Source of the DNA: a virus
Reading direction: 5' to 3' (one strand)
DNA length: 64,000 bases
Virus genome (UHGV): UHGV-1378817
Shown: one piece after another, positions 1-64,000 of the stretch
Layout: each line of letters begins with the position of its first letter
Numbering within the stretch: the first letter of the stretch is position 1
Made by a program: the position numbers and the translations under genes
The notes under the pieces: model-generated
What the model was told of the DNA's origin: nothing
What the model saw: the letters and a program-made list of their open reading frames with translations, nothing else
The model's database searches: none

Positions 1-321
1 TGCAATAGTCATTACGACATCGGTATCAGCTGCGGCAGCAATACCTTTAAAATCTACAGTGGTCTTTTCTTTGGCCTGTCTGCCGATCATAACGTATTGT
101 GGAGGGAATACACCACCAAAAGCTTTTGCTGCAAACTCATACGCTGCAGAGCCTTGTGCGAAACCATCTTCCACCATCTGATCCAGCTCTGCATATACGC
201 GAGCTCGCTCAGTAAAGTTGTTGTGGATAGCGATGAACAGGGGAGTTTCGAAACCTACAGTGTCTATAGGCTGGGTTCCGAGGTTAACTGTAACATCTAC
301 CACTTTATCTAAATATGGCAT
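1..321 (-). CDS. virion structural protein, N-terminal part only (gene continues past window start); likely tail component by position
   Basis: ATG at 319-321 on minus strand preceded by AAGAGGA SD; frame stays open to the window edge; lies downstream of head/connector genes. Confidence 0.4.
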   Translation of the reverse strand, partial: MPYLDKVVDVTVNLGTQPIDTVGFETPLFIAIHNNFTERARVYAELDQMVEDGFAQGSAAYEFAAKAFGGVFPPQYVMIGRQAKEKTTVDFKGIAAAADTDVVMTIA

Positions 322-393
322 TTGTTTCCTCTTAATATCTGTGCACGGATATCAAACACGCAGTGTAATCATTACACTACACAATTATAACGA

Positions 394-945
394 TTACTGA
401 CCACTGTCTGTAACCGCTTTACCAGAATTGGGTGAAGGGAAGTGTGTGGTTATTTCAGCCTTAATTCCCTGAAGATCCTCAAAAGCCCCAATGTCTGTTT
501 CAACAAACCTTACGTTAAATGTCAGCATCACAGTGGCTCTATTTTCATACATCTGCTTATTCAACGGCACTCTTTGAGGTGAGATTGTTGAATTGTTAGA
601 GTAGGCAAAGCACGATCCCAGAGGGAAATACTTGTCATAAAACATTGGAAGGTTTATTGCTTGCAATACTCTGCTAAGTGCAGCATATGCCCTGCCACGA
701 TAAGCTGTTAACAGATAAGTAACAGTATAGCTGTGGGTGACGTAAGCATTACCCTCCGCGTCTTGAAACTCATTATCTTCCCAAGTGGTTGGATTGATCG
801 CCAAGGTTTGTAAAAGTACAAACTCACCTTCCGGCTTAGGTATGGTAGAGCTTTCTGCCAGAACTACAGTTCTTCCTGTGGCAACCTTGACGAGCTTGGC
901 AATGGTTGTTTCAAGATCAGAAAAAACTTTTTCGAAAGCTTCCAT
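394..945 (-). CDS. hypothetical virion protein (head-tail connector region)
   Basis: 183 aa ORF, co-oriented and tightly packed in morphogenesis block; stop/start overlap with next gene. Confidence 0.35.
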   Translation of the reverse strand: MEAFEKVFSDLETTIAKLVKVATGRTVVLAESSTIPKPEGEFVLLQTLAINPTTWEDNEFQDAEGNAYVTHSYTVTYLLTAYRGRAYAALSRVLQAINLPMFYDKYFPLGSCFAYSNNSTISPQRVPLNKQMYENRATVMLTFNVRFVETDIGAFEDLQGIKAEITTHFPSPNSGKAVTDSGQ

Positions 946-1370
946 CAGTTTTCTCCTTCAGGCTCTTCTACCACAAAAAATCTATATCTCCCACCACCAG
1001 AGGTAACATATGCATCGCATTTTAAAACAGTAAACCATTTCAAGTCACCACGGATGTCGGGCAGCTGAATTTGGTCAGCCATTGCATATGTTCCTTCATC
1101 CGGACTGTACAACTTGGTTGAGGAGTAAACTGTAAAAGCCTCGTACTGTCTGTCACCTTCAGGGTTTATTTGAGAGGAGTAATCTTTGGCTGCCCTTCCT
1201 GTCAACGGCTGCACAACACACTCTAAGACATCAAACTCTTCATACTCAAGTTCTAACCCCTCGTTGGCAAAAGGGCCACCAACTGTTTTGTTATACACTC
1301 TGTGGCGACCTTTGAATGTTTTACGAGGTATTAGTCTGTTCTTTCCTATCAGCTTATAACCTGCTGCCAC
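945..1370 (-). CDS. hypothetical virion protein (head-tail connector region)
   Basis: 141 aa ORF, co-oriented, packed between structural ORFs. Confidence 0.35.
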   Translation of the reverse strand: MAAGYKLIGKNRLIPRKTFKGRHRVYNKTVGGPFANEGLELEYEEFDVLECVVQPLTGRAAKDYSSQINPEGDRQYEAFTVYSSTKLYSPDEGTYAMADQIQLPDIRGDLKWFTVLKCDAYVTSGGGRYRFFVVEEPEGEN

Positions 1371-1385
1371 TCAACCCCCTTATTT

Positions 1386-1856
1386 TCACTGTCCGATTTT
1401 AAAGGTTGCAGATTCAAGCAGCACATCGTAATGCCGCATAGCCTCGTTGAAGCCCTTTTCTTGTGCCCACTGCTCACTAACAGTAGGATTACTAAACTGC
1501 CCAGCCTCAATAACAAACTGAATAGCTTTGGCCCCTGTGTCCCCCATCTGCTTAAGAATATCCTCTGCACTTGATCCTCTAGCCATAGCTCTCAACAATT
1601 TTTCTGTCAAGGTCTGTAGTTGAGTACTATGAAATGCAAAGGCTGTCTCCATGAAATTGCGAACAGGCAGCCCGTTCCAACCGAAGTTGTGAATGGCTGC
1701 CAATGTTGCCATATTTAAGCCTGACGGGTGAGGTTCGTCATAAAAGCCGTAGGTTATTGTTTTACTTTCAAGTCTCACAAGGTCTTTGTAGAAGCGATCT
1801 AAACGCTTTAGGTTGAACCTTGTTTGACATTTAACCTTTAGCATTATATCCCTCAC
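1386..1856 (-). CDS. hypothetical virion protein (head completion/neck region)
   Basis: 156 aa ORF in structural block. Confidence 0.35.
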   Translation of the reverse strand: MRDIMLKVKCQTRFNLKRLDRFYKDLVRLESKTITYGFYDEPHPSGLNMATLAAIHNFGWNGLPVRNFMETAFAFHSTQLQTLTEKLLRAMARGSSAEDILKQMGDTGAKAIQFVIEAGQFSNPTVSEQWAQEKGFNEAMRHYDVLLESATFKIGQ

Positions 1857-1897
1857 TAATGTATTTTACCACAAAGATACATCAAAAGCAACAATTT

Positions 1898-2518
1898 TTA
1901 AAAACTGCGTTTGCGTCTTGGGTGGCGAGGAGGTTGGTTATTTAGACCACTGATAGGTGTAATCCCCTGGACATCAAACGGTCCGTTGCTGTTTTCATTA
2001 AATTTAACCCGAATTCCTTCGTCTACACGAACACCACCAATGATAATCATTCTGCTGTAAGCATCCAGTTCAGAATCTACATAGTCAGGGTGTGCCAGCA
2101 GCCAATCAAGGAAATCTTTCCATTGGGCGTAGGAAGATCCACCACGAATCTCTATGGTCTCATCACCTATTTTTTCCAGACGGGAAGTTATACTTGCATT
2201 ACCGCTGGACACTTCCTGCATCATCAGCCACCTCACAAGCTGCACAAGCACATTGTACTTAAGCAGAGGTAGCTTATCAGGATCTGCCGGATAATTTAGT
2301 TTCAGCTTCTCCATGTCAAGGAATGTTTTAATTACCTCGTCAGGGAGGGTTTCCTCATCAACATTGCCAAGCAACAACCTCATAATATTAATAAGAGGTT
2401 GATCTGGATCAGGTTCCGGAGGTACAGGATCTTCTTTTGGTGGTTCTTCTGGGGTATCAACTACACCATCATGGTTAGGCGGGGACGGGATAATCTCTTC
2501 ATCTTCATACCATGCCAT
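1898..2518 (-). CDS. hypothetical virion protein
   Basis: ORF track 1898-2575 trimmed to internal ATG (MAWYEDEE...) that has a GAGGT SD and no longer overlaps the upstream gene. Confidence 0.35.
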   Translation of the reverse strand: MAWYEDEEIIPSPPNHDGVVDTPEEPPKEDPVPPEPDPDQPLINIMRLLLGNVDEETLPDEVIKTFLDMEKLKLNYPADPDKLPLLKYNVLVQLVRWLMMQEVSSGNASITSRLEKIGDETIEIRGGSSYAQWKDFLDWLLAHPDYVDSELDAYSRMIIIGGVRVDEGIRVKFNENSNGPFDVQGITPISGLNNQPPRHPRRKRSF

Positions 2519-2577
2519 TTGAAAATACCTCGTAAAAATAAAGCCCCATTCCTGATTTGGAAGGGGCCTTAACAAAA

Positions 2578-3426
2578 TTATGCCAGTGCAGCCTCAAAAT
2601 CTTTCATCATATTTTGGAAAGTTTTTGCCTTACTTAAGGTAACACCGTACTCTTTGGCGAAGGCTTGAAGTGCATCTTTTGAACCACTTTTGTCATCTTC
2701 GTTGTTAAGAGCTGCTGCCTGCTGTAGCAGGGCATCAACATCACTGCGAGAAGATCTTGATTCTTGTGCCTGTTCAGGATCCTGCTCAGTGCCTTCCTCC
2801 GGTACAGTCGGGCCTTGGGATTCTTCACCACCACCACCAGGTTCAGTAGGACCTACAGGCGGCTCCGGCTCTGGTTCAGGCGGTGGAGCTATCGTAGAGA
2901 CCAGTCCAAGATTTACAACCTGAGAACGTTTCTTAGGCCACTCAATGGTGAAAGTTTGGGTATCTTCTTCATAAACAATGCTGCATTGCTCATCGTTTAT
3001 GGTCACTTTTTTAGGCATCCCTACAGGGTCCCATAGATGGCCCTCTGCCACGGAAACTTGGAAAGCCGCATCTACCTCTTTAAACACTGACGGGGTGAGT
3101 GTGATATTGACATCCCCGCTTTGCAGTGTTAAAGTGCTTTCATCAAGGTTCTCTGTGAAGAACAGAAGAATAACACCCATACGGATAGTTGAAATACCAG
3201 TATCAATTGGCAGTCCTGTATGTTTTGCAATCTTCTCGAAGAAGTCTACAATCGTTCTGCACGGATAGTGAACACTGCCGATAACGAATTCTGTTGGTGG
3301 CAGCAGGGCTGATAAACCAACATTGATTTCTGGATTATATTGTGCTAAAAATTGATAAAAACTTAACTGATTGTTGAAAACTCTTAATAGAGGATCATAC
3401 TCAACTGGGTAGACGGTTCGCTTCAC
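2578..3426 (-). CDS. virion-associated protein with Pro/Glu-rich linker
   Basis: 282 aa; two domains separated by PPPEPEPEPPVGPTEPGGGGEE low-complexity linker; immediately downstream of capsid gene terminator. Confidence 0.35.
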   Translation of the reverse strand: MKRTVYPVEYDPLLRVFNNQLSFYQFLAQYNPEINVGLSALLPPTEFVIGSVHYPCRTIVDFFEKIAKHTGLPIDTGISTIRMGVILLFFTENLDESTLTLQSGDVNITLTPSVFKEVDAAFQVSVAEGHLWDPVGMPKKVTINDEQCSIVYEEDTQTFTIEWPKKRSQVVNLGLVSTIAPPPEPEPEPPVGPTEPGGGGEESQGPTVPEEGTEQDPEQAQESRSSRSDVDALLQQAAALNNEDDKSGSKDALQAFAKEYGVTLSKAKTFQNMMKDFEAALA

Positions 3427-3446
3427 GGGACACTCCTGTTAAACCC

Positions 3447-3484
3447 TAATAAATAAAAAGGGGAGGGGGAGAACCCCCTCCCCA
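3447..3484 (-). terminator. intrinsic terminator after major capsid gene
   Basis: GGGGAGGGGG-AGAA-CCCCCTCCCC hairpin followed on minus strand by TTTTTATTTATT. Confidence 0.7.
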
Positions 3485-3507
3485 TATGGGATGAATCACA
3501 TCAGTGA

Positions 3508-4518
3508 TTATTCACCACCTTTCAGAGTTGCTTTAACAACCAGCTCTGGACGGGTGTTAACTGCCAGCATGGAAGTTTCAGATTCAATCTTCTCTTCACG
3601 CAGGTATGCAGAGTGTTTATACCACATGTACAGTTCCTGTGCTGGAGTGTTTGCTTCGTTAACATCGTCTGCCGGAGCAAAGTGCAGCTGGAACATCTGA
3701 TCAATACCCATCGGCAGAATGCGAGCTTCTTTCTTAGGAATATTGCCAGAGATATCTTCAATAAAGGTGATACCTTTATGCTCAAACACACGGTATACGC
3801 TGTCTTGACCGCCAGCACCCAGACGGCGACGCAGAGGTTCCTGAGCAGAGCCGTAATAGGTGTATGCCAGTTCTACCAGCGGGTGATGAGTAACAGCACT
3901 GAAGAACTCCGGTGAGCACAGAGCTACAATGCGATAGCCAGCTGCGTTATCACCAGCTTGCAGTGCGATGTGCAGACGAGCTTCTTCCAGAACCTCCATA
4001 GGATCCTGATCTGCTTTTGCAGGGTCGATCTCAACAGACTTCTGAGACACACCCCACAGAGTGTAGTAATCATACTGGCAGGTAGCGTCACCAGGTGCAT
4101 AGGATTTACCAAGAATAGCCTGGAACAGCGCTTTCTCACGCAGTGCTTCATGGGAAACACGGATACGGCGAACAACGCGGGTTACTACGTCCTGAACAGT
4201 TTTCGGAGCATCAGGAGTGAAGTAACGACGGAAGTTCTGGACATCTGCAGCAGTGATACCTTTATCCAGAGGGAAGAACGGGATGTTCAGGTTTTTAACC
4301 TGAGCACGTTCATTACCAACGTAGTTACGCTCACCACCACGACGGCGTGCCGGAATGTCGGTTACAACTTCATCAACACGCTCAATCTGAGCAATTGTTG
4401 AGGTGCCAAGACGAGTTTCGAACAGATCCATGCCGGTAATCAGGCGAAATTGACGCGGAACAAGGTCCAGAGTAGCACCTAAATCGACAATGCCAAATTC
4501 ATCTTTACGAGTAATCAT
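3508..4518 (-). CDS. major capsid protein (putative)
   Basis: 336 aa ORF downstream of scaffold-like and decoration-like ORFs, followed by the strongest terminator in the block; position and size based. Confidence 0.5.
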   Translation of the reverse strand: MITRKDEFGIVDLGATLDLVPRQFRLITGMDLFETRLGTSTIAQIERVDEVVTDIPARRRGGERNYVGNERAQVKNLNIPFFPLDKGITAADVQNFRRYFTPDAPKTVQDVVTRVVRRIRVSHEALREKALFQAILGKSYAPGDATCQYDYYTLWGVSQKSVEIDPAKADQDPMEVLEEARLHIALQAGDNAAGYRIVALCSPEFFSAVTHHPLVELAYTYYGSAQEPLRRRLGAGGQDSVYRVFEHKGITFIEDISGNIPKKEARILPMGIDQMFQLHFAPADDVNEANTPAQELYMWYKHSAYLREEKIESETSMLAVNTRPELVVKATLKGGE

Positions 4519-4569
4519 TTATTTCTCCAAAGTAAAACTTAAATATTTTCCCGAACAATTTAGGGCTTA

Positions 4570-4956
4570 TTATTCACCAAGAGTCTGGACGTGAACTTTG
4601 TTACCTAAAGCTTCCAACTTATCCAGAATTCTTTGGTCTGCTTTAGCTCCATCTGCACCTAACAGCATGTCTTTTGCAAAGGTAACACCATGGACGGCAA
4701 CAACCAGGTTATAGGATTGGCCTACTTCTAACGGTTTTGCAAGATGGACCGTACCAGCATCTTTGACAAGAGCACGGTCAACAAGAACGCCGTACACATC
4801 AGAACCGTCTGCGTTAGCGATGGTACCAGTTTTTGTTACAACAGTGCCAGCGTGGTGATGCTCTGTCAGTGTTACCTTAATCTCTTTAAAATTGTAGCCA
4901 GCATCGCTAGAATCAACTTTGCCGAGCACGATATCAGAATATTGAGCGGTAATCAT
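4570..4956 (-). CDS. putative head decoration/auxiliary capsid protein
   Basis: 128 aa Gly/Val/Thr-rich ORF between scaffold-like and capsid genes. Confidence 0.3.
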   Translation of the reverse strand: MITAQYSDIVLGKVDSSDAGYNFKEIKVTLTEHHHAGTVVTKTGTIANADGSDVYGVLVDRALVKDAGTVHLAKPLEVGQSYNLVVAVHGVTFAKDMLLGADGAKADQRILDKLEALGNKVHVQTLGE

Positions 4957-4976
4957 TTATTTCCCCCGTTAATGTC

Positions 4977-5954
4977 TTATTTGGTAGATTCTGCACGTGC
5001 ACGAGCAAGTGCTTTTGCAACGTTTTCAGCAAGAATTTCTTCTGCGGATTTCGCAATATCATCCACAACAGGTTCGCCATCATTACCATGTTCAGTGGTG
5101 GCAAACTCTTCTTTGGTTTTATGCACCTCTGCTTCCAGCTCTTCAATTTTTGCTTGAGCTTTCTCCAGCATAGCTACGATAGGTTCGTTAGCTTTTTCCA
5201 GCATGAAGTCAACCAGGGTTGCATGATCTTCTTCACCAACAAAGCTTAAAGCTTGAGCCTTAGTCAGCATTTTAGCTTTTTCAACTTCAACCTGGGCCTT
5301 GATGATTTCTTCAGCTTTACTCTGGGTTGCTTTCAGCTCTTCTACTTGCTTCAGCAGATCCAGATACTCTTTAGTTTTGGTTACGTCCACCGGATTCTCC
5401 TCGGTATTTGCGGATTTTGCAACATCATCCACCTCGGCAGTTTTATCCACCTCAGCAGGTTCCTGTACCGCCTTGATCAGGTTCCCTTCTTTATCGAAGA
5501 GATCAGCGGTTACTTGTTCAAAAATCTGTTGTGTTTTTAACAGGCTGTACTGATCTACCACGCTAAGCTGCTTACCTTCTTTTGCAGCTTTATGAATGGT
5601 CACGTTATCACAACGCTCTTCCAGCCATGCAATACAAGACTCTGCGTCAGCTTGCGCCCATTCCCAATCAGGATGCTCTTTAGCCCAAGCCTCCTCTTCA
5701 ATCTCAAAACCAAGCATGTGTGCAAGTGCTTTAGCATCATCATACCACATATCAAAGAAACGACGCAGGTATTCTTCAAAACTAAGCTCCACAGTAACTT
5801 GGCGAAGTGCCTTAACAATATCGTCTGTTAACTGCTCAGGCTTAAGATCACTCTTCATCAAAAGAGATACAGGTCTGTTGTTAGCGCTATAGCCTTGCGC
5901 CTTATGGCACAGGGCAATCCCCTTCTCTTTAATAGTAATCGTTTTTTCAGACAT
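4977..5954 (-). CDS. putative head scaffolding protein
   Basis: 325 aa, highly charged with long predicted coiled-coil stretches (EELKATQSKAEEIIKAQVEVEKAK...); sits between portal-side genes and capsid. Confidence 0.45.
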   Translation of the reverse strand: MSEKTITIKEKGIALCHKAQGYSANNRPVSLLMKSDLKPEQLTDDIVKALRQVTVELSFEEYLRRFFDMWYDDAKALAHMLGFEIEEEAWAKEHPDWEWAQADAESCIAWLEERCDNVTIHKAAKEGKQLSVVDQYSLLKTQQIFEQVTADLFDKEGNLIKAVQEPAEVDKTAEVDDVAKSANTEENPVDVTKTKEYLDLLKQVEELKATQSKAEEIIKAQVEVEKAKMLTKAQALSFVGEEDHATLVDFMLEKANEPIVAMLEKAQAKIEELEAEVHKTKEEFATTEHGNDGEPVVDDIAKSAEEILAENVAKALARARAESTK

Positions 5955-6373
5955 TATTCATTGCCCTCTTCTACAACACTGATCCCGAAGTTTACGTTGG
6001 TAATTTCACCAGTTTCTTCATCAACATTACCTGTTGCCTGAATGCTTAGGCCACCAACAATGCCAGCCTTCTTAGCTTCCCATAATTCAGGATTATTGTA
6101 TTTAACTTTAGCAACCCAAGAGCCAGCCTTGATGACCTGCTCAGTGCCAATTACTACAACATCAAACTCTTCTTGAATCCACGTCTTTTCAATAGTGAAA
6201 GAATCTGTAGAGGTCAAGTGAAAAAGGTTTTCAGAAACTAGGCCTGCGGCGTATGCTGCGTCCCAGTTATCTTTAGCCTTTTTGATGGTGTCTTTACTCA
6301 TCCACTCACCGTGAGCATCTTTAGTGTCAGGTTCGTAGATGATTTCGTAGGAAATCATTTCTTCCTGTGGCAT
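5954..6373 (-). CDS. hypothetical head morphogenesis protein
   Basis: ORF track 5954-6529 overlaps portal; trimmed to ATG at 6373 (MPQEEM...); acidic 139 aa. Confidence 0.3.
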   Translation of the reverse strand: MPQEEMISYEIIYEPDTKDAHGEWMSKDTIKKAKDNWDAAYAAGLVSENLFHLTSTDSFTIEKTWIQEEFDVVVIGTEQVIKAGSWVAKVKYNNPELWEAKKAGIVGGLSIQATGNVDEETGEITNVNFGISVVEEGNE

Positions 6374-6440
6374 CTTATTCCCCATGTGGATTATTTTATC
6401 ACGCCAAAGGAGGTTTTGCAACCCCCTGTGTTGATAATTT

Positions 6441-7997
6441 TTAATTTTCCATGTTGGATATGGAATTATCTCTGGTTGATGACATCTTAGAAGTGCCGTT
6501 GCCAGTGGATCCTGCAGCCATTCCATCACCAGCCCTACTAATGTCCTGGCCCAAGAGCTTCATCAGCTCTTCCTGATCCATGTCCTCGTCAAATCTTTCA
6601 TCAAACCCGCCTACTTCAAGAATCTTATTAATTACTGCAGGAGTTTTTGGCAAGTAACCTACAGCACCGATCCTCTGGACAAACTTGGAGAAGCTCTCCA
6701 TATCCACTTCTTCAATCAGACCAGGTTTCAGTTTAGGCATATCATCATCTTCAAGGATGATACCATTCAATGCCAGAAGCTGTGGAATAAGATCTTTATT
6801 GAAGGCCTCAGTGATAATATCTATATCACGCTGAACAAAATGACCATGGATAGACTGTTTTGACTCAGACAGAGAGAAGGACCCAACGTTATCGTTACCG
6901 AGGTTAATAAAGCCAGCACCGAAACGGTCAAGAATCGCCTTCTTACGGGCATCAATCAAATCTTTAGTGGAATACTGCTTACCCATACCGTCAACCCCCT
7001 TCAGGGTCATGGAGTAAAGCTCTTTACCAGACTTATCTCTATCAGACGGAAGTATAAAGAAACTTTGCTCACCACTATGGGCGTTTGCTGCGTCAAGCAT
7101 AAGGTCTGCAACCATTCTCCCTTCCATTGAATTCGGGTCAATGCTGGCCTTGTTCAAAATATTGGAAGGAATTTTCAGCTCAAGCACACCACCAAGGTCT
7201 TTGGAACAGCCAACAACCTCAAGGTTTTCAATCAGAACTTTCTCACGGAAAGATCTGTAGCAACCTATCATCGGTGACACACCTGCAGGGTTAGATTCTG
7301 TTCCTGACAGGGTCATGAGCATAAGCTTTTTAGCAGGGATGAAAATTTCAGGCTCATTAAAGCCTTTTGAAGGCATTGCAGCAAGAGGTCCAGCCCAGCG
7401 TGCATTCTGAGTGTTTAGAAATGCATTAGGTGATTGATAAATACCTGTCAGTGTTCTACTATTCTTGTCAAAGACAAACGGCTCTGATCTGGACAAACTG
7501 GCCTGAGGTCGGAATGCAATTTTATCAATAAGAAGCATCCCGGTATATTTACCTTCTTTCTCTCTGCGGTATACTTTCTCAAACAGTGAAAAACCATACT
7601 CGTTAAAGGTAGCTGCGCTTCTTGCAATATCTCGAAGAGTTTGTTGGTTTGCCAAATTACGCAAAGAATACTCTATAAGCTCTGCAGCTTTCTTAGAGTC
7701 TTCACTTTTAACATTATAAAGGATCTTAAAATCATTGAATGCTTTCGTGATGAAAACATATTTTGTATCTAAGGCAGTAGCAACTGTGGAATCACATTTC
7801 ATAGTCTCCACTGTGGCAATCAGCTGAGGCCAACGCAATTCCTCAACCATCATAGATTGCGATTCTGCCATAATTTGGGAAAGTGCGCCAGAACCGATCT
7901 CACTCATACGAACATTATGAGTTGGTGCGCCTGCGTTCCCAGATTTATTCACAGTTTTGGCTGTGGCGTTGTGTTTCCTGCGGTTCTTTTTGGACAC
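6441..7997 (-). CDS. portal protein (putative)
   Basis: 518 aa ORF directly downstream of large terminase; size and position typical of portal. Confidence 0.55.
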   Translation of the reverse strand: MSKKNRRKHNATAKTVNKSGNAGAPTHNVRMSEIGSGALSQIMAESQSMMVEELRWPQLIATVETMKCDSTVATALDTKYVFITKAFNDFKILYNVKSEDSKKAAELIEYSLRNLANQQTLRDIARSAATFNEYGFSLFEKVYRREKEGKYTGMLLIDKIAFRPQASLSRSEPFVFDKNSRTLTGIYQSPNAFLNTQNARWAGPLAAMPSKGFNEPEIFIPAKKLMLMTLSGTESNPAGVSPMIGCYRSFREKVLIENLEVVGCSKDLGGVLELKIPSNILNKASIDPNSMEGRMVADLMLDAANAHSGEQSFFILPSDRDKSGKELYSMTLKGVDGMGKQYSTKDLIDARKKAILDRFGAGFINLGNDNVGSFSLSESKQSIHGHFVQRDIDIITEAFNKDLIPQLLALNGIILEDDDMPKLKPGLIEEVDMESFSKFVQRIGAVGYLPKTPAVINKILEVGGFDERFDEDMDQEELMKLLGQDISRAGDGMAAGSTGNGTSKMSSTRDNSISNMEN

Positions 7998-8099
7998 AAG
8001 CTTTACCCCTCAAAACAGTATAACAAAATAGCCCTCGTGTTAGAGGGCTAGTATCTCCGATTACTCTATTCTACCACATCTAATTAAGATTGGCAACAC

Positions 8100-9647
8100 T
8101 TAGATAAAACGCTTGAACATAGAAGGTGATGAGATTGATGGAATCACACAAGGAAGTGCTACCTCCTCTTTCTCCAGGAAATTAATCGCAGAAGCTACAC
8201 AGTCGGCCCAGTCGTCTTTTCTATTAAATGTTGATCTTTCCCCGTTGAATTTTTCAAGTTCAGTCAGAAATGCTTCCAGAGTATCAGGATGGAAACTGGA
8301 TTTTACAATCCTCACCATTCCTTGTTGGGCAAGATTGGCAAAAGGTGAGAACCTTGTCAGTTTAGATTTGTTGGAAGGCATTGGGTCTTCTTCAACCCTA
8401 AACCCTTCGGCGAGCAAGGATCTAGAGGAGGTTAAGAACTCACTCTTACCTGCCTGACCTGGGTCCACAGAGAAGACGATTATGCAATCATCACCATCAA
8501 ACTGCGCCTGTTTCCTGATGATCACATCTCGTTCACCAGCCTTTTTACAGAACTTGCCTTCCAGACCTGTGGAATACCTCCCGTCATCCACGTTCTCAGG
8601 ACAATAATCACCGGACAGGTAATAAAAGCCGTCGCTATCTTTACTTACCTTAACACTGGCGGTAAAGTCAGGAAACTTATTACCAGAAGTTCTCTCGGTT
8701 CCTGCCTTATCCCATGCCCTACAAGATACTGATCCAAGGGGCACTCTGTCGGCATCACGAAGGAAAGATCTTTGAAAATAGTTTGCACCCTCAGGCTTTG
8801 CAAACCAGTTACCATGGAGAAGCTGAGCTTTTTCAAGCTCGGGCAGACCTTCAAGGAAAGCAAGGTATTCTGGGTTGTCTCTTAAGCAGACAGGATTATC
8901 GAATATTGTTGCGCCTATAAACGAGAATGACAACGGTCTTGGCTTGATCTCCACACCCAGTCCGTTAACCGTGGTGTATTTCTCTATCAACTCTTCTTTA
9001 GAGTCTCCCCAGATAAATTCACCGTCGCGTCGGATAAAATATCTTTTCTTACCACATTTCTCCGGATCTGGATACCCTTCATCGTCCAACCACCATCTAA
9101 CCAGTTTGGCAAGCATGTGTTCTGAATCGGGGTTACAGCTGATAACCATTCTTGATGGATACTTTGACTGAGATCGCAGACGAGACATCAGATAGTCTAT
9201 CTGCTCCCATTCGAACTGCGTGCCCTCATCGAAGCAAACCATGGTATACTCAAGCCCTTGATGGTTAAGCTTATCTTGTACATACTCCATGTGGCAGTAT
9301 TTTACAACAGCTCCCTTTTTGCTTCTATCCCACTTGCCAGTGTTCGGATCAAACCGTGGAAAAATGAACTTATGATCCTTCTCTCTGAACTTTGGCTTAA
9401 TGTTTTCAGGCAGATCACTATAAATAGCTACTGCTTTAGGCCATAGTCCACCCTCACCTTCCAACTGTGGGGTTGTTCTTCGGAACATAACCACAGAGCT
9501 GTGGGGGTCATCAATAATTTTAAGTGGCATCAATTGCAAGAGGAACGACTTGCCAGACCCTGCGGCACCGCCGATTACCAAAATATCTGCATCGTTTTCG
9601 AGGATCATCTTCTGCTTTTCAGAACACGGTCCGTAAATCTTAGACAT
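8100..9647 (-). CDS. terL: terminase large subunit
   Basis: 515 aa; N-terminal Walker A VIGGAAGSGKS, central acidic motifs, C-terminal nuclease-like half; first gene of morphogenesis block. Confidence 0.8.
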   Translation of the reverse strand: MSKIYGPCSEKQKMILENDADILVIGGAAGSGKSFLLQLMPLKIIDDPHSSVVMFRRTTPQLEGEGGLWPKAVAIYSDLPENIKPKFREKDHKFIFPRFDPNTGKWDRSKKGAVVKYCHMEYVQDKLNHQGLEYTMVCFDEGTQFEWEQIDYLMSRLRSQSKYPSRMVISCNPDSEHMLAKLVRWWLDDEGYPDPEKCGKKRYFIRRDGEFIWGDSKEELIEKYTTVNGLGVEIKPRPLSFSFIGATIFDNPVCLRDNPEYLAFLEGLPELEKAQLLHGNWFAKPEGANYFQRSFLRDADRVPLGSVSCRAWDKAGTERTSGNKFPDFTASVKVSKDSDGFYYLSGDYCPENVDDGRYSTGLEGKFCKKAGERDVIIRKQAQFDGDDCIIVFSVDPGQAGKSEFLTSSRSLLAEGFRVEEDPMPSNKSKLTRFSPFANLAQQGMVRIVKSSFHPDTLEAFLTELEKFNGERSTFNRKDDWADCVASAINFLEKEEVALPCVIPSISSPSMFKRFI

Positions 9648-9934
9648 TAACCTCTCTCCTTTGGAAACAGTGTTCTAATATAGTCTTGCAAAATGATCAA
9701 TTTAGCTCTATCATTGCTACAAGACAGATTATTATCCCTCATAATGCCAGAATTCACTGCATCTGGAGCACCTTTCTTCAAAGGCATAGCTTTAGCAGGT
9801 GGTTTCATGGCACCTTCCGGGGGTTTAACAATCAACCTTCCTACATCCGGAGGGTCAATCTTGTATTCTCTCTCAACGCTGGTTGCACACCCACATAATA
9901 ACAAGCACACAATAAACAGTGTAGCAACTCTCAT
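9647..9934 (-). CDS. putative o-spanin (Rz1-like outer-membrane lipoprotein)
   Basis: 95 aa; signal peptide with Cys-containing lipobox-like LLLCGCATS, Pro-rich mature part; overlaps preceding gene by 4 nt. Confidence 0.5.
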   Translation of the reverse strand: MRVATLFIVCLLLCGCATSVEREYKIDPPDVGRLIVKPPEGAMKPPAKAMPLKKGAPDAVNSGIMRDNNLSCSNDRAKLIILQDYIRTLFPKERG

Positions 9935-10329
9935 CGATCCTCCTGATTGATACTCTCATTATAAATATCTATAAGCTGATCAGGGAGTGTTGACTTCTTG
10001 CCTTCAGGTGATTGGAGGTAGATAATCTGCTTTTCTTTACCTGCCCTCTCAGCCATATTTAATTTATCCTGCAGATCAGAAAGAGATTTTTCAAGGTTTT
10101 TAACCTCCTCTGCGTGGCCCATTTTAATTTTGTCGGCCTGCTTTTGTTGCTGATCAAGGATCCGTTCCCACTTTAACTCTGTTGCTGACACACCCTCTTG
10201 GTAGGCATCATTAAGCTTGGAGTTAAACCAATACACGGCCCCAAGATAAGCTGTACCTATCGCAGCTGCAAAAACTAAACCTTTTATGATCCCTCTATAC
10301 CTACTCAGCCATGTTAAAACTGAAATCAT
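9931..10329 (-). CDS. putative i-spanin (Rz-like)
   Basis: 132 aa; N-terminal TM helix (GLVFAAAIGTAYLGAVYWF) then charged coiled-coil; immediately upstream of o-spanin candidate. Confidence 0.5.
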   Translation of the reverse strand: MISVLTWLSRYRGIIKGLVFAAAIGTAYLGAVYWFNSKLNDAYQEGVSATELKWERILDQQQKQADKIKMGHAEEVKNLEKSLSDLQDKLNMAERAGKEKQIIYLQSPEGKKSTLPDQLIDIYNESINQEDR

Positions 10330-10434
10330 TTTAAGGCTCCAGAAACGAAAAAACCCCGCAGCTATACAGCTAACGGGGCGGGTTAAAATTGAGTAACCTA
10401 AATAGATCGAAACTAACTAAAAGGAGACTAATAC

Positions 10435-10704
10435 TTATCGAGGCACTCGGTGGATGATTCTAACAGTAACTGCATTTTCATTCATCAAGTATGCATCTAC
10501 ATCTCTGTAAATATAAAACTTCTGCTCACTATCAACAACACAAGCTACCGCCCCTTCAGAGTTGTCTTCAAAAAAGACCACCACTGCATCGCAGCTGAGT
10601 TCATGATATGACTCTCGAAGATTTACAGCCAGAGGATTGAAATCGTCACGAAAATCTACGGTATGGGTTGGATTTACACGCTCTACAATTTTAAGTGTAT
10701 ACAT
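10435..10704 (-). CDS. hypothetical protein
   Basis: ORF track 10435-10794 runs into tRNA-Pro; trimmed to ATG at 10704 (MYTLKIV...) with AAGGA SD. Confidence 0.4.
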   Translation of the reverse strand: MYTLKIVERVNPTHTVDFRDDFNPLAVNLRESYHELSCDAVVVFFEDNSEGAVACVVDSEQKFYIYRDVDAYLMNENAVTVRIIHRVPR

Positions 10705-10750
10705 TTTAAAGGTTCCTTTTGTTTGTATATGTTTAAAGTATAACTGAAAG

Positions 10751-10827
10751 TGGTCTCCACGGAGTGATTCGAACACTCGACCTCCTGATCCCAAATCAGG
10801 CGCTCTACCAAGCTGAGCTACGCGGAG
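10751..10827 (-). tRNA. tRNA-Pro (anticodon UGG)
   Basis: Cloverleaf read by hand: 7-bp acceptor, D arm GCTC/GAGC, anticodon arm CCTGA-TTTGGGA-TCAGG, T loop TTCGAAT, encoded CCA. Confidence 0.8.
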
Positions 10828-10838
10828 TATTTATTATT

Positions 10839-10913
10839 TGGTGGCCCTGGGTGGAATTGAACCACCGTCTGGCGATTATGAGTCGCTTGCTTGAACCTTC
10901 CAGCTACAGGGCC
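10839..10913 (-). tRNA. tRNA-Met or Ile2 (anticodon CAU)
   Basis: Acceptor GGCCCTG/CAGGGCC, anticodon arm GCGA-CTCATAA-TCGC, T loop TTCAATT, encoded CCA. Confidence 0.7.
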
Positions 10914-10914
10914 A

Positions 10915-10990
10915 TGGTGCTGATAGCAGGACTCGAACCTGCAACCTATTGATTACAAATCAATTGCACTACCAATTGTGCTACATCAGC
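10915..10990 (-). tRNA. tRNA-Thr (anticodon UGU)
   Basis: Acceptor GCTGATG, D arm GCAC/GTGC, anticodon arm ATTGA-TTTGTAA-TCAAT, T loop TTCGAGT, CCA. Confidence 0.75.
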
Positions 10991-10995
10991 AAAAA

Positions 10996-11094
10996 GGTGC
11001 TAGGTGATGGAATCGAACCACCTATGTATTCAACGACTACCTCGTCTATTTTCAGGATTAAAAATCCTCGCCCTTGCCAAAGGGCTTACCTAGC
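10996..11094 (-). tRNA. atypical long tRNA-like element (~99 nt; anticodon loop reads UUU with 4-bp stem; long extra arm)
   Basis: Acceptor GCTAGGT/ACCTAGC and canonical T arm GGTGG-TTCGATT-CCATC are clear; anticodon arm and a 30-nt variable region are non-canonical; 3' end ACC not CCA. Confidence 0.35.
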
Positions 11095-11192
11095 TCAGTA
11101 TGTTGACCATGTTGCTAGTCGGCGATGACGACTGTAACATTTGATAATCCGGTTCTGCTTCCGGCTTTCGCTTAATTACAAGGTCAACAATA

Positions 11193-11283
11193 TGGCTGAG
11201 GGTAATGGAATCGAACCATCATCGAGTCATCCTCAACGGGACGGTTTTCAAGACCGCTTGAGCACCATTGCTCCCTACCCTCA
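11193..11283 (-). tRNA. tRNA-Ser (anticodon UGA), type II
   Basis: Acceptor TGAGGGT/ACCCTCA, 3-bp D stem, anticodon arm GCGGT-CTTGAAA-ACCGT, long variable arm, T loop TTCGATT, CCA. Confidence 0.75.
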
Positions 11284-11397
11284 TTTATAAACAATACTGA
11301 TAATGACACTGATTTTCGAGCAGTTAGTGACTAGTATAAACGACGATAAATATCAATGCCATTATCTGTATGATTTATGCATTTAAAACTATAAATT

Positions 11398-11484
11398 TGG
11401 TGGGGAGTGGTGGAGTCGAACCACCCGAGTCGCAATGACAATAGATTTACAGTCTACACCGCTACCTCTACGGGATAACTCCCC
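11398..11484 (-). tRNA. tRNA-Tyr (anticodon GUA), type II
   Basis: Acceptor GGGGAGT/ACTCCCC, anticodon arm GTAGA-CTGTAAA-TCTAT, variable arm, T loop TTCGACT, CCA. Confidence 0.75.
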
Positions 11485-11488
11485 AATT

Positions 11489-11563
11489 TGGCACCCCGTA
11501 CTGGACTCGAACCAGTGTCAACGGCTTAGAAGGCCGCTGCTTTATCCACTAAGCTAACAGGGC
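11489..11563 (-). tRNA. tRNA-Arg (anticodon UCU)
   Basis: Acceptor GCCCTGT/ACGGGGT (two G-U pairs), D arm GCTT/AAGC, anticodon arm GCGGC-CTTCTAA-GCCGT, T arm ACTGG-TTCGAGT-CCAGT, CCA. Confidence 0.7.
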
Positions 11564-11659
11564 ACTGGGTGGCTTTCTTTTACACCTTAGCCGCCAGAAA
11601 AGGTGGGAGACCATGTTTACAATATTACACTGTTAAGCAAAGTTTGTCAAGAAAATATT

Positions 11660-11998
11660 TTAGCTATTGCCAACAGGTTGTATTTCTGTGGTAAATGGCA
11701 TAAAAGGTGCTGGTTTTTCAGCCTCTTCTACTACCACCTCTTCCTCTTCACCAAACATCTCATCATATTCTTCCTGCATTCGGTCTGCCTTATCAAGAAC
11801 ATACTCTGCAATGCTTTGACGAATATTTTGTTTGGTTTTCGGGTCCAACATCAGCTCTCTTAAAACTTTGTGAGCTTCTGGAACCATCGCTATAAAAGAT
11901 TCCTTCATATCAAGGATGTTCTTCTCTAGCTGAATGGCGTTGGACTCCTCTTTCAGAGGTCTGCCTCTACGGCGACGCTTTTTAGTTGTATCCGCCAT
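11660..11998 (-). CDS. small basic/acidic DNA-binding-like protein (AT-hook-like KKRRRRGRP motif)
   Basis: ORF track 11660-12151 trimmed to ATG at 11998 (MADTTKKRRRRGRPLKEES...) with GGAGG SD; acidic C-terminal tail. Confidence 0.45.
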   Translation of the reverse strand: MADTTKKRRRRGRPLKEESNAIQLEKNILDMKESFIAMVPEAHKVLRELMLDPKTKQNIRQSIAEYVLDKADRMQEEYDEMFGEEEEVVVEEAEKPAPFMPFTTEIQPVGNS

Positions 11999-12009
11999 GT
12001 TTCCTCCAT

Positions 12010-12021
12010 TATCACGTGATA
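12010..12021. promoter_or_regulatory. 12-bp perfect palindrome TATCACGTGATA just upstream of AT-hook-like gene
   Basis: Perfect dyad 12 nt upstream of the SD of the 11660-11998 gene. Confidence 0.35.
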
Positions 12022-12039
12022 GGTGGATTTTATCATAGC

Positions 12040-12260
12040 AAATACTGATTGTCAAGTTCGCCGCAGGGTGGTATTCCCTGCGACTTGCCCAGCGTCCTGG
12101 ACCAGCAAGACCCAACAAGTGGGTTTTCCAGCTATACCCATTACCGCACACAGGCTCGACCTTATTACAGGTTGGCTGGGGTCACATCGTCATGTGCTGG
12201 CTGCCCCTACCATTTTAAGTGTGGTGCACTATCAAGCCCTCTAAGGGGAACTCAGCCTTC
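12040..12260. other. GC-rich ORF-poor structured segment (candidate ncRNA)
   Basis: Local GC visibly well above flanks; several perfect hairpins (CGCAGGG-tggtatt-CCCTGCG; ACCCA-acaag-TGGGT; CACA-tcgtca-TGTG); only short multi-frame ORFs without SD. Confidence 0.3.
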
Positions 12261-12346
12261 TCCGAACCCTGTTTCAAAGCATCCGGAGATAAAGCCATCA
12301 AATTCATCTTTAAATTGGATATTCATCATAATACACGAAAACAACC

Positions 12347-12589
12347 TCATTGTAAAGCACAAATAAATAAAACATACTTAATTTGTTTGTTATCAGGCTC
12401 AGGGTAGAAGTAGAAGATCTTGCTATCACCGATCTGAACACCACCATCCCAACAGCATAGCCCATAACCCGTATTCATACAAGCTAAGTCGTTGGCAAAA
12501 TCTATTGCATCATCCAGTGCACGAAATTCACCTTCATCTTCTAAATAATCCTCATTCATGGAACGAAAAACGAGCTTAACCTTAAACAT
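12347..12589 (-). CDS. hypothetical protein
   Basis: 80 aa ORF, co-oriented with neighbours. Confidence 0.4.
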   Translation of the reverse strand: MFKVKLVFRSMNEDYLEDEGEFRALDDAIDFANDLACMNTGYGLCCWDGGVQIGDSKIFYFYPEPDNKQIKYVLFICALQ

Positions 12590-12665
12590 AGCATTACCTG
12601 TAGACCTCGTAAGTTAAAATTGTATCACATCATATTGCAGATCTTATCAGGTAACATTATTTTTG

Positions 12666-12875
12666 TCAACAGATTCCGGCCTTATCTCGCCTGTCTGCGT
12701 ATTCTTTAATCGCAACCTCCTCGGCATGGGTGACTAAATCTTCAAAGTAACTCTCAAGCTCCTCGTCAATGTCAGGAAACCAACTCTTTTTCCTGTCAGT
12801 GTGAATCGCAGACTTGTTGAATTTATTACAGTTCTTTGCTACCGGATTGTTCATTAATCGCCCCTCAGCGTTCAT
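12666..12875 (-). CDS. hypothetical protein
   Basis: 69 aa ORF; overlaps upstream gene by 11 nt. Confidence 0.35.
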   Translation of the reverse strand: MNAEGRLMNNPVAKNCNKFNKSAIHTDRKKSWFPDIDEELESYFEDLVTHAEEVAIKEYADRRDKAGIC

Positions 12876-13443
12876 AGTAAATCTTATTTAACATTACCTC
12901 ATCCTTTGCAGAGAGAATACCGAGATATGCATCACCGAACCTACCTGCAACAACCTCTACATGATACATAACTTCGTTAATATCGTCAAGAGTGATAACT
13001 GGATGACCGTATCTCTCTGAGTATTGTCTCAGAGTGCGATGTAGGGAATCATCATCGTAGGCAGACTTTTTAATATCACAAACACGACGAATAGCCTTGA
13101 TGTCGAAAAACCCTGTGCGATACCAACCAAGAAAAAGGTTTCGTACAGTGTCAACACCTACATCAACACCGTCAAGAACCTTATCTACAAGATAGCTGTC
13201 ATCCTTTGGACCTGCTTCCTTAGTTCGAATGTAGTTGCCATCTTTTCCAGGTGACAGCTCCTTCTCATCACCAACCTGAATGCCATCATTTGGCGGTGTT
13301 AACCACTTATCCGGATGCTTACGATCACGAGCGTTAGAATGATTACGCTGGAAACCTGGCTTCCACTTGAAAGTTTTCTCCATCTGTTCTTCATTCTGAT
13401 AACGTTTTGCAATCTTTTCACGGTCATCTTTGCGTGGACTCAT
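12865..13443 (-). CDS. hypothetical protein
   Basis: 192 aa ORF with complex composition; first gene downstream of GC-rich segment. Confidence 0.45.
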   Translation of the reverse strand: MSPRKDDREKIAKRYQNEEQMEKTFKWKPGFQRNHSNARDRKHPDKWLTPPNDGIQVGDEKELSPGKDGNYIRTKEAGPKDDSYLVDKVLDGVDVGVDTVRNLFLGWYRTGFFDIKAIRRVCDIKKSAYDDDSLHRTLRQYSERYGHPVITLDDINEVMYHVEVVAGRFGDAYLGILSAKDEVMLNKIYYER

Positions 13444-13559
13444 AACTACCTCCTCTTCAAGTTATAGAAAAACTCACTGTATCGCTTTGTAACGAGCTTT
13501 TCTATCAAACTGGTGCGATTGCCTTACCTGGTATAGTTTATATAGCTGTGGAGCGATTT

Positions 13560-13810
13560 AGGTGCCTTCTTGTCCGTTTCCACACATAAACTTCATCCAA
13601 GCTCGCGCGGGAGACTCTCAACCGACTCCTTACGGCGCTGGCAAGCTTTCGTCGGTGGTCCACATCAGTGCTCGGCCTTTGGCCTGCGCTATCGCTTCGC
13701 TCCCACACATGTTAACAGACCTGCATGTATGCACTTCTGTTATTGTGTGCACCAGGGAGGCCCGGCATCTCGCCCCTCGTAGGCGAGTGCCAATGAAGGG
13801 CCGACACTAC
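13560..13810. other. GC-rich ORF-poor structured segment (candidate ncRNA)
   Basis: About 250 bp of high GC in an AT-rich genome; hairpins such as GGCC-ttt-GGCC and CGCC-cctcgtag-GCG; the two ORFs called here overlap in different frames and lack SD. Confidence 0.3.
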
Positions 13811-13947
13811 CCATAGTAAGTAATAAATTTAAAACATGGTACTTAGGATCTAGTATATTCTACATAAGTTAAGTATATGTACTTAGTACCATAAGTACTA
13901 GATCTTTTATTTTTTATTATTTAGTTATTTTAGTTATATTCTTTATG

Positions 13948-14028
13948 TGTCCGTATCACGGACAGTTAGTGTCCGTATTACGGGCAGATGTGTCCGCGTG
14001 ACGGACAGTAGTGTCCGTATCACGGACA
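13948..14028. promoter_or_regulatory. array of four 17-bp palindromic operator-like sites (TGTCCGT-N3-ACGGACA)
   Basis: Sites at 13948-13964, 13970-13986, 13991-14007, 14012-14028; 21-22 bp centre-to-centre; sites 1 and 4 identical. Confidence 0.5.
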
Positions 14029-14103
14029 GTTACTAACCTCTGTTCCATAGCGAACATAAAACATACGAATCCTTATAGTACAGATATTTAAGTTTTTACT
14101 GGT

Positions 14104-14454
14104 CTAACCAGTTGTTGACATTCGAATAACCTCTTCTGGTGGCAAAACTTTGGAAAATGTGCATCTTTTACCTCTCCCTTGTGTGGATATTTCAACCACT
14201 CCTGCACATTCTAAAGTTTTAACGCACGCTGCTGCTTTTGTTTTCTTTATCCCAACATCTGCTGCAATTTTCCTTGTGCTGGGTGTGAAGCGTGAACTTC
14301 CTCCAAGCTTATACCAGTTGTGCAGGTAGCAGTATACGATCTTGTCATACAAGTCAAGAACAACAACCTCCCCAGTTGTGTCATTCAAAACTTTTGACAT
14401 AGACAGTATTTCAAGGGGGACTTTAAGATATAGCAGCTTATCCCCATCTTTCAT
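14104..14454 (-). CDS. hypothetical protein (possible DNA-binding protein)
   Basis: 116 aa basic ORF immediately upstream (on minus strand) of the palindrome array. Confidence 0.4.
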   Translation of the reverse strand: MKDGDKLLYLKVPLEILSMSKVLNDTTGEVVVLDLYDKIVYCYLHNWYKLGGSSRFTPSTRKIAADVGIKKTKAAACVKTLECAGVVEISTQGRGKRCTFSKVLPPEEVIRMSTTG

Positions 14455-14501
14455 ATCTCCTGATTCTCCTTGTGTGGCAATTTTCTTTAAAATAGCAGGG
14501 A

Positions 14502-15056
14502 TTACTCCCCGCTGTCAATAGCAAGACTCATTGCAATACTGTATGCCTCTTCTAATGGTAAGAGTCTACCCCACACATCCCAACCGACATCAAACTGCCT
14601 GCCAAACAACTGTTGTGTGGTTCCGTGAGCATGACCGAACAGTTGTACTGATCCGTGAGGCTTTCTGTTCCACTTTGCAAACTGGTAATGGCTCATACAG
14701 ATCAAATTCTTGTTGTGGCGAAGCTCGTAATAATCTACAACCTCATGATAGAACTCTTTCATAATTCTGACAGTCGTCCTTGTGTCATGGTTGCCACGAA
14801 CAAGAATAATATGTCCGTTCAACATATTTAGAATATCTGGAAGTAAGTTGTTGATATTTTTATCAGTAGTGCACGCAATATCTCCCAAGTGGAACACAGT
14901 GTCTGCAGGTGACACAACAGAGTTCCACTCGGCGATGATTCCCGCATTCATACTGTCAAGATTGTGATCATACTGAGATCTGTGTTTTTGACATGAATCA
15001 AACTCCATGACCCGCTGGTGGAGAAAGTGTGTGTCGCTTGTTACAAAGTATTTCAT
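14502..15056 (-). CDS. calcineurin-like metallophosphoesterase (candidate 2',3'-phosphatase/phosphoesterase)
   Basis: ORF track trimmed to ATG 15056 (MKYFVTSDTHF...) with GAGGA SD; motifs SDTHF (D-x-H), LGDIA (GD), GNHD, GHAHG. Confidence 0.7.
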   Translation of the reverse strand: MKYFVTSDTHFLHQRVMEFDSCQKHRSQYDHNLDSMNAGIIAEWNSVVSPADTVFHLGDIACTTDKNINNLLPDILNMLNGHIILVRGNHDTRTTVRIMKEFYHEVVDYYELRHNKNLICMSHYQFAKWNRKPHGSVQLFGHAHGTTQQLFGRQFDVGWDVWGRLLPLEEAYSIAMSLAIDSGE

Positions 15057-15063
15057 ACATTCC

Positions 15064-15474
15064 TCATTTAAGTTTAATGCAGTTTTTAAGCTGGCGTTCC
15101 ATACGATCCACAACCCTGTCTGGAACATCATGAATGCTTTTATTACCGTGTCGGTTTTCAACCACGATTACGGTATAATTATACCCATGGCTGATTGCCA
15201 TGTCAACATATTCTTGCACATGTTTTTCTTTTGTAAACGTATTACTTACCACGATACGGTCGTATCCCATACGCATCATATCTTCTACGTTATCTTTGCA
15301 CCATTTTGCTGCAAGTGTTACTTTACTTGCATCCCAGTTGTAATTGCCGTCATCGTCGTACCAGAACATGTCGTTCTCAAAATGTGGATACAGACCTTCT
15401 AAAGATAGCGCATTTGCCAGTGTTGATTTGCCAGACCCTGGTAGACCACGCACGATATATAGCATTTTAGACAT
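15064..15474 (-). CDS. polynucleotide kinase-like P-loop kinase
   Basis: Trimmed to ATG 15474 (MSKMLYIV...) with GGAGG SD; Walker A GLPGSGKST; layout resembles T4 Pnk kinase domain (IVVSNTF..., VPDRVVDRM). Confidence 0.6.
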   Translation of the reverse strand: MSKMLYIVRGLPGSGKSTLANALSLEGLYPHFENDMFWYDDDGNYNWDASKVTLAAKWCKDNVEDMMRMGYDRIVVSNTFTKEKHVQEYVDMAISHGYNYTVIVVENRHGNKSIHDVPDRVVDRMERQLKNCIKLK

Positions 15475-15592
15475 AGTAATCCTCCGTTTTAATTTCAAAG
15501 ATAGTATACCTAACTGTTTTGTTAATTTCAAGTGTTGACACTAGGTTATTTGTGTGGCAGGATAGACTGACAAAATGACAAATGAGGAACGT

Positions 15593-16510
15593 ATGATGAA
15601 GTATTTTAATGCAGACGACCTAGTTGACAAAGGTCTTGTAACCAGTAGATATTACCCAGATCTTGGGTTAAAGATCTATAAATACGCCAGAAAAGTATTT
15701 TACAACAATTTATGGCATTTGTCCCCTCGTTTACTGGAGTGCCGAGGCATTGTTGTCGGTAATGAAGGAAATGTTGTGGCATGGCCCTTCACAAAAGTGT
15801 TTAACTTGGGAGAAAACTCCACCAACCTGCCTGACAATAAGCTTGTGACGGCGGTAGAGAAAAAGAACGGATTCCTTGGTGTGGTATCATCTCATAAAGG
15901 TGAACTATTGTTCTCAACAACCGGATCTCTTGATTCTCCATATTGTAACCTTGCAAAGGAAACCATCCAGGAGCAATGCGGTAATTTAGATCTTATCAAG
16001 AAGGTTATGGGCAATGAAAACATGACATTCATGTTTGAAATTTGTCACCCTTCAGATCCGCATATTGTTCAGGAAGATCATGGCGCATATTTGATAGGTT
16101 GCAGGTATAATGATTCTGGAATAATGCTACCAGAGGCAGCTTTAGATGGGATTGCCAAATACCTTGGTGCAAAACGTCCTCACACTGTGCGTGAAATTCC
16201 GTTCAGCTATGCAAAAGAATTGGCTGCAGAAACAAGAGGTGAAGGGTATATGATTCGTAAGCCTTACTATCCTTATGATCTGCAGCTGAAGATCAAGTCT
16301 CCATACTATCTGGCACGGAAGGCCGTAATGAGGGGTAAAGCTTGGAAGATTTGGGATGATGATATCTTTAAACGTGTTGACGAAGAGTTTTACGGCATGG
16401 TAAACTTCATTCGCAACAACTACACAGAGGATGTATGGAACTGCCTCCTGGAGCAGGAACGCCGTGAGATACTTGACTACTATTTCCACAACGAGGACTA
16501 TATGCAATGA
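15593..16510 (+). CDS. RNA ligase-like nucleotidyltransferase
   Basis: Motif I K-x-N-G (EKKNGFLG), motif IV EGYMIRK, motif V LKIKSP; start moved to ATG 15593 with GAGGA SD; divergent from kinase/phosphatase pair. Confidence 0.55.
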   Translation: MMKYFNADDLVDKGLVTSRYYPDLGLKIYKYARKVFYNNLWHLSPRLLECRGIVVGNEGNVVAWPFTKVFNLGENSTNLPDNKLVTAVEKKNGFLGVVSSHKGELLFSTTGSLDSPYCNLAKETIQEQCGNLDLIKKVMGNENMTFMFEICHPSDPHIVQEDHGAYLIGCRYNDSGIMLPEAALDGIAKYLGAKRPHTVREIPFSYAKELAAETRGEGYMIRKPYYPYDLQLKIKSPYYLARKAVMRGKAWKIWDDDIFKRVDEEFYGMVNFIRNNYTEDVWNCLLEQERREILDYYFHNEDYMQ

Positions 16511-16857
16511 AGAAGTTGATTGTGTGGCTGGATGACTTGAGAGACCCGTCAAATTATGGGCTCCCAGACGCTATTTGGCTAAAGAATTCCTCCGAGTTTA
16601 TGGATTTTATTAACGATAATAGAAAGCTCTACAGACGCGTTTCTGAGTGGCATATGGACAACGACCTTGGAGAGGTATTAGAAGGGTACGATTGTCTATC
16701 TATGTTGGAGGAAAAATTTGTATTTGGTAAGCCTCCTGTAGTTGACAACGTGAAGATTTTCGTGCATACTTCTAACCCATCAGCTGCTCGTAAATTCATG
16801 CTTGCAGCTGACTCGTTTAAAAAGTTTGGAATAGAGATTAAACAAAACATCTACTGA
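16507..16857 (+). CDS. hypothetical protein
   Basis: 116 aa; ATGA start/stop overlap with RNA ligase gene; N-terminus MKKLIVWLDDLRDP. Confidence 0.45.
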   Translation: MKKLIVWLDDLRDPSNYGLPDAIWLKNSSEFMDFINDNRKLYRRVSEWHMDNDLGEVLEGYDCLSMLEEKFVFGKPPVVDNVKIFVHTSNPSAARKFMLAADSFKKFGIEIKQNIY

Positions 16858-16865
16858 GGACACTT

Positions 16866-17627
16866 ATGCGACGACTTATTATTATCTCCGGTGCTGGTTT
16901 GAGCGCTGAATCTGGTATTCCCACTTTCCGATCTGGTAGCACTGCAATGTGGGAGAATTTCAGCATCGATGAGGTGTGCAACATCCACACCTTTGCCAAG
17001 AACTACTATAAGGTGCATGACTTTTACAATGCACGTCGTGTAGCTCTAGGCAGTGTTGAGCCTAACCTTGCACATCTTCGGATCGCTGAGTGGTATTCCC
17101 GCTGGTCTGGTCGTGTGATCAACCTTACCACCAATGTAGATGATTTGCTGGAGCGTGCTGGTGTAAAACATGAAGATATTTTACATGTCCACGGGTATTT
17201 GCCAGAAATAGTCTATGAGGACGATGAAGGAAGTGACGTCATTAAGGACATTGGATACTCTGAGGTAGACGCAGGAAAGTATACCTGGGTTAAGCCTAAT
17301 GTGGTGTTCTTCGGAGAAGTAGCTCCGAAGTATACAGACATGTATGACCTGTTGACTTCTCTTACGAGCAATGATATGGTTATCCTTGTAGGGTGCTCCA
17401 ACACAGTTATCAATTTTAACTGGGAGCTATTCCCTGCCTGCAATAAGGGAACAAAACTGCTGATCGTTAACAAATACGACTCACAGCAGCTAGGGGAGAA
17501 TGGCATTTCACGTAGTGATATTTACCAATATGAGGATCGCGGCATCCCAGTTTGGTTTAACGGGGCGGTTGATGCTTTCTCTGATAAAACATTCATTGAG
17601 ACCGTAGAAAACTTTATGGAACTTTAA
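16866..17627 (+). CDS. Sir2-family NAD-dependent deacylase/ADP-ribosyltransferase
   Basis: Sirtuin motifs GAGLSAESGIPTFR, TTNVDDLLERAG, catalytic HG (LHVHGY), VILVGCSNTV; no CxxC zinc module seen. Confidence 0.75.
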   Translation: MRRLIIISGAGLSAESGIPTFRSGSTAMWENFSIDEVCNIHTFAKNYYKVHDFYNARRVALGSVEPNLAHLRIAEWYSRWSGRVINLTTNVDDLLERAGVKHEDILHVHGYLPEIVYEDDEGSDVIKDIGYSEVDAGKYTWVKPNVVFFGEVAPKYTDMYDLLTSLTSNDMVILVGCSNTVINFNWELFPACNKGTKLLIVNKYDSQQLGENGISRSDIYQYEDRGIPVWFNGAVDAFSDKTFIETVENFMEL

Positions 17628-17640
17628 AAGGAGACCTTTA

Positions 17641-18354
17641 ATGCTGAATACCAAATTAATTGACAACCTGGAAAAACTGTCCCAACCTGAAAACTACCTT
17701 TGGTCTGCCAACTGGGTGGAAAACTGGAACCGTGTGGCAGCTAAAGTGAAAAAATCATACACACCATTCGAATTACAGCTTAGCTTCATTGAGGAAGAGT
17801 TCAATGAAGTTTTGGAAGAGCTGGAGAAAGGTGATGGCGGAGATCACCTGCTAAAAGAGGCCTGCGATCTTCACGTTGTCACAAGTTATGCCGCTTATCT
17901 TGTTAATGATAATCACGAAAAGTGGTCAAACCTGTTTGATAATCCACAGGGTCTTAAGTTCAAGATCGGTGAGTTCTATGATACACTGATCGCTGCGAAA
18001 AACACCTCTAAGCAAAAAGCGTCCGCTTACCGCTTAGCAGAGTTGTCAACAGCTTTGCTGTTCCAGCTTCGCGGCGATGTGTGCGGGATGATGCGTAAGG
18101 TTCTCAAATCGAATGACAGCAAGTTTGCACGGGTCAACCATCTACGGTATTCACACGGTGCCAGTGCAGATATGCCTGCTGAACAACTCATCGAGTTGGA
18201 GATTAAAGATCTTGAGCGACGCTTTGATGGTCGATATGAAGGTTTTGTTGCTAAGGAAGAATTCTACAACGGTAATAAAGTTATCATATTCCTTGACAGC
18301 AAAGGTAAGATCATGAAGCCTTCGAGCTTCAAGGATGTAACAGAGTATATTTAA
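17641..18354 (+). CDS. MazG-like nucleotide pyrophosphohydrolase domain protein
   Basis: N-terminal EEEFNEVLEELEKGD...EACDL acidic motifs resembling MazG/HisE fold; 237 aa with an extra C-terminal domain. Confidence 0.4.
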   Translation: MLNTKLIDNLEKLSQPENYLWSANWVENWNRVAAKVKKSYTPFELQLSFIEEEFNEVLEELEKGDGGDHLLKEACDLHVVTSYAAYLVNDNHEKWSNLFDNPQGLKFKIGEFYDTLIAAKNTSKQKASAYRLAELSTALLFQLRGDVCGMMRKVLKSNDSKFARVNHLRYSHGASADMPAEQLIELEIKDLERRFDGRYEGFVAKEEFYNGNKVIIFLDSKGKIMKPSSFKDVTEYI

Positions 18355-18360
18355 CAACAT

Positions 18361-18387
18361 AGCCGGGATTACCCGGCTTTACTTGTT
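18361..18387 (+). terminator. intrinsic terminator-like hairpin
   Basis: AGCCGGG-att-ACCCGGCT followed by TTTACTTGTT, 7 nt after stop of 17641-18354. Confidence 0.45.
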
Positions 18388-18726
18388 GTGGAAAGTATGC
18401 AAGTGAGGAAGATAGTTATGTACAAGCACTCTAGAGATCTTGAAAACGATGCTGTGTTTGGGGATCAGATGAAAGAGTTGGTTAAACTCATAGGCAGGAT
18501 AGAGGATAAGTTTGACACTAAGATCTACATCGACAGCAAAGTATTCAACCACAAAATATGGACAAATCTGTGTGTTGGACTACATGGAGATAAAGATGTG
18601 GTAAATTTAGTTGTAATTAAGTTCATAGTGTGGCAGAATAAAACTATAAATTATTACGATCCACACCTGCTTGTTTACCCGATAAAAGACCTATTAGATA
18701 AGGAGGACTGCAGTGCCGTTATTTAA
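18388..18726 (+). CDS. hypothetical protein
   Basis: 112 aa ORF. Confidence 0.35.
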   Translation: MESMQVRKIVMYKHSRDLENDAVFGDQMKELVKLIGRIEDKFDTKIYIDSKVFNHKIWTNLCVGLHGDKDVVNLVVIKFIVWQNKTINYYDPHLLVYPIKDLLDKEDCSAVI

Positions 18727-18982
18727 TCTTGCTAAACCTGTAGAAGCACACCAGTTTGACGGAAGCTCTTCATCAGTATCTGATCTGCAACGGTGGATTG
18801 ATACAGGTGTGTTTACATCGTCACCTGTTCGTACCAGAGATCTTCGTCGCATGTGTGAGCTTGTCGAGCCGTTTGGTAACCTGGTCTTGTACCAGGGAGA
18901 TTGGTTAGTTGACTTTATGGGAGACTGGTTGGTAATGAGTAAAGAAGAGATGTTTAACATTTTTAAGGAAGAGGCCGAGTAA
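18713..18982 (+). CDS. hypothetical protein
   Basis: GTG start with AAGGAGG SD 6 nt upstream; 89 aa. Confidence 0.4.
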   Translation: MPLFNLAKPVEAHQFDGSSSSVSDLQRWIDTGVFTSSPVRTRDLRRMCELVEPFGNLVLYQGDWLVDFMGDWLVMSKEEMFNIFKEEAE

Positions 18983-20265
18983 TGCATCAGATCAAAACAA
19001 CACTGTACGCACTGAACAAAGATGGCAGCTACCAACAGTGGAAAGTATTCACGGATGGTGATAAGGTTATCGTAGAGTTTGGCAAGCTTGATGGTAAACT
19101 GCAATACAAAGAGACGGTATGCACGCCTAAGAACGTAGGTCGTGCCAACGAGACTACCGCTGAGCAACAGGCCGAGCTTGAGGCTATTAGCAAGTGGGAA
19201 AAACAAGTCCGTCTTGGGTATGTTGAGAATATGGAAGATTGCGAGCAGGGTGTTGACCTTTTACCCATGCTGGTGCATGACTACCTGAAGCGTGGCAAGG
19301 CTCTTAAATTACCTTGCTGGATCTTGCGTAAGTTAGATGGCCTTCGTCTACTTGTTGTTTTCCAGAATGGTGAGCCCAAATTTATTTCCCGTGGTAATAA
19401 GTCCTACCCTATTCAAGGAAAGCTTCTGGAGCAACTTCGCTCTTTCCACCTCACCACTGGGATTAAACAGCTCGACGGAGAGCTCTATATTCATGGTCTG
19501 CCTCTGCAGAAAATAGTTTCTCTTGCTAAACGATGGCGCACACAGGAAGAAATTCAGGCCGAGATCGATAAAGACTACAAGGCAGATAAAAAACGCCGTC
19601 AGGCTGCTATTAAGGCAGGTTTAGCAACATACAAAAACTTCAATAAGATGGACATTCCTGTTGATGTTGAGCCTGTTCGTGATGATTTGCGTTACGGAGG
19701 GTATTGCAGCTACGACTTAGAGTATCATATTTTCGATATCCCTAGCGATAAGGTGTGGTGGGATCCTGAAACAGAGTCTGGGCGCTGTAAGGATCTTATG
19801 GAGGCAAATGGTGCCATTTCTTCTTTGATGCTTGATCATATTAAGGTTGTTGATGCAGAGCTTGCATATACAGTTGATCGGTGCGAAGAGTCTGTTGGTA
19901 TATTTATGTCTGAGGGATATGAAGGTACCATTATGCGTAACTTCTGTGGTAAGTATGAGTATGGTCAGCGAACATCTGAAGCATTGAAATGGAAAAAGTT
20001 CAACGACGCAGAGGTGAAAGTTATTGACGTTGAGAAAGATAAGAATGATGAAGGTGTTCTTATCTGTGTTGACAAGGAGGGTGTTGTTGTTAAAATGAAG
20101 ATGAAAGGCACGCACGAGGAGCGTAGCTATGACAGGATGCAGGAAATGATCGGCAAGTTTGTCACCTTCAAATATCAAGCAAGGACAGAAGACAACAATT
20201 ACCAATTCCCTGTCGGTATCTGCGTCCGAAATGTTAACCCGGACACTTGGGAGGTGCTGGAATGA
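18982..20265 (+). CDS. ATP-dependent DNA ligase
   Basis: Motif I KLDGLR (K-x-D-G), EGTIMR motif IV-like, LKWKK motif V-like; 427 aa. Confidence 0.65.
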   Translation: MHQIKTTLYALNKDGSYQQWKVFTDGDKVIVEFGKLDGKLQYKETVCTPKNVGRANETTAEQQAELEAISKWEKQVRLGYVENMEDCEQGVDLLPMLVHDYLKRGKALKLPCWILRKLDGLRLLVVFQNGEPKFISRGNKSYPIQGKLLEQLRSFHLTTGIKQLDGELYIHGLPLQKIVSLAKRWRTQEEIQAEIDKDYKADKKRRQAAIKAGLATYKNFNKMDIPVDVEPVRDDLRYGGYCSYDLEYHIFDIPSDKVWWDPETESGRCKDLMEANGAISSLMLDHIKVVDAELAYTVDRCEESVGIFMSEGYEGTIMRNFCGKYEYGQRTSEALKWKKFNDAEVKVIDVEKDKNDEGVLICVDKEGVVVKMKMKGTHEERSYDRMQEMIGKFVTFKYQARTEDNNYQFPVGICVRNVNPDTWEVLE

Positions 20266-20389
20266 TGTAGTGAGGTTCAGTAGGTAACGGTAGCCAATTG
20301 AATGATGGTTTTTCAATTGGCACCTACATAACCACACTATGTAGTGTTGTTGATCGGGTTAGTTATGAGTAAACTGGAGAGTATGAAAG

Positions 20390-20860
20390 ATGAAACTTGA
20401 TAAAAATGTTCAACGAAAAGCTTTCTTGGATATGATCGCATATTCGGAAGGCACAGATAATGGTAGACAACCTACCAAGGATCGGGGGTACGATGTCATA
20501 GTCGGAGGCAAGCTGTTCAGCGATTACAGCAAGCATCCCGGTGTTTACGTTAAGCTAAATGCTAAGCTTACCTCCTCCGCTGCTGGGCGTTACCAGGTTT
20601 TGGAGAAGTTTGCTAAACACTACATGAAACAGTTAGGATTACCAGATTTTGGCCCTGCCAGTCAGGACAAGATTGCGTTGCAACTGATCCGTGAGTGCAA
20701 GGCTCTCGCCGACATTGACGAAGGGCGTATCCACGAAGCTATCCGCAAATGCCGTTCCCGCTGGGCTTCGTTACCCGGTGCCGGATATGGTCAGCATGAA
20801 CAGAAGATCGAGAAGTTGATCGAGGTGTTTAAAAAGGCAGGCGGCATTGTTCTGGATTGA
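20390..20860 (+). CDS. endolysin, lambda R-like lysozyme/lytic transglycosylase
   Basis: Near-colinear with lambda R as recalled (QRKAFLDM.A.SEGTDNGRQ...GYDVIVGG...AGRYQ...WASLPGAGYGQ). Confidence 0.8.
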   Translation: MKLDKNVQRKAFLDMIAYSEGTDNGRQPTKDRGYDVIVGGKLFSDYSKHPGVYVKLNAKLTSSAAGRYQVLEKFAKHYMKQLGLPDFGPASQDKIALQLIRECKALADIDEGRIHEAIRKCRSRWASLPGAGYGQHEQKIEKLIEVFKKAGGIVLD

Positions 20861-20923
20861 TCATTGACATAACCACACGGACGTGGTATTGTTACCTCAT
20901 AAGATGTTCAGGAGGGTTTAACC

Positions 20924-21130
20924 ATGAAAGATTTTCTGTTGGCAATTTTGTTCATGGCAGCATGTCTGTCCTGTGGTGTCGTGTTTGCAGGTGAAACAGC
21001 GTATCTTGTCGATGTGTATCGGGACAATGGTAAACGTATTTGCCTTTATGAGACAAGCCAAGGTGAGCTCTACGAGCTTGTGAAACAAGGCGAGGCAGGT
21101 TCCTGCCCTCGCACCCATTTCTTTGAATAA
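20924..21130 (+). CDS. small secreted protein
   Basis: 68 aa with N-terminal signal-peptide-like hydrophobic segment (LLAILFMAACLSCGVVFA). Confidence 0.4.
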   Translation: MKDFLLAILFMAACLSCGVVFAGETAYLVDVYRDNGKRICLYETSQGELYELVKQGEAGSCPRTHFFE

Positions 21131-21139
21131 GGGGGATAC

Positions 21140-21604
21140 GTGGAAGACGGACGTTTAATGAAGTCTGAACGCAGGCTTATTGTGCAACTGATCCCAGAAA
21201 CAGCTTGGTATAATAACCTCCGAAACGCTGTGAAGAAGAGTGAGTGGGATAAGATCCGTAAGAAGTGCTACAGAGAAGCCAACTACACTTGTGAGGTGTG
21301 CGGCGGTAAAGGCAGCAAACATCCAGTGGAATGTCATGAACTTTACACTTTCGAAGAGGGAGTGATCCGGCTTGTCGGACTGATAGCGTTGTGCCCAGAT
21401 TGTCACACATCTGTGCATCCTGGGTTAGCAAATATCCGTGGAAAGTATGCTCAGGCAGTTAGTCAGTTGGCTAAGGTGAATAAGATCACTAAGGGTATGG
21501 CAGAGGCGTATTACCGAGACTGCTTTGCAGAGTGGCGTGAGCTTAGTAAAGTTCCGGAATGGAAGACTGACTTTTCTTGGATACATCAGTATTTGGAGAG
21601 TTAA
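21140..21604 (+). CDS. HNH endonuclease
   Basis: CEVCG...HELY...CPDCH zinc-finger HNH pattern. Confidence 0.55.
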   Translation: MEDGRLMKSERRLIVQLIPETAWYNNLRNAVKKSEWDKIRKKCYREANYTCEVCGGKGSKHPVECHELYTFEEGVIRLVGLIALCPDCHTSVHPGLANIRGKYAQAVSQLAKVNKITKGMAEAYYRDCFAEWRELSKVPEWKTDFSWIHQYLES

Positions 21605-22461
21605 GTGTGGTATACTACAATGACAATGATAAAGATGCAGTTGCTTGGTTGAAGAATCTAATATCTTTAGGACTACTTCCTCAAGGCGAGGTGGATGATC
21701 GTTCTATTACAGAGGTTACTGTAGAAGATCTTAGAGGTTTCACTCAGTGGCACTTCTTCGCTGGCATAGGTGGATGGCCTTTGGCCTTGAAACTTGCTGG
21801 CATTCCAGAAACTTGGTCGGTATGCACAGGATCTCCGTGCTGCCAACCTTTCTCTCAGGCAGGTAAGCAACGTGGAAAATTTGACCCAAGACATCTTGCA
21901 CCAACATACCTCCGGCTCGTTAAACAGCTTAAACCTGAGTTCATGTTTGGAGAGCAGGTTGCAAAAGCGGTTGAATCTGGATGGCTCGACGATATGCAGA
22001 ATGAAATGGAAAACTCTGGTTACAGCTTCGGGGCTTCCATACTTAATGCTGCAATCCTCAACGCCCCGCACCGCCGCGAACGACTTTACTTCGGGGCAGT
22101 TAGCAACGTGGTTAACCCCTACGGTAACTCAGGTAGGGTGCAGATCTCAGGAAGCGATGGAAAGGCGCAAGCAACAACGCTTAGCAACTGGCAGGAAGTC
22201 ATTAAGTCCTGGGAATCTGTGGGAGCAGGTGAGGATGTATTACGGGTGTGGGAGCATACAAGACAGTATCTATGCCGAGACGGAAAATGGCGTAAACTTC
22301 CTGAACCCGGCATTCCCTTGTTGGTTGATGGGCTATCCACCCCAATGGGATTGTCTCGCCACAAAGGCTTCGGTAACGCTATAGTTCCGCAAATAGGGGC
22401 ACTTTGGGTGCAAGAGTTTATGAAGTCAGTGGATGATTGTGTAAGAGGTGAGTATGGCTAA
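21577..22461 (+). CDS. DNA (cytosine-5)-methyltransferase
   Basis: Motif I FFAGIGG, motif IV PCCQPFSQAG, ENV-like FGEQV, motif X GNAIVP; start uncertain (overlaps HNH gene by 28 nt). Confidence 0.75.
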   Translation: MDTSVFGELSVVYYNDNDKDAVAWLKNLISLGLLPQGEVDDRSITEVTVEDLRGFTQWHFFAGIGGWPLALKLAGIPETWSVCTGSPCCQPFSQAGKQRGKFDPRHLAPTYLRLVKQLKPEFMFGEQVAKAVESGWLDDMQNEMENSGYSFGASILNAAILNAPHRRERLYFGAVSNVVNPYGNSGRVQISGSDGKAQATTLSNWQEVIKSWESVGAGEDVLRVWEHTRQYLCRDGKWRKLPEPGIPLLVDGLSTPMGLSRHKGFGNAIVPQIGALWVQEFMKSVDDCVRGEYG

Positions 22462-22744
22462 GAAACCTGTAAAAGAGAAATTTGATAAGACAGCTTTTGT
22501 ATTCGATACACCTCTGGACGACATCATCAGAGGTATGCAATCCTTGTATCGGAAGGCTGAATCTGAGCAGTTGTCTGAATCAGAACTTTACTGGCTTGGT
22601 TGGTGGGAGTTAAACCTGCCTAAAGCTGAAAGTTCTTGTCTGAGAACTGTTAAAACGTGCGCCCAAGAAAACGCTGCACTTGGAATCTACCACAAAAGGA
22701 AAAGATCAACAAAAAGCTCTCCAAGAAAGACCAAAAAGTCTTGA
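22448..22744 (+). CDS. hypothetical protein
   Basis: 98 aa ORF with basic C-terminus. Confidence 0.4.
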   Translation: MSMAKKPVKEKFDKTAFVFDTPLDDIIRGMQSLYRKAESEQLSESELYWLGWWELNLPKAESSCLRTVKTCAQENAALGIYHKRKRSTKSSPRKTKKS

Positions 22745-22770
22745 CAAAAGTGTTATTAATCTGATATTAT
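22741..22770 (+). promoter_or_regulatory. sigma70-like promoter
   Basis: TTGACA, 17-18 nt spacer, ATATTA/TATTAT; upstream of 22804 gene. Confidence 0.55.
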
Positions 22771-22803
22771 CGGTCAGATATCTATAAACTAGGAGAACTA
22801 GAT

Positions 22804-23112
22804 ATGCTTAAAATTTTTATTGTTGAAGATAAAGATATTGTCCAGTTGTATGCAAACGAGAATCATAAAGGTATGATTCTGAAGAAGGCAAGCAACCTTC
22901 ATGAAAACACAATTCAACCTGGCGATGTAATTAAGATCTGTGGTTATATGATATCAGACTCCTTGATGAAAATAACCCACCACTGGGGGTCTAATCCGTT
23001 CCTTTTTGAAAAGTATTGGGATGTTGAGTCACTTATTGCAGAGAGTGATGATGCATTCCATTACAGCATCCAACCATCTTGCAGAATAACTAACAGGAGG
23101 GTCTTTGAGTAG
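22804..23112 (+). CDS. hypothetical protein
   Basis: 102 aa ORF after promoter and AGGAG SD. Confidence 0.4.
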   Translation: MLKIFIVEDKDIVQLYANENHKGMILKKASNLHENTIQPGDVIKICGYMISDSLMKITHHWGSNPFLFEKYWDVESLIAESDDAFHYSIQPSCRITNRRVFE

Positions 23113-24244
23113 AGAATATCCACTTATTGAGTCCATAGATTGTCTGGCTGATCTTCTTGAACCTGACGCTATAGTTTATTATGACTTCGATCAAGTTGCA
23201 TATCAAGCTGCAGCAAGTTGTGAAAAAAGGACAATTGAGGTAACACACAAAGCCTCCGGACGTAAGAAGATGTTTAAAACACGAACAGAGTTCTGGGGGC
23301 GGCAGAAGAACACCGTTGGTGGTTGGTTAAAAGCTGAGAATACCAACCGTGAAGCTGCATGTAAAAAGGCTGGCAAGGAGTTTATTCCGTGGACACGAGA
23401 AGATTTCGATGTCTTGGATATCCAAACCCCTGATCCTGTAGAGAACTGCTTGCACACAATTAAGTGTAAAGCTAATGCAGTCCTTAATTATCTCGGTATT
23501 CCGGAAGATCGGTGCGTGGGGGTACTTGGAGGCACAGGTAATTTCAGACTAGATCTTCCCATGCCGGAAAGATATAAAGCCAACCGTAACAATACTCTTC
23601 GACCACTGCTGCTTGGAGATGCAAGACAGTATCTCCAAAAGCAGTATAATGCTCAAGTGATCAACGGTATCGAGGCTGACGACTGGTTAGCTATCCAGCA
23701 ATTTGAAGGTTGGAACCACTACCAAAAAACAGGTAAGTTCAACAAGTTTATTATCTCTATTGATAAGGACCAAAGAACACTACCGGGGCTTGTGTTCGAT
23801 CCCATGCGAAACGATAAGGGAGATTTTGTAAGAGAAACCCCTATGCTGATCGATAACGGTATGGGAAACATCTTCATGAAGCCTAATGGAGAGGTTGGTG
23901 GTTACGGAATGCTGTTCTTCGGATACCAAATGCTGTGTGGTGATTCTGCTGACAACATCAAGCCGTATCAGGGACTTATCGGTAAGGGTAAGTTCGGAGA
24001 TGCCTCAGCATTCTACCTACTGTCTCAGTGCAGCACTCCAAAGGAGATGTGGATGGCTATTATTGATCAGTACAAGAAGTGGTTCCCGAAAGGTGTTGTT
24101 AAGTATACTGACTTCAATGGTATTGATCGTAGAATTTCCGTAGGTCAATGGATGAGTATAATTTTTGACTGTTTGTATATGAAGCGAACATTCAATGATC
24201 AAACAAAACTTGTTAACGTTCTTAGAAATGTTGGAGCAATTTGA
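23105..24244 (+). CDS. 5'-3' exonuclease / flap endonuclease (RNase H-like)
   Basis: Acidic metal-binding clusters (GIEADDW, IDKDQ) and H3TH-like GDSADNIKP. Confidence 0.6.
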   Translation: MSREYPLIESIDCLADLLEPDAIVYYDFDQVAYQAAASCEKRTIEVTHKASGRKKMFKTRTEFWGRQKNTVGGWLKAENTNREAACKKAGKEFIPWTREDFDVLDIQTPDPVENCLHTIKCKANAVLNYLGIPEDRCVGVLGGTGNFRLDLPMPERYKANRNNTLRPLLLGDARQYLQKQYNAQVINGIEADDWLAIQQFEGWNHYQKTGKFNKFIISIDKDQRTLPGLVFDPMRNDKGDFVRETPMLIDNGMGNIFMKPNGEVGGYGMLFFGYQMLCGDSADNIKPYQGLIGKGKFGDASAFYLLSQCSTPKEMWMAIIDQYKKWFPKGVVKYTDFNGIDRRISVGQWMSIIFDCLYMKRTFNDQTKLVNVLRNVGAI

Positions 24245-24576
24245 TGACTAAAAATTCTGTAGATAACGCAATTATGGAAGCTGTTTTTGAGGATGATCAC
24301 ACAACAGGGACACTTAAAACAAAAAATACATTCGTTGTTGCCACAGGTATGTGGCGGTTGTATGAAGATGACACCATTTCATACATCCTGTACACGGATG
24401 ATTACGCAGATGACCGTGTATGGTCTGCTGTTTTAAAAGAGGATTGTGAGCTGATTGAGGGCGAGCGGTTATGCATGTTCACCAGTGTGGAAACAGATGT
24501 TAAGCTTTGCTCTCTCGTATTGTTCAAAGATAAGGCTTATGCTCCTGATGAAGGAGAGGAGGATGAGGAAGCATGA
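24241..24576 (+). CDS. hypothetical protein
   Basis: 111 aa acidic ORF. Confidence 0.4.
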   Translation: MMTKNSVDNAIMEAVFEDDHTTGTLKTKNTFVVATGMWRLYEDDTISYILYTDDYADDRVWSAVLKEDCELIEGERLCMFTSVETDVKLCSLVLFKDKAYAPDEGEEDEEA

Positions 24577-25202
24577 GAGAGCGTCTATTATCCATAGACC
24601 AGTCGTTGACACACACAGCTTGCGTTGTATGGGACGATGGAAAGCCTGTTCATAAGGTTGTGTTACGAACTCAAAGCTCATCTGCAAAAGAGAAGAAACC
24701 AGGGACGGTTTCTTTTGCAACAGCTGCTGAGCGTATTGACTGGATCTGCAAACAGGTCAGATATTATATCCACACGCACGGCGTTGACACCGTAGTTATG
24801 GAAGGGCTTTCCTTTGGATCACGCGGGGATGCCACACGTGAACTGGCTGGGTTGTTTTACGGTCTTGAAGTTATGCTTTGGGATGCCTTAGCTGATTGTG
24901 AAAATGACGGCCTGTTTAAGGTCCACACAGTGACACCAACAACTGCCAAAAAGTTTGCTCGTAGTCATCTTCCTGAGGAACTGGCTTTCGAGGAGAAGAA
25001 AAAGCTTGACAAAAAGACAGGTAAAGAGCATACTGTGAAGAAACCTGTTACAATGGATAAAAAGTTGATGGTTAAGGCCTGCGAAGTATCTGAACCTGGG
25101 TTCCTAGATGGGATCAATTTGGTACAAGGTAAGGCCGATCTCGCAGATGCTTATTGGATAGGCAGGGCGCATCTGGAGGGATTATCGCAAAGCGTAAAAT
25201 AA
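24573..25202 (+). CDS. RuvC-like Holliday junction resolvase
   Basis: LSIDQSLTHTA (catalytic Asp), VVMEG (Glu), DLADAYWIG acidic motif. Confidence 0.55.
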   Translation: MRERLLSIDQSLTHTACVVWDDGKPVHKVVLRTQSSSAKEKKPGTVSFATAAERIDWICKQVRYYIHTHGVDTVVMEGLSFGSRGDATRELAGLFYGLEVMLWDALADCENDGLFKVHTVTPTTAKKFARSHLPEELAFEEKKKLDKKTGKEHTVKKPVTMDKKLMVKACEVSEPGFLDGINLVQGKADLADAYWIGRAHLEGLSQSVK

Positions 25203-25759
25203 GAAAGAAAGCTGTCAAAGCCCCCGTTCATAACGGGTGGTTAAAAGATTCTAAGGACATAGCCAACTTTCGAAAAGAATTGTCAGAGGAGCAGGATGGT
25301 CTTGATCCGATCTTGTGCGAGCCACTTCGTAAGCCTTGTTTGGATCATGACCATCTGACTGGTCGTTGCAGGGGTGTTTTGTCACAATGCACTAATACCT
25401 TTGAGGGGTATGTGCTTAAATACTGGATGAAATACTGTAACGAGTATACAGATTGCAGTTTATCAGAGGCGTTGCGCCGGATGGCTGACTATTTGGAGAA
25501 AGACTACAGCGACTTCCCGCTCCACAAAAACTACAGAGATGATATGACAAAGTTCTTGAGGAGATGCTCTAAAGCTACGATCATTGCACGAGCAGAATCA
25601 GATCTCAATCTTGTCATTAATCCAGAGTGCACCAAGCATGAGGCTATTGAGTTCTACATGCAGGAGTTTATAAAGAAAACTGAGGAGAGAGATTTCTATG
25701 GGGATGAAAAAGGTATTCAATCCTTGCGACTCAGTCCTGATCAGGATGAAATACCGTAA
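25154..25759 (+). CDS. endonuclease VII-like (HNH-type) nuclease
   Basis: C...CLDHDHLTGRCRGVL.QCTNTFEG matches T4 endo VII zinc/active-site pattern; start unresolved (track start is TTG overlapping upstream gene). Confidence 0.55.
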   Translation: MDRQGASGGIIAKRKIRKKAVKAPVHNGWLKDSKDIANFRKELSEEQDGLDPILCEPLRKPCLDHDHLTGRCRGVLSQCTNTFEGYVLKYWMKYCNEYTDCSLSEALRRMADYLEKDYSDFPLHKNYRDDMTKFLRRCSKATIIARAESDLNLVINPECTKHEAIEFYMQEFIKKTEERDFYGDEKGIQSLRLSPDQDEIP

Positions 25760-25919
25760 CTGGAAAGGTGTTGTTGCAGATCGCTGCGTTACTGAGCCTA
25801 ATTTATGGTTTGGCTCTACAGAGTATCATAAAGAAGAGCAGTGGTTGATGCGTGCCTTCGATGTAGACAAGGGCGAATATCGTGACTTCGCTTTAAAAGA
25901 CATTCTTCAGTTTTACTAA
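25698..25919 (+). CDS. hypothetical protein
   Basis: 73 aa ORF overlapping end of previous gene in another frame. Confidence 0.3.
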   Translation: MGMKKVFNPCDSVLIRMKYRNWKGVVADRCVTEPNLWFGSTEYHKEEQWLMRAFDVDKGEYRDFALKDILQFY

Positions 25920-25931
25920 GGAATCTTAACG

Positions 25932-26915
25932 ATGATGACAAAGTTAACTCTTGAGCAAATTTTAACACTAAAGCAACAGGGATACACTAATAGACAAATT
26001 GCTCGTGAATTTTTAGGCCGTGAGTCACGTGAGAGCTGGATCCGACTACAGCTTAAACGTGCACAAGAGAATATGTCAGAGATTGTAGGAGAAGCAACGG
26101 AGCGCTTCCTTGAAGAGCACAAAGGTGCTAAAGTTTGGGTGTATGATACAGAGACATCTCCAACAAACGGCTGGTTCTTTGGGCACTATAAGACCAACAT
26201 TCAAACCTGCGGTATTGAAATTATGCCCTACATGCTAACTTTCGCAGGTAAGTGGTTAGACAGTCCTAGTGTGGTTGACTGCGCTCTTCCTGATTACAAA
26301 ATGTGGGATGAGGATATTCACAATGATCTCGAATTGATTCAGGATTTGTGGTATTATCTGGATACATGTGATGTCGCAGTAGCCCACAATTCAGGTTTTG
26401 ACTGTGGGTGGGCCAACCAACGATTTGCATTTCACGGATTGCCTCCAACAAGCCCCTACAAAGAGGTTGACACCCTTAAAATGATCAAGAAGGCATTCCG
26501 TTTGAATGCAAACACTTTGGAGTATGCATGCAAATACTTCCAACTTGCCCGACAGAAACTGATTGACCACACATTTGAAATGTGGATCAAGTGTGTTCAC
26601 GGTGATCTTGAGGCGTTTAAACAGATGCGGGAGTACAATGTTGGCGATATCCTATCTCTGGAAGGCCTGTATTTGCTGGCTCGCCCGTTTGCTAAGCAGC
26701 ACCCCAACATGTCATTGTACTACCAGGATGAGGAGCCAAAAGTTCGTTGCCCACGCTGTGGTGGAGAACACCTTCACGAGGAAGAAGCTTTGGCGTATAC
26801 TCAACTGAGTGCATTTAAAACATACCGCTGCGAAGGTTGTGGATCTGTTGTTCGTGACCGTAACAACATCCGCACCAGAGAAGAAATGAAAAATACCCTG
26901 ATTCAGATAATCTAA
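25932..26915 (+). CDS. DnaQ-like 3'-5' exonuclease with C-terminal zinc ribbon
   Basis: Exo I VWVYDTETS, Exo II VAHNSGFDCGW, Exo III YNVGDILSLEGLY; C-terminal CPRCGG...CEGCG. Confidence 0.7.
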   Translation: MMTKLTLEQILTLKQQGYTNRQIAREFLGRESRESWIRLQLKRAQENMSEIVGEATERFLEEHKGAKVWVYDTETSPTNGWFFGHYKTNIQTCGIEIMPYMLTFAGKWLDSPSVVDCALPDYKMWDEDIHNDLELIQDLWYYLDTCDVAVAHNSGFDCGWANQRFAFHGLPPTSPYKEVDTLKMIKKAFRLNANTLEYACKYFQLARQKLIDHTFEMWIKCVHGDLEAFKQMREYNVGDILSLEGLYLLARPFAKQHPNMSLYYQDEEPKVRCPRCGGEHLHEEEALAYTQLSAFKTYRCEGCGSVVRDRNNIRTREEMKNTLIQII

Positions 26916-26923
26916 CAATTATA

Positions 26924-26951
26924 GGGAGGCTTGCGCCTCCCTTTTCCTTTT
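26924..26951 (+). terminator. intrinsic terminator
   Basis: GGGAGGC-ttgc-GCCTCCC followed by TTTTCCTTTT, 9 nt after exonuclease stop. Confidence 0.65.
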
Positions 26952-26960
26952 GGAGGCACT

Positions 26961-27779
26961 TTGAGCAAGAAAGAGTCCAACGACAAATACTACACAAACC
27001 CTGAGTATGCAGAATATCTTGTTGGTAAAGTAAAAGATAAGTATGGGAATTGTGCATACGTTGAGCCTTCTGCTGGAAGGGGTTCTTTTTCAAAACTATT
27101 TTCAGAGATACTGTCGTACGATTTAGTACCAGATCCTGAATTTGAAGGACCAACACCGTGCATTCAGGCAAACTTCTTGGAGGTGCATCCCAAGGCAGAT
27201 GTCTTCATAGGTAACCCACCATTTGGCAAGAATTCATCCTTAGCTTGCAAATTCTTTAACCATTGTGCATCATTGCTAGAGCTTGGAGGGGCTATAGCCT
27301 TCATCTTGCCACGGACATTTGAAAAAATATTTTTTGCAAACAAACTGGACATGTCGATGCACCTTGTCTACAGCGAAAGGTGCCCTAAGAATTCGTTTTT
27401 ACTTAATGGCAAACCTTATGACGTGCCATGTGTTTTCCAAATTTGGGAGAAAAAGGCGTGCAATAGGGATCCTGTAGAGATTGGAGAGAATAAGTTATTT
27501 TCTTTTAGCACACCAGATGACTACGACTTCTGTGTAAGACGTGTTGGGTATAATGCTGGAAAAGTATTGGGGGATGATGACCCAAAATCTGAAGAATCAA
27601 CATATTTCATAAAATCTTTAGTTAACGGTGTTGACAGAGTGTTTGCTGAATGCTATTCTTCTTTTCAAGAAGAAGCAGGTAAGACTGCTGGAATGAAGAG
27701 TATAGGTAAGAAAGAACTACAATACATTTTGGAGACCAGGTATGATCAAAAGCATAGACTTGACCAAAGAACTTACTGA
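26961..27779 (+). CDS. DNA N6-adenine (or N4-cytosine) methyltransferase
   Basis: SAM motif VEPSAGRGSF and catalytic NPPF; track start (TTG 26931) lies inside the terminator, moved to TTG 26961 with GGAGG SD. Confidence 0.65.
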   Translation: MSKKESNDKYYTNPEYAEYLVGKVKDKYGNCAYVEPSAGRGSFSKLFSEILSYDLVPDPEFEGPTPCIQANFLEVHPKADVFIGNPPFGKNSSLACKFFNHCASLLELGGAIAFILPRTFEKIFFANKLDMSMHLVYSERCPKNSFLLNGKPYDVPCVFQIWEKKACNRDPVEIGENKLFSFSTPDDYDFCVRRVGYNAGKVLGDDDPKSEESTYFIKSLVNGVDRVFAECYSSFQEEAGKTAGMKSIGKKELQYILETRYDQKHRLDQRTY

Positions 27780-28200
27780 TGCAAAAGCTTTTGGTGAGAC
27801 AGCGGTACAAAGAGGACAGGCGATGGGACTGGCACTACCTTTCGTCTTAAAAGAGCACTTTACAGATTTTCAACTTATCAAAGGTGATAAGGGAATGCTT
27901 ATCCTGGAGCATAAGTTGAGTAAGAAACGCTATAAAGTCGTTTTTAATTCTAAAGCTCCAACAAAACTGGGATTCAGAACTTACAATCTTAACCCTTCCT
28001 ACACTAAGGGTGTTGGAAGGGTAGAACAACAGCATTTCAGTGCCAGAGCTTCTTTAGCCCCTTTGATGCTAAATTTCTCAGGGGTGGCTTTAGGATACCT
28101 TGATAAGAAAAGGGTTCTTCATGTTCGTTTCACAGACTTTGTAACGCTTTTAGCTAACAACGAGGTTGATGAGAAGGGACGTGTAAAAACAAACTTCTAA
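27742..28200 (+). CDS. hypothetical protein
   Basis: 152 aa ORF. Confidence 0.4.
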   Translation: MIKSIDLTKELTDAKAFGETAVQRGQAMGLALPFVLKEHFTDFQLIKGDKGMLILEHKLSKKRYKVVFNSKAPTKLGFRTYNLNPSYTKGVGRVEQQHFSARASLAPLMLNFSGVALGYLDKKRVLHVRFTDFVTLLANNEVDEKGRVKTNF

Positions 28201-28215
28201 TAACGCATAGTATGA

Positions 28216-28419
28216 TTGGAGACCGAAATGACACTAGAGTTAACAATTCCAGACAGCTTTTCAGAAAACTTTATCCCAGAAATGATGAGTAAGATGCGAT
28301 CATTGCTTGATCAGATTGAGGAGGCTGTTTGGGAAGACGATGCTGTAGTGGCTAACGAGCTGGTAGATAAGTGTAAAAGTATTATTGATGCAGTTGAAGA
28401 ATACCACGGAGGTTTTTAA
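28216..28419 (+). CDS. hypothetical acidic protein
   Basis: 67 aa ORF. Confidence 0.4.
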   Translation: METEMTLELTIPDSFSENFIPEMMSKMRSLLDQIEEAVWEDDAVVANELVDKCKSIIDAVEEYHGGF

Positions 28420-29033
28420 TGGATATTATTGTTCTTAACGCCCCACCCAGCAGTGGTAAGGATCACATTGCAGATCTCTTGTTGGAAGCTATTCCTAACT
28501 CACACCACCGTGAGGTTAAGGAAATGCTCTTCAGTGTGGCAATTAAGGCAGCTGGTGTAACTCCTCAACTCTGGAATGCACTTTATGACCGCCACTACAA
28601 AGAAGAGCCTTGCCCTTTCTTAATGATAGACGGCAAGCATGTTTCTCCGCGAGAATGGATGATCCATTGTAGTGAAAATCTGATTAAACCTATCTTTGGT
28701 GAAGATGCTTTCGGTAAAGCCGCAGTCGCATCTTTGAAGAAAGATTTCCCTGAAGGTAAAGGGGTTATTGTTTACTCCGATGGGGGATTCAAAGAGGAGC
28801 TGGCATGCCTTAGCGAGTACGCATACAGCACAGGTGGAGATCTGTTGTTGTTCCGTATTCACCGTGTAGGATATGACTGGGGAAATGATTCCAGAACCTA
28901 TCTAAGTCTGGAAAAGAACGGAATAAAAGGGGTTGAGTTTGATGTTGTAAACCCTGAAGGTGCACCTTGGGAGTGTGCATCGGAGATTGTGTGCAAGTAT
29001 ATTGATGCTAAAGAGGCCCAAGAAGAATGTTAA
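28419..29033 (+). CDS. P-loop kinase, dNMP kinase-like
   Basis: Walker A-like NAPPSSGKDHIAD at N-terminus, as in phage deoxynucleotide monophosphate kinases. Confidence 0.45.
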   Translation: MDIIVLNAPPSSGKDHIADLLLEAIPNSHHREVKEMLFSVAIKAAGVTPQLWNALYDRHYKEEPCPFLMIDGKHVSPREWMIHCSENLIKPIFGEDAFGKAAVASLKKDFPEGKGVIVYSDGGFKEELACLSEYAYSTGGDLLLFRIHRVGYDWGNDSRTYLSLEKNGIKGVEFDVVNPEGAPWECASEIVCKYIDAKEAQEEC

Positions 29034-29620
29034 TCGGAATTGATGTAGATCTGACACTGGTAGATTCAGGAACAGCATGGTGGGAGTGGTTGGAGCGTTT
29101 GTATGGTCCAGCCAGTAAGACAGTAGCTAAACCTTCTAATGGGCTAATGTATTACGATTTGTCAAAGTATTGGCCTGATCGTCCCAAAGAAAACATCATA
29201 GGACCTTTTGATTTCTGGAGTGATCCGTTCCTCTACGACTTCCTTAAGCCTGAAGAGGGGGCTATTGAGGTTATGAAAGATTTGGTGGCTCGTGGTCACA
29301 AGCTTGCATTTATCTCGGTATGCAAGAAAGGTCACCTTGCATCTAAATCAAGGTTCTTAAAGCGTTGGACCAGTGATTTTATGGACCTGGACGATCACAC
29401 CCAGGGCCACGGCTTCTACGCCACACATTTCAAAGGGAATGTGGCTGTAGATGTTATAATTGACGACAGGCATGAATACCTGAACCAATTCGCTTCACGA
29501 CCTGAAGTTATTAAAATCCTAAAAGATACGCCTTATGAGCAATTCGAGGAGTTAAAGGTCAGTGTTGACTATACCGCTAATAGCTGGTATAAAATAGGAA
29601 AATTTTTAGAAGGTATTTGA
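29027..29620 (+). CDS. HAD-superfamily 5'(3')-deoxyribonucleotidase-like hydrolase
   Basis: Motif I GIDVDLTLVD (DxD), later IIDD. Confidence 0.55.
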   Translation: MLIGIDVDLTLVDSGTAWWEWLERLYGPASKTVAKPSNGLMYYDLSKYWPDRPKENIIGPFDFWSDPFLYDFLKPEEGAIEVMKDLVARGHKLAFISVCKKGHLASKSRFLKRWTSDFMDLDDHTQGHGFYATHFKGNVAVDVIIDDRHEYLNQFASRPEVIKILKDTPYEQFEELKVSVDYTANSWYKIGKFLEGI

Positions 29621-29621
29621 A

Positions 29622-29822
29622 ATGGGCAGATGTTCTAAAGGTGGCGATCCTGTAGTCAGATACGGTGACTGGCTAGAGGTGTATGATCTAGGAGGTAAGC
29701 TAGTGTATGCCTCTAGGATCACCCAAGATATGTGCTCTGACATGTTCAACAGATACCTTGCATTTAAGGCCAACATAAACCCAGACGAAATTTCCAAAAT
29801 TAAAACAAGGAGAGCTAAATAA
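29622..29822 (+). CDS. hypothetical protein
   Basis: 66 aa ORF. Confidence 0.4.
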   Translation: MGRCSKGGDPVVRYGDWLEVYDLGGKLVYASRITQDMCSDMFNRYLAFKANINPDEISKIKTRRAK

Positions 29823-30805
29823 TGCTAAAACTGTGCACTGCAAAGATTATTGCTGACAGCATTTCCGAGAAAGGTAAGCGTATCACCACTTTTGAACTAG
29901 AGTATCCTCGAATTATTCACTCAGAGCTTATGACGCACCGAGTGTTCAGCCGAAACGCCATGTCTTCCCGTGCAGTACCTGTCGGCAAGATGCTGCAACA
30001 GATTGTGGAGAATCCGGCAATGCCAGTTCGCTTCGGTGTAAATAAGCGAGGAATGGAAGATGGTGGGGAACACGATCAAAAGATCCGTGTAGAGTACACT
30101 GACATGGAGCTAACTCCTGAAGAGTTTTGGAAAGAAGCTGCAAAAAACGCCGCTTGGCATGCAGAGAAGTTCGCCCTTGCTGGTTACCATAAGCAAGTAT
30201 GTAACCGCTTAGTGGAGCCGTTCCAGCGCATGAAAACAGTTGTAACAAGCACCGAGTGGAATAATTTTTTCCACCTCCGTTGCTGGCACGATGCGGATCC
30301 TACGATTCAGATGTTAGCTAATTGTATGTGGGAGGCTCTTGAGAATAGCACTCCTGAAATCCTTAAACCGGGTCAATGGCACACCCCATATGTAGAGCAC
30401 GTTTATTTGGACGGAGAGTTTAACTACGCTGTACGTGACACAGAAGGAAAGCTCTGCATTCTCGATACTAAAGAAGCTCTGTCTATCAGTGCTAGTTGCT
30501 GTGCACAAGTATCTTATCGAAATATTGACAGCACGTTTGAAAAGGCAGATAGTGTGGCTAAAAAATTGATTGGTGGGGATCGTATTCATGCAAGCCCTTA
30601 CGAGCACCAGGCAACACCTATGGATCACGATAACGCAATGGAACGTTTAAACTACTACCTGTCTTCATGTGAAATCACACAAGACATCAGTACTTGGCAG
30701 GAAGGTGTAACCCATCAAGACCGTGATGGTAAATTCTGGTCTGCCAACTTTTGTGGGTGGGTTCAGCACAGACAACTGCTTAATAACCACTTCGTGAAAG
30801 GTTAA
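29822..30805 (+). CDS. thyX: flavin-dependent thymidylate synthase
   Basis: ThyX signature RHR-x7-S present as THRVFSRNAMSSR. Confidence 0.8.
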   Translation: MLKLCTAKIIADSISEKGKRITTFELEYPRIIHSELMTHRVFSRNAMSSRAVPVGKMLQQIVENPAMPVRFGVNKRGMEDGGEHDQKIRVEYTDMELTPEEFWKEAAKNAAWHAEKFALAGYHKQVCNRLVEPFQRMKTVVTSTEWNNFFHLRCWHDADPTIQMLANCMWEALENSTPEILKPGQWHTPYVEHVYLDGEFNYAVRDTEGKLCILDTKEALSISASCCAQVSYRNIDSTFEKADSVAKKLIGGDRIHASPYEHQATPMDHDNAMERLNYYLSSCEITQDISTWQEGVTHQDRDGKFWSANFCGWVQHRQLLNNHFVKG

Positions 30806-30834
30806 TCCTATCACAGTGATAGGTAACTTTTGTG

Positions 30835-30863
30835 TTGACTAATAGTATTAGATAATCTATAAT
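30835..30863 (+). promoter_or_regulatory. sigma70-like promoter (consensus)
   Basis: TTGACT, 17-nt spacer, TATAAT. Confidence 0.65.
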
Positions 30864-30891
30864 AATGGCTCACTTTGTTGGTGAGCCAGAA

Positions 30892-31365
30892 ATGGAGACA
30901 GATATGAGTAATGTTATGATTCCTAAAAAGACATTTATTTCAGTTACTTTAGATTTTCTATCTACCGTCCCCGGGTTTAACGTTCGCACACGAAACGGTC
31001 TCCGAGCTGCACTCTTTGCCGTAGGGTTTGATTTAAAAAGTATTGATGTTCTTCGTGGAAAAAACGTTCGATGCAAAAATAAGCCAACACATTATCGAAA
31101 GGCAGATGTATTTGCTGGTGTCATGCGTGCAGACTTTAGATACCCACAAATGTATAACGGTGTAGATATTTTAGATGTAGATAAAGCACCTGGTGAGGCA
31201 ATGCTTGTTCAAGATCTCCCGTATGATATCCCCGTAGAGGATCGTGTTAATGTAAGAAAGTATACAAAACAATCTGAAAAGGCTGAAGATATTCATATTG
31301 TTGATGAACCTTTCAATTTTGAAGATCTGCATCGCCTGGAAAAATTATTCGGTATTGAAAGCTAA
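30892..31365 (+). CDS. hypothetical protein
   Basis: Track start 30865 lies at or upstream of predicted TSS; start moved to ATG 30892 (alternative 30904). Confidence 0.4.
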   Translation: METDMSNVMIPKKTFISVTLDFLSTVPGFNVRTRNGLRAALFAVGFDLKSIDVLRGKNVRCKNKPTHYRKADVFAGVMRADFRYPQMYNGVDILDVDKAPGEAMLVQDLPYDIPVEDRVNVRKYTKQSEKAEDIHIVDEPFNFEDLHRLEKLFGIES

Positions 31366-31375
31366 GGTGGTGAAG

Positions 31376-31606
31376 ATGAATCATAACTCCAAGTGGAAGG
31401 ATCTTGGTTTTGCAAGTCGGGCAGAATATGTTGGTTGGCTTTGGTTCAACGGCCTGACAAACGATATTAAAATGTATGATGATGTTTATTATGACGAGTA
31501 TACAGGTAAAATTATAAATATCTCTGTAGAAGAGGATACCTTTATCCAGCAAGATACTGATACCTGCCTTGATAAATACGTTAATGAAGTGGAGGAAGCA
31601 AATTGA
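31376..31606 (+). CDS. hypothetical protein
   Basis: ATG 31376 with AAGGTGG SD; track 5' extension overlaps previous gene. Confidence 0.4.
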   Translation: MNHNSKWKDLGFASRAEYVGWLWFNGLTNDIKMYDDVYYDEYTGKIINISVEEDTFIQQDTDTCLDKYVNEVEEAN

Positions 31607-33918
31607 TCACCAAGGTAATTAAAAGCAACGGATGTGAAGTGGCATTCGATCCAGAACGTTTAAATAAGGCAGCTATTTTCGGTGACGACGGTAACGGCAA
31701 TTGGTCACACATTGCACTGGATGCATACAAACGACTGTATGATGGATGTACAACCAAAGAAGTTAACCAAGCTATCATAGACTCCTGTGTTAGCCGTAAA
31801 GACGAAGCACATTCCCGTATGGCTGGTCGTGTTCTTATTGGTCAGATTTATAAAGAGGCTTTTGGAGGGTTTACAAAGATCCCTTCCTTACCATCATTTT
31901 ACAATGACATGGTTGAGAAAGGTTATTGGGAGGATATGGGTTATAGCTTTACCGAGCTAAACACTTTAGACGCTGTTATTGACCACAGTAAAGATCTCGG
32001 TTATGGCTATGCAGTCCTTAAACAGTTTCGCGACAAATACGGGATCAAGGATACTCTTAAAGACACCTTGTTTGAATCTCCCCAGATGATGTTTATGGGG
32101 ATAGCAATGGCTGTCATGAAGAATATGCCGAAAGAACGTCGTATCAACGATGTTGTAAAATTATACACTTATCTGTCCGACTTAAAGATCAATGCCCCGA
32201 CACCGTACTTAAACGGGCTACGCACAGGTAAGACAGGGTATGCATCTTGTTGTGTAATAAAAGCTGACGATACAGCAAAATCTATCGGTGTGGCACGTGA
32301 AGTTGCGTACACAATGACGGTTAACCAAGCAGGTATCGGCTACTATTTATCATCAAGATCTGCAGGCGATGGTGTTCGTGGTAACACTATTAAACATATG
32401 GGTAAGATTCCATATTATCGAGGTATTGATGCTGGGGTTAAGGAGAACAGACAACAATCACGTGGCGGTTCTGCAACAGTATCATTCCTTGCACTGGACC
32501 CGCAGATTGATGAGCTAATCCGTTTGAGAAACCCTATGACTGTTGCTTCAAAAAGAATCAACACCATGGACTACTCCATCGGTATTAATAGGTCGTTTAT
32601 CAACCGTGTGGCTAAGAATTTAGATTGGATGCTTGTTTCTTATAAGCACGCGCCTCAACTGCATGAGGGTATCTTCACCATGTCTATGGAGGAGTTTGAT
32701 GCAGAGGTTGATCGTATTGCTAAAGATGACAGTATTCCTAAAACATGGATCCGAGCTAGAGATCTTGCTGTTGAACTGATCACGCAGCGCACTGAGGTGG
32801 GAAGGCTGTACGTATACTGGACAGATGAGATGAATAGACATACACCTTTTAAAGATGTGATCTATTCAAGCAACCTGTGTGCAGAAATAGCCCTCCCGAC
32901 AAAAGGCTATTCAGATATGCGTAATATCTTCAAGTACGATGCTGATGATGGAGAGGTTGCATTGTGCTTCCTGTCATCTCTTGTAGCTGGGAGGGTTACT
33001 CCAGAGGAGTATGAGGATGTTGCATACTATACGGTGCTTATGATTGACAATGTTATGGAAATCATGACATATCCGTATGAAAATATGGAAAGCACAGTTA
33101 AAAAACGCAGATCCATCGGGGTTGGCCTTACCAATGTTGCACATTTTATTGCCAGCCACAAGGTTACTTACGGGTCTCCTGAAAGTAAACAGCTCGTTCA
33201 CGATCTTGCAGAACTTCACAGCTATAGCTTGCATAAGGCAAGTTTACGGTTGGCAAAAGAGCGTGGTGTCTGCGAGTGGATGCATAAAACAAAATATCCA
33301 GAAGGTTGGTTACCAATCGACACCTATAACAAAGAGGTCGATAGCGTGGTGAAAGATCCTTCTCTTAAACAGAATTGGGAAGGGTTACGTAAAGAAATCA
33401 TTGAGAATGGTGGGCTACGTAATAGCGTTCTTGAAGCATATATGCCTAATGAAAGCTCTTCGCTGGCAACAAACACCACTAACGGGGTTTATCCTGTCCG
33501 TGAGCACATTATCTTTAAAAAGTCGCCACAAGGGCAGGTGCTGTTTATCGTTCCTGACTATGATGAGTTGAAAGAGTATTACACCTCGGCTTGGGACGTT
33601 GATACTAACGACATGATCGATATGTATGCCGTGATTCAAAAATTCACAGGTCAGGCAATCAGCGCGGATTTATACATAGACTACACCAAGTTGAAAGATG
33701 GTAAAATTTCAATGAAGGAGCAGTTAGGGTACCTTATCCGTGCCACTAAATTCGGGATGAAGACATGGTATTATTTAAACTCTAGGGTTGGTGCTGGTGA
33801 CTCCTTGGCAGAGGAACTTCATGCCAAGAAACAGGCTGAAGATGAAACCAGAAAGAACTATCCTTTGATTGCAGATAGTTCAGTTGAAGATCCGTATTGC
33901 GAAAGCTGTGCACTATAA
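31603..33918 (+). CDS. nrdA: ribonucleotide reductase class Ia alpha subunit
   Basis: 771 aa; active-site NLCAEIALPT, C-terminal Cys pair CESCAL. Confidence 0.9.
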   Translation: MITKVIKSNGCEVAFDPERLNKAAIFGDDGNGNWSHIALDAYKRLYDGCTTKEVNQAIIDSCVSRKDEAHSRMAGRVLIGQIYKEAFGGFTKIPSLPSFYNDMVEKGYWEDMGYSFTELNTLDAVIDHSKDLGYGYAVLKQFRDKYGIKDTLKDTLFESPQMMFMGIAMAVMKNMPKERRINDVVKLYTYLSDLKINAPTPYLNGLRTGKTGYASCCVIKADDTAKSIGVAREVAYTMTVNQAGIGYYLSSRSAGDGVRGNTIKHMGKIPYYRGIDAGVKENRQQSRGGSATVSFLALDPQIDELIRLRNPMTVASKRINTMDYSIGINRSFINRVAKNLDWMLVSYKHAPQLHEGIFTMSMEEFDAEVDRIAKDDSIPKTWIRARDLAVELITQRTEVGRLYVYWTDEMNRHTPFKDVIYSSNLCAEIALPTKGYSDMRNIFKYDADDGEVALCFLSSLVAGRVTPEEYEDVAYYTVLMIDNVMEIMTYPYENMESTVKKRRSIGVGLTNVAHFIASHKVTYGSPESKQLVHDLAELHSYSLHKASLRLAKERGVCEWMHKTKYPEGWLPIDTYNKEVDSVVKDPSLKQNWEGLRKEIIENGGLRNSVLEAYMPNESSSLATNTTNGVYPVREHIIFKKSPQGQVLFIVPDYDELKEYYTSAWDVDTNDMIDMYAVIQKFTGQAISADLYIDYTKLKDGKISMKEQLGYLIRATKFGMKTWYYLNSRVGAGDSLAEELHAKKQAEDETRKNYPLIADSSVEDPYCESCAL

Positions 33919-33925
33919 TTTTAAA

Positions 33926-33946
33926 GGGGCTTCGGCCCCATTTTAG
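33926..33946 (+). terminator. hairpin between nrdA and nrdB (possible attenuator/partial terminator)
   Basis: GGGGC-ttcg-GCCCC followed by ATTTTAG. Confidence 0.35.
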
Positions 33947-33956
33947 AGGTAGAATA

Positions 33957-35045
33957 ATGGCTGTATTTAATGCTGAGAACACCGCTCATAAAACTGGTGA
34001 CTATCCGCTGTTTCTGGGACAGCAAATGGGTATGTACGATTCTATCAACAAAAAATATCCACAACTGTTTGAACTATACAAAAAACAAAAAGAGCAAGAT
34101 TGGGCAGAGGATGAAGTGGATTTGTCGCAATCTATTTCAGATTTTGTAACATGCTCAAAGTCAACTTATGACGTGATGGTGCAGACCTTGATGTGGCAAT
34201 GGGAGGCTGATAGCGTTGCGGCAAGATCGATCATCTGCCTCTTTTCACCATTCATCACTAATAGTGAGCTTTTCACTCTATTGATGAAACAGTCGGAGAT
34301 TGAAGTTCTTCACGCACTAACTTACTCAGAGATTGTTAGACAATGCCTCCCCAATGCCCGTGAGATTATAGAAGAGATTCAGGAAAACCAAAACGTTCTG
34401 AGCAGATCCGGCGTTATTGTCAAATACATGCAAGAGCTTGAGGTTATTGGTGCAAAATACCGACTGGATCCTTCTAGTGTTGAAGAAGATGTTGTGCGGA
34501 AATGCATTCTTAGAGCGCTTTTTGCACTTTTAGCTCTGGAAAGTATTGAGTTTATTGCAAGTTTTGCATGCACTTTTGCAGTAGCTGAACAGGGTATCTT
34601 TGTTCAGGTGGCGCAGCTTGTTCAAAAAATCATGCTTGACGAAATGCTACATTCGAAAGGGGATTTTGCCATCATTGATATCCTGCTTAATGATCCCGCA
34701 TGGGAGAAAAGCTTCCTTGAGATAAAGGGGGAGTTAAAAGAGATTCTTGATGAAGTACGAACCAAAGAGTACGGTTGGAGTGACTATATTTTCAGCGAAG
34801 GAAGAGCGATTATAGGTCTTAACTCCCCGTTGCTTAAAGAGTGGGTTGACTATAACTGCTCACCGATTTATGATTACTACGACATCGACAAAGACTTTGT
34901 GCCGCCAACAAAGGACCCGCTACCGTTTATGCAGGTGTGGATGAAACCTTCATTGCAACAGACGGCGAACCAAGAAATGTCGAACACTGACTACCGCGTC
35001 AACACAACTGTTAACGACGCTGAAGAAGAAATTTGGGAGTTTTAA
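33957..35045 (+). CDS. nrdB: ribonucleotide reductase class Ia beta subunit
   Basis: Di-iron ligand motifs (EVLHALTYSEIV, EFIASFACTFAV...E, MLDEMLH); start set to ATG 33957 with GAGGT SD. Confidence 0.85.
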   Translation: MAVFNAENTAHKTGDYPLFLGQQMGMYDSINKKYPQLFELYKKQKEQDWAEDEVDLSQSISDFVTCSKSTYDVMVQTLMWQWEADSVAARSIICLFSPFITNSELFTLLMKQSEIEVLHALTYSEIVRQCLPNAREIIEEIQENQNVLSRSGVIVKYMQELEVIGAKYRLDPSSVEEDVVRKCILRALFALLALESIEFIASFACTFAVAEQGIFVQVAQLVQKIMLDEMLHSKGDFAIIDILLNDPAWEKSFLEIKGELKEILDEVRTKEYGWSDYIFSEGRAIIGLNSPLLKEWVDYNCSPIYDYYDIDKDFVPPTKDPLPFMQVWMKPSLQQTANQEMSNTDYRVNTTVNDAEEEIWEF

Positions 35046-35048
35046 TAT

Positions 35049-35327
35049 ATGAGCTGCGAAAAATCTTTTTTCATCATCATTTACGGTAAGGATAACTGCC
35101 CACATTGTGTCAGAGCAAAAGAATTTGCAATCAGCAAAGGTCTGCCTTTTGTATATAAGACACTTGGCGAGGGCTACACAAAAGAAGAGCTTATTGAGAA
35201 GTGCAGTCCAATTGTCCCTAGAACGTTGCCGCAGATCTTCTTAGAAAGCGATCTTGACAGTGTCCATATAGGCGGTGCCGACGATTTCATCTCTTTTGTT
35301 AAGAATGGTTTTGGAGAGAAAAAGTGA
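35049..35327 (+). CDS. glutaredoxin-like protein (NrdH/NrdC-type redoxin)
   Basis: CPHC active site in KDNCPHCVRAKEF; 92 aa; between nrdB and nrdD. Confidence 0.7.
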   Translation: MSCEKSFFIIIYGKDNCPHCVRAKEFAISKGLPFVYKTLGEGYTKEELIEKCSPIVPRTLPQIFLESDLDSVHIGGADDFISFVKNGFGEKK

Positions 35328-37447
35328 AAGTTGTAAAACGGGACGGTAGAGAAGAGTTCTATAACGGAATTAAGGTGATCAAGGCGGCAGAGTCCGCCTT
35401 ACTTGAGTCTGGGCATACTGAAGAAGAAGCTTACCGGATCGCCTGCGCGGTTAATGAAGTTGTTGCTAACAATCTACCAACCGACCAGTGCACGATCTCT
35501 GTAAAAAATATCCATATCCTTGTTGAAGATGCTCTTATGGATATGGGTTTAAAATGTGCAGCCAGAGAATACATCCAGTATAGACAGACAAGAGATAATA
35601 ACAGAGAGGCAGGTGGAAAACTGCTTGCAGATATTAGTGGCTTCTTGGATCGAACTTGTGATGAATTTACAAAAGAAAACGCAAATAAGCCTACTAATCA
35701 TGTACACACTCATCGCGACCTGCTTGCGGGTATTCTTAGCAAACACCTTGCATCAACACAGATCCTGCCAGACCGTGTCTCCGAAGAGCACAATAAGGGC
35801 TTCATCCATGTGCATGATCTTGACTACTTGATCAGTCCGTTAACAAACTGTTGTTTGGTAAACTATCCAGATATGTTGGAAAACGGATTCAACATTGGTA
35901 ACGCCCATGTCAGTAAGCCGAAGTCAATAGGGGTTGCAACAACAATCCTTAGCCAAATCTCTAGTGCGGTAGCTAGTGCTCAATATGGTGGTCAGACTAT
36001 GAGCCATATTGATCATTATCTGGCACAGTATGCTGAAGCAACCTATGAGAAGAACCTTAAATTTTGCCAGGAACATTGGTTGCCAGATGCTGAGAGTGTT
36101 GCAATGCAAATGACAGATAAAGACGTATTTGACAGCATGCAGACTTTGCTCTATCAAATCAATACGTTAACTTCTGTCAACGGGCAAACTCCATTCATCA
36201 CATTGAGTTTAGGACTGGATACCTCGGTCTTTGGTAGAATGATTACCAAAAACTACCTGAAAGTCCACAAAATGGGTCTTGGTGAAGAACGTATTACACC
36301 TGTGTTTCCTAAAGTGCTGTTCTTCCTAGAAGAGGGTGTCAACATGAACCCTGGGGATCCTAACTATGATTTGAAACGATTAGCTCTGGAATGCTGTGCA
36401 GAACGTATCTACCCTGACTTCGTGTCTGTACCACTAAATAGAAAAGTGACAGGCTCGACAGATGGCAAAGTAACGAGCATGGGTTGCCGGAGTTTTCTTA
36501 GCAAATACAATGACTTGGAAACAGGCGAGGAGAAATATCTTGGCAGATTTAACTTAGGCGTTGTTAGCCTTAACCTGCCAATGATTGCGGCAAAAGCTAA
36601 GACGGAAGGTGTTGATTTCTTTGCAGTTCTTGACGAATACTTGGATCTTGCATACGAGGCTCACCTTGTAAGGGTTAATCGTCTAAAAGGAACAAAGGCA
36701 GGGCAGAACCCCATCATGTGGTGTGAAGGCGCTCTTGCTCGCCTGGATCCTGAAGAGAGTATTGATAAACTCTTCTATGACGGGTACGCTTCCATCAGTA
36801 TTGGGTATATCGGTGTGTATGAAACCTGTCAGATTTTGGGTAGAGAGGGTGACAAGGCTTTAGCTCTTGGAATCCTTCAGCACATGAGAGATGCTTGTGA
36901 GCGATACAAGAAGGAAAGTAGACTAGCATTTAGCTTGTACGGCACTCCTTCTGAGAGTCTATGCTATAAAGCTGCAACCTGTCTGGATCGTGAATATCCG
37001 GAAGTGTTAAAGCACGATCATGAATATCTCACCAACAGTTTCCATCAGCCAGTATGGATAAATAGCTCTCCTTTTGATAAGTGGGAGTATGAGGAAGGTT
37101 TTGCTATGATCTCCTCTGGTGGCAACATCGGATACGTAGAGACACCTAACCTGAAAAACAACCTGGATGCTTTAGAGGCTCTTGTTGACTTCGGGTATAA
37201 ACACATTATGTATTTTGGTATTAACCAACCTGTGGATAAATGTCTCAAGTGCGGTTTCTCTGGTGAGTTCAGTGCAACAGCTAAAGGCTTTGTATGCCCA
37301 GAGTGTGGAAACCATGAAGAGGGAACGATCAGTGTAATTCGACGTGTGTCTGGATACCTTTCCAGTCCTAACTCCCGTCCTTACAATAAAGGTAAGCAAG
37401 CGGAAGTTATCGAGCGAGTTAAGCACTACGGAAGTTGTGGTTGCTGA
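35324..37447 (+). CDS. nrdD: anaerobic ribonucleoside-triphosphate reductase
   Basis: 707 aa; C-terminal zinc ribbon CLKCG...CPECG and glycyl-radical motif RVSGYL. Confidence 0.9.
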   Translation: MKVVKRDGREEFYNGIKVIKAAESALLESGHTEEEAYRIACAVNEVVANNLPTDQCTISVKNIHILVEDALMDMGLKCAAREYIQYRQTRDNNREAGGKLLADISGFLDRTCDEFTKENANKPTNHVHTHRDLLAGILSKHLASTQILPDRVSEEHNKGFIHVHDLDYLISPLTNCCLVNYPDMLENGFNIGNAHVSKPKSIGVATTILSQISSAVASAQYGGQTMSHIDHYLAQYAEATYEKNLKFCQEHWLPDAESVAMQMTDKDVFDSMQTLLYQINTLTSVNGQTPFITLSLGLDTSVFGRMITKNYLKVHKMGLGEERITPVFPKVLFFLEEGVNMNPGDPNYDLKRLALECCAERIYPDFVSVPLNRKVTGSTDGKVTSMGCRSFLSKYNDLETGEEKYLGRFNLGVVSLNLPMIAAKAKTEGVDFFAVLDEYLDLAYEAHLVRVNRLKGTKAGQNPIMWCEGALARLDPEESIDKLFYDGYASISIGYIGVYETCQILGREGDKALALGILQHMRDACERYKKESRLAFSLYGTPSESLCYKAATCLDREYPEVLKHDHEYLTNSFHQPVWINSSPFDKWEYEEGFAMISSGGNIGYVETPNLKNNLDALEALVDFGYKHIMYFGINQPVDKCLKCGFSGEFSATAKGFVCPECGNHEEGTISVIRRVSGYLSSPNSRPYNKGKQAEVIERVKHYGSCGC

Positions 37448-37510
37448 TTCTTGACAAAAGCCACAAGGATGTGGCATATTATTGACACACAGTGAGCTAG
37501 GAGGTGCAGT

Positions 37511-37627
37511 ATGTCATCAGGTATTTATAAAATTTGCAAGTGCGGCTGTAGTTGCAATCTTCGTTGGTGCAAGGCACTAGACGATTTTATTTGGCATTGC
37601 CCTAAATGTGATGCGGAGTATCTATGA
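37511..37627 (+). CDS. small Cys-rich zinc-ribbon-like protein (38 aa)
   Basis: MSSGIYKICKCGCSCNLRWCKALDDFIWHCPKCDAEYL; GGAGGTG SD 6 nt upstream; ATGA overlap with nrdG; below ORF-track size cutoff. Confidence 0.4.
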   Translation: MSSGIYKICKCGCSCNLRWCKALDDFIWHCPKCDAEYL

Positions 37628-38097
37628 ACATTGTCGGATACACAGAAATATCTTACACCGAAGGGCCAGGTATTAGAACTGCCTTGTGGGTATCTGGGTG
37701 CCCACACGCTTGCCCTGGTTGCTTTAATCAGGCATTTTGGTCAAAAGATAAGGGGAGGGAGTTCACTGAAGAAGACTTGCAAAAAATCTTGTCAGATTTA
37801 GATAACCCGTCTGTGTGCGGTATCTCTCTACTGGGTGGAGAACCCTTAGCATACTATAATGAGCCAGATATTATTAGCCTGATGGAGAAAATTAAGGAAA
37901 AATTTGGTGACAAGAAAACTATTCTTGTATATACTGGGTTCACATTTGACCATATCTCTAGTGATGTTCTTAAACTGGCTGATATCATCATTGACGGTAA
38001 GTATGTAAAAGATTTACCAACCAAGAAACCGTTCAGAGGCAGTGATAACCAAAGAATGTTTAAAAAAGTATCAGGCGGTTGGGTTCAGGTAGACTAG
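37624..38097 (+). CDS. nrdG: anaerobic ribonucleotide reductase activating protein (radical SAM)
   Basis: Cys cluster GCPHACPGCFN near N-terminus. Confidence 0.85.
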   Translation: MNIVGYTEISYTEGPGIRTALWVSGCPHACPGCFNQAFWSKDKGREFTEEDLQKILSDLDNPSVCGISLLGGEPLAYYNEPDIISLMEKIKEKFGDKKTILVYTGFTFDHISSDVLKLADIIIDGKYVKDLPTKKPFRGSDNQRMFKKVSGGWVQVD

Positions 38098-38100
38098 TTG

Positions 38101-38130
38101 TTGACAAAGCTTTGTTGAGTTGGTTATAAT
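38101..38130 (+). promoter_or_regulatory. sigma70-like promoter
   Basis: TTGACA, 18-nt spacer, TATAAT. Confidence 0.6.
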
Positions 38131-38159
38131 TGCCGTAATGAAAGCAGAGGAGGTGCAAA

Positions 38160-38273
38160 ATGGCTAAAAAAGCCTTGAAGAAGGCGTACAAGAAAGAGAT
38201 TGCGCTTGAGCTTAAGAAAAAACACAAGCGTGAAAAGAAACATCATGAAGATGAAGAGGGGGTGCAACAGTGA
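38160..38273 (+). CDS. small highly basic protein (37 aa)
   Basis: MAKKALKKAYKKEIALELKKKHKREKKHHEDEEGVQQ; AGAGGAGGTG SD; below ORF-track cutoff. Confidence 0.35.
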   Translation: MAKKALKKAYKKEIALELKKKHKREKKHHEDEEGVQQ

Positions 38274-38620
38274 CACAAGAACGTATCGATTTGGCTAATA
38301 AGTTTGTAGACCTCATTTTGCCACGGTTAGTTACTCAACATGCAGATGCTATTTCTACTAATCTTGATGGCTTACGCCTAATGCTGAATCGCACAGATGA
38401 CCCTCGTATTCGGGCTGATTTAGAAGCCTCTGCCAACAAACTGGAAAAGTTCTTGCAAGTAGACACGCAAGAAGCCTTGCACAAGATTATGGTGGAAGGT
38501 TTCTCTAAAGAATTTACCATTAAAGAGCTTAAGGAGCTGATCCACCAAGAAGAGATGAATATCCGAGTTCAGGCTGTTGCAAGCAGCATGGAAGCGGCTA
38601 TTGAAAAACTGTTGCAGTAA
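38270..38620 (+). CDS. hypothetical protein
   Basis: GTG start overlapping stop of previous small ORF; 116 aa helical. Confidence 0.4.
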   Translation: MTQERIDLANKFVDLILPRLVTQHADAISTNLDGLRLMLNRTDDPRIRADLEASANKLEKFLQVDTQEALHKIMVEGFSKEFTIKELKELIHQEEMNIRVQAVASSMEAAIEKLLQ

Positions 38621-38658
38621 AAGTACTTGGCACATCTCAATCTGAAAGGAGTCCCAAC

Positions 38659-39447
38659 ATGGGTCGAGCTAAAGAAACAAAACGCATGCGTGATGAAGCT
38701 AGAGAGGCTCGCAAATCTGATCGCCTGCGTAAGGCTGCTGAGAAATTTGCTGACGAACGAGAGCACACTGCTCCAGCTCTCCGACCAATGAATAAGAAGC
38801 AGCAAAAGTATCTTGATTATCTAGGGTCACGTAAGATTATTATTGTAAACGGTGTGTTTGGATCCGGTAAGACATTCATGGCATCTGCATATGCAGGTGA
38901 TCTTCTGCGTAAGAACGAGATTGATAAGATCATTGTTGCACGTCCTTACGTTCAGACAGGAAAGACTTCAGGATTTAAACCTGGAAATGCAATGCAGAAA
39001 TTGTGGCCCTATCTTCGAAGCATGATGGACACGATTTGTCGTCGTGTTGGCAAAGGTGCTTTTGCCGCAATGCTGGGAGACGGTCAGAACAGCCGTATCG
39101 AGATTTGTGAAGTTGAAAGCATTCGTGGTCGTAGTTTCGATGAGCGATGCTTTGTCCTGATTGACGAGGCACAGCAAACTAACCCTGAAGAAATGTTGTC
39201 AATTATCACAAGGATCTCTGATCAAGCCACCCTTGTAATTATGGGTGATAATAGCCAACGTGACATCCCTGGTAAATCTGGCCTTGCATGGGTGACGGAT
39301 TTCTTTACTCGTCATCCAGATCCTGAGGTTGGAATGATCAGCTTTGATAGTCCAGACGATGTCGTTCGTTCCGGGTTGGGTCGTCAGATCGCACTCAATC
39401 TTATTGAGGATCGTGCAAATCATATTTGGACCCCTGTTTCCGAGTAA
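38659..39447 (+). CDS. phoH: PhoH-like ATPase
   Basis: Walker A GVFGSGKTF, Walker B VLIDEAQ, PhoH-type C-terminal region. Confidence 0.8.
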   Translation: MGRAKETKRMRDEAREARKSDRLRKAAEKFADEREHTAPALRPMNKKQQKYLDYLGSRKIIIVNGVFGSGKTFMASAYAGDLLRKNEIDKIIVARPYVQTGKTSGFKPGNAMQKLWPYLRSMMDTICRRVGKGAFAAMLGDGQNSRIEICEVESIRGRSFDERCFVLIDEAQQTNPEEMLSIITRISDQATLVIMGDNSQRDIPGKSGLAWVTDFFTRHPDPEVGMISFDSPDDVVRSGLGRQIALNLIEDRANHIWTPVSE

Positions 39448-39492
39448 TACAGAAGGGTGGTTATTCCACCCTTAAAATGTCTAAAACGGTTG

Positions 39493-39521
39493 TTGACAAA
39501 TAGGTAAGCTTTAGATATTAT
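39493..39521 (+). promoter_or_regulatory. sigma70-like promoter
   Basis: TTGACA, 17-nt spacer, TATTAT. Confidence 0.6.
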
Positions 39522-39549
39522 TATCGGACAAAACAGAGAGAAGGACAGT

Positions 39550-39861
39550 ATGGCTACAATACAAGAGAAACTGAATAAAATATACTGCCTGTTTGTCTAT
39601 AACGGCGAGACAATTTTGGCAAATAAAGGATCCAAGAATGTGTGGATCAAGGACAGCGGTGGTAACATAATTAACTTAGCGTTGCTACGTGAGCGCCGAC
39701 ACAGATTCTTTATCGAGTCTCGAATTATTGAAAGCAGCACTTGCTACAGAACAGGCGATAAAGTAATTGTTGACAATGATACGTGGTATGTGGTAGACTG
39801 GCAATCATTGAGTTGTGATGCTTCTGACAATCGTAAGTATTCCATAGTGATTGCTAAATAA
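39550..39861 (+). CDS. hypothetical protein
   Basis: 103 aa ORF after promoter. Confidence 0.4.
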   Translation: MATIQEKLNKIYCLFVYNGETILANKGSKNVWIKDSGGNIINLALLRERRHRFFIESRIIESSTCYRTGDKVIVDNDTWYVVDWQSLSCDASDNRKYSIVIAK

Positions 39862-39921
39862 AGGTAAATGTGAATCAGGTTTAAATAAATAGCTTTCAAC
39901 TTCCAATATTAAGGATTTCTC

Positions 39922-40971
39922 ATGAATTTAACACCTCGCAGCACCATGGTACACGGCATGAAAGAAAAACAGAACGGTTTCGAACCTATGAGTAATAAAA
40001 TGTTTGGTATGCCGGGCGGTATTATGGAAACATACAGCTACCCAACACCTGTTGTTGACCACGTTCTTTATATCGACGATTTGGAGGACCTGCAGGATCA
40101 TATGTCTCGTCTGCAGACGATTCGTATGGCTCAGCCGGAAGAAAGCATTCGCGTGATCATCAATAGCCCCGGGGGTTGCGTGCACATTGCAATGGCTTAT
40201 CTGCAGGCATTCCGCGAGTCTCAGGCAAGCGTTGTTGCACATGCTGAAGGGATGTGCTGCTCTGCTGGAACAATCTTATGGCTTGGTTGCAAAGAACGTA
40301 CTGTGGCTCCGGACACAGAATTTATGTTCCACTACTATCAAGGTGGCACTTATGGTAACGGTGTTAACATGAATATTCAGGTCAGCTACTGGAAAAAACG
40401 TTTTGAACACCTGATCGAAAAATACTACGGTGGGGTGCTGACAGAAGATGAGATCGCATCCATCACAGCTGGTGGCGAAGTGTGGTTGGACGGAGAAGAG
40501 TTGGCAGCACGTACTGGAGCTATTATTCTGGATGAAGGTAACATACAACGCATCCAGAATGGACAAAAACCGAAAAAGCTTCTGGCAAAAGGGGATGAAG
40601 AAGGCGTGTTAGGTGAAGCAGGTCTTCCGGAGATTCACCAGTGCACCTCTTTAGATGAGTTAGTTCATGCTGTTGAATCTGCAAAAGCGGGTGGTTCGAA
40701 AGGTGATGTTCACACTGTGTTCCTGAACCTGCAGATGGAAAGTGGTGAGACCGTTAAGATTGCCTTAGGTGAGATCACCTCAGAAGATTTGCAGCGATTC
40801 TCTGTTGTTGAACTTCAAGACATTCTGTCCCAATTGAAGACAACCCTGAACGGCGGTGAAGAGGTTAAGGTAAAAGATAAGACTCGTAAGCGTCTGGTGG
40901 ACAATATTATTAAAACAGCAAAAGAGCTTAATGAAAAAATCCTGGGTGCAGGAATTGTCGAAGAAGCTTAA
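39922..40971 (+). CDS. ClpP-like serine peptidase with C-terminal extension
   Basis: INSPGG and catalytic-Ser context GMCCSAGT resemble ClpP/S14; about 150 aa extra C-terminal region. Confidence 0.6.
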   Translation: MNLTPRSTMVHGMKEKQNGFEPMSNKMFGMPGGIMETYSYPTPVVDHVLYIDDLEDLQDHMSRLQTIRMAQPEESIRVIINSPGGCVHIAMAYLQAFRESQASVVAHAEGMCCSAGTILWLGCKERTVAPDTEFMFHYYQGGTYGNGVNMNIQVSYWKKRFEHLIEKYYGGVLTEDEIASITAGGEVWLDGEELAARTGAIILDEGNIQRIQNGQKPKKLLAKGDEEGVLGEAGLPEIHQCTSLDELVHAVESAKAGGSKGDVHTVFLNLQMESGETVKIALGEITSEDLQRFSVVELQDILSQLKTTLNGGEEVKVKDKTRKRLVDNIIKTAKELNEKILGAGIVEEA

Positions 40972-40983
40972 ACATTAATTCTA

Positions 40984-41006
40984 AAGCCCTCTTCGGAGGG
41001 CTTTTA
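40984..41006 (+). terminator. intrinsic terminator
   Basis: AGCCCTC-ttcg-GAGGGCT followed by TTTATGAT, 13 nt after ClpP-like stop. Confidence 0.55.
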
Positions 41007-41022
41007 TGATCTGGAGATTTGC

Positions 41023-41556
41023 ATGACTTGTGCTAGAAAACCTGATGAACAACGTAACGCCTACGACGAGTATGTGACACCGGAGTGGTGTGCAGAAGGG
41101 CTGTATGACCTTATTCCGTTCCCAGAAGACTGGACCTACTTAGAGCCTTGCAGGAATAGTGCCTCAGGTGTGTTTTACTCCCGTATGCCGTTAGGATCTG
41201 CATGGGGAGAAATCCAAGAAGGTGTTGACTATCTGAATACAGAATACAACCATGTTGACTGTATTATCACCAACCCACCATACAGCCTAGCTCGTGAGTT
41301 TGTAGACAAGGCGTTGAAAGATGCTGACGTAGTTATTATGCTTTTGCGTCTTAATTTTCTGGAAAGCAAAGCCAGATTTGAATGGTGGCTTGATAATGCA
41401 CCCACTACTGTGATCACAATATCTAAGCGTCCATCATTTCAATCAAATGGTAGAACTGACGGGCAAGCATATGCGTATTTTGTGTGGGATAAGAAAAACC
41501 GTTTAGGCTTGCCGCCATTTATGTGGTTGGCACCACCAGAGGTGGACCTGAAATGA
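41023..41556 (+). CDS. small N6-adenine methyltransferase-like protein
   Basis: Catalytic-type motif IITNPPY; 177 aa. Confidence 0.5.
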   Translation: MTCARKPDEQRNAYDEYVTPEWCAEGLYDLIPFPEDWTYLEPCRNSASGVFYSRMPLGSAWGEIQEGVDYLNTEYNHVDCIITNPPYSLAREFVDKALKDADVVIMLLRLNFLESKARFEWWLDNAPTTVITISKRPSFQSNGRTDGQAYAYFVWDKKNRLGLPPFMWLAPPEVDLK

Positions 41557-41837
41557 AAATGAGTGCTAAGGACAAATTACACCAGTTAGCGCTAAAACGT
41601 CCTGTAACGCTCCCTGACGAGCTTAACTCCATTTATGATGCGATTGTAGGGGAGATACAAAATAAAGCGTTAGCAGGCTTTCTGGGATGCGGATTTTCGA
41701 TAAATCTACCCTCGCATCTCTCAGACTACTTCCCGCACATTGTTGGAGATTTAAGGGCAGGAGGTCTGCAGGTAGATGTTGTTGGCATCTCCCCAGAGAA
41801 AAATAATACGGTTGCCTACTTGACAGTAACCTGGTAG
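41553..41837 (+). CDS. hypothetical protein
   Basis: Start set to ATG 41553 (ATGA overlap; GAGGTGG SD). Confidence 0.4.
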   Translation: MKMSAKDKLHQLALKRPVTLPDELNSIYDAIVGEIQNKALAGFLGCGFSINLPSHLSDYFPHIVGDLRAGGLQVDVVGISPEKNNTVAYLTVTW

Positions 41838-41873
41838 TTGTGTATTGTTGTTTTCAACAAGAGGGGGTCATTT

Positions 41874-42113
41874 ATGTACAAGTCATTTTCAATCTACTCA
41901 AGACAGGCGAAACACTACACAGAGATCCTGATCACTCAGAAAAAATCTGTGGAAGGTGAGTGGGAATATCACCATAAAATGTTGCGTCCAGACTGGGTTT
42001 TTGATAGACTTATTGCTATGATCCCTCTCGGAGAAGTATACCCTCTGACAGCCCATCGCGATGCTTGGGATTTAATTGATTACATAGATTCATTTAAGGA
42101 GCCTAGATTATGA
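41874..42113 (+). CDS. hypothetical protein
   Basis: Start set to ATG 41874 with AGAGGGGG SD. Confidence 0.4.
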   Translation: MYKSFSIYSRQAKHYTEILITQKKSVEGEWEYHHKMLRPDWVFDRLIAMIPLGEVYPLTAHRDAWDLIDYIDSFKEPRL

Positions 42114-42508
42114 AGATTGAGATTACTAAAGAAGGTAATAAAGTGTCCGGCAACTATGCAACAGTAATTCGGGATTTAATGTTTGAAGCCACCAAGATCG
42201 GTACATCTAAAGTTGGTCAAACTGTTAGTGTGAAAAGTAATATCGCCACAGGAGAGAAGGTATTCATTGTGGTCAAAGGGCAGGATCCCGTGGAAGGAAC
42301 AGTGGGCCGAGGTGGCTACCTGTGCATTTCTGAAGAGCCGCGTATGTTAGTGGCTGACGCTACTATGGGTGGGAAACGTGTGTGCGAGGCGGATGAGGTA
42401 ATGATTATCCAACCTGTTGATCCAGATGACCCAGCAACTTGGGTGGTAGGAAATGAAATCTTCTCTTTAGAAGAGTTATCCTTCCCAGCACCGCGCTCTG
42501 TTCAGTAA
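42110..42508 (+). CDS. hypothetical protein
   Basis: 132 aa; ATGA overlap with previous gene. Confidence 0.4.
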   Translation: MKIEITKEGNKVSGNYATVIRDLMFEATKIGTSKVGQTVSVKSNIATGEKVFIVVKGQDPVEGTVGRGGYLCISEEPRMLVADATMGGKRVCEADEVMIIQPVDPDDPATWVVGNEIFSLEELSFPAPRSVQ

Positions 42509-42545
42509 TAATTTATCTTACCAGGGACGGTAGGTAGGAGGTAGC

Positions 42546-42779
42546 ATGAAAGTTAAATTTCTTACAGATTTAGGGTACCCTTCCTTGGTTGACTGTGTTG
42601 GTAAAATTGTGGAAGCAAAACGGCTATCTGCAAACGAGAATGTTGTCCTGGTTAAAGGGAAGGATTTACTAGCTGCAGGTGCAGAGTCTGGCAGGATCTC
42701 TCCTGATTATATGTATTACCTATCTTTAAGTAATCTGCCAGAGCGAGGCGGTAAAGGCCTTGAAGTTGTGGAGGAGTGA
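42546..42779 (+). CDS. small protein, paralog family A (MKVK...G.DL[IL]AAGA...VEE)
   Basis: Shares N-terminal MKVKFL, central KGKDLLAAGAESG and C-terminal EVVEE with 46201 and 46418 ORFs. Confidence 0.45.
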   Translation: MKVKFLTDLGYPSLVDCVGKIVEAKRLSANENVVLVKGKDLLAAGAESGRISPDYMYYLSLSNLPERGGKGLEVVEE

Positions 42780-42784
42780 CAGGT

Positions 42785-43309
42785 ATGCTTCTGATTAACT
42801 GGGAAGACCTCTATGGGGACAAAGACCCTGTTGCGTTTGTTGATCGTAGGTGGAGATACACTGAAGAACAACTGGCGGCAAAAAATTTAACTGCAAAACG
42901 CAGAAAGATCATCCAGTGCAAGTACAAATACGCACAGTTTGCTGCAAAAGTGTCTCCACAAATCGAGAGCTTTGTGCTTAAATTGTATGACGAGTACCTC
43001 AAATTCCAATTGGATTTTGTGCAGGTGTACCGTGCACAGGTACGACCAGATACCAACATATGTAGATGGAAGGTTGTTTGTGAAGGTAAAGATTTGCCGC
43101 TCAGCTTGACAATTGAGTGGCGTTATGGGTATCATGAGTGTGGTCTGTATGATATTTGGGATGTCATTGTAGATCCTGCTAAGCATCTGAACACAGAGGA
43201 GCTGGAATATATCAATAAGGTTATTCTCGATATGTTTTTCAGCTACACACATGAAAACTCTGAGAAAGAACGGGATAATTTTCTTGACACCCTCAGCGAC
43301 CATTTGTAG
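42785..43309 (+). CDS. hypothetical protein
   Basis: Start at ATG 42785 with GGAGGAG SD; 174 aa. Confidence 0.45.
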   Translation: MLLINWEDLYGDKDPVAFVDRRWRYTEEQLAAKNLTAKRRKIIQCKYKYAQFAAKVSPQIESFVLKLYDEYLKFQLDFVQVYRAQVRPDTNICRWKVVCEGKDLPLSLTIEWRYGYHECGLYDIWDVIVDPAKHLNTEELEYINKVILDMFFSYTHENSEKERDNFLDTLSDHL

Positions 43310-43339
43310 TATACAATTTAACCTACAAAGGGAGGACCA

Positions 43340-43567
43340 ATGAGTATAAATGTTGTGCTAATAGGTTACCTGGTAATGTCCGTTATAACAGCGGTATTCT
43401 TGACAGGTGTATGCATCGTGTCCAGACGAAGGGTGAAGTTTGATGATTTTATCACCATCATCACTGCTGCACCTTTTTGGCCTGTTGTTATCTTCATCGT
43501 AATAATGTGCCTAGTTGATTACTACAAGAATATCAGGAAGGAGAGTAGGGATGGAGGCCGCACCTAA
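43340..43567 (+). CDS. small membrane protein (two predicted TM helices)
   Basis: 75 aa; hydrophobic segments VVLIGYLVMSVITAVFLTGVCIV and ITAAPFWPVVIFIVIMCLV. Confidence 0.45.
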   Translation: MSINVVLIGYLVMSVITAVFLTGVCIVSRRRVKFDDFITIITAAPFWPVVIFIVIMCLVDYYKNIRKESRDGGRT

Positions 43568-43786
43568 AACTATCTATACTGTTCTTAAAGAGATTGCGTT
43601 CTACGCAGATCTTAGCCAGGCACCTTTATGGGAAAAGAGCATGTATTTAAAATGGTGCGTTAATTTAGGGAGACCTTCCAGTGTTTCAAGCCATGTTTAT
43701 TGAGATGCTATCTGGGATATTGTTACTGGTAGCCATCTTAGGTGGTGCAGTTCTGATGTATAACTATCTTGAAAAAGGAGACAGCA

Positions 43787-43972
43787 ATGGTAAAAAATAA
43801 ATCTTTAGAGCAGGCTGAAAACCTTCTCCACGAGCTGGTAAAGGAGTGGAAAGTTGAATACTCAGATTTTAATGCACGAGAGGGTGAAGATTATTGGCCT
43901 ACGGAGCGCTCAGAGGGCGAATGGTATCAAGATTTTATAGAGTGGTTATATCAGACGTGCGATGAGGGGTGA
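43787..43972 (+). CDS. hypothetical protein
   Basis: ATG 43787 with AAGGAG SD (track start is upstream TTG). Confidence 0.35.
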   Translation: MVKNKSLEQAENLLHELVKEWKVEYSDFNAREGEDYWPTERSEGEWYQDFIEWLYQTCDEG

Positions 43973-43974
43973 CG

Positions 43975-44439
43975 ATGTTTGTTAAATATGTAAAAACGTG
44001 CCTCAACAGTCTTGGCAGAGAGCATTGGTACACCTTGCTTGAAAAAGGGGAAATTTTAACAAAATCTGGAAAGATAACTTTGATACCTCTTGATAGTAAA
44101 GGTAAAGACCCGTCACGACTTGTTATAGATGATTACGTTACAGGTGTGACGTTCGAGGTCTCTGTGGAGAGGTTAATACGCAGAGCTGGCGGCCCTTATG
44201 ACCGAAGAGAGTATGTTTTCGATTCCGTTACAGAGATGGGGGAGCATCCGTCTTTAATGTTCAGGATGGTAATCAGAGATATGAGGTCATCTATAGATAG
44301 GATCGTAAAGGACATTAAGGAACCTTTTAGAGTAAAAGTTAAGAAGTTTTTCGATTCTAAGATTAACATACTCGCCGTTGCACTAGGTGTAGTTCAACTT
44401 CTGTTAATTTTGCACTATTTTGAACTACTATTTAAGTAG
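43975..44439 (+). CDS. hypothetical protein
   Basis: ATG 43975 with GAGGGG SD; C-terminal hydrophobic segment. Confidence 0.4.
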   Translation: MFVKYVKTCLNSLGREHWYTLLEKGEILTKSGKITLIPLDSKGKDPSRLVIDDYVTGVTFEVSVERLIRRAGGPYDRREYVFDSVTEMGEHPSLMFRMVIRDMRSSIDRIVKDIKEPFRVKVKKFFDSKINILAVALGVVQLLLILHYFELLFK

Positions 44440-44501
44440 TAGTTGAGATATGGCACAAAGGATGTGCCATAGTGAAATAAACTAAGAAAGAGGTAGAGAG
44501 A

Positions 44502-44849
44502 ATGCCAAAGATTAAAACGTTATTACTGTGGGTAGCTGTTTTAGCTTTTATAGGGTACTGGACTTGGGAAACTGAATTAAAAGATATCGGATATACCAGT
44601 CTTGAGAGCAAGGCGTGCATTGGCATAACCGATGCGTTCAGGCAAAATGCTATGGATCACGAATGTGTTGATGCAGATATAGATGAGAAACTGTCTAAGG
44701 ACAAAGATTTTTACCATGGGCATGCTTTACTTGATAGTGGTGACACTGTAGAGTTCTGGTCGTGGTTTCGTGAAGATGGAACAATAAAAACAGCAGTAAA
44801 GATCTCTAACAAAGAGTTAATGCTGTTGCAGCAAAAGGAGGCTCAATGA
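44502..44849 (+). CDS. membrane-anchored hypothetical protein
   Basis: N-terminal TM (LLLWVAVLAFIGYW); 115 aa. Confidence 0.4.
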   Translation: MPKIKTLLLWVAVLAFIGYWTWETELKDIGYTSLESKACIGITDAFRQNAMDHECVDADIDEKLSKDKDFYHGHALLDSGDTVEFWSWFREDGTIKTAVKISNKELMLLQQKEAQ

Positions 44850-45133
44850 TCTGGATATCCTATGCTGATGGCACCATGCTGTATACTGCAGGTACCAGAT
44901 ATGAAGTTCAGGAGAACGATAAAAAATTTATCGTAAAAACATTTGACAAGGACGACAACCTTTTGCTAGAATTGACTTACAAGGTTGGAGAGGTATCCAA
45001 TATCCAATTGGATTGTGGTCATAAAGATAATCCACTCAAAAAACCTGGAATAGGCAAGGCTTCAGAAGAACGTTTGTCTCGTATTGCAGAAAGCGTTTCT
45101 ACACAAAAATCTAAGAAGGGGACTAGAAAATGA
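44846..45133 (+). CDS. hypothetical protein
   Basis: 95 aa; ATGA overlap. Confidence 0.4.
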   Translation: MIWISYADGTMLYTAGTRYEVQENDKKFIVKTFDKDDNLLLELTYKVGEVSNIQLDCGHKDNPLKKPGIGKASEERLSRIAESVSTQKSKKGTRK

Positions 45134-45324
45134 AAAACTTACGTTTTAACACTTATTACTACAACACATTAAATGATTTGTACTATATTGTTCGAAGTAA
45201 AAGTCCTGAAACAGTCCTATTCTGCCGTGAACCCTTCAAAGGGGAGGAAGTAGAGTCTGAGATGAATGTTAGCCAAATCACCTCTTTGTTGCTCTCAGGC
45301 GCAATGGAAGAAGTAATATTCTAA
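45130..45324 (+). CDS. hypothetical protein
   Basis: 64 aa; ATGA overlap. Confidence 0.35.
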   Translation: MKNLRFNTYYYNTLNDLYYIVRSKSPETVLFCREPFKGEEVESEMNVSQITSLLLSGAMEEVIF

Positions 45325-45342
45325 ACCAGGCGGGAGGGTTTT

Positions 45343-45528
45343 ATGAAGCACTATTGCCTGTCTGGTAGAATGGGTGCAGATTGTGATTGGGTTTTCTTAA
45401 AACTTGTCAGCATTCGAGAGTTCATCCCAGAGGAAGAGCAAGAAAGTGAGCTGATGTCATGGATCAACCATTACGGTAACACTTTTCGACATGTTAAGGT
45501 AGAAGAGTTGCCAAGCGAGGCTGATTGA
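45343..45528 (+). CDS. hypothetical protein
   Basis: 61 aa ORF. Confidence 0.35.
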   Translation: MKHYCLSGRMGADCDWVFLKLVSIREFIPEEEQESELMSWINHYGNTFRHVKVEELPSEAD

Positions 45529-45530
45529 CT

Positions 45531-45620
45531 ATGATTGCATCAATATTAACGTTTATGGGTGGCGTGGCATTCGGATTCATTGTTTGCCTGTTTATAGTGA
45601 TTATGTCTATGCGAGGCTGA
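45531..45620 (+). CDS. small hydrophobic peptide (29 aa, single TM)
   Basis: MIASILTFMGGVAFGFIVCLFIVIMSMRG; starts 3 nt after previous stop; below ORF-track cutoff. Confidence 0.3.
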   Translation: MIASILTFMGGVAFGFIVCLFIVIMSMRG

Positions 45621-45623
45621 ATT

Positions 45624-45920
45624 ATGAAACTTTTTGAGTGGTTTAAAAAGTTTAAATATAAAGCTGTAGCCATCGTGCCGTGGTCAATTCAGTGGGTTGA
45701 TGAAGGTGGTCTACCAATACCTGGTGACAAAGATACTGGGTACTGGATTATGATGGAGAACGGGTTTGGAAAGCGAAAGTATACGTGCACAAACTCTACT
45801 CGATCTGCACTTAATAGAGTGCCTGGTTACAAACTTATGGTTGTGTGGAAAATGTCAGGCGTCCCTCCAGCCAATGCTCAATTTCTTACTGACAATCCTA
45901 CCACGGTAGAGGGAGATTGA
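45624..45920 (+). CDS. hypothetical protein
   Basis: 98 aa ORF. Confidence 0.4.
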   Translation: MKLFEWFKKFKYKAVAIVPWSIQWVDEGGLPIPGDKDTGYWIMMENGFGKRKYTCTNSTRSALNRVPGYKLMVVWKMSGVPPANAQFLTDNPTTVEGD

Positions 45921-46204
45921 TAATGAAAAAGATTAACAGTAGTGAAGTCGAGTTTAAACTTGTCGGAAAAGGCACTTACTGGGAAGTTCGTCAAAAGGTA
46001 TATTTGTTCGGTCTTATTCCTTACTGGTCTAAATTCTACTGGGGAGCTAACGAGTGGGGAAGATACGCCACCAAATCAATGGCACTTATTGGTATAGCAG
46101 AGTACATTGCAGCCAGAGATAGGGTTGGAGACACTTATTACTATACTGCGGACGATATTCGTAACAGTGTTTACGTCCCACAACCACCTGATGGAGACCG
46201 TTGA
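45917..46204 (+). CDS. hypothetical protein
   Basis: 95 aa; ATGA overlap. Confidence 0.4.
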   Translation: MIMKKINSSEVEFKLVGKGTYWEVRQKVYLFGLIPYWSKFYWGANEWGRYATKSMALIGIAEYIAARDRVGDTYYYTADDIRNSVYVPQPPDGDR

Positions 46205-46428
46205 TGAAAGTTAAAGTTTTAGATTCAAGCTTCTATATTGGTCAGGAGCCCTTAGTGGGGAAAGTGTTTACTGCTGTCCCTAACGAAGATTACCCCGACC
46301 TTTTAAAAATAAAAGGGGCAGATCTTATTGCCGCTGGTGCATCTCAGGAATGCTTTGACAGTCAGTGGACCTACAACTTTGCCCTAGGTGAGGATGTAGA
46401 GATAGTGGAGGACAATCATGAAGGTTAA
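46201..46428 (+). CDS. small protein, paralog family A
   Basis: MMKVKVL...KGADLIAAGASQE...VEIVED; paralog of 42546 and 46418. Confidence 0.45.
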   Translation: MMKVKVLDSSFYIGQEPLVGKVFTAVPNEDYPDLLKIKGADLIAAGASQECFDSQWTYNFALGEDVEIVEDNHEG

Positions 46429-46672
46429 AATTCTTGATTCTAACGTCTACTTGGGACAATCCTTCCTGAAGGGAAAAGTCGTTCCTGCGGTATACTTTGA
46501 AGGGTTGCCGTGGGATGATCCTGTTCGGCAACATCACAGTTATGTAGGCCACAACGTAGTGTTTATCTTAGGAGCAGACCTGATCACCGCTGGTGCACCT
46601 GAATATTATTTCGGGGAAGAGTCCTATTATGCCTTTGGGGTAGGGTCAGATGCAGATATTGTAGAGCTGTGA
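46418..46672 (+). CDS. small protein, paralog family A
   Basis: MKVKIL...LGADLITAGAPEY...DIVEL. Confidence 0.45.
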   Translation: MKVKILDSNVYLGQSFLKGKVVPAVYFEGLPWDDPVRQHHSYVGHNVVFILGADLITAGAPEYYFGEESYYAFGVGSDADIVEL

Positions 46673-46684
46673 TGGGTAACCGTT

Positions 46685-47083
46685 GTGAAAAATAAACTGT
46701 TCAAAGTTACAATGAAAATTCGCGGAGCTTGGAGCGTAAAGCAAGGGCGTATTCCAGAATTTGAGAAAGACTTCTACGTAGTCTCCACCTCGGAGGAGGC
46801 TGCATGCTGGCAAGCTGGCTATGCCTATGCAAGAACCTGGTACGAAGGATACCAGACTGGGGGCTATGACGGAGAAATTATCAGCAAGAGTGTAGAAGAA
46901 ATTAATGTGTTGACAAGTGAAAAAGTTTTTGTTATAGTGCATCCAGATTCCAGAGTGAAGCATTACTGGAATGCCAGAACAAAAACTTGGACACCGTTTG
47001 CAGATTCTGCTACGCCACTTTTAAACCAGAAAGCTCTTGACTCTGCCCCAAGTTATGGGGTTGTTGAAGAAAAGCTAAACTGA
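46685..47083 (+). CDS. hypothetical protein, paralog family B
   Basis: Paralogous to 48894-49289 (FVIVHPDSRVKHYWNARTKTWTP vs FVMRHPHSNIAYYWDVLNNEWTP); GTG start. Confidence 0.45.
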   Translation: MKNKLFKVTMKIRGAWSVKQGRIPEFEKDFYVVSTSEEAACWQAGYAYARTWYEGYQTGGYDGEIISKSVEEINVLTSEKVFVIVHPDSRVKHYWNARTKTWTPFADSATPLLNQKALDSAPSYGVVEEKLN

Positions 47084-47100
47084 AACAGTGAGGTGCCACT

Positions 47101-47391
47101 ATGATGGATTTAGTTCTGAATATTGATAACGCAGGAGAGCTTAAAGACGATGGTGTAACAAGTATGGACAAACCCTGCTCTGCCGAGGTTGACTCAAAAT
47201 GGACCTACAAGTTTGACGGAGAGATCTTCGCAAATGATGAGAAGGTTGTAGATGCTGCAGCCATTTTGAACGCTTTAGGGTACGACCCTGTGAATTCTTT
47301 GATCAAGGATCCTGTTGAGTTTGCAGAGTATGTTCGAAAAATGGCAGATCTTGCTGTAGATATTTTAAGAACTATCGACAACAAGCTATAA
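47101..47391 (+). CDS. hypothetical protein
   Basis: 96 aa acidic ORF. Confidence 0.4.
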   Translation: MMDLVLNIDNAGELKDDGVTSMDKPCSAEVDSKWTYKFDGEIFANDEKVVDAAAILNALGYDPVNSLIKDPVEFAEYVRKMADLAVDILRTIDNKL

Positions 47392-47396
47392 AACTG

Positions 47397-47425
47397 TTGA
47401 CACAACGCTTCGGCTATAGTATTAT
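47397..47425 (+). promoter_or_regulatory. sigma70-like promoter upstream of hpf-like gene
   Basis: TTGACA, 17-nt spacer, TATTAT. Confidence 0.6.
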
Positions 47426-47474
47426 TGTTTTCAAAGAGAGATAGTTATTCCCTCTTCCTTAAAAGGAACACGTT

Positions 47475-47795
47475 ATGCAAATTGAAATCACTGGCAACAA
47501 TGTAGAAATCACAGAAGGTATGGTATCTTTTATTTCCCGCAAAATGTCCAAGCTGGAGCGTTTACATCCCTCTGTTAACTATGCACGTGTGAGTGTAAAA
47601 GTTGAAAATGATCACCAGGAAGTTATGGCGTTCATTTTTGACAATTCTGGAAAAGAAGTTATTGCCAAGGCTAAAGGCAGTGATGCTTACGAGGCAACTG
47701 ACCGTATGGTAGATGTTGCAGCACGTCAGCTGGCTAAATGCGGTGGAAAGAAAGGTAAGGGGAAAGGCAAAGTAAAGATTGACTTTGGAGAATGA
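47475..47795 (+). CDS. hpf: ribosome hibernation promoting factor / RaiA-like protein
   Basis: N-terminus MQIEITGNNVEITEGM...KLERL...VKVE close to E. coli HPF/RaiA as recalled; Lys/Gly-rich C-terminal tail. Confidence 0.7.
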   Translation: MQIEITGNNVEITEGMVSFISRKMSKLERLHPSVNYARVSVKVENDHQEVMAFIFDNSGKEVIAKAKGSDAYEATDRMVDVAARQLAKCGGKKGKGKGKVKIDFGE

Positions 47796-47804
47796 GGTGC
47801 TACA

Positions 47805-47906
47805 ATGGGTGTGATTAAGAAATTAGTCCCAAATGTAGAGATTGCATGCTTTGAAATTATGTTTGCAATCGCAGTTGTAGTTAATGTGTTAGGTTACGGC
47901 TATTAA
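47805..47906 (+). CDS. small hydrophobic peptide (33 aa)
   Basis: MGVIKKLVPNVEIACFEIMFAIAVVVNVLGYGY; GAGGTG SD; below ORF-track cutoff. Confidence 0.3.
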   Translation: MGVIKKLVPNVEIACFEIMFAIAVVVNVLGYGY

Positions 47907-47932
47907 TATCAAATAATTGAGGAGACCTCTAA

Positions 47933-48202
47933 ATGAAAATTAAATTATTCAAAACTGAGCTGGCAGACAAAAACTGTGGACTGGTTGAAGGCATGATTGT
48001 TGAAGCACAACCAGTGGACTATATGAAGGTGGTTCGTGATGCCCTGGGTGAAGGTTTTGATCTGATGGAGCCAGCTCTGCGAGAAGATGTTATCGAGATG
48101 GCTAAAAAGCACACACCTGAAGGTTTGGTGGTGTTTGTTGCACCGGGTAACGGAGAAGAGTTGATTGTAACTCCTGATGTGTATGAGATTGTAGAGGAAT
48201 AA
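47933..48202 (+). CDS. small protein, paralog family A-like (C-terminal EIVEE)
   Basis: MKIKLFK... N-terminus and ...YEIVEE C-terminus. Confidence 0.4.
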   Translation: MKIKLFKTELADKNCGLVEGMIVEAQPVDYMKVVRDALGEGFDLMEPALREDVIEMAKKHTPEGLVVFVAPGNGEELIVTPDVYEIVEE

Positions 48203-48293
48203 TCCTACTTGGATTAGCATACTTCCTCGATAAGGAAGATCTGTAATTATTTGTGGGAAAGGAATCCCAATCTCTTACCAGAGGTGATACTAT

Positions 48294-48557
48294 ATGATTG
48301 TTTATTTTAAAACTTCAGGTGGATACCCTGATTCTCAAAGTTTGATCGGAAAAACGTGCACAGCATACTCACCTCTTGATGAGGAGGTAAGCGATATTCT
48401 ACGAAATATGTATCGGATTGACCCACAAGAAGCCTTTGATCAAAACCTTGTATTTGTCAAGGGCTCAGACATGAAGTCTTTGGGAGCATTCCCTGAAGCA
48501 GATGATGATGCCGTTTATTCGTTCATGACCCCTTTTGAAGCTATGGTTGTTGGGTGA
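48294..48557 (+). CDS. small protein, family A-like
   Basis: 87 aa; VFVKGSDMKSLGAFPE resembles the family A central motif. Confidence 0.4.
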   Translation: MIVYFKTSGGYPDSQSLIGKTCTAYSPLDEEVSDILRNMYRIDPQEAFDQNLVFVKGSDMKSLGAFPEADDDAVYSFMTPFEAMVVG

Positions 48558-48561
48558 TAAT

Positions 48562-48894
48562 ATGAAAGTACGCTTTATTGGTGAAACAATTCCTGTGCAT
48601 CTCCGGTCTCCTGAGGATTCTGCAGATCTTGCATCTCAAAAGGCGAGAGGTTATGATAAGAAAGTAACCTCAACCGATGTAGTGCTTGAGGCTACCAGTC
48701 TACCTGACCCTGCTGCATTCTTTAATCATTATGGGTACTATTTCAGCAATCTGATGAATATCGGTGAGCTTGTGTTTATCAGTGGTGGAGAGATTGTTAG
48801 CAAGCTTGGCGGCGATCCGGATGTCTTTCATGAAACCTGTCCTTTTGCATTTGTGGTAGGTTCAGATGTGGAAGTTATTGAGGAGGTGCGGTAA
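48562..48894 (+). CDS. hypothetical protein (C-terminal VEVIEE)
   Basis: Start at ATG 48562 (MKVRFIGE...); track 5' extension overlaps upstream gene. Confidence 0.4.
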   Translation: MKVRFIGETIPVHLRSPEDSADLASQKARGYDKKVTSTDVVLEATSLPDPAAFFNHYGYYFSNLMNIGELVFISGGEIVSKLGGDPDVFHETCPFAFVVGSDVEVIEEVR

Positions 48895-49289
48895 TGGTAA
48901 GCCTATACCGTGTTGAGTATAGCTCAGATACTGTATACAACGTAAGAAGCAAAGATCGCAGCGACAGAGTGCAAGAAATGTATGTTCTTGCCGACAGTCC
49001 GTTATCTGCAGCGTTCAAGGCAGGGGCTCTTGCATCTCGTTGGAAATTCGAAGGTGGATCTTTCTATGAAGAAACCCTTGAAGATTCTGTTGTTATTTCT
49101 TCTGTAGAGGTTTCAGATGACTACGAAGGGAAAAAGTTCGTAATGCGGCACCCACACAGCAACATTGCGTACTACTGGGATGTTCTGAACAACGAGTGGA
49201 CCCCAGATCTTCAGAAGGCTACTGTGCTAACACCGTTTTTGGCAGATAAGTTCCCACCAGAAGGTAATTTATCCGCACTGTTTCAGTAA
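48894..49289 (+). CDS. hypothetical protein, paralog family B
   Basis: Paralog of 46685-47083; GAGGAGGTG SD. Confidence 0.45.
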   Translation: MVSLYRVEYSSDTVYNVRSKDRSDRVQEMYVLADSPLSAAFKAGALASRWKFEGGSFYEETLEDSVVISSVEVSDDYEGKKFVMRHPHSNIAYYWDVLNNEWTPDLQKATVLTPFLADKFPPEGNLSALFQ

Positions 49290-49308
49290 TTTTCTTGCAC
49301 ACAGGTGT

Positions 49309-49337
49309 TGACAACGCCAACCCTGTGTGAAATAATA
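49309..49337 (+). promoter_or_regulatory. sigma70-like promoter
   Basis: TTGACA, 17-nt spacer, AATAAT; embedded in inverted repeat CACAGG...CCTGTG. Confidence 0.45.
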
Positions 49338-49365
49338 CCTTCATCTTAACAAGACAGGAGACCGA

Positions 49366-49626
49366 TTGATGAAGATTAAATTGAAAAACCTTGAAACGGC
49401 AGAGATTCAGGACGGTGTTGATTTCCGTTCTAAAGATGGTGACATCTTAGAGGTAAATATTCCAACCTACGAGCTGATTAAAGGTTTTGGCAACGTCCCA
49501 GAGGAAGGTATCGCAGACGTTCTTCTAATGTTAATCGTTAGTGGGACAGTGTTCTTGGGTGAAGGTGAGAACGCTATTGCAATCCCAAGCCATTTTTATG
49601 AAGTAGTTGACGAAGAGGTGCTGTAA
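49366..49626 (+). CDS. small protein, family A-like
   Basis: MMKIKLKNL... N-terminus and ...YEVVDEEVL C-terminus. Confidence 0.4.
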   Translation: MMKIKLKNLETAEIQDGVDFRSKDGDILEVNIPTYELIKGFGNVPEEGIADVLLMLIVSGTVFLGEGENAIAIPSHFYEVVDEEVL

Positions 49627-49977
49627 ATGAAAGTAGAAATTACCGGTTTTGATATTAATATGGTTCCGGAAGATATTTTAGCTAAATTGCCGGAAGGTTT
49701 TGGTAACGGTGTTGTGGTGGATGCTGTTCCTCCTACCAAAGACATTCTGCTGCAGTATGGTGTAGCAGAGGAAGATGTCGATAAAGTTCTTACAATGATG
49801 GCAATCGATCGTGTTGTCGTTGTTAAAGGTCTCGATAATTTTGAGAGTGATCCCCTGATTATTCGTGGAGATGACTACAAAATCATCGATAATGAAGGCC
49901 AAGAGTTCTATGAGCCTTGTGCAGAAGATATTCTTAACTTATTACTGGAAGCAGGTACCGAAGAGGAGGACGAATAA
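49627..49977 (+). CDS. hypothetical acidic protein
   Basis: 116 aa, MKVEITG N-terminus, acidic tail. Confidence 0.4.
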   Translation: MKVEITGFDINMVPEDILAKLPEGFGNGVVVDAVPPTKDILLQYGVAEEDVDKVLTMMAIDRVVVVKGLDNFESDPLIIRGDDYKIIDNEGQEFYEPCAEDILNLLLEAGTEEEDE

Positions 49978-50306
49978 TGAAGATTGACCCGTTACTGAAG
50001 GCTCGTGCAGAAAAAGCGTACACCATTAAGCTGACCAACCTGGTTCCTACTTGTCATCCAGATGTAGGTTGGCCTGAAGGTCTGGTAGAGGGGACTGTAA
50101 CAGCTGCATACCTCCCTAACATCAAATACCTCATGGAGATCTTAGAGATGGATGAGGAAACTGCAGAACAGTTCCAGTTGGACATGAAACAAAGTGGGAC
50201 TCTGGTTATTCACGGGTGGTACAATACTAAAGATGCAGAAGACCCTCTTGTAACTTCTAATCTGGCATATGAAATCTTAGGACCTTTGAACCTGGGGGAA
50301 GACTAA
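49977..50306 (+). CDS. hypothetical protein
   Basis: 109 aa; ATGA overlap. Confidence 0.4.
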   Translation: MKIDPLLKARAEKAYTIKLTNLVPTCHPDVGWPEGLVEGTVTAAYLPNIKYLMEILEMDEETAEQFQLDMKQSGTLVIHGWYNTKDAEDPLVTSNLAYEILGPLNLGED

Positions 50307-50593
50307 TGAAAGATCTGGTTAAGATTAAGATTAAAGATACCAACGGCGAACTCAGCCATTTTGGAATTAATGATGGTGACGAGCTGATCGCACACCTACC
50401 TACCAAGGAAGTTGTAAGCAAAGCAGTTGCCGGAGAAGAAGATGCAATGCAGGCTGCAGGTGTGGATGAAAACTATGTAGCCATGTGTATGTGCCGAGAT
50501 CAGGTTGTTCTGTATAAAGCGTATCGACCAAACGGAGCCACGGAGTGGCTTGTATTCCGACCTGAAGGATATGAAATCCTAGAGGCACTATGA
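50306..50593 (+). CDS. hypothetical protein
   Basis: 95 aa; ATGA overlap. Confidence 0.4.
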   Translation: MKDLVKIKIKDTNGELSHFGINDGDELIAHLPTKEVVSKAVAGEEDAMQAAGVDENYVAMCMCRDQVVLYKAYRPNGATEWLVFRPEGYEILEAL

Positions 50594-50682
50594 TAAATCT
50601 TGCCAAGGTTGCAATGGTCCTGCTAATTATTTGCTGGTCAGTAACCTTAACACTGTGTCTTGTATTTCAGTAAGGTGCTTAT

Positions 50683-50946
50683 ATGAACATCCTGATGTGG
50701 GTTGTAGCAGTGGCGTTTGTTGCATGTTTTTGCTGCTGGGTTGCGGTGAGGATTTCTGTAGCTACCCTTCGGAAGTTGGGGTTCTCAGAGTGGGATATTA
50801 ATATTCTTTCTTTTCGCAATGAAACAATCTCAGCCGCCCTGCTCTGTAAGAAATTCAAGTGGGAACCTTGTGAGGTCATGAGCTATCTAAGAACAGGTGA
50901 TATCCCTGAAAGATTTAAAAAAGTTCTTGACGGCGATGATAAATGA
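50683..50946 (+). CDS. membrane protein (N-terminal TM)
   Basis: 87 aa; MNILMWVVAVAFVACFCCWVAV hydrophobic N-terminus. Confidence 0.4.
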   Translation: MNILMWVVAVAFVACFCCWVAVRISVATLRKLGFSEWDINILSFRNETISAALLCKKFKWEPCEVMSYLRTGDIPERFKKVLDGDDK

Positions 50947-51101
50947 CAGTATAGTGACTAACAAGAGGTGGTGAGTGATTGATTTTACTGAAGCTTTAAT
51001 GATGGCCTTGTCTGTTTTAGCGCTATCGGTGTGTTTTGGGGCGTTATTCACATCTCTGGTTAAAGTTTTACATACAGTATTATTACCCAAGGAGCGCAGT
51101 A

Positions 51102-51353
51102 ATGACGAAGATTGACTTGAATGCTGGCGACCATGTTGTTGTCAAATGCATTGGAGATTATCTTGGATTCACAATCGGCAATACTTACGAAGCGGTAGTG
51201 GCGAAGGTTTATCATGATAAAGTCCTCAGTCTTGTATTTGACTGCGATGATGATGGGGATGACCGATACGTCTGTGAGGTGCTGGCACGAGACGATAGTG
51301 AAGACCAGAAATTCCTGGTTATTGAACTGAACGGTATTTTTGTAGAACGTTAA
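51102..51353 (+). CDS. hypothetical protein
   Basis: ATG 51102 with AAGGAG SD (track start is further upstream). Confidence 0.4.
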   Translation: MTKIDLNAGDHVVVKCIGDYLGFTIGNTYEAVVAKVYHDKVLSLVFDCDDDGDDRYVCEVLARDDSEDQKFLVIELNGIFVER

Positions 51354-51381
51354 TTTAAAACAACATAAGGAGACTCTTACT

Positions 51382-51687
51382 ATGGCTAAATCTAAAGTTG
51401 AACTGTTCACCTCTCTTCCTTCTGACACTGCAGAACGTGATCGCCTTCGCAAAACAATCGAAGAGCTGGTGGAACTCCAGCTTCAGATTAAAGATCTGAA
51501 AGATGCCATCAAGGATATCATTCTCGTTGAGAAGCAGGATCATCTGTATTCTCCTAAATTCATCAAATCTCTGGTGGCTACAGAGTTCGATATTCGCTAT
51601 GAGGCTGAAAAACGTCGCGCTAAAATCGAAGAAGAGGTTGAGCACATGTCTGAGGCAGACATTCTGTTCAAACGCTCTGTAGAATAA
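51382..51687 (+). CDS. hypothetical protein
   Basis: 101 aa helical ORF. Confidence 0.4.
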   Translation: MAKSKVELFTSLPSDTAERDRLRKTIEELVELQLQIKDLKDAIKDIILVEKQDHLYSPKFIKSLVATEFDIRYEAEKRRAKIEEEVEHMSEADILFKRSVE

Positions 51688-51692
51688 TGACA

Positions 51693-51725
51693 AAGAGAGG
51701 GGCCTGGGCCCCTCTTTCACTATTT
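51693..51725 (+). terminator. intrinsic terminator-like hairpin
   Basis: AGAGGGGCC-tgg-GCCCCTCT followed by TTCACTATTT, directly after 51687 stop. Confidence 0.5.
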
Positions 51726-51741
51726 GCAAAAGGAACCAGCT

Positions 51742-52068
51742 ATGAGAATGCCAATCACTGTGAAAGAGCTAAATGAACGTGATGCAGGTGGTCTATGGCC
51801 TGCACGAAAAATCCGCTGCGTCTATATGAAAGAGAATCTTGAACATCTTGATCAACAGATCAAGGTCGGTGATATTTTTGAGGTCTTCTATTCCAATCGT
51901 CGTAACTGGGAAACCATTCAGCCTTCTGGTTTTGTTCTTGCCAAACTTGACACTGGAGAAGTGATTATCCCTGGGTTGGATATTGTCTTCGAAATTATCC
52001 AGGAGTGGGATCCGGATAAGATTAGATACGAAGAATTATTCGGTAAAGGTATTATCAAACCTGTGTGA
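51742..52068 (+). CDS. hypothetical protein
   Basis: ATG 51742 with AAGGA SD. Confidence 0.4.
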   Translation: MRMPITVKELNERDAGGLWPARKIRCVYMKENLEHLDQQIKVGDIFEVFYSNRRNWETIQPSGFVLAKLDTGEVIIPGLDIVFEIIQEWDPDKIRYEELFGKGIIKPV

Positions 52069-52076
52069 GGTGGATT

Positions 52077-52376
52077 ATGTCTACAAAGGCGGCTAAATAC
52101 TCCTACATGCCATCAACCTCTGCAGAGGTAGACTTTAGTTTCGATGTGTTTCCACTGTTTGAGGCGGTTCTGGCATACCCAACAATACTATCTACTCCTG
52201 AATCACTTGTGCCTGTTAAGTTGCAGAACGCTATGCATTCTATGCACTACAACAATAAATGTAGGCACAGATGGTGTCAGGACGAGGAAAAAGATTTGGA
52301 CAGTTTGAGAGATTTTGACAGTCACCTTTTGACACCTTTCAGCTACTCCAACCTTGATAAGCCCTCATGGGTATAG
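52077..52376 (+). CDS. hypothetical protein
   Basis: ATG 52077 with GAGGTGG SD. Confidence 0.4.
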   Translation: MSTKAAKYSYMPSTSAEVDFSFDVFPLFEAVLAYPTILSTPESLVPVKLQNAMHSMHYNNKCRHRWCQDEEKDLDSLRDFDSHLLTPFSYSNLDKPSWV

Positions 52377-52531
52377 CAAAATATCAAATTTAAGACACCT
52401 AGGACGCTCTGTGGCGTCCTTTTCTTTATCTGGTGCACGATTGCATACCTTGGACAGGTAATCTCATTATAGAGCGCTTTAGAAAGAATTTGACTGTTTT
52501 CCTAAACCACCAACATCTTGAGGTATCATTT

Positions 52532-52753
52532 ATGAAAATTGTTCTATACGACGATAACGATATTGCTCTCAGTACTGTATATTTTGAAGATGATGATCTG
52601 CCAGATTTTCTACGTGTCTCCACATTTGCTGCAGAATACGGTGTGAGCCGTCAGGCAATGCATAAGTACCGAGAGTATCAGAATTGCTCATGGGCTGAGA
52701 CCTTTATGCACTTTATCCAACGTAAGCAGGCTCTGGACCGCAAAAAGCTTTAA
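52532..52753 (+). CDS. hypothetical protein
   Basis: ATG 52532 with GAGGT SD (track start is far upstream). Confidence 0.4.
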   Translation: MKIVLYDDNDIALSTVYFEDDDLPDFLRVSTFAAEYGVSRQAMHKYREYQNCSWAETFMHFIQRKQALDRKKL

Positions 52754-52853
52754 GTGTATATACTTTTTATTTCGAGCGTAGCGAGAACGCACGTCCGTTT
52801 TGACCCAAATCACCATACGCTCGGATTTTAACCAAACCCTCGCGGCGTTTCTG

Positions 52854-52882
52854 TTGACACATTACCGCTCTCGTGATAGTAT
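52854..52882 (+). promoter_or_regulatory. sigma70-like promoter
   Basis: TTGACA, 17-nt spacer, TAGTAT. Confidence 0.5.
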
Positions 52883-52902
52883 CCACACATCGTTTGGAGA
52901 AT

Positions 52903-53004
52903 ATGGGATACACAATGAGAACATTGTCCGAAGTTTTAGTGGTGATCCTGATGATCATTACGTCCATAGCGGCTGTTGCCGGAATACTCACGGGTGGAAC
53001 ATGA
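52903..53004 (+). CDS. small membrane peptide (33 aa)
   Basis: MGYTMRTLSEVLVVILMIITSIAAVAGILTGGT; GGAGA SD; ATGA overlap with next ORF; below ORF-track cutoff. Confidence 0.35.
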   Translation: MGYTMRTLSEVLVVILMIITSIAAVAGILTGGT

Positions 53005-53213
53005 TCAACACGCATGCATCTGAAGAGACATCTGAAGGAGTGACCATATGTCCATTGGCTGATCCAGTGAAAGGGGAAAACTTCGATTCTGAAGATTCTC
53101 CATCTTCGCTCCAGATAGATCCTGAGGCTGATGACTTGACGTGGGGAGACATCGTAGATATCTGGTTCTCTATTATGCCTGAGCACGAAGAGTTCAGAGG
53201 TGGTAGACTATGA
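53001..53213 (+). CDS. hypothetical acidic protein
   Basis: ATG 53001 overlapping stop of the small TM ORF; the track ORF 52800-53213 begins upstream of the promoter so was trimmed. Confidence 0.35.
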   Translation: MINTHASEETSEGVTICPLADPVKGENFDSEDSPSSLQIDPEADDLTWGDIVDIWFSIMPEHEEFRGGRL

Positions 53214-53334
53214 AGCACCGAGCCCACACAGGTTCCTCATGCTAAAGCATGGCCTGAAGAGGCAAACGTGCATAATTCCCGTGCATTGGAACGTATAAAA
53301 CCCTGTTCACACTCTCATTTCCAGAGGAGATTTC

Positions 53335-53550
53335 ATGAAGATAGAAATATTTGGTGGGGCTGACAACACTCGTGGCCTGATTTACCTTGAATTTGATGAA
53401 TCATACCTGCCAGAGGTGTTAAATATAGACTCTGTTGCTGAGGCTTTGGGAGTAAACCCTAAAGAACTCCACTCTTGTGCTGAGATCGATGGTTGGGAAG
53501 AGACCATGAACATTGATTTCAGTGAAGTAGAGGACGAACCGCTGGACTGA
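53335..53550 (+). CDS. hypothetical acidic protein
   Basis: 71 aa; MKIEIFGG N-terminus; last plus-strand gene before non-coding region. Confidence 0.4.
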   Translation: MKIEIFGGADNTRGLIYLEFDESYLPEVLNIDSVAEALGVNPKELHSCAEIDGWEETMNIDFSEVEDEPLD

Positions 53551-53679
53551 CACACAATTAGCTGCCCGGCTAAAGTGCTGGAAGCGCACCTATAACACAT
53601 CTTTCAACTAAATTTCCTACCACCACAATCACTTACCTCCAACACATGACTGTTTGCTTGTTTAGTGAGCAGTCATGCC

Positions 53680-53707
53680 TTGACATTCTTGCCTATCCTG
53701 ATAAAAT
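53680..53707 (+). promoter_or_regulatory. sigma70-like promoter firing into ORF-poor region
   Basis: TTGACA, 16-nt spacer, TAAAAT; no convincing ORF downstream. Confidence 0.4.
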
Positions 53708-55021
53708 TAAGTTCTTCTCTTTTCTTTTACCGAGTAATTCGGGTTTTCTGTTCTCTTCGGTTTGAAGGGGTATGGAGATACACCTGAGTGAACAGGGTGA
53801 ACAACCGAACCATTGGCTATGGCATTAGCATGGCGAAGCGGACGGGTGACGAAAGAGGGGCCGGAGGACACCAGTCACTGCCATATGATATATGGGTGAT
53901 AACCTGAAGAGTCTGAATAAGTGTTTAAGTACCAGTCAGAGGAAAAGGTGAATGGTAGCCGAAGGGGGAGGGGGGTTTCTTGTATCTTTAATTTGTATAT
54001 TATGTATACACTTGTAAACCAATATCATCTAGATCTGTTTACCACACAAAGTGGATAGAGACAAATATTACCTATTAAACTTGAATTATTTATAGAAAAT
54101 ACCACAACACCACTTAAGTCTTTGATTTTACACACAAATCTTACAGATATTCAACCTCCATATTTAACATACCTGTAACATATTCCATACTCTACCTGCC
54201 TGATCAATTTCCCCAACTACATCCCTCATATTTCCCCTGTCTGTACTACCCTGCCCCACCGGGAGTCCCGTCATATCTGGCTTTCCAGCAAATATCACAC
54301 CCACAAATATCATGCCTGAAGAGGGTTTCATCCCATAATACCTGCCTTGCCTGAAGAGCGCTTCATACACCACGTAAATTTTTTAATTGACCTCCCCTGC
54401 CCCGCCGGAGAGGTTGGCTTTTCCCACACAGACCTGAAGAGTCAGCCAGAAATATCTGAATAGGCCCAGTTCTACCACGATTTTGACCTGACCTACAGGA
54501 GCGCTGCCAGGCGGACGAAATGGGAATACTTCTCATTCTTATAACAATTCTCAAATATCGAGGCAGTGAGGCAAATTAATAGGCCAGGCCGTTCACACAG
54601 TGGCACAACATTTGCAACCTATCTTGTGGGGGTGAATGAGAATACCTATCATTGTGAGAACCATTATCATTACGGGCAATTTAACATAATACCCATTATG
54701 CGCACCACTGGTGATACATACAGGGATTGATAACACGAGTTACAGTTTACGCATATAACAATCATATTTCTTACTATTTGTGTGGGATATAGTTAGCAGC
54801 CGATAGATTAGATATTGACCTGTGGACTTCCAACCGTCTAGACGTCTAAGCGCCCACACAACAAGGCTTATACATACATTACTGAATGTAAACAGGGCCG
54901 CAAAAATGCTACCATACCAGTTTGTAAATTTTCATGCAGCACTTGACAAAGAGGAGGAAAACTTGTCTGACACAATGTCACACAATATGACACAATAACG
55001 GCTGTTACCATTCCATATCTC

Positions 55022-55077
55022 ACTGTTTACGCATAGACTGTTTACGCCTGGATAGTTTACACCTTGACAGTTTACAC
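55022..55077. repeat. four direct iteron-like repeats with exact 15-bp periodicity (ACTGTTTACGC x2, ATAGTTTACAC, ACAGTTTACAC)
   Basis: Repeat starts at 55022, 55037, 55052, 55067; further copies of the core at 54742-54752 and 55493-55502. Confidence 0.7.
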
Positions 55078-55150
55078 AGATATGATAAGCCATGACATTC
55101 GTTTGCATGAAAACAATTAGCAAGTTAACAATTAACAAGTTAATAATATA

Positions 55151-55303
55151 TGACATAATATAAAAGCAGGGCAACTATTAGAAGATCTATAGTTGCCTTG
55201 CTTGTTATGTCATGATTAACTAAATACAAGGCAACTATGATCTGATTAATAGTTTGCAGACAAACTATCACGGGGGTGATGGTTACTGCTTTTATATTAT
55301 GTC
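55151..55303. repeat. ~150-bp element bounded by perfect 18-bp inverted repeats, containing internal GGCAACTAT palindromes
   Basis: Left arm GACATAATATAAAAGCAG (55152-55169), right arm CTGCTTTTATATTATGTC (55286-55303); inside, GGCAACTAT-N10-ATAGTTGCC. Confidence 0.6.
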
Positions 55304-55946
55304 GCGACTCCGTCGCGCCATGCCATTCGTTTGCATAGTTGCCTTATTGTTACAGATAAAATAATTGTATTGTTAATTATTTCTTATCTTTCTATTAGTC
55401 ATCTAATGATTCCGGTTAGTATAGTAACGTACAGTAAACATTAGACGACTAAATATTTCTATGTTTATGATAACCTATCGTGACAATTCCGGACTGTTTA
55501 CGAAAAATGTTGACACCTGAGCTGATTTATGTTATGCAATTTAAACGAATAATTATTTTATGCAGGTATTGACTATTCCGTTATTCTATGGTTGGAATAA
55601 ATACTTAGCAAGCTATAGAATGGTGAGCGTACGTAAATTCTGAGATTTGTCGGCTATAGTTATACTCGATTTTTCACGTAGAACACGCTTTTTGGTTTGT
55701 GTAAGTGTATGACTTATAAAGATTTTTAGTTGTTGACAAGATATTGAAGATGTGCATCAGGTTAAATTTTGTGCAATAGCTGCATTACGTGCAATTTTGG
55801 AAGGAAAACTGGTAAAAATAGCACCGATACCACACAATGAAAGGTTATGCAATAGCTATTTTATATGTATATTTGTACAGTGTGCAGGATTGATGGCTCG
55901 TCAATTATTCCACTTGCCAGGTAGGGCCGTTTATGGTAGGGGAAGA

Positions 55947-55977
55947 GCAGACAAAAAGAAAGGGGCCTAAGCCCCTT
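55947..55977 (-). terminator. intrinsic terminator closing the minus-strand gene block
   Basis: AGGGGC-ctaa-GCCCCT hairpin followed on minus strand by TCTTTTTGT, about 20 nt after stop of 55996-56415. Confidence 0.6.
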
Positions 55978-55995
55978 GATAATTCAGTTAAAAAA

Positions 55996-56415
55996 TTATA
56001 ATGATTCGTATATTTCAAAAATCCGATTTGCCAGGTCGTTACGGTAGCGGAATTTTTCCTCACGTTTGATCATCAGATCTTTAAAGCCGTATTCTTTAAG
56101 CACTTCATTAACTTTATGGCGGCATACCTTCATATTATCTTGAGCGTCACCAATAAACTTGTTGCTGTGGTGCATTGCTTTAATTTCTTCTTCCAGGACC
56201 AGGGCAACTACCCGTACCGGATCAAGCTGGTAGGCGGTAACATCGATGCGGCATTGTAGACGGCTTTTAACGTCTGCCACCGGATATACTGCAACCTCTT
56301 CCCCGTCAACATTGACAATAATTAGTTTACCATCGATTTCGAATCCTTTCGCCGCCGGACCGTGACAAAAAGCGTTATCAAAGCTATATGCCGGATTATT
56401 AGATTTAATGTTCAT
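55996..56415 (-). CDS. hypothetical protein
   Basis: 139 aa ORF with own promoter and terminator. Confidence 0.45.
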   Translation of the reverse strand: MNIKSNNPAYSFDNAFCHGPAAKGFEIDGKLIIVNVDGEEVAVYPVADVKSRLQCRIDVTAYQLDPVRVVALVLEEEIKAMHHSNKFIGDAQDNMKVCRHKVNEVLKEYGFKDLMIKREEKFRYRNDLANRIFEIYESL

Positions 56416-56464
56416 GGTGTTTTTACCTCTTAGTTAATTTTCTTACAACTTCCCTTCAAAAAAG

Positions 56465-56493
56465 AATATAGCAAAACTGCCGATCCCTGTCAA
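56465..56493 (-). promoter_or_regulatory. sigma70-like promoter (minus strand)
   Basis: On minus strand TTGACA, 17-nt spacer, TATATT; upstream of 55996-56415. Confidence 0.55.
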
Positions 56494-56559
56494 CCAAGGA
56501 TGGCATAATTTTTATGTGATCAAGGGGCTTTATTGCCCCTGACCATGTAACTTGTTGTA

Positions 56560-56823
56560 TTATTTGTTATTCATCCAGTTTTCCCAAGCTGCCTGATAAT
56601 CTGCCTCACTGCGGCGGATCTCTTCTTGCTCTTCAAGCCGGATCTCTTCTTCTAGGTACCCCAAGATATCGGCTTTTTTGGTCTGGCGTAACATCCAATC
56701 ATCTTTTTTACGGGTAAAGATCTTATATGCTTTCTCGCAAACCTCTTTTTTGCTACCTTTTTGGACTTCAAGAACTTTGTAGGCCATGTACTGAACTAGT
56801 TTGAGCTGATCAAGACGTTTCAT
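56560..56823 (-). CDS. hypothetical protein
   Basis: 87 aa charged ORF. Confidence 0.4.
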   Translation of the reverse strand: MKRLDQLKLVQYMAYKVLEVQKGSKKEVCEKAYKIFTRKKDDWMLRQTKKADILGYLEEEIRLEEQEEIRRSEADYQAAWENWMNNK

Positions 56824-56886
56824 GATGTTTACCTCTTTATGGGGTTCTGGTTTGGTGTGGGCCTTTTGGCCCGTGTCATTATCTTA

Positions 56887-57159
56887 TTACTTACGGCGGC
56901 AAAATTCAAGTGTTTTTAATTGATAATCTTCCTCAGCTTGGAGTACAACCGCCTCGATCATTTCGTTGGCATTGGTGAAGCCATACCCTTGAGCGAACTC
57001 ATCCGCGCCACCTTCGTGATCATGTTCTGCGTTCATCGCTTCCACAAAATGGAATTCAAGATTATTGAGGTAAGGGCTTGATGTTCCGTCCTCTTTTTCG
57101 ATGAGATCCCAGATAGCATTAAAACGTGATTCGACTTCTTGATTAATCCAGCTTGACAT
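56887..57159 (-). CDS. hypothetical acidic protein
   Basis: 90 aa ORF. Confidence 0.4.
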   Translation of the reverse strand: MSSWINQEVESRFNAIWDLIEKEDGTSSPYLNNLEFHFVEAMNAEHDHEGGADEFAQGYGFTNANEMIEAVVLQAEEDYQLKTLEFCRRK

Positions 57160-57321
57160 AATGTTTTCCTCTCTTCTGGTTGTTGTGTGGGCACTTTTGC
57201 CCCTTCAAGATAAATGATACCCCCACCACCTGGCAGATGTCAACGGTTTTTATAGTTTTTTATATAACAGGCACCCCCGGTGATTGTCTCCCCCCGTCGC
57301 CAGGTGCCTGCCGTGAAACAA

Positions 57322-57356
57322 GTATAACAAAAAACAGGACCATTGCAAGCCCTGTT
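57322..57356 (-). terminator. intrinsic terminator
   Basis: AACAGGGC-ttgcaatgg-TCCTGTT hairpin followed on minus strand by TTTTTGTTAT, after stop of 57373-57564. Confidence 0.55.
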
Positions 57357-57372
57357 TTGTAGTTTATAAATA

Positions 57373-57564
57373 TTATATTTTTTCGCCTATGTAGTCCGGT
57401 CGGTTTTTCTCTGTCATGCGCTTTAGCAATTCTTGCATGTTGCTTATGGCTTGTAGTGTATCCCCTTCCAGGCTTGAATCGACATAATCAGGATCGTCTA
57501 TGACCTTTCTATGATTATGATAACGCAGTACCGCCAATACCTTTCTAACTTGTTCGATATTCAT
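57373..57564 (-). CDS. hypothetical protein
   Basis: 63 aa ORF. Confidence 0.4.
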   Translation of the reverse strand: MNIEQVRKVLAVLRYHNHRKVIDDPDYVDSSLEGDTLQAISNMQELLKRMTEKNRPDYIGEKI

Positions 57565-57713
57565 TTTTACCGCTCTTTAAAACAAGGTGCCAACCGTTTC
57601 CAATAGATCACTAACTATCAGGACAATACTGATCAGCACATATCTAACCATAAGGGGAAAGAGCGCCAGCGATCCCGCCACAATCCCCAAGGTGATGATT
57701 ATCTTTCTCATGG

Positions 57714-57998
57714 TTAACGGTTTACGTAAGTTTTCCCGTTCACGGTTATGGGCAGATCCTCCAGGTCTGGATCTTCCTTAAGGTCGCGAGCAAGCTCACC
57801 GCACCGGATACCCTCGAATCCGTAGTACTCTGTCGTGCCGTCCTTAAAAGTTTTAGCGGCAAGGCATAAGCGATAAGTAACCCCGATTCGATTGACGGCA
57901 TGAATATCCGTTAGATTAACCTCTTTTGCCAGCTCTTTAGCCATTACAGGCGCATTAAGTCCAACAACCAGGGCAACCACTGCGATCATCTTTTTCAT
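57714..57998 (-). CDS. secreted/periplasmic small protein
   Basis: 94 aa; signal-peptide-like N-terminus MKKMIAVVALVVGLNAPVMA. Confidence 0.45.
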   Translation of the reverse strand: MKKMIAVVALVVGLNAPVMAKELAKEVNLTDIHAVNRIGVTYRLCLAAKTFKDGTTEYYGFEGIRCGELARDLKEDPDLEDLPITVNGKTYVNR

Positions 57999-58089
57999 TG
58001 TGTCTATCCTCTTTCTGCTACGTTTAAGGCGGAGGTAACCGCCTGTTTATGCTTTGTTGGTTAATTTTCGGGTATCGGTATAAATTAAA

Positions 58090-58305
58090 CTATGCTGTAC
58101 GTTCAACTATAACAACGGTTTGGGGGATCTCACCTTCCACCACTAATAAGGCCTTTTTCTGCGTGATGGATATCTTTACCCGTTGCAGCGTGGCGGTGAA
58201 GTCTTTCATTTCGTCACGTGGTGTTTTAGTGCAATACCAGATCTCAGGCTTGCCGATCTGTAAGTTGCGTAAAAATTCCGTTTTGCCTGTTTTGTTAGTG
58301 ATCAT
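58090..58305 (-). CDS. hypothetical protein
   Basis: 71 aa ORF. Confidence 0.4.
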   Translation of the reverse strand: MITNKTGKTEFLRNLQIGKPEIWYCTKTPRDEMKDFTATLQRVKISITQKKALLVVEGEIPQTVVIVERTA

Positions 58306-58314
58306 TTGCCAACC

Positions 58315-58419
58315 TCACCCGATACCGTTGGAAGACAAGATCACATTAGCCATGGTTGCAATCAGGCCAATACCCAGGGCAATAACCAGGATCACCGCAT
58401 CAATTAATTTCTGTTTCAT
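58315..58419 (-). CDS. small membrane peptide (34 aa)
   Basis: MKQKLIDAVILVIALGIGLIATMANVILSSNGIG; below ORF-track cutoff. Confidence 0.3.
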   Translation of the reverse strand: MKQKLIDAVILVIALGIGLIATMANVILSSNGIG

Positions 58420-58496
58420 GGTGTTTATTCTCTTCTGTTAGTAACCTTATTCATGGGGCCGCTACTACAGCCCCAGGGTAAGGCGGCTATGTGCTT

Positions 58497-58742
58497 TTAG
58501 TGTTTCATTCCAACCATCGCGGCACGGATCGCCGTAGTGCTGTACTTGAAGCCGTCCGGGGTCTTATCTTGTCCGGTTAGCTCCAGAAAAAGCATCATAT
58601 CCCGCGCCGCATCATTACGATTAGCATTAGCGTTAATAAAGCCTTGGGCCAACCGGTACAATGACTCATCGTTATTAATCCAAAGGCTTACATTCCAATG
58701 AGTTTTGTTTTTGTAACCGTTATAACCTTTATTGCTTTTCAT
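58497..58742 (-). CDS. hypothetical protein
   Basis: Start set to ATG 58742 (MKSNKGYNGYKNKTHW...) with AGAGGT SD. Confidence 0.4.
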   Translation of the reverse strand: MKSNKGYNGYKNKTHWNVSLWINNDESLYRLAQGFINANANRNDAARDMMLFLELTGQDKTPDGFKYSTTAIRAAMVGMKH

Positions 58743-58833
58743 GGTGTTTACCTCTTCTTTGTTCCAGGTGGCGGACCATTCCACCGCCTTATGTATTATG
58801 CTTTGTTAGATGGTTGTTTGTTGTCAAACTATT

Positions 58834-59013
58834 TTAACGATAATCATCGTACGCTTTATTAACCTGGCGAATATAACATTCAAAAGCCAGATCAATAGAT
58901 TTATATTCACGGATATATTCACCATAGGAAACCACATACATTTCTATAGCTTCCTCATATGCGAGGAGAATAGAATCTAAGCCTACGATCTCAGTCTTTG
59001 CAATAATAGCCAT
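58834..59013 (-). CDS. hypothetical small protein (59 aa)
   Basis: MAIIAKTEIVGLDSILLAYEEAIEMYVVSYGEYIREYKSIDLAFECYIRQVNKAYDDYR; GAGGATAAAAATC-ATG; below ORF-track cutoff. Confidence 0.35.
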   Translation of the reverse strand: MAIIAKTEIVGLDSILLAYEEAIEMYVVSYGEYIREYKSIDLAFECYIRQVNKAYDDYR

Positions 59014-59088
59014 GATTTTTATCCTCTTTGTGGTTGGTGGGGCTTGTTGCCCCCTTTGATTTATATACTACAGTCTTATATGGTCATG

Positions 59089-59322
59089 TCAACTATTTTC
59101 AAAAAATTTTTCTGCTGTAATATTTTTCCCGGTAGGGTTCGCTACTTTCAAAATTTTATCATGCACTGGACGCCCAAAAGAATAAGCGCCGTACACAGTG
59201 CACCAATAATCGCCGTCAGGCTGTACTATTACCGCCGCATAGGGTACGCCTTTTTCGTTTTTGCTGACAAAATAGATCACGTTGCCATTAATAGCCTCGG
59301 CGCGTTTAATTTGTTCCATCAT
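59089..59322 (-). CDS. hypothetical protein
   Basis: 77 aa ORF. Confidence 0.4.
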   Translation of the reverse strand: MMEQIKRAEAINGNVIYFVSKNEKGVPYAAVIVQPDGDYWCTVYGAYSFGRPVHDKILKVANPTGKNITAEKFFENS

Positions 59323-59378
59323 GATGATTTGCCTCTCTTTATTTTCATAATTGGGGGGCCTTTTCGGCCCAGCCAGGT

Positions 59379-59663
59379 TTATTTATTGATAGCGTGCAGC
59401 GGGAAAGGTACGCCAGGTTGATAGATAACTTTTACAACCTCATCAGGACAAAAGAAGTTGCAGAACTCACCGCAATAGGCCTCATCCTCTTTCAACTCTT
59501 CATCAATATACTCAAAAAAGTAGTCGATGCTTGGATAATCTTGCCCTGGGTTATAGTCAACCATTGTCAGGACCAGTTCAAGATCGTTGCGTAGGATATG
59601 CATACCCGCTTTTAAGTATTTTGCTTCCATTTCTACTACATCGCCAGCGGTAACAATAGCCAT
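59379..59663 (-). CDS. hypothetical protein
   Basis: 94 aa ORF; promoter-like TTGCAT/GATAAT plus G-rich hairpin upstream. Confidence 0.4.
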   Translation of the reverse strand: MAIVTAGDVVEMEAKYLKAGMHILRNDLELVLTMVDYNPGQDYPSIDYFFEYIDEELKEDEAYCGEFCNFFCPDEVVKVIYQPGVPFPLHAINK

Positions 59664-59890
59664 GGTTTTAACTCCTATCTATCCGGTTAATGATTGGGGG
59701 CCGCCCCCCTGATGAGTCCTATTATCCATATTGTAGGGCTTGATGCAAGTACTTATTTAAAAAATTTTTTAAGCGCTCCGTATGCCGTTGTAACGCCAAA
59801 ATAATAAAGGCCATGCAACCGCATAGCCTTTATGTGATTATATCGCTGCAGGCCCTGCCAGGGGCCTTATTTTGCATCATTTTACCGGAA

Positions 59891-60199
59891 CTATACAGAG
59901 AAAACATCGTTCACAATAGCGATCACAATGCCGCCCACCTTGTCACGGTCAACAATGCACAAATCACCATAAATCATGTGGTAGTCTGGATGATCTTTCA
60001 CGGAATAGTCAATGAGTGTTTTCTTGTCGTCCAGCTTTGTAACTTCCATTCTCATAACGATATGAGAATCATCAAAGGCATTATTCCGAAAAGTCATAGC
60101 CTGACCACCAGGGCACCCAGTGATCTCAACTTCCACACCGTCTACGATCTGACCATCAAAGAAATAAAGATTATTAGCCGGGATAAACATGTTTATCAC
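59891..60199 (-). CDS. hypothetical protein
   Basis: 102 aa ORF with AAGGAG SD; preceded by conserved 40-bp intergenic element. Confidence 0.4.
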   Translation of the reverse strand: MINMFIPANNLYFFDGQIVDGVEVEITGCPGGQAMTFRNNAFDDSHIVMRMEVTKLDDKKTLIDYSVKDHPDYHMIYGDLCIVDRDKVGGIVIAIVNDVFSV

Positions 60200-60240
60200 T
60201 CCTTGTTAACTGCGTGTTATTTTACCACGATTAAAATTTA

Positions 60241-60280
60241 CTTTACCGATGGCCCTGAAGTCAAGGCCATCTAAAAATAA
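60241..60280. repeat. conserved intergenic element, copy 1 (hairpin GATGGCC...GGCCATC with TTGACT in loop)
   Basis: 37/40 identical to 63961-64000; perfect 7-bp stem GATGGCC/GGCCATC enclosing TTGACTTCAG on minus strand. Confidence 0.6.
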
Positions 60281-60282
60281 AT

Positions 60283-60483
60283 TTACAGGCCTACAATCTC
60301 TTTGATTCGTTTTACTGCTGCCTCAGCGCCTTGGGGGTAGAAATTATGGTAACCGATCACGCGAGTGATACTAATCGCCGTTTGATGATCTTCATAATCG
60401 CCCTTGAAGATTTCTTGACCGTCAATCAGCACGGCAATTTTTTCTTCTTTTTTGAAGTTAATAACGCGGATATTGTTGCTCAT
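60283..60483 (-). CDS. hypothetical protein
   Basis: 66 aa ORF. Confidence 0.4.
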   Translation of the reverse strand: MSNNIRVINFKKEEKIAVLIDGQEIFKGDYEDHQTAISITRVIGYHNFYPQGAEAAVKRIKEIVGL

Positions 60484-60621
60484 TTTGTTTCTCCTTTCTG
60501 GTTTTTGTGTTGGTGGGGATTAGCTCCCCGTTGATTGTCATTATCCACATTCTGGACCGGATTGCAACACCCCGGAAGAAAAATTTTTTAAAAAGATAGG
60601 CCCCATGATCGGGGGCTGTTC

Positions 60622-60741
60622 TTAGTTACTTACTGCGATAAAGTACATCCCTACGCCTAGCAATATTTCAAGGGCGATGATCTCAAGCCATACCATAACC
60701 CGGCGCGCCTTATCGGTGCGGGGCTTATCCTTGGTTGTCAT
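60622..60741 (-). CDS. small membrane peptide (39 aa)
   Basis: MTTKDKPRTDKARRVMVWLEIIALEILLGVGMYFIAVSN; strong SD AGGAGGAAAGGGGGAG; below ORF-track cutoff. Confidence 0.35.
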   Translation of the reverse strand: MTTKDKPRTDKARRVMVWLEIIALEILLGVGMYFIAVSN

Positions 60742-60910
60742 CGTCTCCCCCTTTCCTCCTGGTAGTAGTGACGCGATCTACAATGACCCCCAGGAGTCCT
60801 ATCACGACACACATCACGAGAAAAATTATCTCCGCTGTTGTTCGGTCCATTATTATAAAAGTCCTCAAGATCAGGCCTGAAAATAAAGCTTTCGTTATTG
60901 AATCCATCAC
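60725..60910 (-). CDS. small membrane protein
   Basis: 61 aa with hydrophobic core (IIFLVMCVVIGLLGVIV). Confidence 0.3.
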   Translation of the reverse strand: MMDSITKALFSGLILRTFIIMDRTTAEIIFLVMCVVIGLLGVIVDRVTTTRRKGGDDDNQG

Positions 60911-60960
60911 GCCAGGCGGCTGGCTTCAAATCTTCATTAAAGGGATTAATTAACGTGGTA

Positions 60961-61332
60961 TTATTTAAACGGCTGGCCCACATATTTTCTATTCCTCTCA
61001 AATAGGCGATCCGCCTCAGTTAAACATATCTCATGGGCTTGATCTCTGGTTTTAGCTTCATCAAAAACCTGTTGCGCCAGGCTGCAACGTAGGGAGACTG
61101 GAAGATCACTATAATAGGCGTTGACAAACGTTTGAGCGTCGTACAGGTCTGAAAATACTTTACCCTTTCTATTATCGCCTTTGTCAACAATTGCAAGGAT
61201 AACAAGTACAATAGTTGCAACCACCCCCAGGAAAATAGATATAATAAACCATAAAAAGGCGGATCTACCTATCTTGCCAGCGATCCAGGCGTTGAACAAG
61301 GCAACTACTACAGCCAAAATAATAAATTCCAT
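60961..61332 (-). CDS. membrane protein
   Basis: Start set to ATG 61332 (MEFIILAVVVALF...) with AAAGAGG SD; two hydrophobic segments. Confidence 0.4.
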   Translation of the reverse strand: MEFIILAVVVALFNAWIAGKIGRSAFLWFIISIFLGVVATIVLVILAIVDKGDNRKGKVFSDLYDAQTFVNAYYSDLPVSLRCSLAQQVFDEAKTRDQAHEICLTEADRLFERNRKYVGQPFK

Positions 61333-61396
61333 TCTATGTACCTCTTTTGTAGTTCTGTTTAACAATAAGGCGGCAAATATGCCGCCTGTTACCTGA

Positions 61397-61777
61397 TTAA
61401 AAATTATCGCCGTAAATCTTTCCGCTTTCTACCCATACCACCACGCGAGGCATACTATCCCACACGTCTTGTTTTAGATTGAGCGCGTGCAATTCTTCGG
61501 TGGTGCTCATACCGGGCACGGGCTGATTGTATACTGCAAAACGACCGCCTGCATAATCATAGGCCAGGGTTAAATCACACTGGATCATCTTTTTGATCAT
61601 GGCATTAAGCATGGCGTTAGCCGCATATTGATCACGTTTTAAAGGCAACTCTTTGATTAGTTTGCGATAGTTTTCGATATGGTCGCACACTGTTTCACGA
61701 GGAAGATCTTTCATATCTTCACGGAATGTAACCAGGTTAAACATAACGGTGTCAATAGCCTTGGTAGTGTTTTTCAT
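61397..61777 (-). CDS. hypothetical protein
   Basis: 126 aa ORF; promoter TTGCAA/TATATT and 5' hairpin upstream. Confidence 0.4.
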   Translation of the reverse strand: MKNTTKAIDTVMFNLVTFREDMKDLPRETVCDHIENYRKLIKELPLKRDQYAANAMLNAMIKKMIQCDLTLAYDYAGGRFAVYNQPVPGMSTTEELHALNLKQDVWDSMPRVVVWVESGKIYGDNF

Positions 61778-61867
61778 GATGTTATCCTCTTTGTTTTGTG
61801 TTGGGGCAAACGTCTTGCCCCCTTGAGTTTTAATATAGCAGGTTTTTAGGTTATTGCAACACTTTAT

Positions 61868-62491
61868 TTATGAAAAAGTCATCTCACCATATTCATCGAC
61901 ATCAAACCGCCAATCATTGGCCTCGATAAGGCCGATCAGGTTTTCTGCGGTGAACTGTTCTAGATAGGCCTCCTTCAGGTCTACGTAAACCTTGCGGGAT
62001 AGCTCCCGTACCGTCTCGGTGATCAGTTCTTCCAGGTCTTCCACTTTGTTTTCTTGTTTGGCGGTCAGATCTAGCCAAGTGGTATCAATGTACCCGCTTA
62101 CAGTGTTTTCATGGCTGTAATGGCTGTACTTGTCGCGTTCAACACTGGCTGATAACTCGCCATCGTGCATTGTGCCGAACAAGTGACGAATTGATCGGAA
62201 CTTGGTCAGGGCCTTTACTTTACGCAAAAATTTTTCTAAATCCACGTTTTCAGCACTGATTGACGCGCCGTCACCCTGGCACCAAAAGCCGGACCAATGT
62301 ACTTCGGTATCTTCAAGGCCGTACTCTGGAAAGATATATTCTTTGTAGTGTTCAATTACACTTTCTGCAAAAAAGTTATCCCCGCTGTGTTCTTCTCTTT
62401 CGCGGACCATTTCAATAGCTTTTTCTTTTTGTTCGTCGGTCAGCACGTCGAAAGATAAATTGTAACCTGTGGTAATGTTAACGGTGGTCAT
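61868..62491 (-). CDS. hypothetical protein (207 aa)
   Basis: Largest gene of the block; conserved-looking HWSGFWCQGDGASI motif; own promoter. Confidence 0.45.
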   Translation of the reverse strand: MTTVNITTGYNLSFDVLTDEQKEKAIEMVREREEHSGDNFFAESVIEHYKEYIFPEYGLEDTEVHWSGFWCQGDGASISAENVDLEKFLRKVKALTKFRSIRHLFGTMHDGELSASVERDKYSHYSHENTVSGYIDTTWLDLTAKQENKVEDLEELITETVRELSRKVYVDLKEAYLEQFTAENLIGLIEANDWRFDVDEYGEMTFS

Positions 62492-62548
62492 GATATTTTC
62501 TCCTATTTTCTTTGTTAGTGGCGGGAAAACTTCCCGCCTGTGTGCTTA

Positions 62549-62576
62549 AGTATACTTATTGAGATTTACTTGTCAA
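62549..62576 (-). promoter_or_regulatory. sigma70-like promoter (minus strand) with 5' leader hairpin
   Basis: On minus strand TTGACA, 16-nt spacer, TATACT, then GGCGGGAA-gttt-TCCCGCC hairpin before SD. Confidence 0.55.
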
Positions 62577-62826
62577 CACTATTTTTTAAATTATTGTGGC
62601 GTAAAATATTCAAGATCTCTTCAACGTCATCAACACGGCGGCAATTTTTAAACGCTACCAATTGCCCCAGGATTTTAATCACTGGACGGCCTTGCCAGTG
62701 CCCTTGGAGAAAGCGCGCTTTAACTTTATCGGTGGAACTATCACGCCACCAAATAGCCTTGTTGTTGCAGTAGTAAAAATTATTCAGGATAACATCAACT
62801 TTATCAAAATTTTTTAATTTACGCAT
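62566..62826 (-). CDS. hypothetical protein
   Basis: 86 aa basic ORF. Confidence 0.4.
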   Translation of the reverse strand: MRKLKNFDKVDVILNNFYYCNNKAIWWRDSSTDKVKARFLQGHWQGRPVIKILGQLVAFKNCRRVDDVEEILNILRHNNLKNSVDK

Positions 62827-62858
62827 GGCGTTTACTCCTTTCTCTCTTTGATGTGGTT

Positions 62859-62886
62859 AGTATAGCTAACCTGTTGACGATGTCAA
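62859..62886 (-). promoter_or_regulatory. sigma70-like promoter (minus strand)
   Basis: On minus strand TTGACA, 16-nt spacer, TATACT; upstream of 62566-62826. Confidence 0.55.
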
Positions 62887-63002
62887 TGATATTTTTAACG
62901 CCATGAAACGGCCCTGGGCGATGTTTTCAGGTTAAAGGGGGCGATTGCATAGGTGGGGCCTTTTTGGCGCTTACAGGGCCAACCAGGGGCGCTATTCGTA
63001 GG

Positions 63003-63036
63003 ATAGAAATAAAAAGCCCCGCACAATGGCGGGGCG
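63003..63036 (-). terminator. intrinsic terminator
   Basis: GCCCCGC-acaatg-GCGGGGC hairpin followed on minus strand by TTTTTATTTC, just after stop of 63044-63265. Confidence 0.65.
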
Positions 63037-63043
63037 TTGGTTG

Positions 63044-63265
63044 TTATTTGCCTTTGTGGCGGTATCGTTCCGCCTGTCGTTCACGTTCCAAAAGCAGGCC
63101 CGGTAATTTGCGATCATAATGATTCCGCCAGATCTTCCCAAATCTTTTTGGCTTATTCAGTTTATTGTTGCGCTGGCGGCGTTCCGGCAGCTCTTCGGAA
63201 GCATGAGATCGCTTTACAATCTTCTCAAAATTAATCTTCATATATTCCCCCCTTGCTAACTTCAA
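63044..63265 (-). CDS. hypothetical basic protein
   Basis: 73 aa, Arg/Lys-rich. Confidence 0.35.
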   Translation of the reverse strand: MKLARGEYMKINFEKIVKRSHASEELPERRQRNNKLNKPKRFGKIWRNHYDRKLPGLLLERERQAERYRHKGK

Positions 63266-63584
63266 TATTGGCCTGAATAGCCCGGATACGGCGCTTTATA
63301 ACTTCCTGATCTGTGTGATCGTATCCCCAAAAGTCTACGATTTTTGCGCCTCCAGCCTTTAGGCGGTATAGTGTTTCTTGCATCTTGTAAGCCGGGATCG
63401 GTCGCGGTGTTACCTGGTCGCCCTTCTCATTCTTGTACTTGATAATGTAGTCTTCATTGTCGTTGAATACCCAAAATGGGTATTCTGTGAGCGCGTTGCT
63501 CTCTTTTTCGTTTTTAGATTGGATCTTGTTTACAATTAAAGCCGTAGCAATAGCGCCAATAATAAAACTTGCCCCGCTGATCAT
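63231..63584 (-). CDS. membrane-anchored hypothetical protein
   Basis: Start set to ATG 63584 (MISGASFIIGAIATALIV...) with AAGGAG SD. Confidence 0.4.
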   Translation of the reverse strand: MISGASFIIGAIATALIVNKIQSKNEKESNALTEYPFWVFNDNEDYIIKYKNEKGDQVTPRPIPAYKMQETLYRLKAGGAKIVDFWGYDHTDQEVIKRRIRAIQANIEVSKGGIYED

Positions 63585-63659
63585 GTACTTTCTCCTTTCA
63601 TTGTGTTGATAAACTGTCTTTATAGATGGCCCTGCTACCAGGACCACCGAAAAAACAGC

Positions 63660-63905
63660 TTATTTGACGATACCGACAAAACAGATCCCGCCTTCCCCTA
63701 TATAGGCAATATCGGTAATTTTATAATTTGTCAAGATCCGCGTGTTCAGATCATTAATAAAATCGGTCATCGCGTTGGTGTAGTTGTCTTCCGTGTCTAA
63801 GGCATAATCCCAGGTGTAAACCTTTTTACGTCCGAAGCCTTTTACCATGATACGGGCGCTTTTGGTGTTGGTAGGGGCATAATATTTAGTGATTAGTGCT
63901 GCCAT
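63660..63905 (-). CDS. hypothetical protein
   Basis: 81 aa ORF preceded by copy 2 of the conserved intergenic element. Confidence 0.4.
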   Translation of the reverse strand: MAALITKYYAPTNTKSARIMVKGFGRKKVYTWDYALDTEDNYTNAMTDFINDLNTRILTNYKITDIAYIGEGGICFVGIVK

Positions 63906-63960
63906 GGTTTTAACTCCTATGCATTAGTTCAGTGTTAACAGTATAAAGTTTACTTTATTG

Positions 63961-64000
63961 ATGGCCCTAAAGTCAAGGCCATCTAAAAATAATCTTACTC
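63961..64000. repeat. conserved intergenic element, copy 2
   Basis: 37/40 identical to 60241-60280, including GATGGCC/GGCCATC hairpin and TTGACT. Confidence 0.6.

What the first reader, a model, noticed from the sequence alone, without database searches (positions are those of the whole stretch)
13948..14028. Four tandem 17-bp palindromes (TGTCCGT-N3-ACGGACA) at 21-22 bp spacing: operator array
The sites are near-perfect dyads two helical turns apart, the classic geometry for cooperative binding of a dimeric regulator on one DNA face. They lie between a small basic ORF (14104-14454) and the AT-rich region and GC-rich candidate RNA, so they could gate transcription into that RNA or act as a partition- or origin-like binding array. 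Next to them (13830-13930) are nested GTACTTA/TAAGTAC and GATCTAGTA/TACTAGATC inverted repeats in AT-rich DNA.
Basis: seen in the sequence. Interest (0 to 1): 0.65.

Follow-up and report, generated by a model that had tools for sequence, protein, structure and literature searches.

The report
Candidate replication origin of rV5-like phages
Four evenly spaced palindromes next to a small DNA-binding gene in an rV5-like E. coli phage look like a lambda-style replication origin served by an unusually short initiator protein, and no origin has yet been defined for this much-used group of phages.

Summary
Four 17-bp dyads, core TGTCCG-N5-CGGACA, start at 13948, 13970, 13991 and 14012. No other copy exists in the about 135-kb genome. 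The window is a Vequintavirus (rV5-like coliphage).

The array begins 76 bp after the stop of a 116-aa winged-helix gene (14104-14454, minus strand). The most AT-rich 100 nt of the window follows, then a GC-rich structured element.

Between diverged clades the array has 3/87 variable columns against 16/71 in the adjacent spacer.

The same dyad, in arrays of 2-7 copies at 20-25 bp, lies inside lambda-O-like replication initiator genes in unrelated viral contigs. Small homologues of the 116-aa protein in other large phages are each followed by their own dyad array, an A-rich stretch and a GC hairpin. Dyad sequence changes along with the protein's recognition helix. Annotated ori-lambda has the same layout.

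Best explanation (about 0.65): a lambda-type iteron origin whose initiator is only the N-terminal DNA-binding domain. Main rival (about 0.2): a transcriptional operator. No binding or replication data exist.

In passing: the GC-rich element is shared with 13.5-kb E. coli plasmid-like elements that look like satellites of these phages.

The parts
14489..14518 (-). Sigma-70-like promoter just upstream of the winged-helix gene (TTGACA-18-TATTTT with TG)
   Evidence: The rV5 record annotates the equivalent site as promoter P76. Transcription from here would run through the array; this is inferred.
14104..14454 (-). 116-aa winged-helix protein, the candidate iteron-binding initiator (N-terminal-domain-only type)
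   Evidence: phrog_12838 E 8.5e-80, with weaker hits to phrog_8102, 428 and 270 'replication initiation protein'. Pfam HTH_36 and DUF6945 hits fall just below cutoff. AF2 model pLDDT 81.8. PDB neighbours are 4ro3, RepA/Rep initiator N-terminal domains and DnaD-NTD. Variation concentrates in third codon positions (33 of 51 variable sites).
14029..14103 (.). Poorly conserved spacer between the gene's stop and the array
   Evidence: 16 of the 71 columns scored (14033-14103) vary between clades. This serves as a near-neutral reference.
14012..14028 (.). Dyad 1 in gene-sense order: TGTCCGTATCACGGACA
13991..14007 (.). Dyad 2: TGTCCGCGTGACGGACA
   Evidence: The centre varies between clades while the half-sites are kept.
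13970..13986 (.). Dyad 3: TGTCCGTATTACGGGCA, with one half-site mismatch
   Evidence: The mismatch is itself conserved in the divergent clade.
13948..13964 (.). Dyad 4, next to the AT-rich region: TGTCCGTATCACGGACA
13821..13947 (.). AT-rich stretch, A-rich on the gene-sense strand: candidate DNA-unwinding element, containing the nested inverted repeats at 13836-13904
   Evidence: GC is 19-23% in 100-nt windows, the lowest in the whole 64 kb. 8 of the 125 columns scored (13821-13945) vary. It sits on the same side of the iterons as the A-rich region of ori-lambda.
13901..13913 (+). GATCTTTTATTTT, an exact match to the E. coli oriC 13-mer consensus GATCTnTTnTTTT
   Evidence: It is the only exact match in the window and in the rest of the genome, against about 0.1 expected per 64 kb. 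This is a lead only, because it sits in T-rich DNA.
13604..13805 (-). GC-rich conserved structured element (RNA or folded single-stranded DNA) just beyond the AT-rich region. It is linked to the array by position; its function is unknown.
   Evidence: No Rfam family. No 3-base periodicity in its substitutions. Consensus structure of 52 pairs, 97% paired, 4 pairs with compensatory changes, slid controls 34-44%. It is kept in L088 although initiator and dyads are swapped there. It is also present next to different iterons in 13.5-kb plasmids.
12865..13443 (-). 192-aa gene of unknown function that bounds the non-coding region
   Evidence: phrog_12226. It is syntenic in L088 at 83% identity and shows no similarity to the C-terminal domains of O-like initiators.

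Best explanation
The array is the iteron block of a lambda-type origin of replication.

Proposed mechanism:
- Dimers of the 116-aa winged-helix protein, encoded immediately upstream, each bind one 17-bp dyad (TGTCCG-N5-CGGACA).
- The four sites are two helical turns apart, so the dimers sit on one DNA face and can assemble into a wrapped nucleoprotein complex like the lambda O-some.
- That complex strains and opens the adjacent A-rich, 19-23% GC stretch (13821-13947).
- The phage's own primase-helicase, or host factors, are then loaded there.
- The GC-rich structured element beyond it (13604-13805) may act as the priming site or as an origin transcript.

Shown here: the site anatomy, its uniqueness in the genome, its conservation, the pairing of protein type with dyad type, and the identical layout in annotated ori-lambda and in O-like genes.

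Inferred, not shown: binding, unwinding, helicase loading and replication start.

The system differs from lambda in two ways. The initiator is only the N-terminal DNA-binding domain, and the origin lies after the gene rather than inside it.
For: 1. Uniqueness and conservation.
- There are four sites and no other in about 135 kb.
- Between clades whose protein differs by 12-15%, the array has 3/87 variable columns against 16/71 in the adjacent spacer (Fisher p = 3e-4). Array changes fall in the N5 centres or the flank.

2. The same dyad marks origin positions elsewhere.
- An IMG/VR scan found 21 unrelated contigs (GC 40-70%) with clusters of 2-7 copies at 20-25 bp spacing.
- In most of these the cluster lies inside a 220-420-aa ORF, just 3' of its HTH_36 domain where Pfam detects one (L016, L065). 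9 of 10 tested ORFs hit PHROG 'replication initiation protein' or 'O-like' families.
- In several lineages a sharp 40-bp AT dip follows the cluster.

3. Annotated ori-lambda has the same layout. It has four 18-bp iterons that are TCCCTC-N5-GAGGGA dyads, spaced 20, 24 and 23 bp. An A-rich stretch on the O-sense strand follows, then a palindrome (PMC7466680).

4. Protein and dyads form a cognate pair.
- Syntenic contig L088 has a different 143-aa homologue (27% identity) and different dyads at the same place.
- Six other large-phage contigs with small homologues each carry 4-6 dyads right after the stop, then an A-rich stretch, then a GC hairpin.
- The half-site tracks the recognition helix. TGTCCG goes with H[SN]RYSEARK in 4 of 4 cases, and other half-sites go with altered helices.
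- Henunavirus and Mydovirus homologues sit next to their own dyads plus AT-rich DNA.

5. The protein resembles initiator N-terminal domains.
- It hits phrog_8102, 428 and 270.
- Its Henunavirus homologue hits phrog_8102 at 5e-33, covering only the first third of a 337-residue profile, and also hits the O-like families 678 and 391 that lambda O itself hits.
- The AF2 model's best named PDB neighbours include RepA/Rep initiator N-terminal domains and DnaD-NTD.

6. The adjacent DNA is the most AT-rich in the window and holds the genome's only exact oriC-type 13-mer.

7. The rV5 genome paper tried and failed to locate an origin by skew analysis (PMC3606486).
Against: - No experimental data of any kind bear on binding or replication.
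- The protein has no C-terminal domain of the kind that in lambda O recruits P/DnaB. The downstream 192-aa protein shows no similarity to such domains. How a helicase would be recruited is therefore unknown.
- Sequence links to initiator families are weak for the window protein itself: Pfam hits are below cutoff and phrog_270 scores E 0.007.
- The 'replication initiation protein' labels in PHROGs and RefSeq are annotations, not tests. The rV5 authors likened the protein to a GntR-type regulator.
- In Henunavirus and Mydovirus the dyads lie in the gene's own promoter region, as an autoregulatory operator would.
- In the metagenomic relatives a perfect TATAAT sits just after the last dyad, which would also suit a regulated promoter.
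- ORFs downstream of the O-like genes gave no helicase or loader hits.
Confidence: 0.65

Rival explanations
1. Transcriptional operator array. The winged-helix protein is a repressor or activator. By binding the four dyads cooperatively it either controls a promoter in the AT-rich DNA that drives the GC-rich RNA and the 192-aa gene, or blocks read-through from its own operon.
For: - Dyads at two-turn spacing are classic operator geometry.
- rV5 and BASEL annotators called the protein a regulator.
- In Henunavirus and Mydovirus the dyads lie between the homologue's start and divergent promoters.
- In the metagenomic subfamily a TATAAT follows the last dyad.
- The GC-rich element folds on the gene-sense strand, so something downstream may be transcribed.
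Against: - No sigma-70-like promoter of 9/12 or better, and no terminator, lies within 13830-14100. The rV5 record annotates none there.
- In the window the post-dyad hexamer is TATAAC, which lacks the critical final T.
- The same dyad arrays sit inside O-like initiator coding sequences, where an operator makes little sense.
- The combination of array, A-rich tract and hairpin copies ori-lambda.
- A regulator with a single target cluster in 135 kb is possible but adds nothing the origin model lacks.
Confidence: 0.2
2. Packaging-recognition (pac) or another non-replicative DNA-protein assembly site. The small winged-helix protein would mark the concatemer for the terminase, much as lambda gpNu1 binds the repeated R sites of cosB. 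A partition centromere is a related possibility.
For: - Vequintaviruses package by headful and are circularly permuted, and their pac site is unmapped (PMC8407724 and PMC13211470; PMC3606486).
- Repeated sites bound by small winged-helix proteins are typical of pac/cos recognition (established knowledge).
- The neighbouring GC-rich element is shared with candidate satellites, as packaging signals often are.
Against: - The candidate satellites carry different iterons and their own HTH protein, and share only the GC-rich element. The array therefore behaves as a replicon-specific element, not a shared packaging signal.
- The protein's detectable relatives are initiator families, not small terminases.
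- There is no terminase small-subunit context.
- No ParA/ParB genes are nearby, and the phage is virulent.
Confidence: 0.05
3. Inactive relic. A lambdoid-type replication module was captured and lost its C-terminal half. The array and the gene persist without a present function.
For: - The protein corresponds to only the first third of longer initiator profiles.
- The origin lies outside a gene, unlike in lambdoid phages.
Against: - The array and AT-rich DNA vary less than the adjacent coding sequence: 11/212 against 51/348 variable columns, p = 4e-4.
- Substitutions in the gene concentrate in third codon positions, as expected for a gene still under selection.
- 82 small homologues of 105-182 aa exist, many of them on 126-183-kb contigs, and the six looked up all share the same gene-then-array layout. 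The short form is therefore a stable design, not decay.
Confidence: 0.05

Closest known systems
Bacteriophage lambda origin (ori-lambda) with initiator O
   Same: - Four iterons, each a 6-N5-6 dyad of 17-18 bp, at 20-24 bp spacing.
- An A-rich (initiator-sense strand) AT tract immediately after the last iteron, then a palindrome.
- The iterons lie 3' of the sequence coding for a winged-helix DNA-binding domain.
- An early promoter would send transcription through the site.
(compared.)
   Different: - The iteron sequence differs: TCCCTC-N5-GAGGGA against TGTCCG-N5-CGGACA.
- The lambda origin lies inside gene O, whereas here the array starts 76 bp after the stop codon.
- O has 299 aa with a P-binding C-terminal domain, whereas this protein has 116 aa and no such domain.
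- There is no Pfam Phage_rep_O match.
- The AT-rich tract is about 125 bp rather than about 40.
- The host phage is a 135-kb virulent myovirus that encodes its own polymerase and helicases.
O-like initiator genes with internal TGTCCG-N5-CGGACA arrays in uncultivated viral contigs (IMG/VR loci L016, L034, L035, L050, L055, L060, L065, L073)
   Same: - The identical 17-bp dyad core, at the same 20-25 bp spacing, in 2-7 copies.
- The array lies just after the N-terminal part of the ORF (the HTH_36 domain where Pfam detects one), and in several cases a 40-bp AT dip follows.

   Different: - Those arrays are translated as part of a 220-420-aa protein that has a C-terminal domain.
- Their N-terminal regions are only distantly related to the window protein.
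- Their recognition helices share no obvious signature with it.
RepA_N-type initiators of staphylococcal multiresistance plasmids (PDB 4pql, 4pt7, 4pta, 5kbj) and DnaD N-terminal domain (8ojj, 2vn2)
   Same: - The AF2 model's best named structural neighbours are these winged-helix N-terminal domains.
- RepA_N initiators bind iterons located within their own gene (established knowledge).
   Different: - TM-scores are only 0.5-0.6 and identity 12-21%.
- There is no Pfam RepA_N or DnaD hit for the window protein.
- Those proteins carry a second, host-factor-binding domain.
Plasmid R1 oriR with a downstream G4-type single-strand initiation signal; IncQ oriV with ssiA/ssiB
   Same: An initiator-binding region and an AT-rich region are followed, within a few hundred bp, by a GC-rich element that folds strand-specifically and could direct priming. 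This resemblance comes from my own knowledge. The strand-specific fold is shown.
   Different: - There is no sequence similarity to any plasmid ssi in PLSDB at blastn sensitivity.
- A priming function is not tested, and the element could equally be an RNA.

Membership tests
Lambda-type (lambdoid O/ori) iteron origin | Several directly repeated iterons, each with internal dyad symmetry, about 20-24 bp apart | tested here: met
   Four 17-bp dyads at 22, 21 and 21 bp. Lambda has four 18-bp dyads at 20, 24 and 23 bp.
Lambda-type (lambdoid O/ori) iteron origin | An AT-rich unwinding region directly flanking the iterons, on the side away from the initiator's N-terminal coding sequence | tested here: met
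   13821-13947 has the lowest GC of the window at 19-23%, and is A-rich on the gene-sense strand as in lambda. Unwinding itself is not testable here.
Lambda-type (lambdoid O/ori) iteron origin | A palindrome or hairpin beyond the AT-rich region | tested here: met
   A GC-rich hairpin starts the structured element at 13805. Relatives L042 and L090-L094 have perfect GC hairpins at the same position, and L095 has GC-rich repeats there. Lambda has a palindrome there.
Lambda-type (lambdoid O/ori) iteron origin | Origin located inside the initiator gene | tested here: not met
   The array begins 76 bp after the stop codon of 14104-14454.
Lambda-type (lambdoid O/ori) iteron origin | Initiator with an N-terminal iteron-binding domain homologous to O | tested here: inconclusive
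   There is no Pfam Phage_rep_O hit. HTH_36 and DUF6945 fall just below cutoff. PHROG initiator families score 5e-6 to 7e-3. The link to O-like families 678 and 391 runs only through the Henunavirus homologue.
Lambda-type (lambdoid O/ori) iteron origin | Initiator C-terminal domain that recruits the helicase loader (P) and DnaB | tested here: not met
   The protein has 116 aa and is a single winged-helix domain plus one helix. The downstream 192-aa protein is unrelated to O C-terminal domains.
Lambda-type (lambdoid O/ori) iteron origin | Initiator binds the iterons and replication starts there | not testable with these tools
   This needs EMSA or footprinting, marker-frequency analysis or 2D gels.
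Repressor-operator system | Binding sites overlap or adjoin a promoter that they control | tested here: inconclusive
   The consensus scan finds no sigma-70-like promoter within 13830-14100, and rV5 annotates none there. Phage-specific promoter types are not covered by the scan, and relatives have a TATAAT after the last dyad.
Repressor-operator system | The regulator belongs to a known transcription-factor family | tested here: inconclusive
Partition site (parS/centromere) | Adjacent ParA-type ATPase and ParB-type or adaptor genes, on a stably maintained episome | tested here: not met
   The neighbours are phosphoesterase, polynucleotide kinase, RNA ligase and tRNAs. The phage is virulent (PMC3606486).
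E. coli oriC-type unwinding element | Tandem 13-mers GATCTnTTnTTTT together with DnaA boxes | tested here: not met
   There is one exact 13-mer at 13901-13913, not three. No DnaA box lies between 13400 and 14180; the only 1-mismatch match in the 13400-14200 scan is at 14182 inside the gene. No IHF consensus is present.
Rfam RNA families (for the adjacent GC-rich element) | Match to a curated covariance model | tested here: not met
   There is no gathering-score match in 13380-14120. The best is a spurious rli43 hit at 23.9 bits against a cutoff of 100.

The most novel reading that the evidence does not exclude
Large virulent myoviruses, including rV5-like phages and several uncultivated 126-183-kb lineages, use a previously undescribed minimal replicon made of three parts:
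- an initiator of about 110 aa that is only a winged-helix domain;
- a cognate block of 17-bp dyad iterons placed just after its stop codon;
- an A-rich unwinding tract followed by a structured GC-rich element.

In Vequintaviruses that GC-rich element would be a portable cis-acting signal, for priming, an origin RNA or packaging. The 13.5-kb E. coli plasmid-like elements, which carry their own initiator and iterons plus rV5-related capsid, baseplate and tape-measure genes, would have copied it to exploit the phage. That would make them the first satellites described for this phage group.
Probability: 0.25. Interest if true: 0.75.

Novelty: new variant of a known kind. Interest (0 to 1): 0.6.

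Why it matters
- rV5-like phages (Vequintavirus) are among the coliphages most often isolated, and they are used in typing, biocontrol and therapy. Their 2013 genome paper stated that the origin could not be defined (PMC3606486).
- A concrete and cheaply testable origin candidate, with its likely initiator, would help with engineering: replicating shuttle fragments, conditional replication, and reporter phages. It would also open study of how a large virulent phage starts replication.
- If confirmed, it shows that the lambda O-some design works with the DNA-binding domain alone. That raises the question of how the helicase is recruited.
- It also gives a recognisable sequence signature for finding origins in large uncultivated phages: a small winged-helix gene, then a dyad array, then an A-rich tract, then a GC hairpin.
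- The shared GC-rich element and the 13.5-kb elements point to a possible helper-satellite system.

Tried and rejected
- The search for related loci with the protein family in IMG/VR found no relative. Vequintaviruses seem nearly absent from that collection; the one Vequintavirinae-like syntenic contig there (L088) turned up later through a DNA pattern.
- The first AF2 model, built from 5 near-identical sequences, was unusable at pLDDT 45. It was redone with 81 sequences.
- The exhaustive HMMER search with the single protein gave only weak or spurious distant hits.
- Split-initiator idea, in which the 192-aa downstream protein would be the lost O C-terminal domain: phmmer and tblastn found no similarity. 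Unsupported.
- GC-rich region as a decayed coding sequence: substitutions show no 3-base periodicity (13/12/10). Rejected.
- GC-rich region as host-derived DNA: there are no chromosomal E. coli matches, only small plasmids.
- The 17-mer GAGAAAGCTTGCCAGCGCC-type core (searched as GAAAGCTTGCCAGCGCC) in IMG/VR gave 6 loci, of which 5 are chance matches and only L088 is homologous.
- GATC (Dam) clustering at the site: GATC is over-represented across the whole window but not locally.
- DnaA boxes and IHF sites are absent from the non-coding region.
- A shared recognition-helix signature between the window protein and the O-like proteins that use the same dyad: none is evident. The covariation holds only within the closely related metagenomic subfamily.
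- Genes downstream of the array-bearing O-like ORFs gave no Pfam or PHROG hits to helicases or loaders.
- The apparently paired changes at 13838 and 13890 in the AT-rich inverted repeat are not compensatory (they give T opposite T). I draw no hairpin conclusion there.
- Literature searches for iterons or origins in Vequintavirinae found nothing.

Full report
**1. The observation**

The four sites are real. TGTCCGTNNNACGGACA matches at 13948, 13970, 13991 and 14012 with 0, 1, 1 and 0 mismatches. It matches nowhere else in the window, against 0.10 expected from shuffles. Spacing is 22, 21 and 21 bp.

The window is a Vequintavirus (rV5-like coliphage), 99.8% identical to APECc02 over the region. 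I scanned the window together with the remaining 71.7 kb of APECc02. No further site has 1 mismatch or fewer over the 12 core bases. The array is therefore unique in a genome of about 135 kb.

**2. Anatomy**

All genes from 15161 down to about 8100 lie on the minus strand. Reading that strand gives this order:
- a sigma-70-like promoter at 14518-14489, annotated as P76 in rV5;
- a 116-aa gene at 14454-14104;
- a 75-bp spacer;
- the four dyads at 14028-13948;
- about 125 bp of A-rich DNA at 19-30% GC, which holds the lowest-GC 100-nt windows of the whole 64 kb;
- a GC-rich block of about 280 bp at 54-63% GC;
- a 192-aa gene starting at 13443.

No sigma-70-like promoter or intrinsic terminator is found between 13830 and 14100.

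**3. Conservation**

A divergent Vequintavirus clade (loci L003 and L005-L010) has a protein 85-88% identical to the window's. I aligned it across the region and counted variable columns:

| Segment | Variable columns | Note |
|---|---|---|
| Winged-helix gene | 51/348 | 33 in third codon positions |
| Spacer before the array | 16/71 | |
| Array | 3/87 | two in the N5 centres, one in a flank |
| AT-rich tract | 8/125 | |
| GC-rich block | 35/281 | no 3-base periodicity |

The array differs from the spacer at Fisher p = 3e-4. The half-sites TGTCCG and CGGACA and the inter-site spacers are invariant. The true core is therefore TGTCCG-N5-CGGACA. The array and the AT tract are under stronger constraint than the coding sequence beside them.

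**4. The protein**

- It is the founding type of phrog_12838. It also hits phrog_8102, 428 and 270, all named 'replication initiation protein', at E 5e-6 to 7e-3.
- Pfam HTH_36 and DUF6945 score just under their cutoffs.
- By BLAST-level search the family is confined to the genus.
- A profile search found 82 small homologues, nearly all 105-120 aa, many of them on 126-183-kb contigs.
- With these in the alignment, AlphaFold gives a confident model (pLDDT 81.8). It shows a beta-hairpin, three helices, a wing and a C-terminal helix.
- Foldseek ranks 4ro3 (unknown function) first. RepA/Rep initiator N-terminal domains of staphylococcal plasmids come next, ahead of CodY- and MarR-type regulators.

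The fold is compatible with an initiator domain but does not by itself decide the question.

**5. The same dyad elsewhere**

An exact-pattern scan of IMG/VR for two adjacent sites returned 65 loci, none of them a Vequintavirus. Twenty-one have clusters of 2-7 copies at 20-25 bp spacing, in contigs of 40-70% GC.

In most of these the cluster lies inside a 220-420-aa ORF. Nine of ten tested ORFs hit PHROG 'replication initiation protein' or 'replication initiation O-like' families. Where Pfam detects an HTH_36 domain (L016, L065), it lies just upstream of the array. In five loci (L034 and the L050/L055/L060/L073 group) the 40 bp after the array drop to 25-35% GC in contigs of 61-66% GC.

This is the layout of lambdoid phages, where the origin lies in the middle of gene O (PMC7466680). 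One locus, L042 (40% GC), has a 120-aa HTH_36 gene with the array straight after its stop, as in the window.

**6. Direct comparison with ori-lambda**

The RefSeq lambda record annotates four 18-bp iterons at 39034-39118, with starts 20, 24 and 23 bp apart. Each is a TCCCTC-N5-GAGGGA dyad, the same 6-N5-6 geometry as here. An A-rich stretch on the O-sense strand follows (CACAAAAGACACTATTACAAAAGAAAAAAGAAAAGATTATT), and then a palindrome.

The window has the same order and polarity: winged-helix coding sequence, four dyads, an A-rich tract on the gene-sense strand, then a GC-rich hairpin.

Lambda O hits phrog_391, 678 and 345. These are the families hit by the array-bearing ORFs and by the Henunavirus homologue of the window protein.

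**7. Protein and dyads change together**

- Contig L088 (137 kb) is syntenic: phosphoesterase, small winged-helix gene, non-coding region, and a 192-aa gene at 83% identity. Its winged-helix protein is a different 143-aa homologue (27% identity, E 5e-7). Right after its stop lie five different dyads, TCTGATRCA-N3-5-TGYATCAGA.
- Henunavirus and Mydovirus have 105-107-aa homologues next to TGCTCAA-A-TTGAGCA repeats and AT-rich DNA.
- Six metagenomic contigs were chosen only for carrying a small homologue. Each has a 170-630-bp non-coding gap straight after the gene, holding 4-6 17-bp dyads. An A-rich stretch follows, and then a perfect GC hairpin in five of the six.
- Within that closely related subfamily the half-site tracks the recognition helix:

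| Half-site | Recognition helix | Cases |
|---|---|---|
| TGTCCG | H[SN]RYSEARK | 4 of 4 |
| TGTACG | HARYNEARK | 1 |
| GTGTCG | HSSYVDARK | 1 |
| CAACCG | ASRYREARD | 1 |

This is the pattern expected if the protein reads the adjacent dyads. It is also how replicon specificity modules behave in lambdoid phages.

**8. Interpretation**

The best-supported reading is a lambda-type iteron origin. Dimers of the 116-aa protein would occupy the four in-phase dyads and form a wrapped complex that opens the adjacent A-rich tract.

Two defining features of the lambdoid family are not met. The origin is not inside the gene, and the initiator lacks the C-terminal domain that recruits the helicase loader. 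I therefore file it as working like ori-lambda, but as a new variant rather than a member.

How a helicase is recruited is unknown. The phage encodes its own helicases and polymerase (PMC3606486).

Supporting leads are weak. The only exact oriC-type 13-mer in the genome lies in the AT tract, and an early promoter would send transcription through the site.

The rV5 genome paper reports that skew analysis failed to reveal the origin. I found no paper describing iterons in this subfamily.

**9. Rivals**

- An operator role (about 0.2) remains possible and could coexist with an origin role. In Henunavirus and Mydovirus the dyads lie in the gene's promoter region, and relatives have a TATAAT after the last dyad.
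- A packaging role (about 0.05) is not excluded by the literature, which shows only that these genomes are permuted and packaged by headful. The candidate satellites, however, do not share the array.
- A relic (about 0.05) is contradicted by the conservation.

**10. The GC-rich element (13604-13805, minus strand)**

- It matches no Rfam family and is non-coding.
- It is kept in L088 despite the swap of initiator and dyads.
- It recurs, whole or as its 3' domain, in 13.2-13.7-kb E. coli 'plasmids'. There it follows a different iteron block (CGGTAAATATTTCCG repeats) and AT/GATC-rich DNA.
- RNAalifold on eight sequences gives 52 pairs, 97% of cells paired, and four pairs with compensatory changes. 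Slid controls give 34-44%.
- Invariant U-G pairs place the fold on the gene-sense strand.

It could be an RNA, a single-strand priming signal or some other cis-acting site. I could not decide between these.

**11. The 13.5-kb elements**

One of them is assembled as a trimer. They encode proteins related to Vequintavirus proteins by tblastn: baseplate at 50% identity, a 152-aa protein at 43%, an 83-aa protein at 68%, tape measure at 25% and capsid at 24%. They also carry their own HTH protein.

They look like satellites of rV5-like phages. They have their own replication specificity and share the GC-rich element with the phage.

**12. Verdict**

Novelty: a new variant of a known kind. Interest is 0.6. 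That reflects a testable origin candidate for an important phage group, plus a recurring minimal-initiator module in large phages. All functional steps remain inferred.

Noticed in passing
window 13604-13805 (minus strand), broader block 13540-13820: A GC-rich, non-coding, strand-specifically structured element that matches no Rfam family. Its consensus structure has 52 pairs and 4 compensatory pairs. It is conserved in the syntenic contig L088 although initiator and dyads are swapped there. It is also present next to different iterons in 13.5-kb E. coli plasmids. Whether it is an RNA, a priming signal or a packaging signal is unresolved.
   Followed up: partly
L082 (NZ_CP020521.1) 1-2200; L089 (NZ_CP043822.1) whole record: E. 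coli 'plasmids' of about 13.5 kb (one assembled as a 39.6-kb trimer) encode capsid, tape-measure and baseplate proteins 24-68% identical to Vequintavirus proteins. They also carry their own HTH protein, about seven CGGTAAATATTTCCG dyad repeats and three 28-bp repeats, and they share the window's GC-rich element. They are candidate satellites of rV5-like phages.
   Followed up: partly
L090-L095, genes at about 2080-2840 in each locus: In the metagenomic large-phage relatives the small winged-helix gene is preceded by a conserved pair: a small gene of 65-68 aa (hitting HTH_3 in L092 and L095) followed by a DUF5659 gene. This gene order recalls cro-cII-O of lambda.
   Followed up: no
L011 2700-2945 (Henunavirus); L012 2488-2765 (Mydovirus): In these sister genera the homologous small 'replication initiation protein' gene sits at a divergent promoter region. 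Two TGCTCAA-A-TTGAGCA repeats lie 23 bp apart just upstream of its start, followed by AT-rich DNA containing AGATCT. The placement relative to the gene differs from that in the window.
   Followed up: partly
window 10996-11094 (minus strand), within the tRNA cluster 10751-11563: ARAGORN calls a 99-nt tRNA with a 4-base anticodon (atcc), and Rfam scores it only 35.5 bits. BASEL annotates the equivalent as tRNA-Lys and APECc02 does not annotate it. It may be an intron-containing or aberrant tRNA.
   Followed up: no
whole window: GATC occurs 355 times against 227 +/- 15 expected from shuffles. The related genome APECc02 encodes two DNA methyltransferases.
   Followed up: no
GenBank records matched (for example MG065654, MG065666, MG065646): Eighteen records named 'Campylobacter phage', with host given as C. 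jejuni, are about 98.5% identical to this E. coli Vequintavirus region. This suggests mislabelled or contaminating phages in that submission series.
   Followed up: no
window 8100-9647 (minus strand): The window has a single 515-aa ORF where APECc02 annotates separate 'endonuclease VII' and 'terminase large subunit' (146 aa) genes. The rV5 paper reports an intron-split terminase gene, so annotation of this locus is inconsistent between records.
   Followed up: no
window 13571-13576 and L088 about 1711-1716: A lone CGGACA half-site sits at the 3' edge of the GC-rich block. It is also present in L088, whose dyads are different, so it is probably unrelated to the array.
   Followed up: no

What the first reader, a model, noticed from the sequence alone, without database searches (positions are those of the whole stretch)
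14502..16510. Three-gene RNA healing-and-sealing set (metallophosphoesterase, Pnk-like kinase, RNA ligase) beside the tRNA cluster
Two minus-strand genes encode a calcineurin-like phosphoesterase (D-x-H, GD, GNHD, GHAHG) and a T4 Pnk-like P-loop kinase (GLPGSGKST). They sit divergent from a plus-strand nucleotidyltransferase with RNA-ligase-type motifs (K-x-N-G, EGYMIRK, LKIKSP). Together these supply the three activities needed to repair a tRNA cut by a host anticodon nuclease (remove the 2',3'-phosphate, phosphorylate the 5'-OH, ligate). T4 does this with a fused kinase/HAD-phosphatase; here the phosphatase is a metallophosphoesterase and all three are separate genes, closer to bacterial Pnkp/Hen1-type systems. 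The window also carries a separate ATP-dependent DNA ligase (18982-20265), so this ligase is unlikely to be the replicative one.
Basis: partly seen in the sequence, partly recalled or inferred. Interest (0 to 1): 0.72.

Follow-up and report, generated by a model that had tools for sequence, protein, structure and literature searches.

The report
Phage RNA-repair gene set, already described
An rV5-like E. coli phage carries separate kinase, phosphoesterase and RNA-ligase genes that probably mend RNA cut by host defence nucleases, but public records already name them and a 2022 paper describes this neighbourhood in phage V5, so it is real and not new.

Summary
The window is a Vequintavirus (rV5-like E. 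coli myophage, 98% identical to phage RudolfGeigy). It encodes a metallophosphoesterase (14502-15056, -), a 136-aa P-loop kinase (15064-15474, -) and, divergently, an Rnl1-type RNA ligase (15593-16510, +).

Profile and fold searches place the ligase with T4 Rnl1 and fungal Trl1 tRNA ligases, not with DNA ligases. They place the kinase with polynucleotide 5'-OH kinases, not with nucleotide kinases. All seven metal ligands of the phosphoesterase are invariant across five genera.

The three genes stay adjacent in many unrelated phage groups. Some phages fuse kinase and ligase. Others swap in an Rnl2-type RNA ligase.

- The unit is larger. Ligase, cREC, Sir2 and a MazG-like gene form one operon.
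- The phosphoesterase is aq_1665-like, not the lambda-phosphatase type of bacterial Pnkp, and there is no Hen1.

GenBank already names the genes. Iyer et al. 2022 (PMC9503650) describe this neighbourhood with phage V5 as prototype. No biochemistry exists. Transposon data for a related phage show the three genes are dispensable on K-12.

Verdict: real, well supported as an RNA healing-and-sealing set, already known, of modest interest.

The parts
14502..15056 (-). Stand-alone binuclear metallophosphoesterase, 184 aa, aq_1665-like. It is the candidate 2',3'-cyclic-phosphate / 3'-phosphate end-healing enzyme.
   Evidence: Pfam Metallophos 5e-7 and Metallophos_2 3e-6; phrog_547 2e-51. A profile of five orthologues hits PDB 1XM7 (aq_1665) at 2.8e-17. 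D8, H10, D59, N89, H90, H123, H142 and H144 are invariant across five phage genera. The GAGGA ribosome-binding site overlaps the kinase stop codon.
15064..15474 (-). Stand-alone 136-aa P-loop kinase. It is the candidate polynucleotide 5'-OH kinase and has no fused phosphatase domain.
   Evidence: AAA_33 7e-11; phrog_2071 3e-58 and phrog_505 'polynucleotide kinase' 4e-10. Profile hits in PDB are RNA/DNA 5'-OH kinases: RazKIN 9D8A 6e-6, Pnkp1 4XRP 1e-6 to 1e-4, T4 Pnk 1e-5, CthPnkp kinase 8e-4. The AF2 model has pLDDT 91. Foldseek top hits are the CthPnkp kinase and T4 Pnk at TM 0.72-0.76, against 0.47-0.60 for small-molecule kinases. D35 aligns with the T4 Pnk general base D35.
15475..15592 (.). 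Divergent intergenic region carrying back-to-back promoter-like elements for the kinase-phosphoesterase unit (-) and the ligase operon (+).
   Evidence: Minus-strand TTGAAA-17-TATACT at 15531-15503 matches 10 of 12. A plus-strand TTGACA lies at 15535-15540, but no good -10 element was found. These are consensus matches only.
15593..16510 (+). Short-form (305 aa) Rnl1-family ATP-dependent RNA ligase, the sealing enzyme. An alternative start lies at 15575.
   Evidence: PF09511 6e-15; phrog_562 1e-66. The profile hits T4 Rnl1 2C5U at 4.5e-15. Ten of 11 T4 Rnl1 essential residues are conserved: R51, K68, F70, K90, G93, E149, E217, G218, K233, K235; T4 K119 becomes T. The AF2 model has pLDDT 92.6. 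Foldseek top hits are Trl1-LIG, T4 Rnl1 and Rnl3 at about 1e-12; the cellular DNA ligases reach only 3e-3 or worse, and one viral DNA ligase (ASFV) reaches 1e-5.
16507..16857 (+). cREC (cyclic-phosphate-processing receiver-like) protein, translationally coupled to the ligase through an ATGA overlap.
   Evidence: PF20274 cREC_REC 1.3e-14; phrog_1479 2e-35. The overlap is seen. It is also found next to the ligase in phi92, Mydo and 10 of 80 IMG/VR loci.
16866..17627 (+). Class-III-like sirtuin (Sir2) without the zinc-binding cysteines. The literature proposes it as a KptA/Tpt1-like enzyme that removes 2'-phosphate.
   Evidence: PF02146 3e-27; phrog_2162 5e-109. The closest PDB entries are SIRT5 and CobB at 2e-21, and the catalytic His is retained in HVHG. 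The proposal is in PMC9503650 section 3.7.3.
17641..18354 (+). MazG-like nucleotide pyrophosphohydrolase homologue, the last gene of the plus-strand operon.
   Evidence: phrog_671 6e-22; no Pfam hit. Homologues occur in phi92 and in 12 of 80 IMG/VR loci.
18361..18378 (+). GC-rich hairpin (AGCCGGG-ATTA-CCCGGCT), terminator-like, that closes the ligase-cREC-Sir2-MazG operon.
   Evidence: The same position is annotated as an ARNold terminator in phage Gotham.
10751..11563 (-). Cluster of seven phage tRNA genes (Pro, Met/Ile-CAU, Thr, an atypical 97-99 nt Lys-UUU-like tRNA, Ser, Tyr, Arg-UCU). They are possible substrates, or a parallel counter-measure.
   Evidence: ARAGORN; Rfam; GenBank annotation of RudolfGeigy.

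Best explanation
This is a phage-encoded RNA end-healing and sealing module. Metal-independent host ribonucleases, such as anticodon nucleases and toxin RNases, leave a 2',3'-cyclic phosphate and a 5'-OH.

Proposed steps:
1. The 136-aa kinase transfers a phosphate from an NTP to the 5'-OH.
2. The binuclear metallophosphoesterase opens and removes the 2',3'-cyclic or 3'-phosphate to give a 3'-OH.
3. The Rnl1-type ligase is adenylylated on Lys90, transfers AMP to the 5'-phosphate and seals the break.

In rV5-like phages the ligase is co-expressed with cREC, a zinc-less sirtuin and a MazG-like hydrolase. Iyer et al. 2022 proposed that these form an NAD+-dependent branch for cyclic-phosphate and 2'-phosphate clean-up.

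Shown here: the family and fold of each protein, retention of catalytic residues, operon structure, co-inheritance, fusion, and ligase displacement.
Inferred: every enzymatic activity, the RNA (probably tRNA) substrate, and the counter-defence role.
For: 1. Ligase.
- PF09511 at 6e-15.
- The profile hits T4 Rnl1 at 4.5e-15, with 10 of 11 essential residues conserved, including the adenylylated lysine.
- The high-confidence model matches Trl1-LIG, T4 Rnl1 and Rnl3 at about 1e-12.

2. Kinase.
- The best PDB relatives by profile are RNA/DNA 5'-OH kinases. RazKIN is an experimentally shown tRNA-splicing RNA kinase (PMC11571804).
- By fold, TM is 0.72-0.76 to the CthPnkp and T4 Pnk kinases, against 0.47-0.60 for small-molecule kinases.
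- The general-base Asp is conserved.

3. Phosphoesterase. All metallophosphoesterase metal ligands are invariant at 31-40% overall identity.

4. Linkage.
- The trio is adjacent in phi92, Pseudomonas JG004 and REC, Vibrio Cody (T5-like), Proteus Mydo, Acinetobacter Ab_121 and metagenomic contigs, with shuffled gene order.
- In 52 IMG/VR ligase loci with at least 4 kb on both sides, 47 have the kinase, 44 the phosphoesterase and 41 both. The median gaps are 0 nt and 397 nt.
- In INPHARED the per-genus counts of ligase and kinase records are almost identical: 199/198 Escherichia, 177/173 Pseudomonas, 36/36 Klebsiella, 24/24 Acinetobacter.

5. Fusion. Eleven loci encode a kinase-ligase fusion; L072:7527-8825 carries AAA_33 at 16-115 and RNA_lig_T4_1 at 184-367. 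phrog_8238 matches both window proteins.

6. Displacement. In freshwater phage contigs the coupled kinase-phosphoesterase pair sits 1.8 kb from a PF09414 (Rnl2-type) RNA ligase instead.

7. Dispensability. In the related phage Bas54 the ligase, kinase and phosphoesterase are 'Non-essential' on K-12 (56/60, 33/36 and 26/27 TA sites disrupted). This is what one expects of an accessory counter-defence function (HIDEN-SEQ preprint, Extended Data Table 8).

8. An independent published prediction exists for this same neighbourhood (PMC9503650).
Against: - No enzymatic or genetic test of these proteins exists.
- The phosphoesterase family (aq_1665-like) has no characterised member, and no RNA-end activity is known for it.
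- The ligase lacks most of the C-terminal domain that gives T4 Rnl1 its tRNA preference. About 70 helical residues stand in for about 120, and the profile alignment stops at T4 residue 249. T4 K119 is replaced by Thr. It reaches only 39 bits against the 242-bit equivalog cut-off of TIGR02308.
- The kinase's sequence similarity to known polynucleotide kinases is modest (E 1e-4 to 1e-6).
- Retron Eco2, which nicks tRNA acceptor stems, still defends against Vequintavirinae and Stephanstirmvirinae (PMC12916289). The set is therefore not a general antidote to tRNA cleavage.
- Bas54 mutants in these genes were not depleted in the uropathogenic-isolate comparison that is readable (log2FC +0.13 to +0.43, adjusted p at least 0.75).
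- Part of the observed synteny could reflect common ancestry of these large myoviruses.
Confidence: 0.72

Rival explanations
1. The genes process NAD+/ADP-ribose-derived small molecules rather than RNA. The kinase, phosphoesterase, cREC, Sir2 and MazG would act on ADPr, cyclic ADPr or nucleotide signals made by host defence systems. The ligase-like nucleotidyltransferase would adenylylate a small phosphorylated acceptor.
For: - Genes of an NAD+ salvage or reconstitution type (NAMPT-like plus PRPP-synthetase-like) lie next to the trio in phi92, JG004, Cody, REC, Mydo, L011, L016 and L058.
- cREC, Sir2 and MazG are all linked to NAD/ADPr chemistry in the literature.
- Some metallophosphoesterases hydrolyse ADP-ribose, and T4 Rnl1 can make dinucleoside polyphosphates (my own knowledge, not tested here).
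Against: - The kinase's fold and profile neighbours are polynucleotide or tRNA kinases. NR, adenylate and gluconate kinases score clearly worse.
- The ligase keeps the residues T4 Rnl1 needs for the RNA-joining steps.
- The ligase can be replaced by an Rnl2-type RNA ligase.
- The window itself has no NAD salvage genes.
- Most loci have the trio without cREC, Sir2 or MazG.
Confidence: 0.1
2. The kinase and phosphoesterase heal DNA ends (5'-OH, 3'-phosphate) for the nearby ATP-dependent DNA ligase, in the manner of mammalian PNKP. This would serve phage DNA repair or replication. The RNA ligase would be an unrelated neighbour.
For: - A DNA ligase gene lies within 1-4.4 kb on the same strand in the window and in 25 of 80 IMG/VR loci.
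- T4 Pnk and the Mucorales kinase also phosphorylate DNA (PMC11571804 abstract).
- There is a weak NCBIfam hit to the ligase-associated endonuclease PdeM (9e-4, far below its cut-off).
Against: - The tight coupling is to the RNA ligase: median gap 0 nt, fusion proteins, and displacement by another RNA ligase family.
- Many loci have the trio but no DNA ligase in the flanks (55 of 80).
Confidence: 0.07
3. The ligase serves mainly as a tail-fibre attachment factor, like the second function of T4 gp63, or the set matures the phage's own RNAs (for example tRNA precursors). Under this view it does not repair host-inflicted damage.
For: - The annotation 'RNA ligase and tail fiber attachment catalyst' is carried by phrog_562 and by many GenBank records.
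- The set lies 2.9 kb from the tRNA cluster.
Against: - The tail-fibre label is inherited from T4 by homology only.
- The catalytic residues are under purifying selection.
- No intron is present in any of the seven tRNAs. The long one has an extra arm, not an intron.
- The genes are dispensable for plaque formation in Bas54, which argues against a role in virion assembly or in obligatory tRNA maturation.
Confidence: 0.04

Closest known systems
Sirtuin-centred phage RNA-repair gene neighbourhood, type 2, 'prototyped by Escherichia phage V5 and Proteus phage Mydo' (Iyer, Burroughs, Anantharaman & Aravind 2022, Viruses 14:1977, PMC9503650, section 3.7.3)
   Same: It is the same locus in the same phage group: sirtuin, T4-like tRNA ligase, cREC, nucleotide kinase, MazG and a calcineurin-like phosphoesterase. 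All six were found here.
   Different: The paper centres the system on the sirtuin and calls the phosphoesterase 'occasional'. In this survey the conserved core is ligase, kinase and phosphoesterase (41 of 52 well-flanked loci). Sirtuin and cREC occur in a minority, 10 of 80 each. The system is still only a computational prediction.
Phage T4 tRNA repair: Pnkp (PseT) plus Rnl1 (gp63), countering the PrrC anticodon nuclease
   Same: The logic is the same: 5'-OH kinase, 3'-end phosphatase, Rnl1-family ligase. The ligase is homologous to T4 Rnl1 with catalytic residues conserved. The kinase is homologous to the T4 Pnk kinase domain.
   Different: The kinase has no fused HAD phosphatase. A separate metallophosphoesterase replaces it. 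The ligase is 305 aa with a much shorter C-terminal helical module and falls far below the T4 RnlA equivalog cut-off. cREC, Sir2 and MazG partners are added.
Bacterial Pnkp/Hen1 (Clostridium thermocellum) and Pnkp1-Rnl-Hen1 (Capnocytophaga) RNA repair systems
   Same: A metallophosphoesterase-superfamily enzyme supplies the 3'-end healing. In Pnkp1-Rnl-Hen1 the ligase is a separate polypeptide. The kinase fold is closest to the CthPnkp kinase, and by sequence profile it is close to Pnkp1.
   Different: The phosphoesterase is aq_1665-like, not lambda-phosphatase-like. The ligase is Rnl1/Trl1-like. There is no Hen1 methyltransferase, so no 2'-O-methyl 'immunisation' of the repaired junction. All three activities are on separate small proteins.
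Fungal/plant Trl1 plus Tpt1 tRNA splicing pathway, including the stand-alone Mucorales ligase and RNA 5'-OH kinase (PMC10946426, PMC11571804)
   Same: The ligase model's best structural matches include Trl1 ligase domains. The stand-alone Mucorales RNA kinase is the top PDB profile hit for the kinase family. An NAD+-using enzyme sits in the same operon.
   Different: There is no 2H cyclic phosphodiesterase and no Tpt1/KptA. cREC and a sirtuin are only hypothetical analogues. Whether the ligase requires a 2'-phosphate is unknown.

Membership tests
Rnl1-family ATP-dependent RNA ligase (T4 RnlA type, Pfam PF09511) | Matches the family profile above the curated cut-off | tested here: met
   PF09511 scores 56 bits against a gathering score of 28.3, E 6e-15. 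A profile of 30 homologues hits T4 Rnl1 2C5U at 4.5e-15.
Rnl1-family ATP-dependent RNA ligase (T4 RnlA type, Pfam PF09511) | Covalent nucleotidyltransferase motifs with the adenylylated lysine and the residues essential in T4 Rnl1 | tested here: met
   T4 R54, K75, F77, K99, G102, E159, E227, G228, K240 and K242 correspond to window R51, K68, F70, K90, G93, E149, E217, G218, K233 and K235. All are invariant in 38 homologues. T4 K119 becomes Thr. The list of essential T4 residues comes from my knowledge of the Shuman-lab mutagenesis.
Rnl1-family ATP-dependent RNA ligase (T4 RnlA type, Pfam PF09511) | Functional equivalence to T4 RnlA (NCBIfam equivalog TIGR02308), including the C-terminal tRNA-specificity domain | tested here: not met
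   The score is 39.3 bits against a cut-off of 242. The alignment to T4 Rnl1 ends at residue 249, and the C-terminal module is about 70 aa instead of about 120. It belongs to the family but is not an orthologue-grade equivalent.
Rnl1-family ATP-dependent RNA ligase (T4 RnlA type, Pfam PF09511) | Seals 5'-phosphate/3'-OH RNA ends with ATP | not testable with these tools
   This needs biochemistry.
T4 Pnkp (PseT) bifunctional polynucleotide kinase-phosphatase | P-loop 5'-OH kinase domain with the general-base Asp | tested here: met
   GxxGxGK(S/T) is present and D35 aligns to T4 D35. Fold TM is 0.72-0.76 to T4 Pnk.
T4 Pnkp (PseT) bifunctional polynucleotide kinase-phosphatase | Fused C-terminal HAD-type 3'-phosphatase domain | tested here: not met
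   The protein is 136 aa and ends with the kinase domain. All 120 closest homologues are 107-164 aa.
Bacterial Pnkp/Hen1 RNA repair system | Lambda-phosphatase-like metallophosphoesterase healing domain | tested here: not met
   The profile hits aq_1665 (1XM7) at 2.8e-17 and no lambda-phosphatase or Pnkp phosphatase chain at E up to 1. hhalign against a NinI/lambda-phosphatase-like protein gives probability 0.25%. Only the superfamily (Pfam Metallophos) is shared.
Bacterial Pnkp/Hen1 RNA repair system | Hen1 RNA 3'-terminal 2'-O-methyltransferase partner | tested here: not met
   None of the nine genes around the set has a methyltransferase domain. The only methyltransferases annotated in the equivalent of the whole window are DNA N6-adenine enzymes.
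Bacterial Pnkp/Hen1 RNA repair system | Kinase, phosphatase and ligase joined in one polypeptide | tested here: not met
   Here they are three separate genes on two strands. Related phages do have kinase-ligase fusions, but these lack the phosphoesterase.
Iyer et al. 2022 type-2 sirtuin RNA-repair neighbourhood (phage V5 / Mydo) | Co-located sirtuin, T4-like ligase, cREC, nucleotide kinase, MazG, with or without a calcineurin-like phosphoesterase | tested here: met
   All six lie within 14502-18354. The window is 98% identical to rV5-like genomes. The same set is found in Mydo, except that no MazG homologue was detected in the Mydo stretch fetched. The MazG assignment rests on phrog_671 only (6e-22).
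Trl1/Tpt1-type (2'-phosphate-dependent) healing and sealing | 2H-family cyclic phosphodiesterase and a Tpt1/KptA 2'-phosphotransferase | tested here: not met
   No 2H or KptA domain appears in the neighbourhood or in the annotation of the window's equivalent. cREC and Sir2 are proposed analogues only.
Trl1/Tpt1-type (2'-phosphate-dependent) healing and sealing | The ligase requires a 2'-phosphate at the 3'-OH end | not testable with these tools
   Structural similarity to Trl1-LIG does not settle this.

The most novel reading that the evidence does not exclude
In rV5-like phages the six-gene module would run an NAD+-dependent repair branch unknown in biochemistry.
1. cREC, a receiver-fold protein, opens the 2',3'-cyclic phosphate.
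2. The Trl1-like ligase seals the break and leaves a 2'-phosphate.
3. A zinc-less sirtuin, rather than Tpt1/KptA, removes that 2'-phosphate with NAD+.
4. The phosphoesterase and MazG clear the ADP-ribose by-products.

This would be the first sirtuin shown to act on RNA and the first activity shown for cREC. The idea is Iyer et al.'s (PMC9503650). My evidence neither supports nor excludes it.
Probability: 0.2. Interest if true: 0.75.

Novelty: already known. Interest (0 to 1): 0.3.

Why it matters
T4 Pnkp/Rnl1 against PrrC is the textbook case of a phage repairing host-cut tRNA, and it is almost the only one studied. This trio is a different hardware solution: a mini-kinase, an aq_1665-type metallophosphoesterase and a short Rnl1. 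It is present in more than 600 sequenced phages of Escherichia, Pseudomonas, Vibrio, Klebsiella, Acinetobacter and others, many of them phage-therapy candidates.

Showing what it repairs would have three consequences:
- It would identify which RNA-cleaving defences these phages escape.
- It would give a function to an uncharacterised metallophosphoesterase family.
- In the rV5/Mydo subgroup it would test the proposal that a sirtuin and a receiver-like protein process RNA ends.

As a discovery from this window it adds little, because the genes are already annotated and the neighbourhood is already published.

Tried and rejected
- Single-sequence PDB searches for the ligase and kinase gave only noise. 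Profiles were needed.
- I asked whether the 97-99 nt tRNA at 10998-11094 carries an intron that would need a splicing ligase. It does not. The extra roughly 27-30 nt form a variable-arm-like hairpin after an intact UUU anticodon loop. The tRNA-splicing idea was dropped.
- I tested whether the phosphoesterase is of the lambda-phosphatase/CthPnkp type. It is not.
- I looked for phosphoesterase fusion proteins among its homologues and found none. All are 149-239 aa stand-alone proteins.
- More distant phosphoesterase relatives are not always linked to the kinase or ligase (L013, L014). The phosphoesterase family is broader than the repair module: 1358 phage records against 622-762.
- PADLOC gave no meaningful defence-system match.
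- An Rfam scan of the whole window found only tRNAs.
- Burroughs & Aravind 2016 (NAR, RNA repair systems) could not be read because it is not held.
- The unknown 229-236 aa ORF upstream of the kinase-ligase fusions has no Pfam or PHROG match, so I could not tell whether it is the missing phosphoesterase.


Full report
**What the window is.**
The region 14000-18400 is 97-98% identical over its full length to more than 100 rV5-like E. coli myophages (Vequintavirus). The best match is phage RudolfGeigy at 98.1%. In those records the genes under the finding are already named 'putative phosphoesterase', 'polynucleotide kinase' (or '3'-phosphatase, 5'-polynucleotide kinase'), 'RNA ligase' and 'sirtuin domain NAD-dependent deacetylase'.

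**Observation.**
The three ORFs and all quoted motifs are present, and the profile assignments are significant.
- Pfam: Metallophos 5e-7, AAA_33 7e-11, RNA_lig_T4_1 6e-15, all above gathering score.
- PHROGs: phrog_547, phrog_2071 (plus phrog_505 'polynucleotide kinase') and phrog_562, at 1e-51 to 1e-66.

Gene starts need small corrections.
- The phosphoesterase starts at 15056. Its GAGGA ribosome-binding site overlaps the kinase stop codon, which implies translational coupling.
- The kinase starts at 15474, behind a GGAGGA site.
- The ligase probably starts at 15593 or 15596, behind GAGGA, rather than at 15575.

The separate DNA ligase at 18982-20265 is real.

**The unit is larger than three genes.**
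- The ligase stop overlaps the start of a cREC_REC gene in an ATGA overlap (PF20274, 1.3e-14).
- A sirtuin (PF02146, 3e-27) and a MazG-like gene (phrog_671, 6e-22) follow.
- A GC-rich hairpin at 18361-18378 closes the operon. The same position is annotated as a terminator in phage Gotham.
- Kinase and phosphoesterase are transcribed divergently from a 118-bp intergenic region.

**Ligase.**
- One sequence alone does not reach any solved structure.
- A profile of 30 homologues hits T4 Rnl1 at 4.5e-15 over the nucleotidyltransferase domain.
- Ten of the eleven residues known to be essential in T4 Rnl1 are conserved and invariant in the family, including the adenylylated lysine (K90 here). T4 K119 is a threonine.
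- The AlphaFold model is confident (pLDDT 92.6).
- Its best structural matches are fungal Trl1 ligase domains, T4 Rnl1 and archaeal Rnl3, at about 1e-12. Rnl2 and Rnl5 follow. The cellular DNA ligases appear only at 3e-3 and worse, and the only DNA ligase ranked higher is the viral ASFV enzyme at 1e-5.
- So the refutation condition 'ligase groups with DNA ligases or capping enzymes' is not met.
- It is not an orthologue-grade T4 RnlA. It scores 39 bits against the 242-bit TIGR02308 cut-off. Its C-terminal helical module is about 70 residues, not the roughly 120-residue domain that gives T4 Rnl1 its tRNA preference.

**Kinase.**
- The family is very large. 7989 of 8000 scored candidates have E at or below 1e-3, and almost all are 125-140 aa stand-alone proteins.
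- Profiles hit RNA/DNA 5'-OH kinases. These are Pnkp1 of the Pnkp1-Rnl-Hen1 system (1.3e-6), T4 Pnk (1e-5) and the CthPnkp kinase domain.
- They also hit RazKIN, a stand-alone tRNA-splicing RNA 5'-OH kinase characterised by the Shuman lab (PMC11571804).
- D35 aligns with the T4 Pnk general base.
- The model (pLDDT 91) superposes best on the CthPnkp kinase, T4 Pnk and phosphoseryl-tRNA kinase (TM 0.72-0.76). Gluconate, shikimate, adenylate and UMP/CMP kinases reach only 0.47-0.60.
- So the condition 'kinase groups with dNMP or adenylate kinases' is not met either.

**Phosphoesterase.**
- All canonical metal ligands are invariant across five genera at 31-40% identity: D8, H10, D59, N89, H123, H142 and H144.
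- The only solved relative is the uncharacterised Aquifex aq_1665 (1XM7, 2.8e-17).
- No lambda-phosphatase or Pnkp phosphatase chain is hit. hhalign against a NinI-like lambda-type phosphatase gives probability 0.25%.
- There is no Hen1, RtcB, 2H or KptA gene in the window's equivalent.

**Are the three genes a functional unit?**
- Loci seeded with the ligase in phi92 (Stephanstirmvirinae), Pseudomonas JG004 (Pakpunavirus) and REC (Otagovirus), and Vibrio Cody (T5-like Demerecviridae) all have the kinase and phosphoesterase within a few genes. The order is shuffled and identity is 31-47%.
- Proteus Mydo and Acinetobacter Ab_121 show the same.
- Of 80 ligase loci from IMG/VR, 66 carry the kinase and 63 the phosphoesterase.
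- Of the 52 loci with at least 4 kb on both sides, 47, 44 and 41 carry the kinase, the phosphoesterase and both, respectively. The median gaps to the ligase are 0 nt and 397 nt.
- In INPHARED the per-genus numbers of records with the ligase and with the kinase are almost identical.
- Eleven IMG/VR loci encode a single kinase-ligase fusion protein, confirmed by Pfam in L072:7527-8825. One PHROG (8238) matches both window proteins.
- In freshwater phage contigs the translationally coupled kinase-phosphoesterase pair sits 1.8 kb upstream of an Rnl2-type (PF09414) RNA ligase instead.
- Fusion, plus displacement of the ligase by another RNA ligase family, is strong contextual evidence that the kinase and phosphoesterase serve an RNA ligase.
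- cREC, Sir2 and MazG are minority additions (10, 10 and 12 of 80). A DNA ligase is a frequent but looser neighbour (25 of 80; median gap 1.8 kb).

**Literature.**
[quoted passage not shown] - They propose NAD+-dependent clean-up of cyclic-phosphate and 2'-phosphate ends, with the sirtuin acting like KptA. cREC is defined in their 2021 jumbo-phage paper (PMC7824862).
- I found no biochemical or genetic test of these proteins.

**Experimental data found.**
- The only relevant data are transposon maps of the related phage Bas54, which has the same gene order and gene lengths.
- Ligase, kinase, phosphoesterase, sirtuin and the MazG-like gene are 'Non-essential' on K-12. cREC is 'Intermediate'.
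- None is depleted in the uropathogenic-isolate comparison that is readable (HIDEN-SEQ preprint, Extended Data Table 8).
- This fits an accessory counter-defence role but does not show one.
- Retron Eco2, which nicks tRNA acceptor stems, still restricts Vequintavirinae and Stephanstirmvirinae (PMC12916289).

**Mechanism and confidence.**
- The best explanation is a three-enzyme RNA healing-and-sealing pathway (0.72). The kinase supplies the 5'-phosphate, the metallophosphoesterase supplies the 3'-OH and the Rnl1-type ligase seals the break.
- tRNA broken by host anticodon nucleases is the most plausible substrate, but it is untested.
- The shortened C-terminal domain means tRNA specificity cannot be assumed from T4.
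- The rivals are small-molecule NAD/ADPr processing (0.10), DNA-end healing for the nearby DNA ligase (0.07), and a tail-fibre or own-RNA-maturation role (0.04).
- The small-molecule rival is supported by recurrent adjacency to NAMPT-like and PRPP-synthetase-like genes in other phages.

**Verdict.**
The finding is real and its core interpretation holds. It is an already annotated, already published, computationally predicted system.

- The conserved core is ligase, kinase and an aq_1665-type phosphoesterase, rather than the sirtuin.
- Natural kinase-ligase fusions exist.
- The ligase can be displaced by an Rnl2-type ligase.
- The system is not of the Pnkp/Hen1 type.

Interest 0.3.

Noticed in passing
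window 10998-11094 (-): An atypical 97-99 nt tRNA. Rfam tRNA scores 35.5 bits and ARAGORN reports a 4-base anticodon. By eye the anticodon loop is TTTTTAA (UUU, Lys, as in the GenBank annotation of RudolfGeigy), followed by an extra hairpin arm of about 27-30 nt. That is a class-II-like extra arm on a Lys tRNA. tRNA-Lys is the classic target of PrrC and PARIS, so an odd-shaped copy could be a nuclease-evading substitute.
   Followed up: partly
window about 53374-55906: A gene-free stretch of about 2.5 kb where transcription diverges, holding the lowest GC of the window (0.379 in 54001-56000). The HIDEN-SEQ preprint reports that the equivalent ~2 kb intergenic region of phage Bas54 tolerates no transposon insertions. 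It is possibly an origin or another essential cis element.
   Followed up: no
window 15178-15206 (-): A perfect 12-of-12 sigma-70 consensus (TTGACA-17-TATAAT) lies inside the kinase gene, upstream of the phosphoesterase start. It could be an internal promoter that expresses the phosphoesterase and the downstream HTH gene independently of the kinase.
   Followed up: no
window 16866-17627 (+): The sirtuin keeps the GAGxS, TxNxD and catalytic-His motifs. It has no cysteines in the segment that forms the zinc-binding module in SIRT5 and CobB (residues about 113-135).
   Followed up: partly
window 14104-14454 (-): An HTH protein (phrog_12838 'replication initiation protein', DUF6945/HTH_36) lies directly downstream of the phosphoesterase. 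Its Bas54 orthologue has low transposon read counts (13.6 against 140-400 for its neighbours) and is classed 'Intermediate', unlike the repair genes.
   Followed up: no
loci L003, L004, L005, L006, L011, L016, L017, L058: In many other phages the kinase/ligase/phosphoesterase trio sits next to NAMPT-like and PRPP-synthetase-like genes (an NAD+ reconstitution-type pair). The rV5-like window has no such genes but has the sirtuin instead.
   Followed up: partly
L057-L061, L064, L065, L069-L072 (for example L072:7527-8825): These loci encode natural kinase-ligase fusion proteins of about 421-432 aa and lack the aq_1665-type phosphoesterase nearby. A conserved 229-236 aa ORF with no Pfam or PHROG match lies just upstream (L058:6283-6993, L072:6398-7087) and might be an unrecognised end-healing enzyme.
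   Followed up: partly
GenBank MG065645-MG065652 (hits H27, H39, H68, H69): Records labelled 'Campylobacter phage' with host C. jejuni are 98-99% identical at protein level to E. coli rV5-like phages. This is probably a host or label error in the public records.
   Followed up: no
window about 7514-9648 (-) and about 35381-37548 (+): In the RudolfGeigy annotation the terminase large subunit is joined from three pieces and the anaerobic NTP reductase from two. This suggests intervening sequences, yet no Rfam group I or group II intron reaches the gathering score in the window.
   Followed up: partly
window about 47565-47882: The equivalent gene in RudolfGeigy is annotated as a ribosome hibernation factor. 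It is another translation-related accessory gene in the same early region.
   Followed up: no
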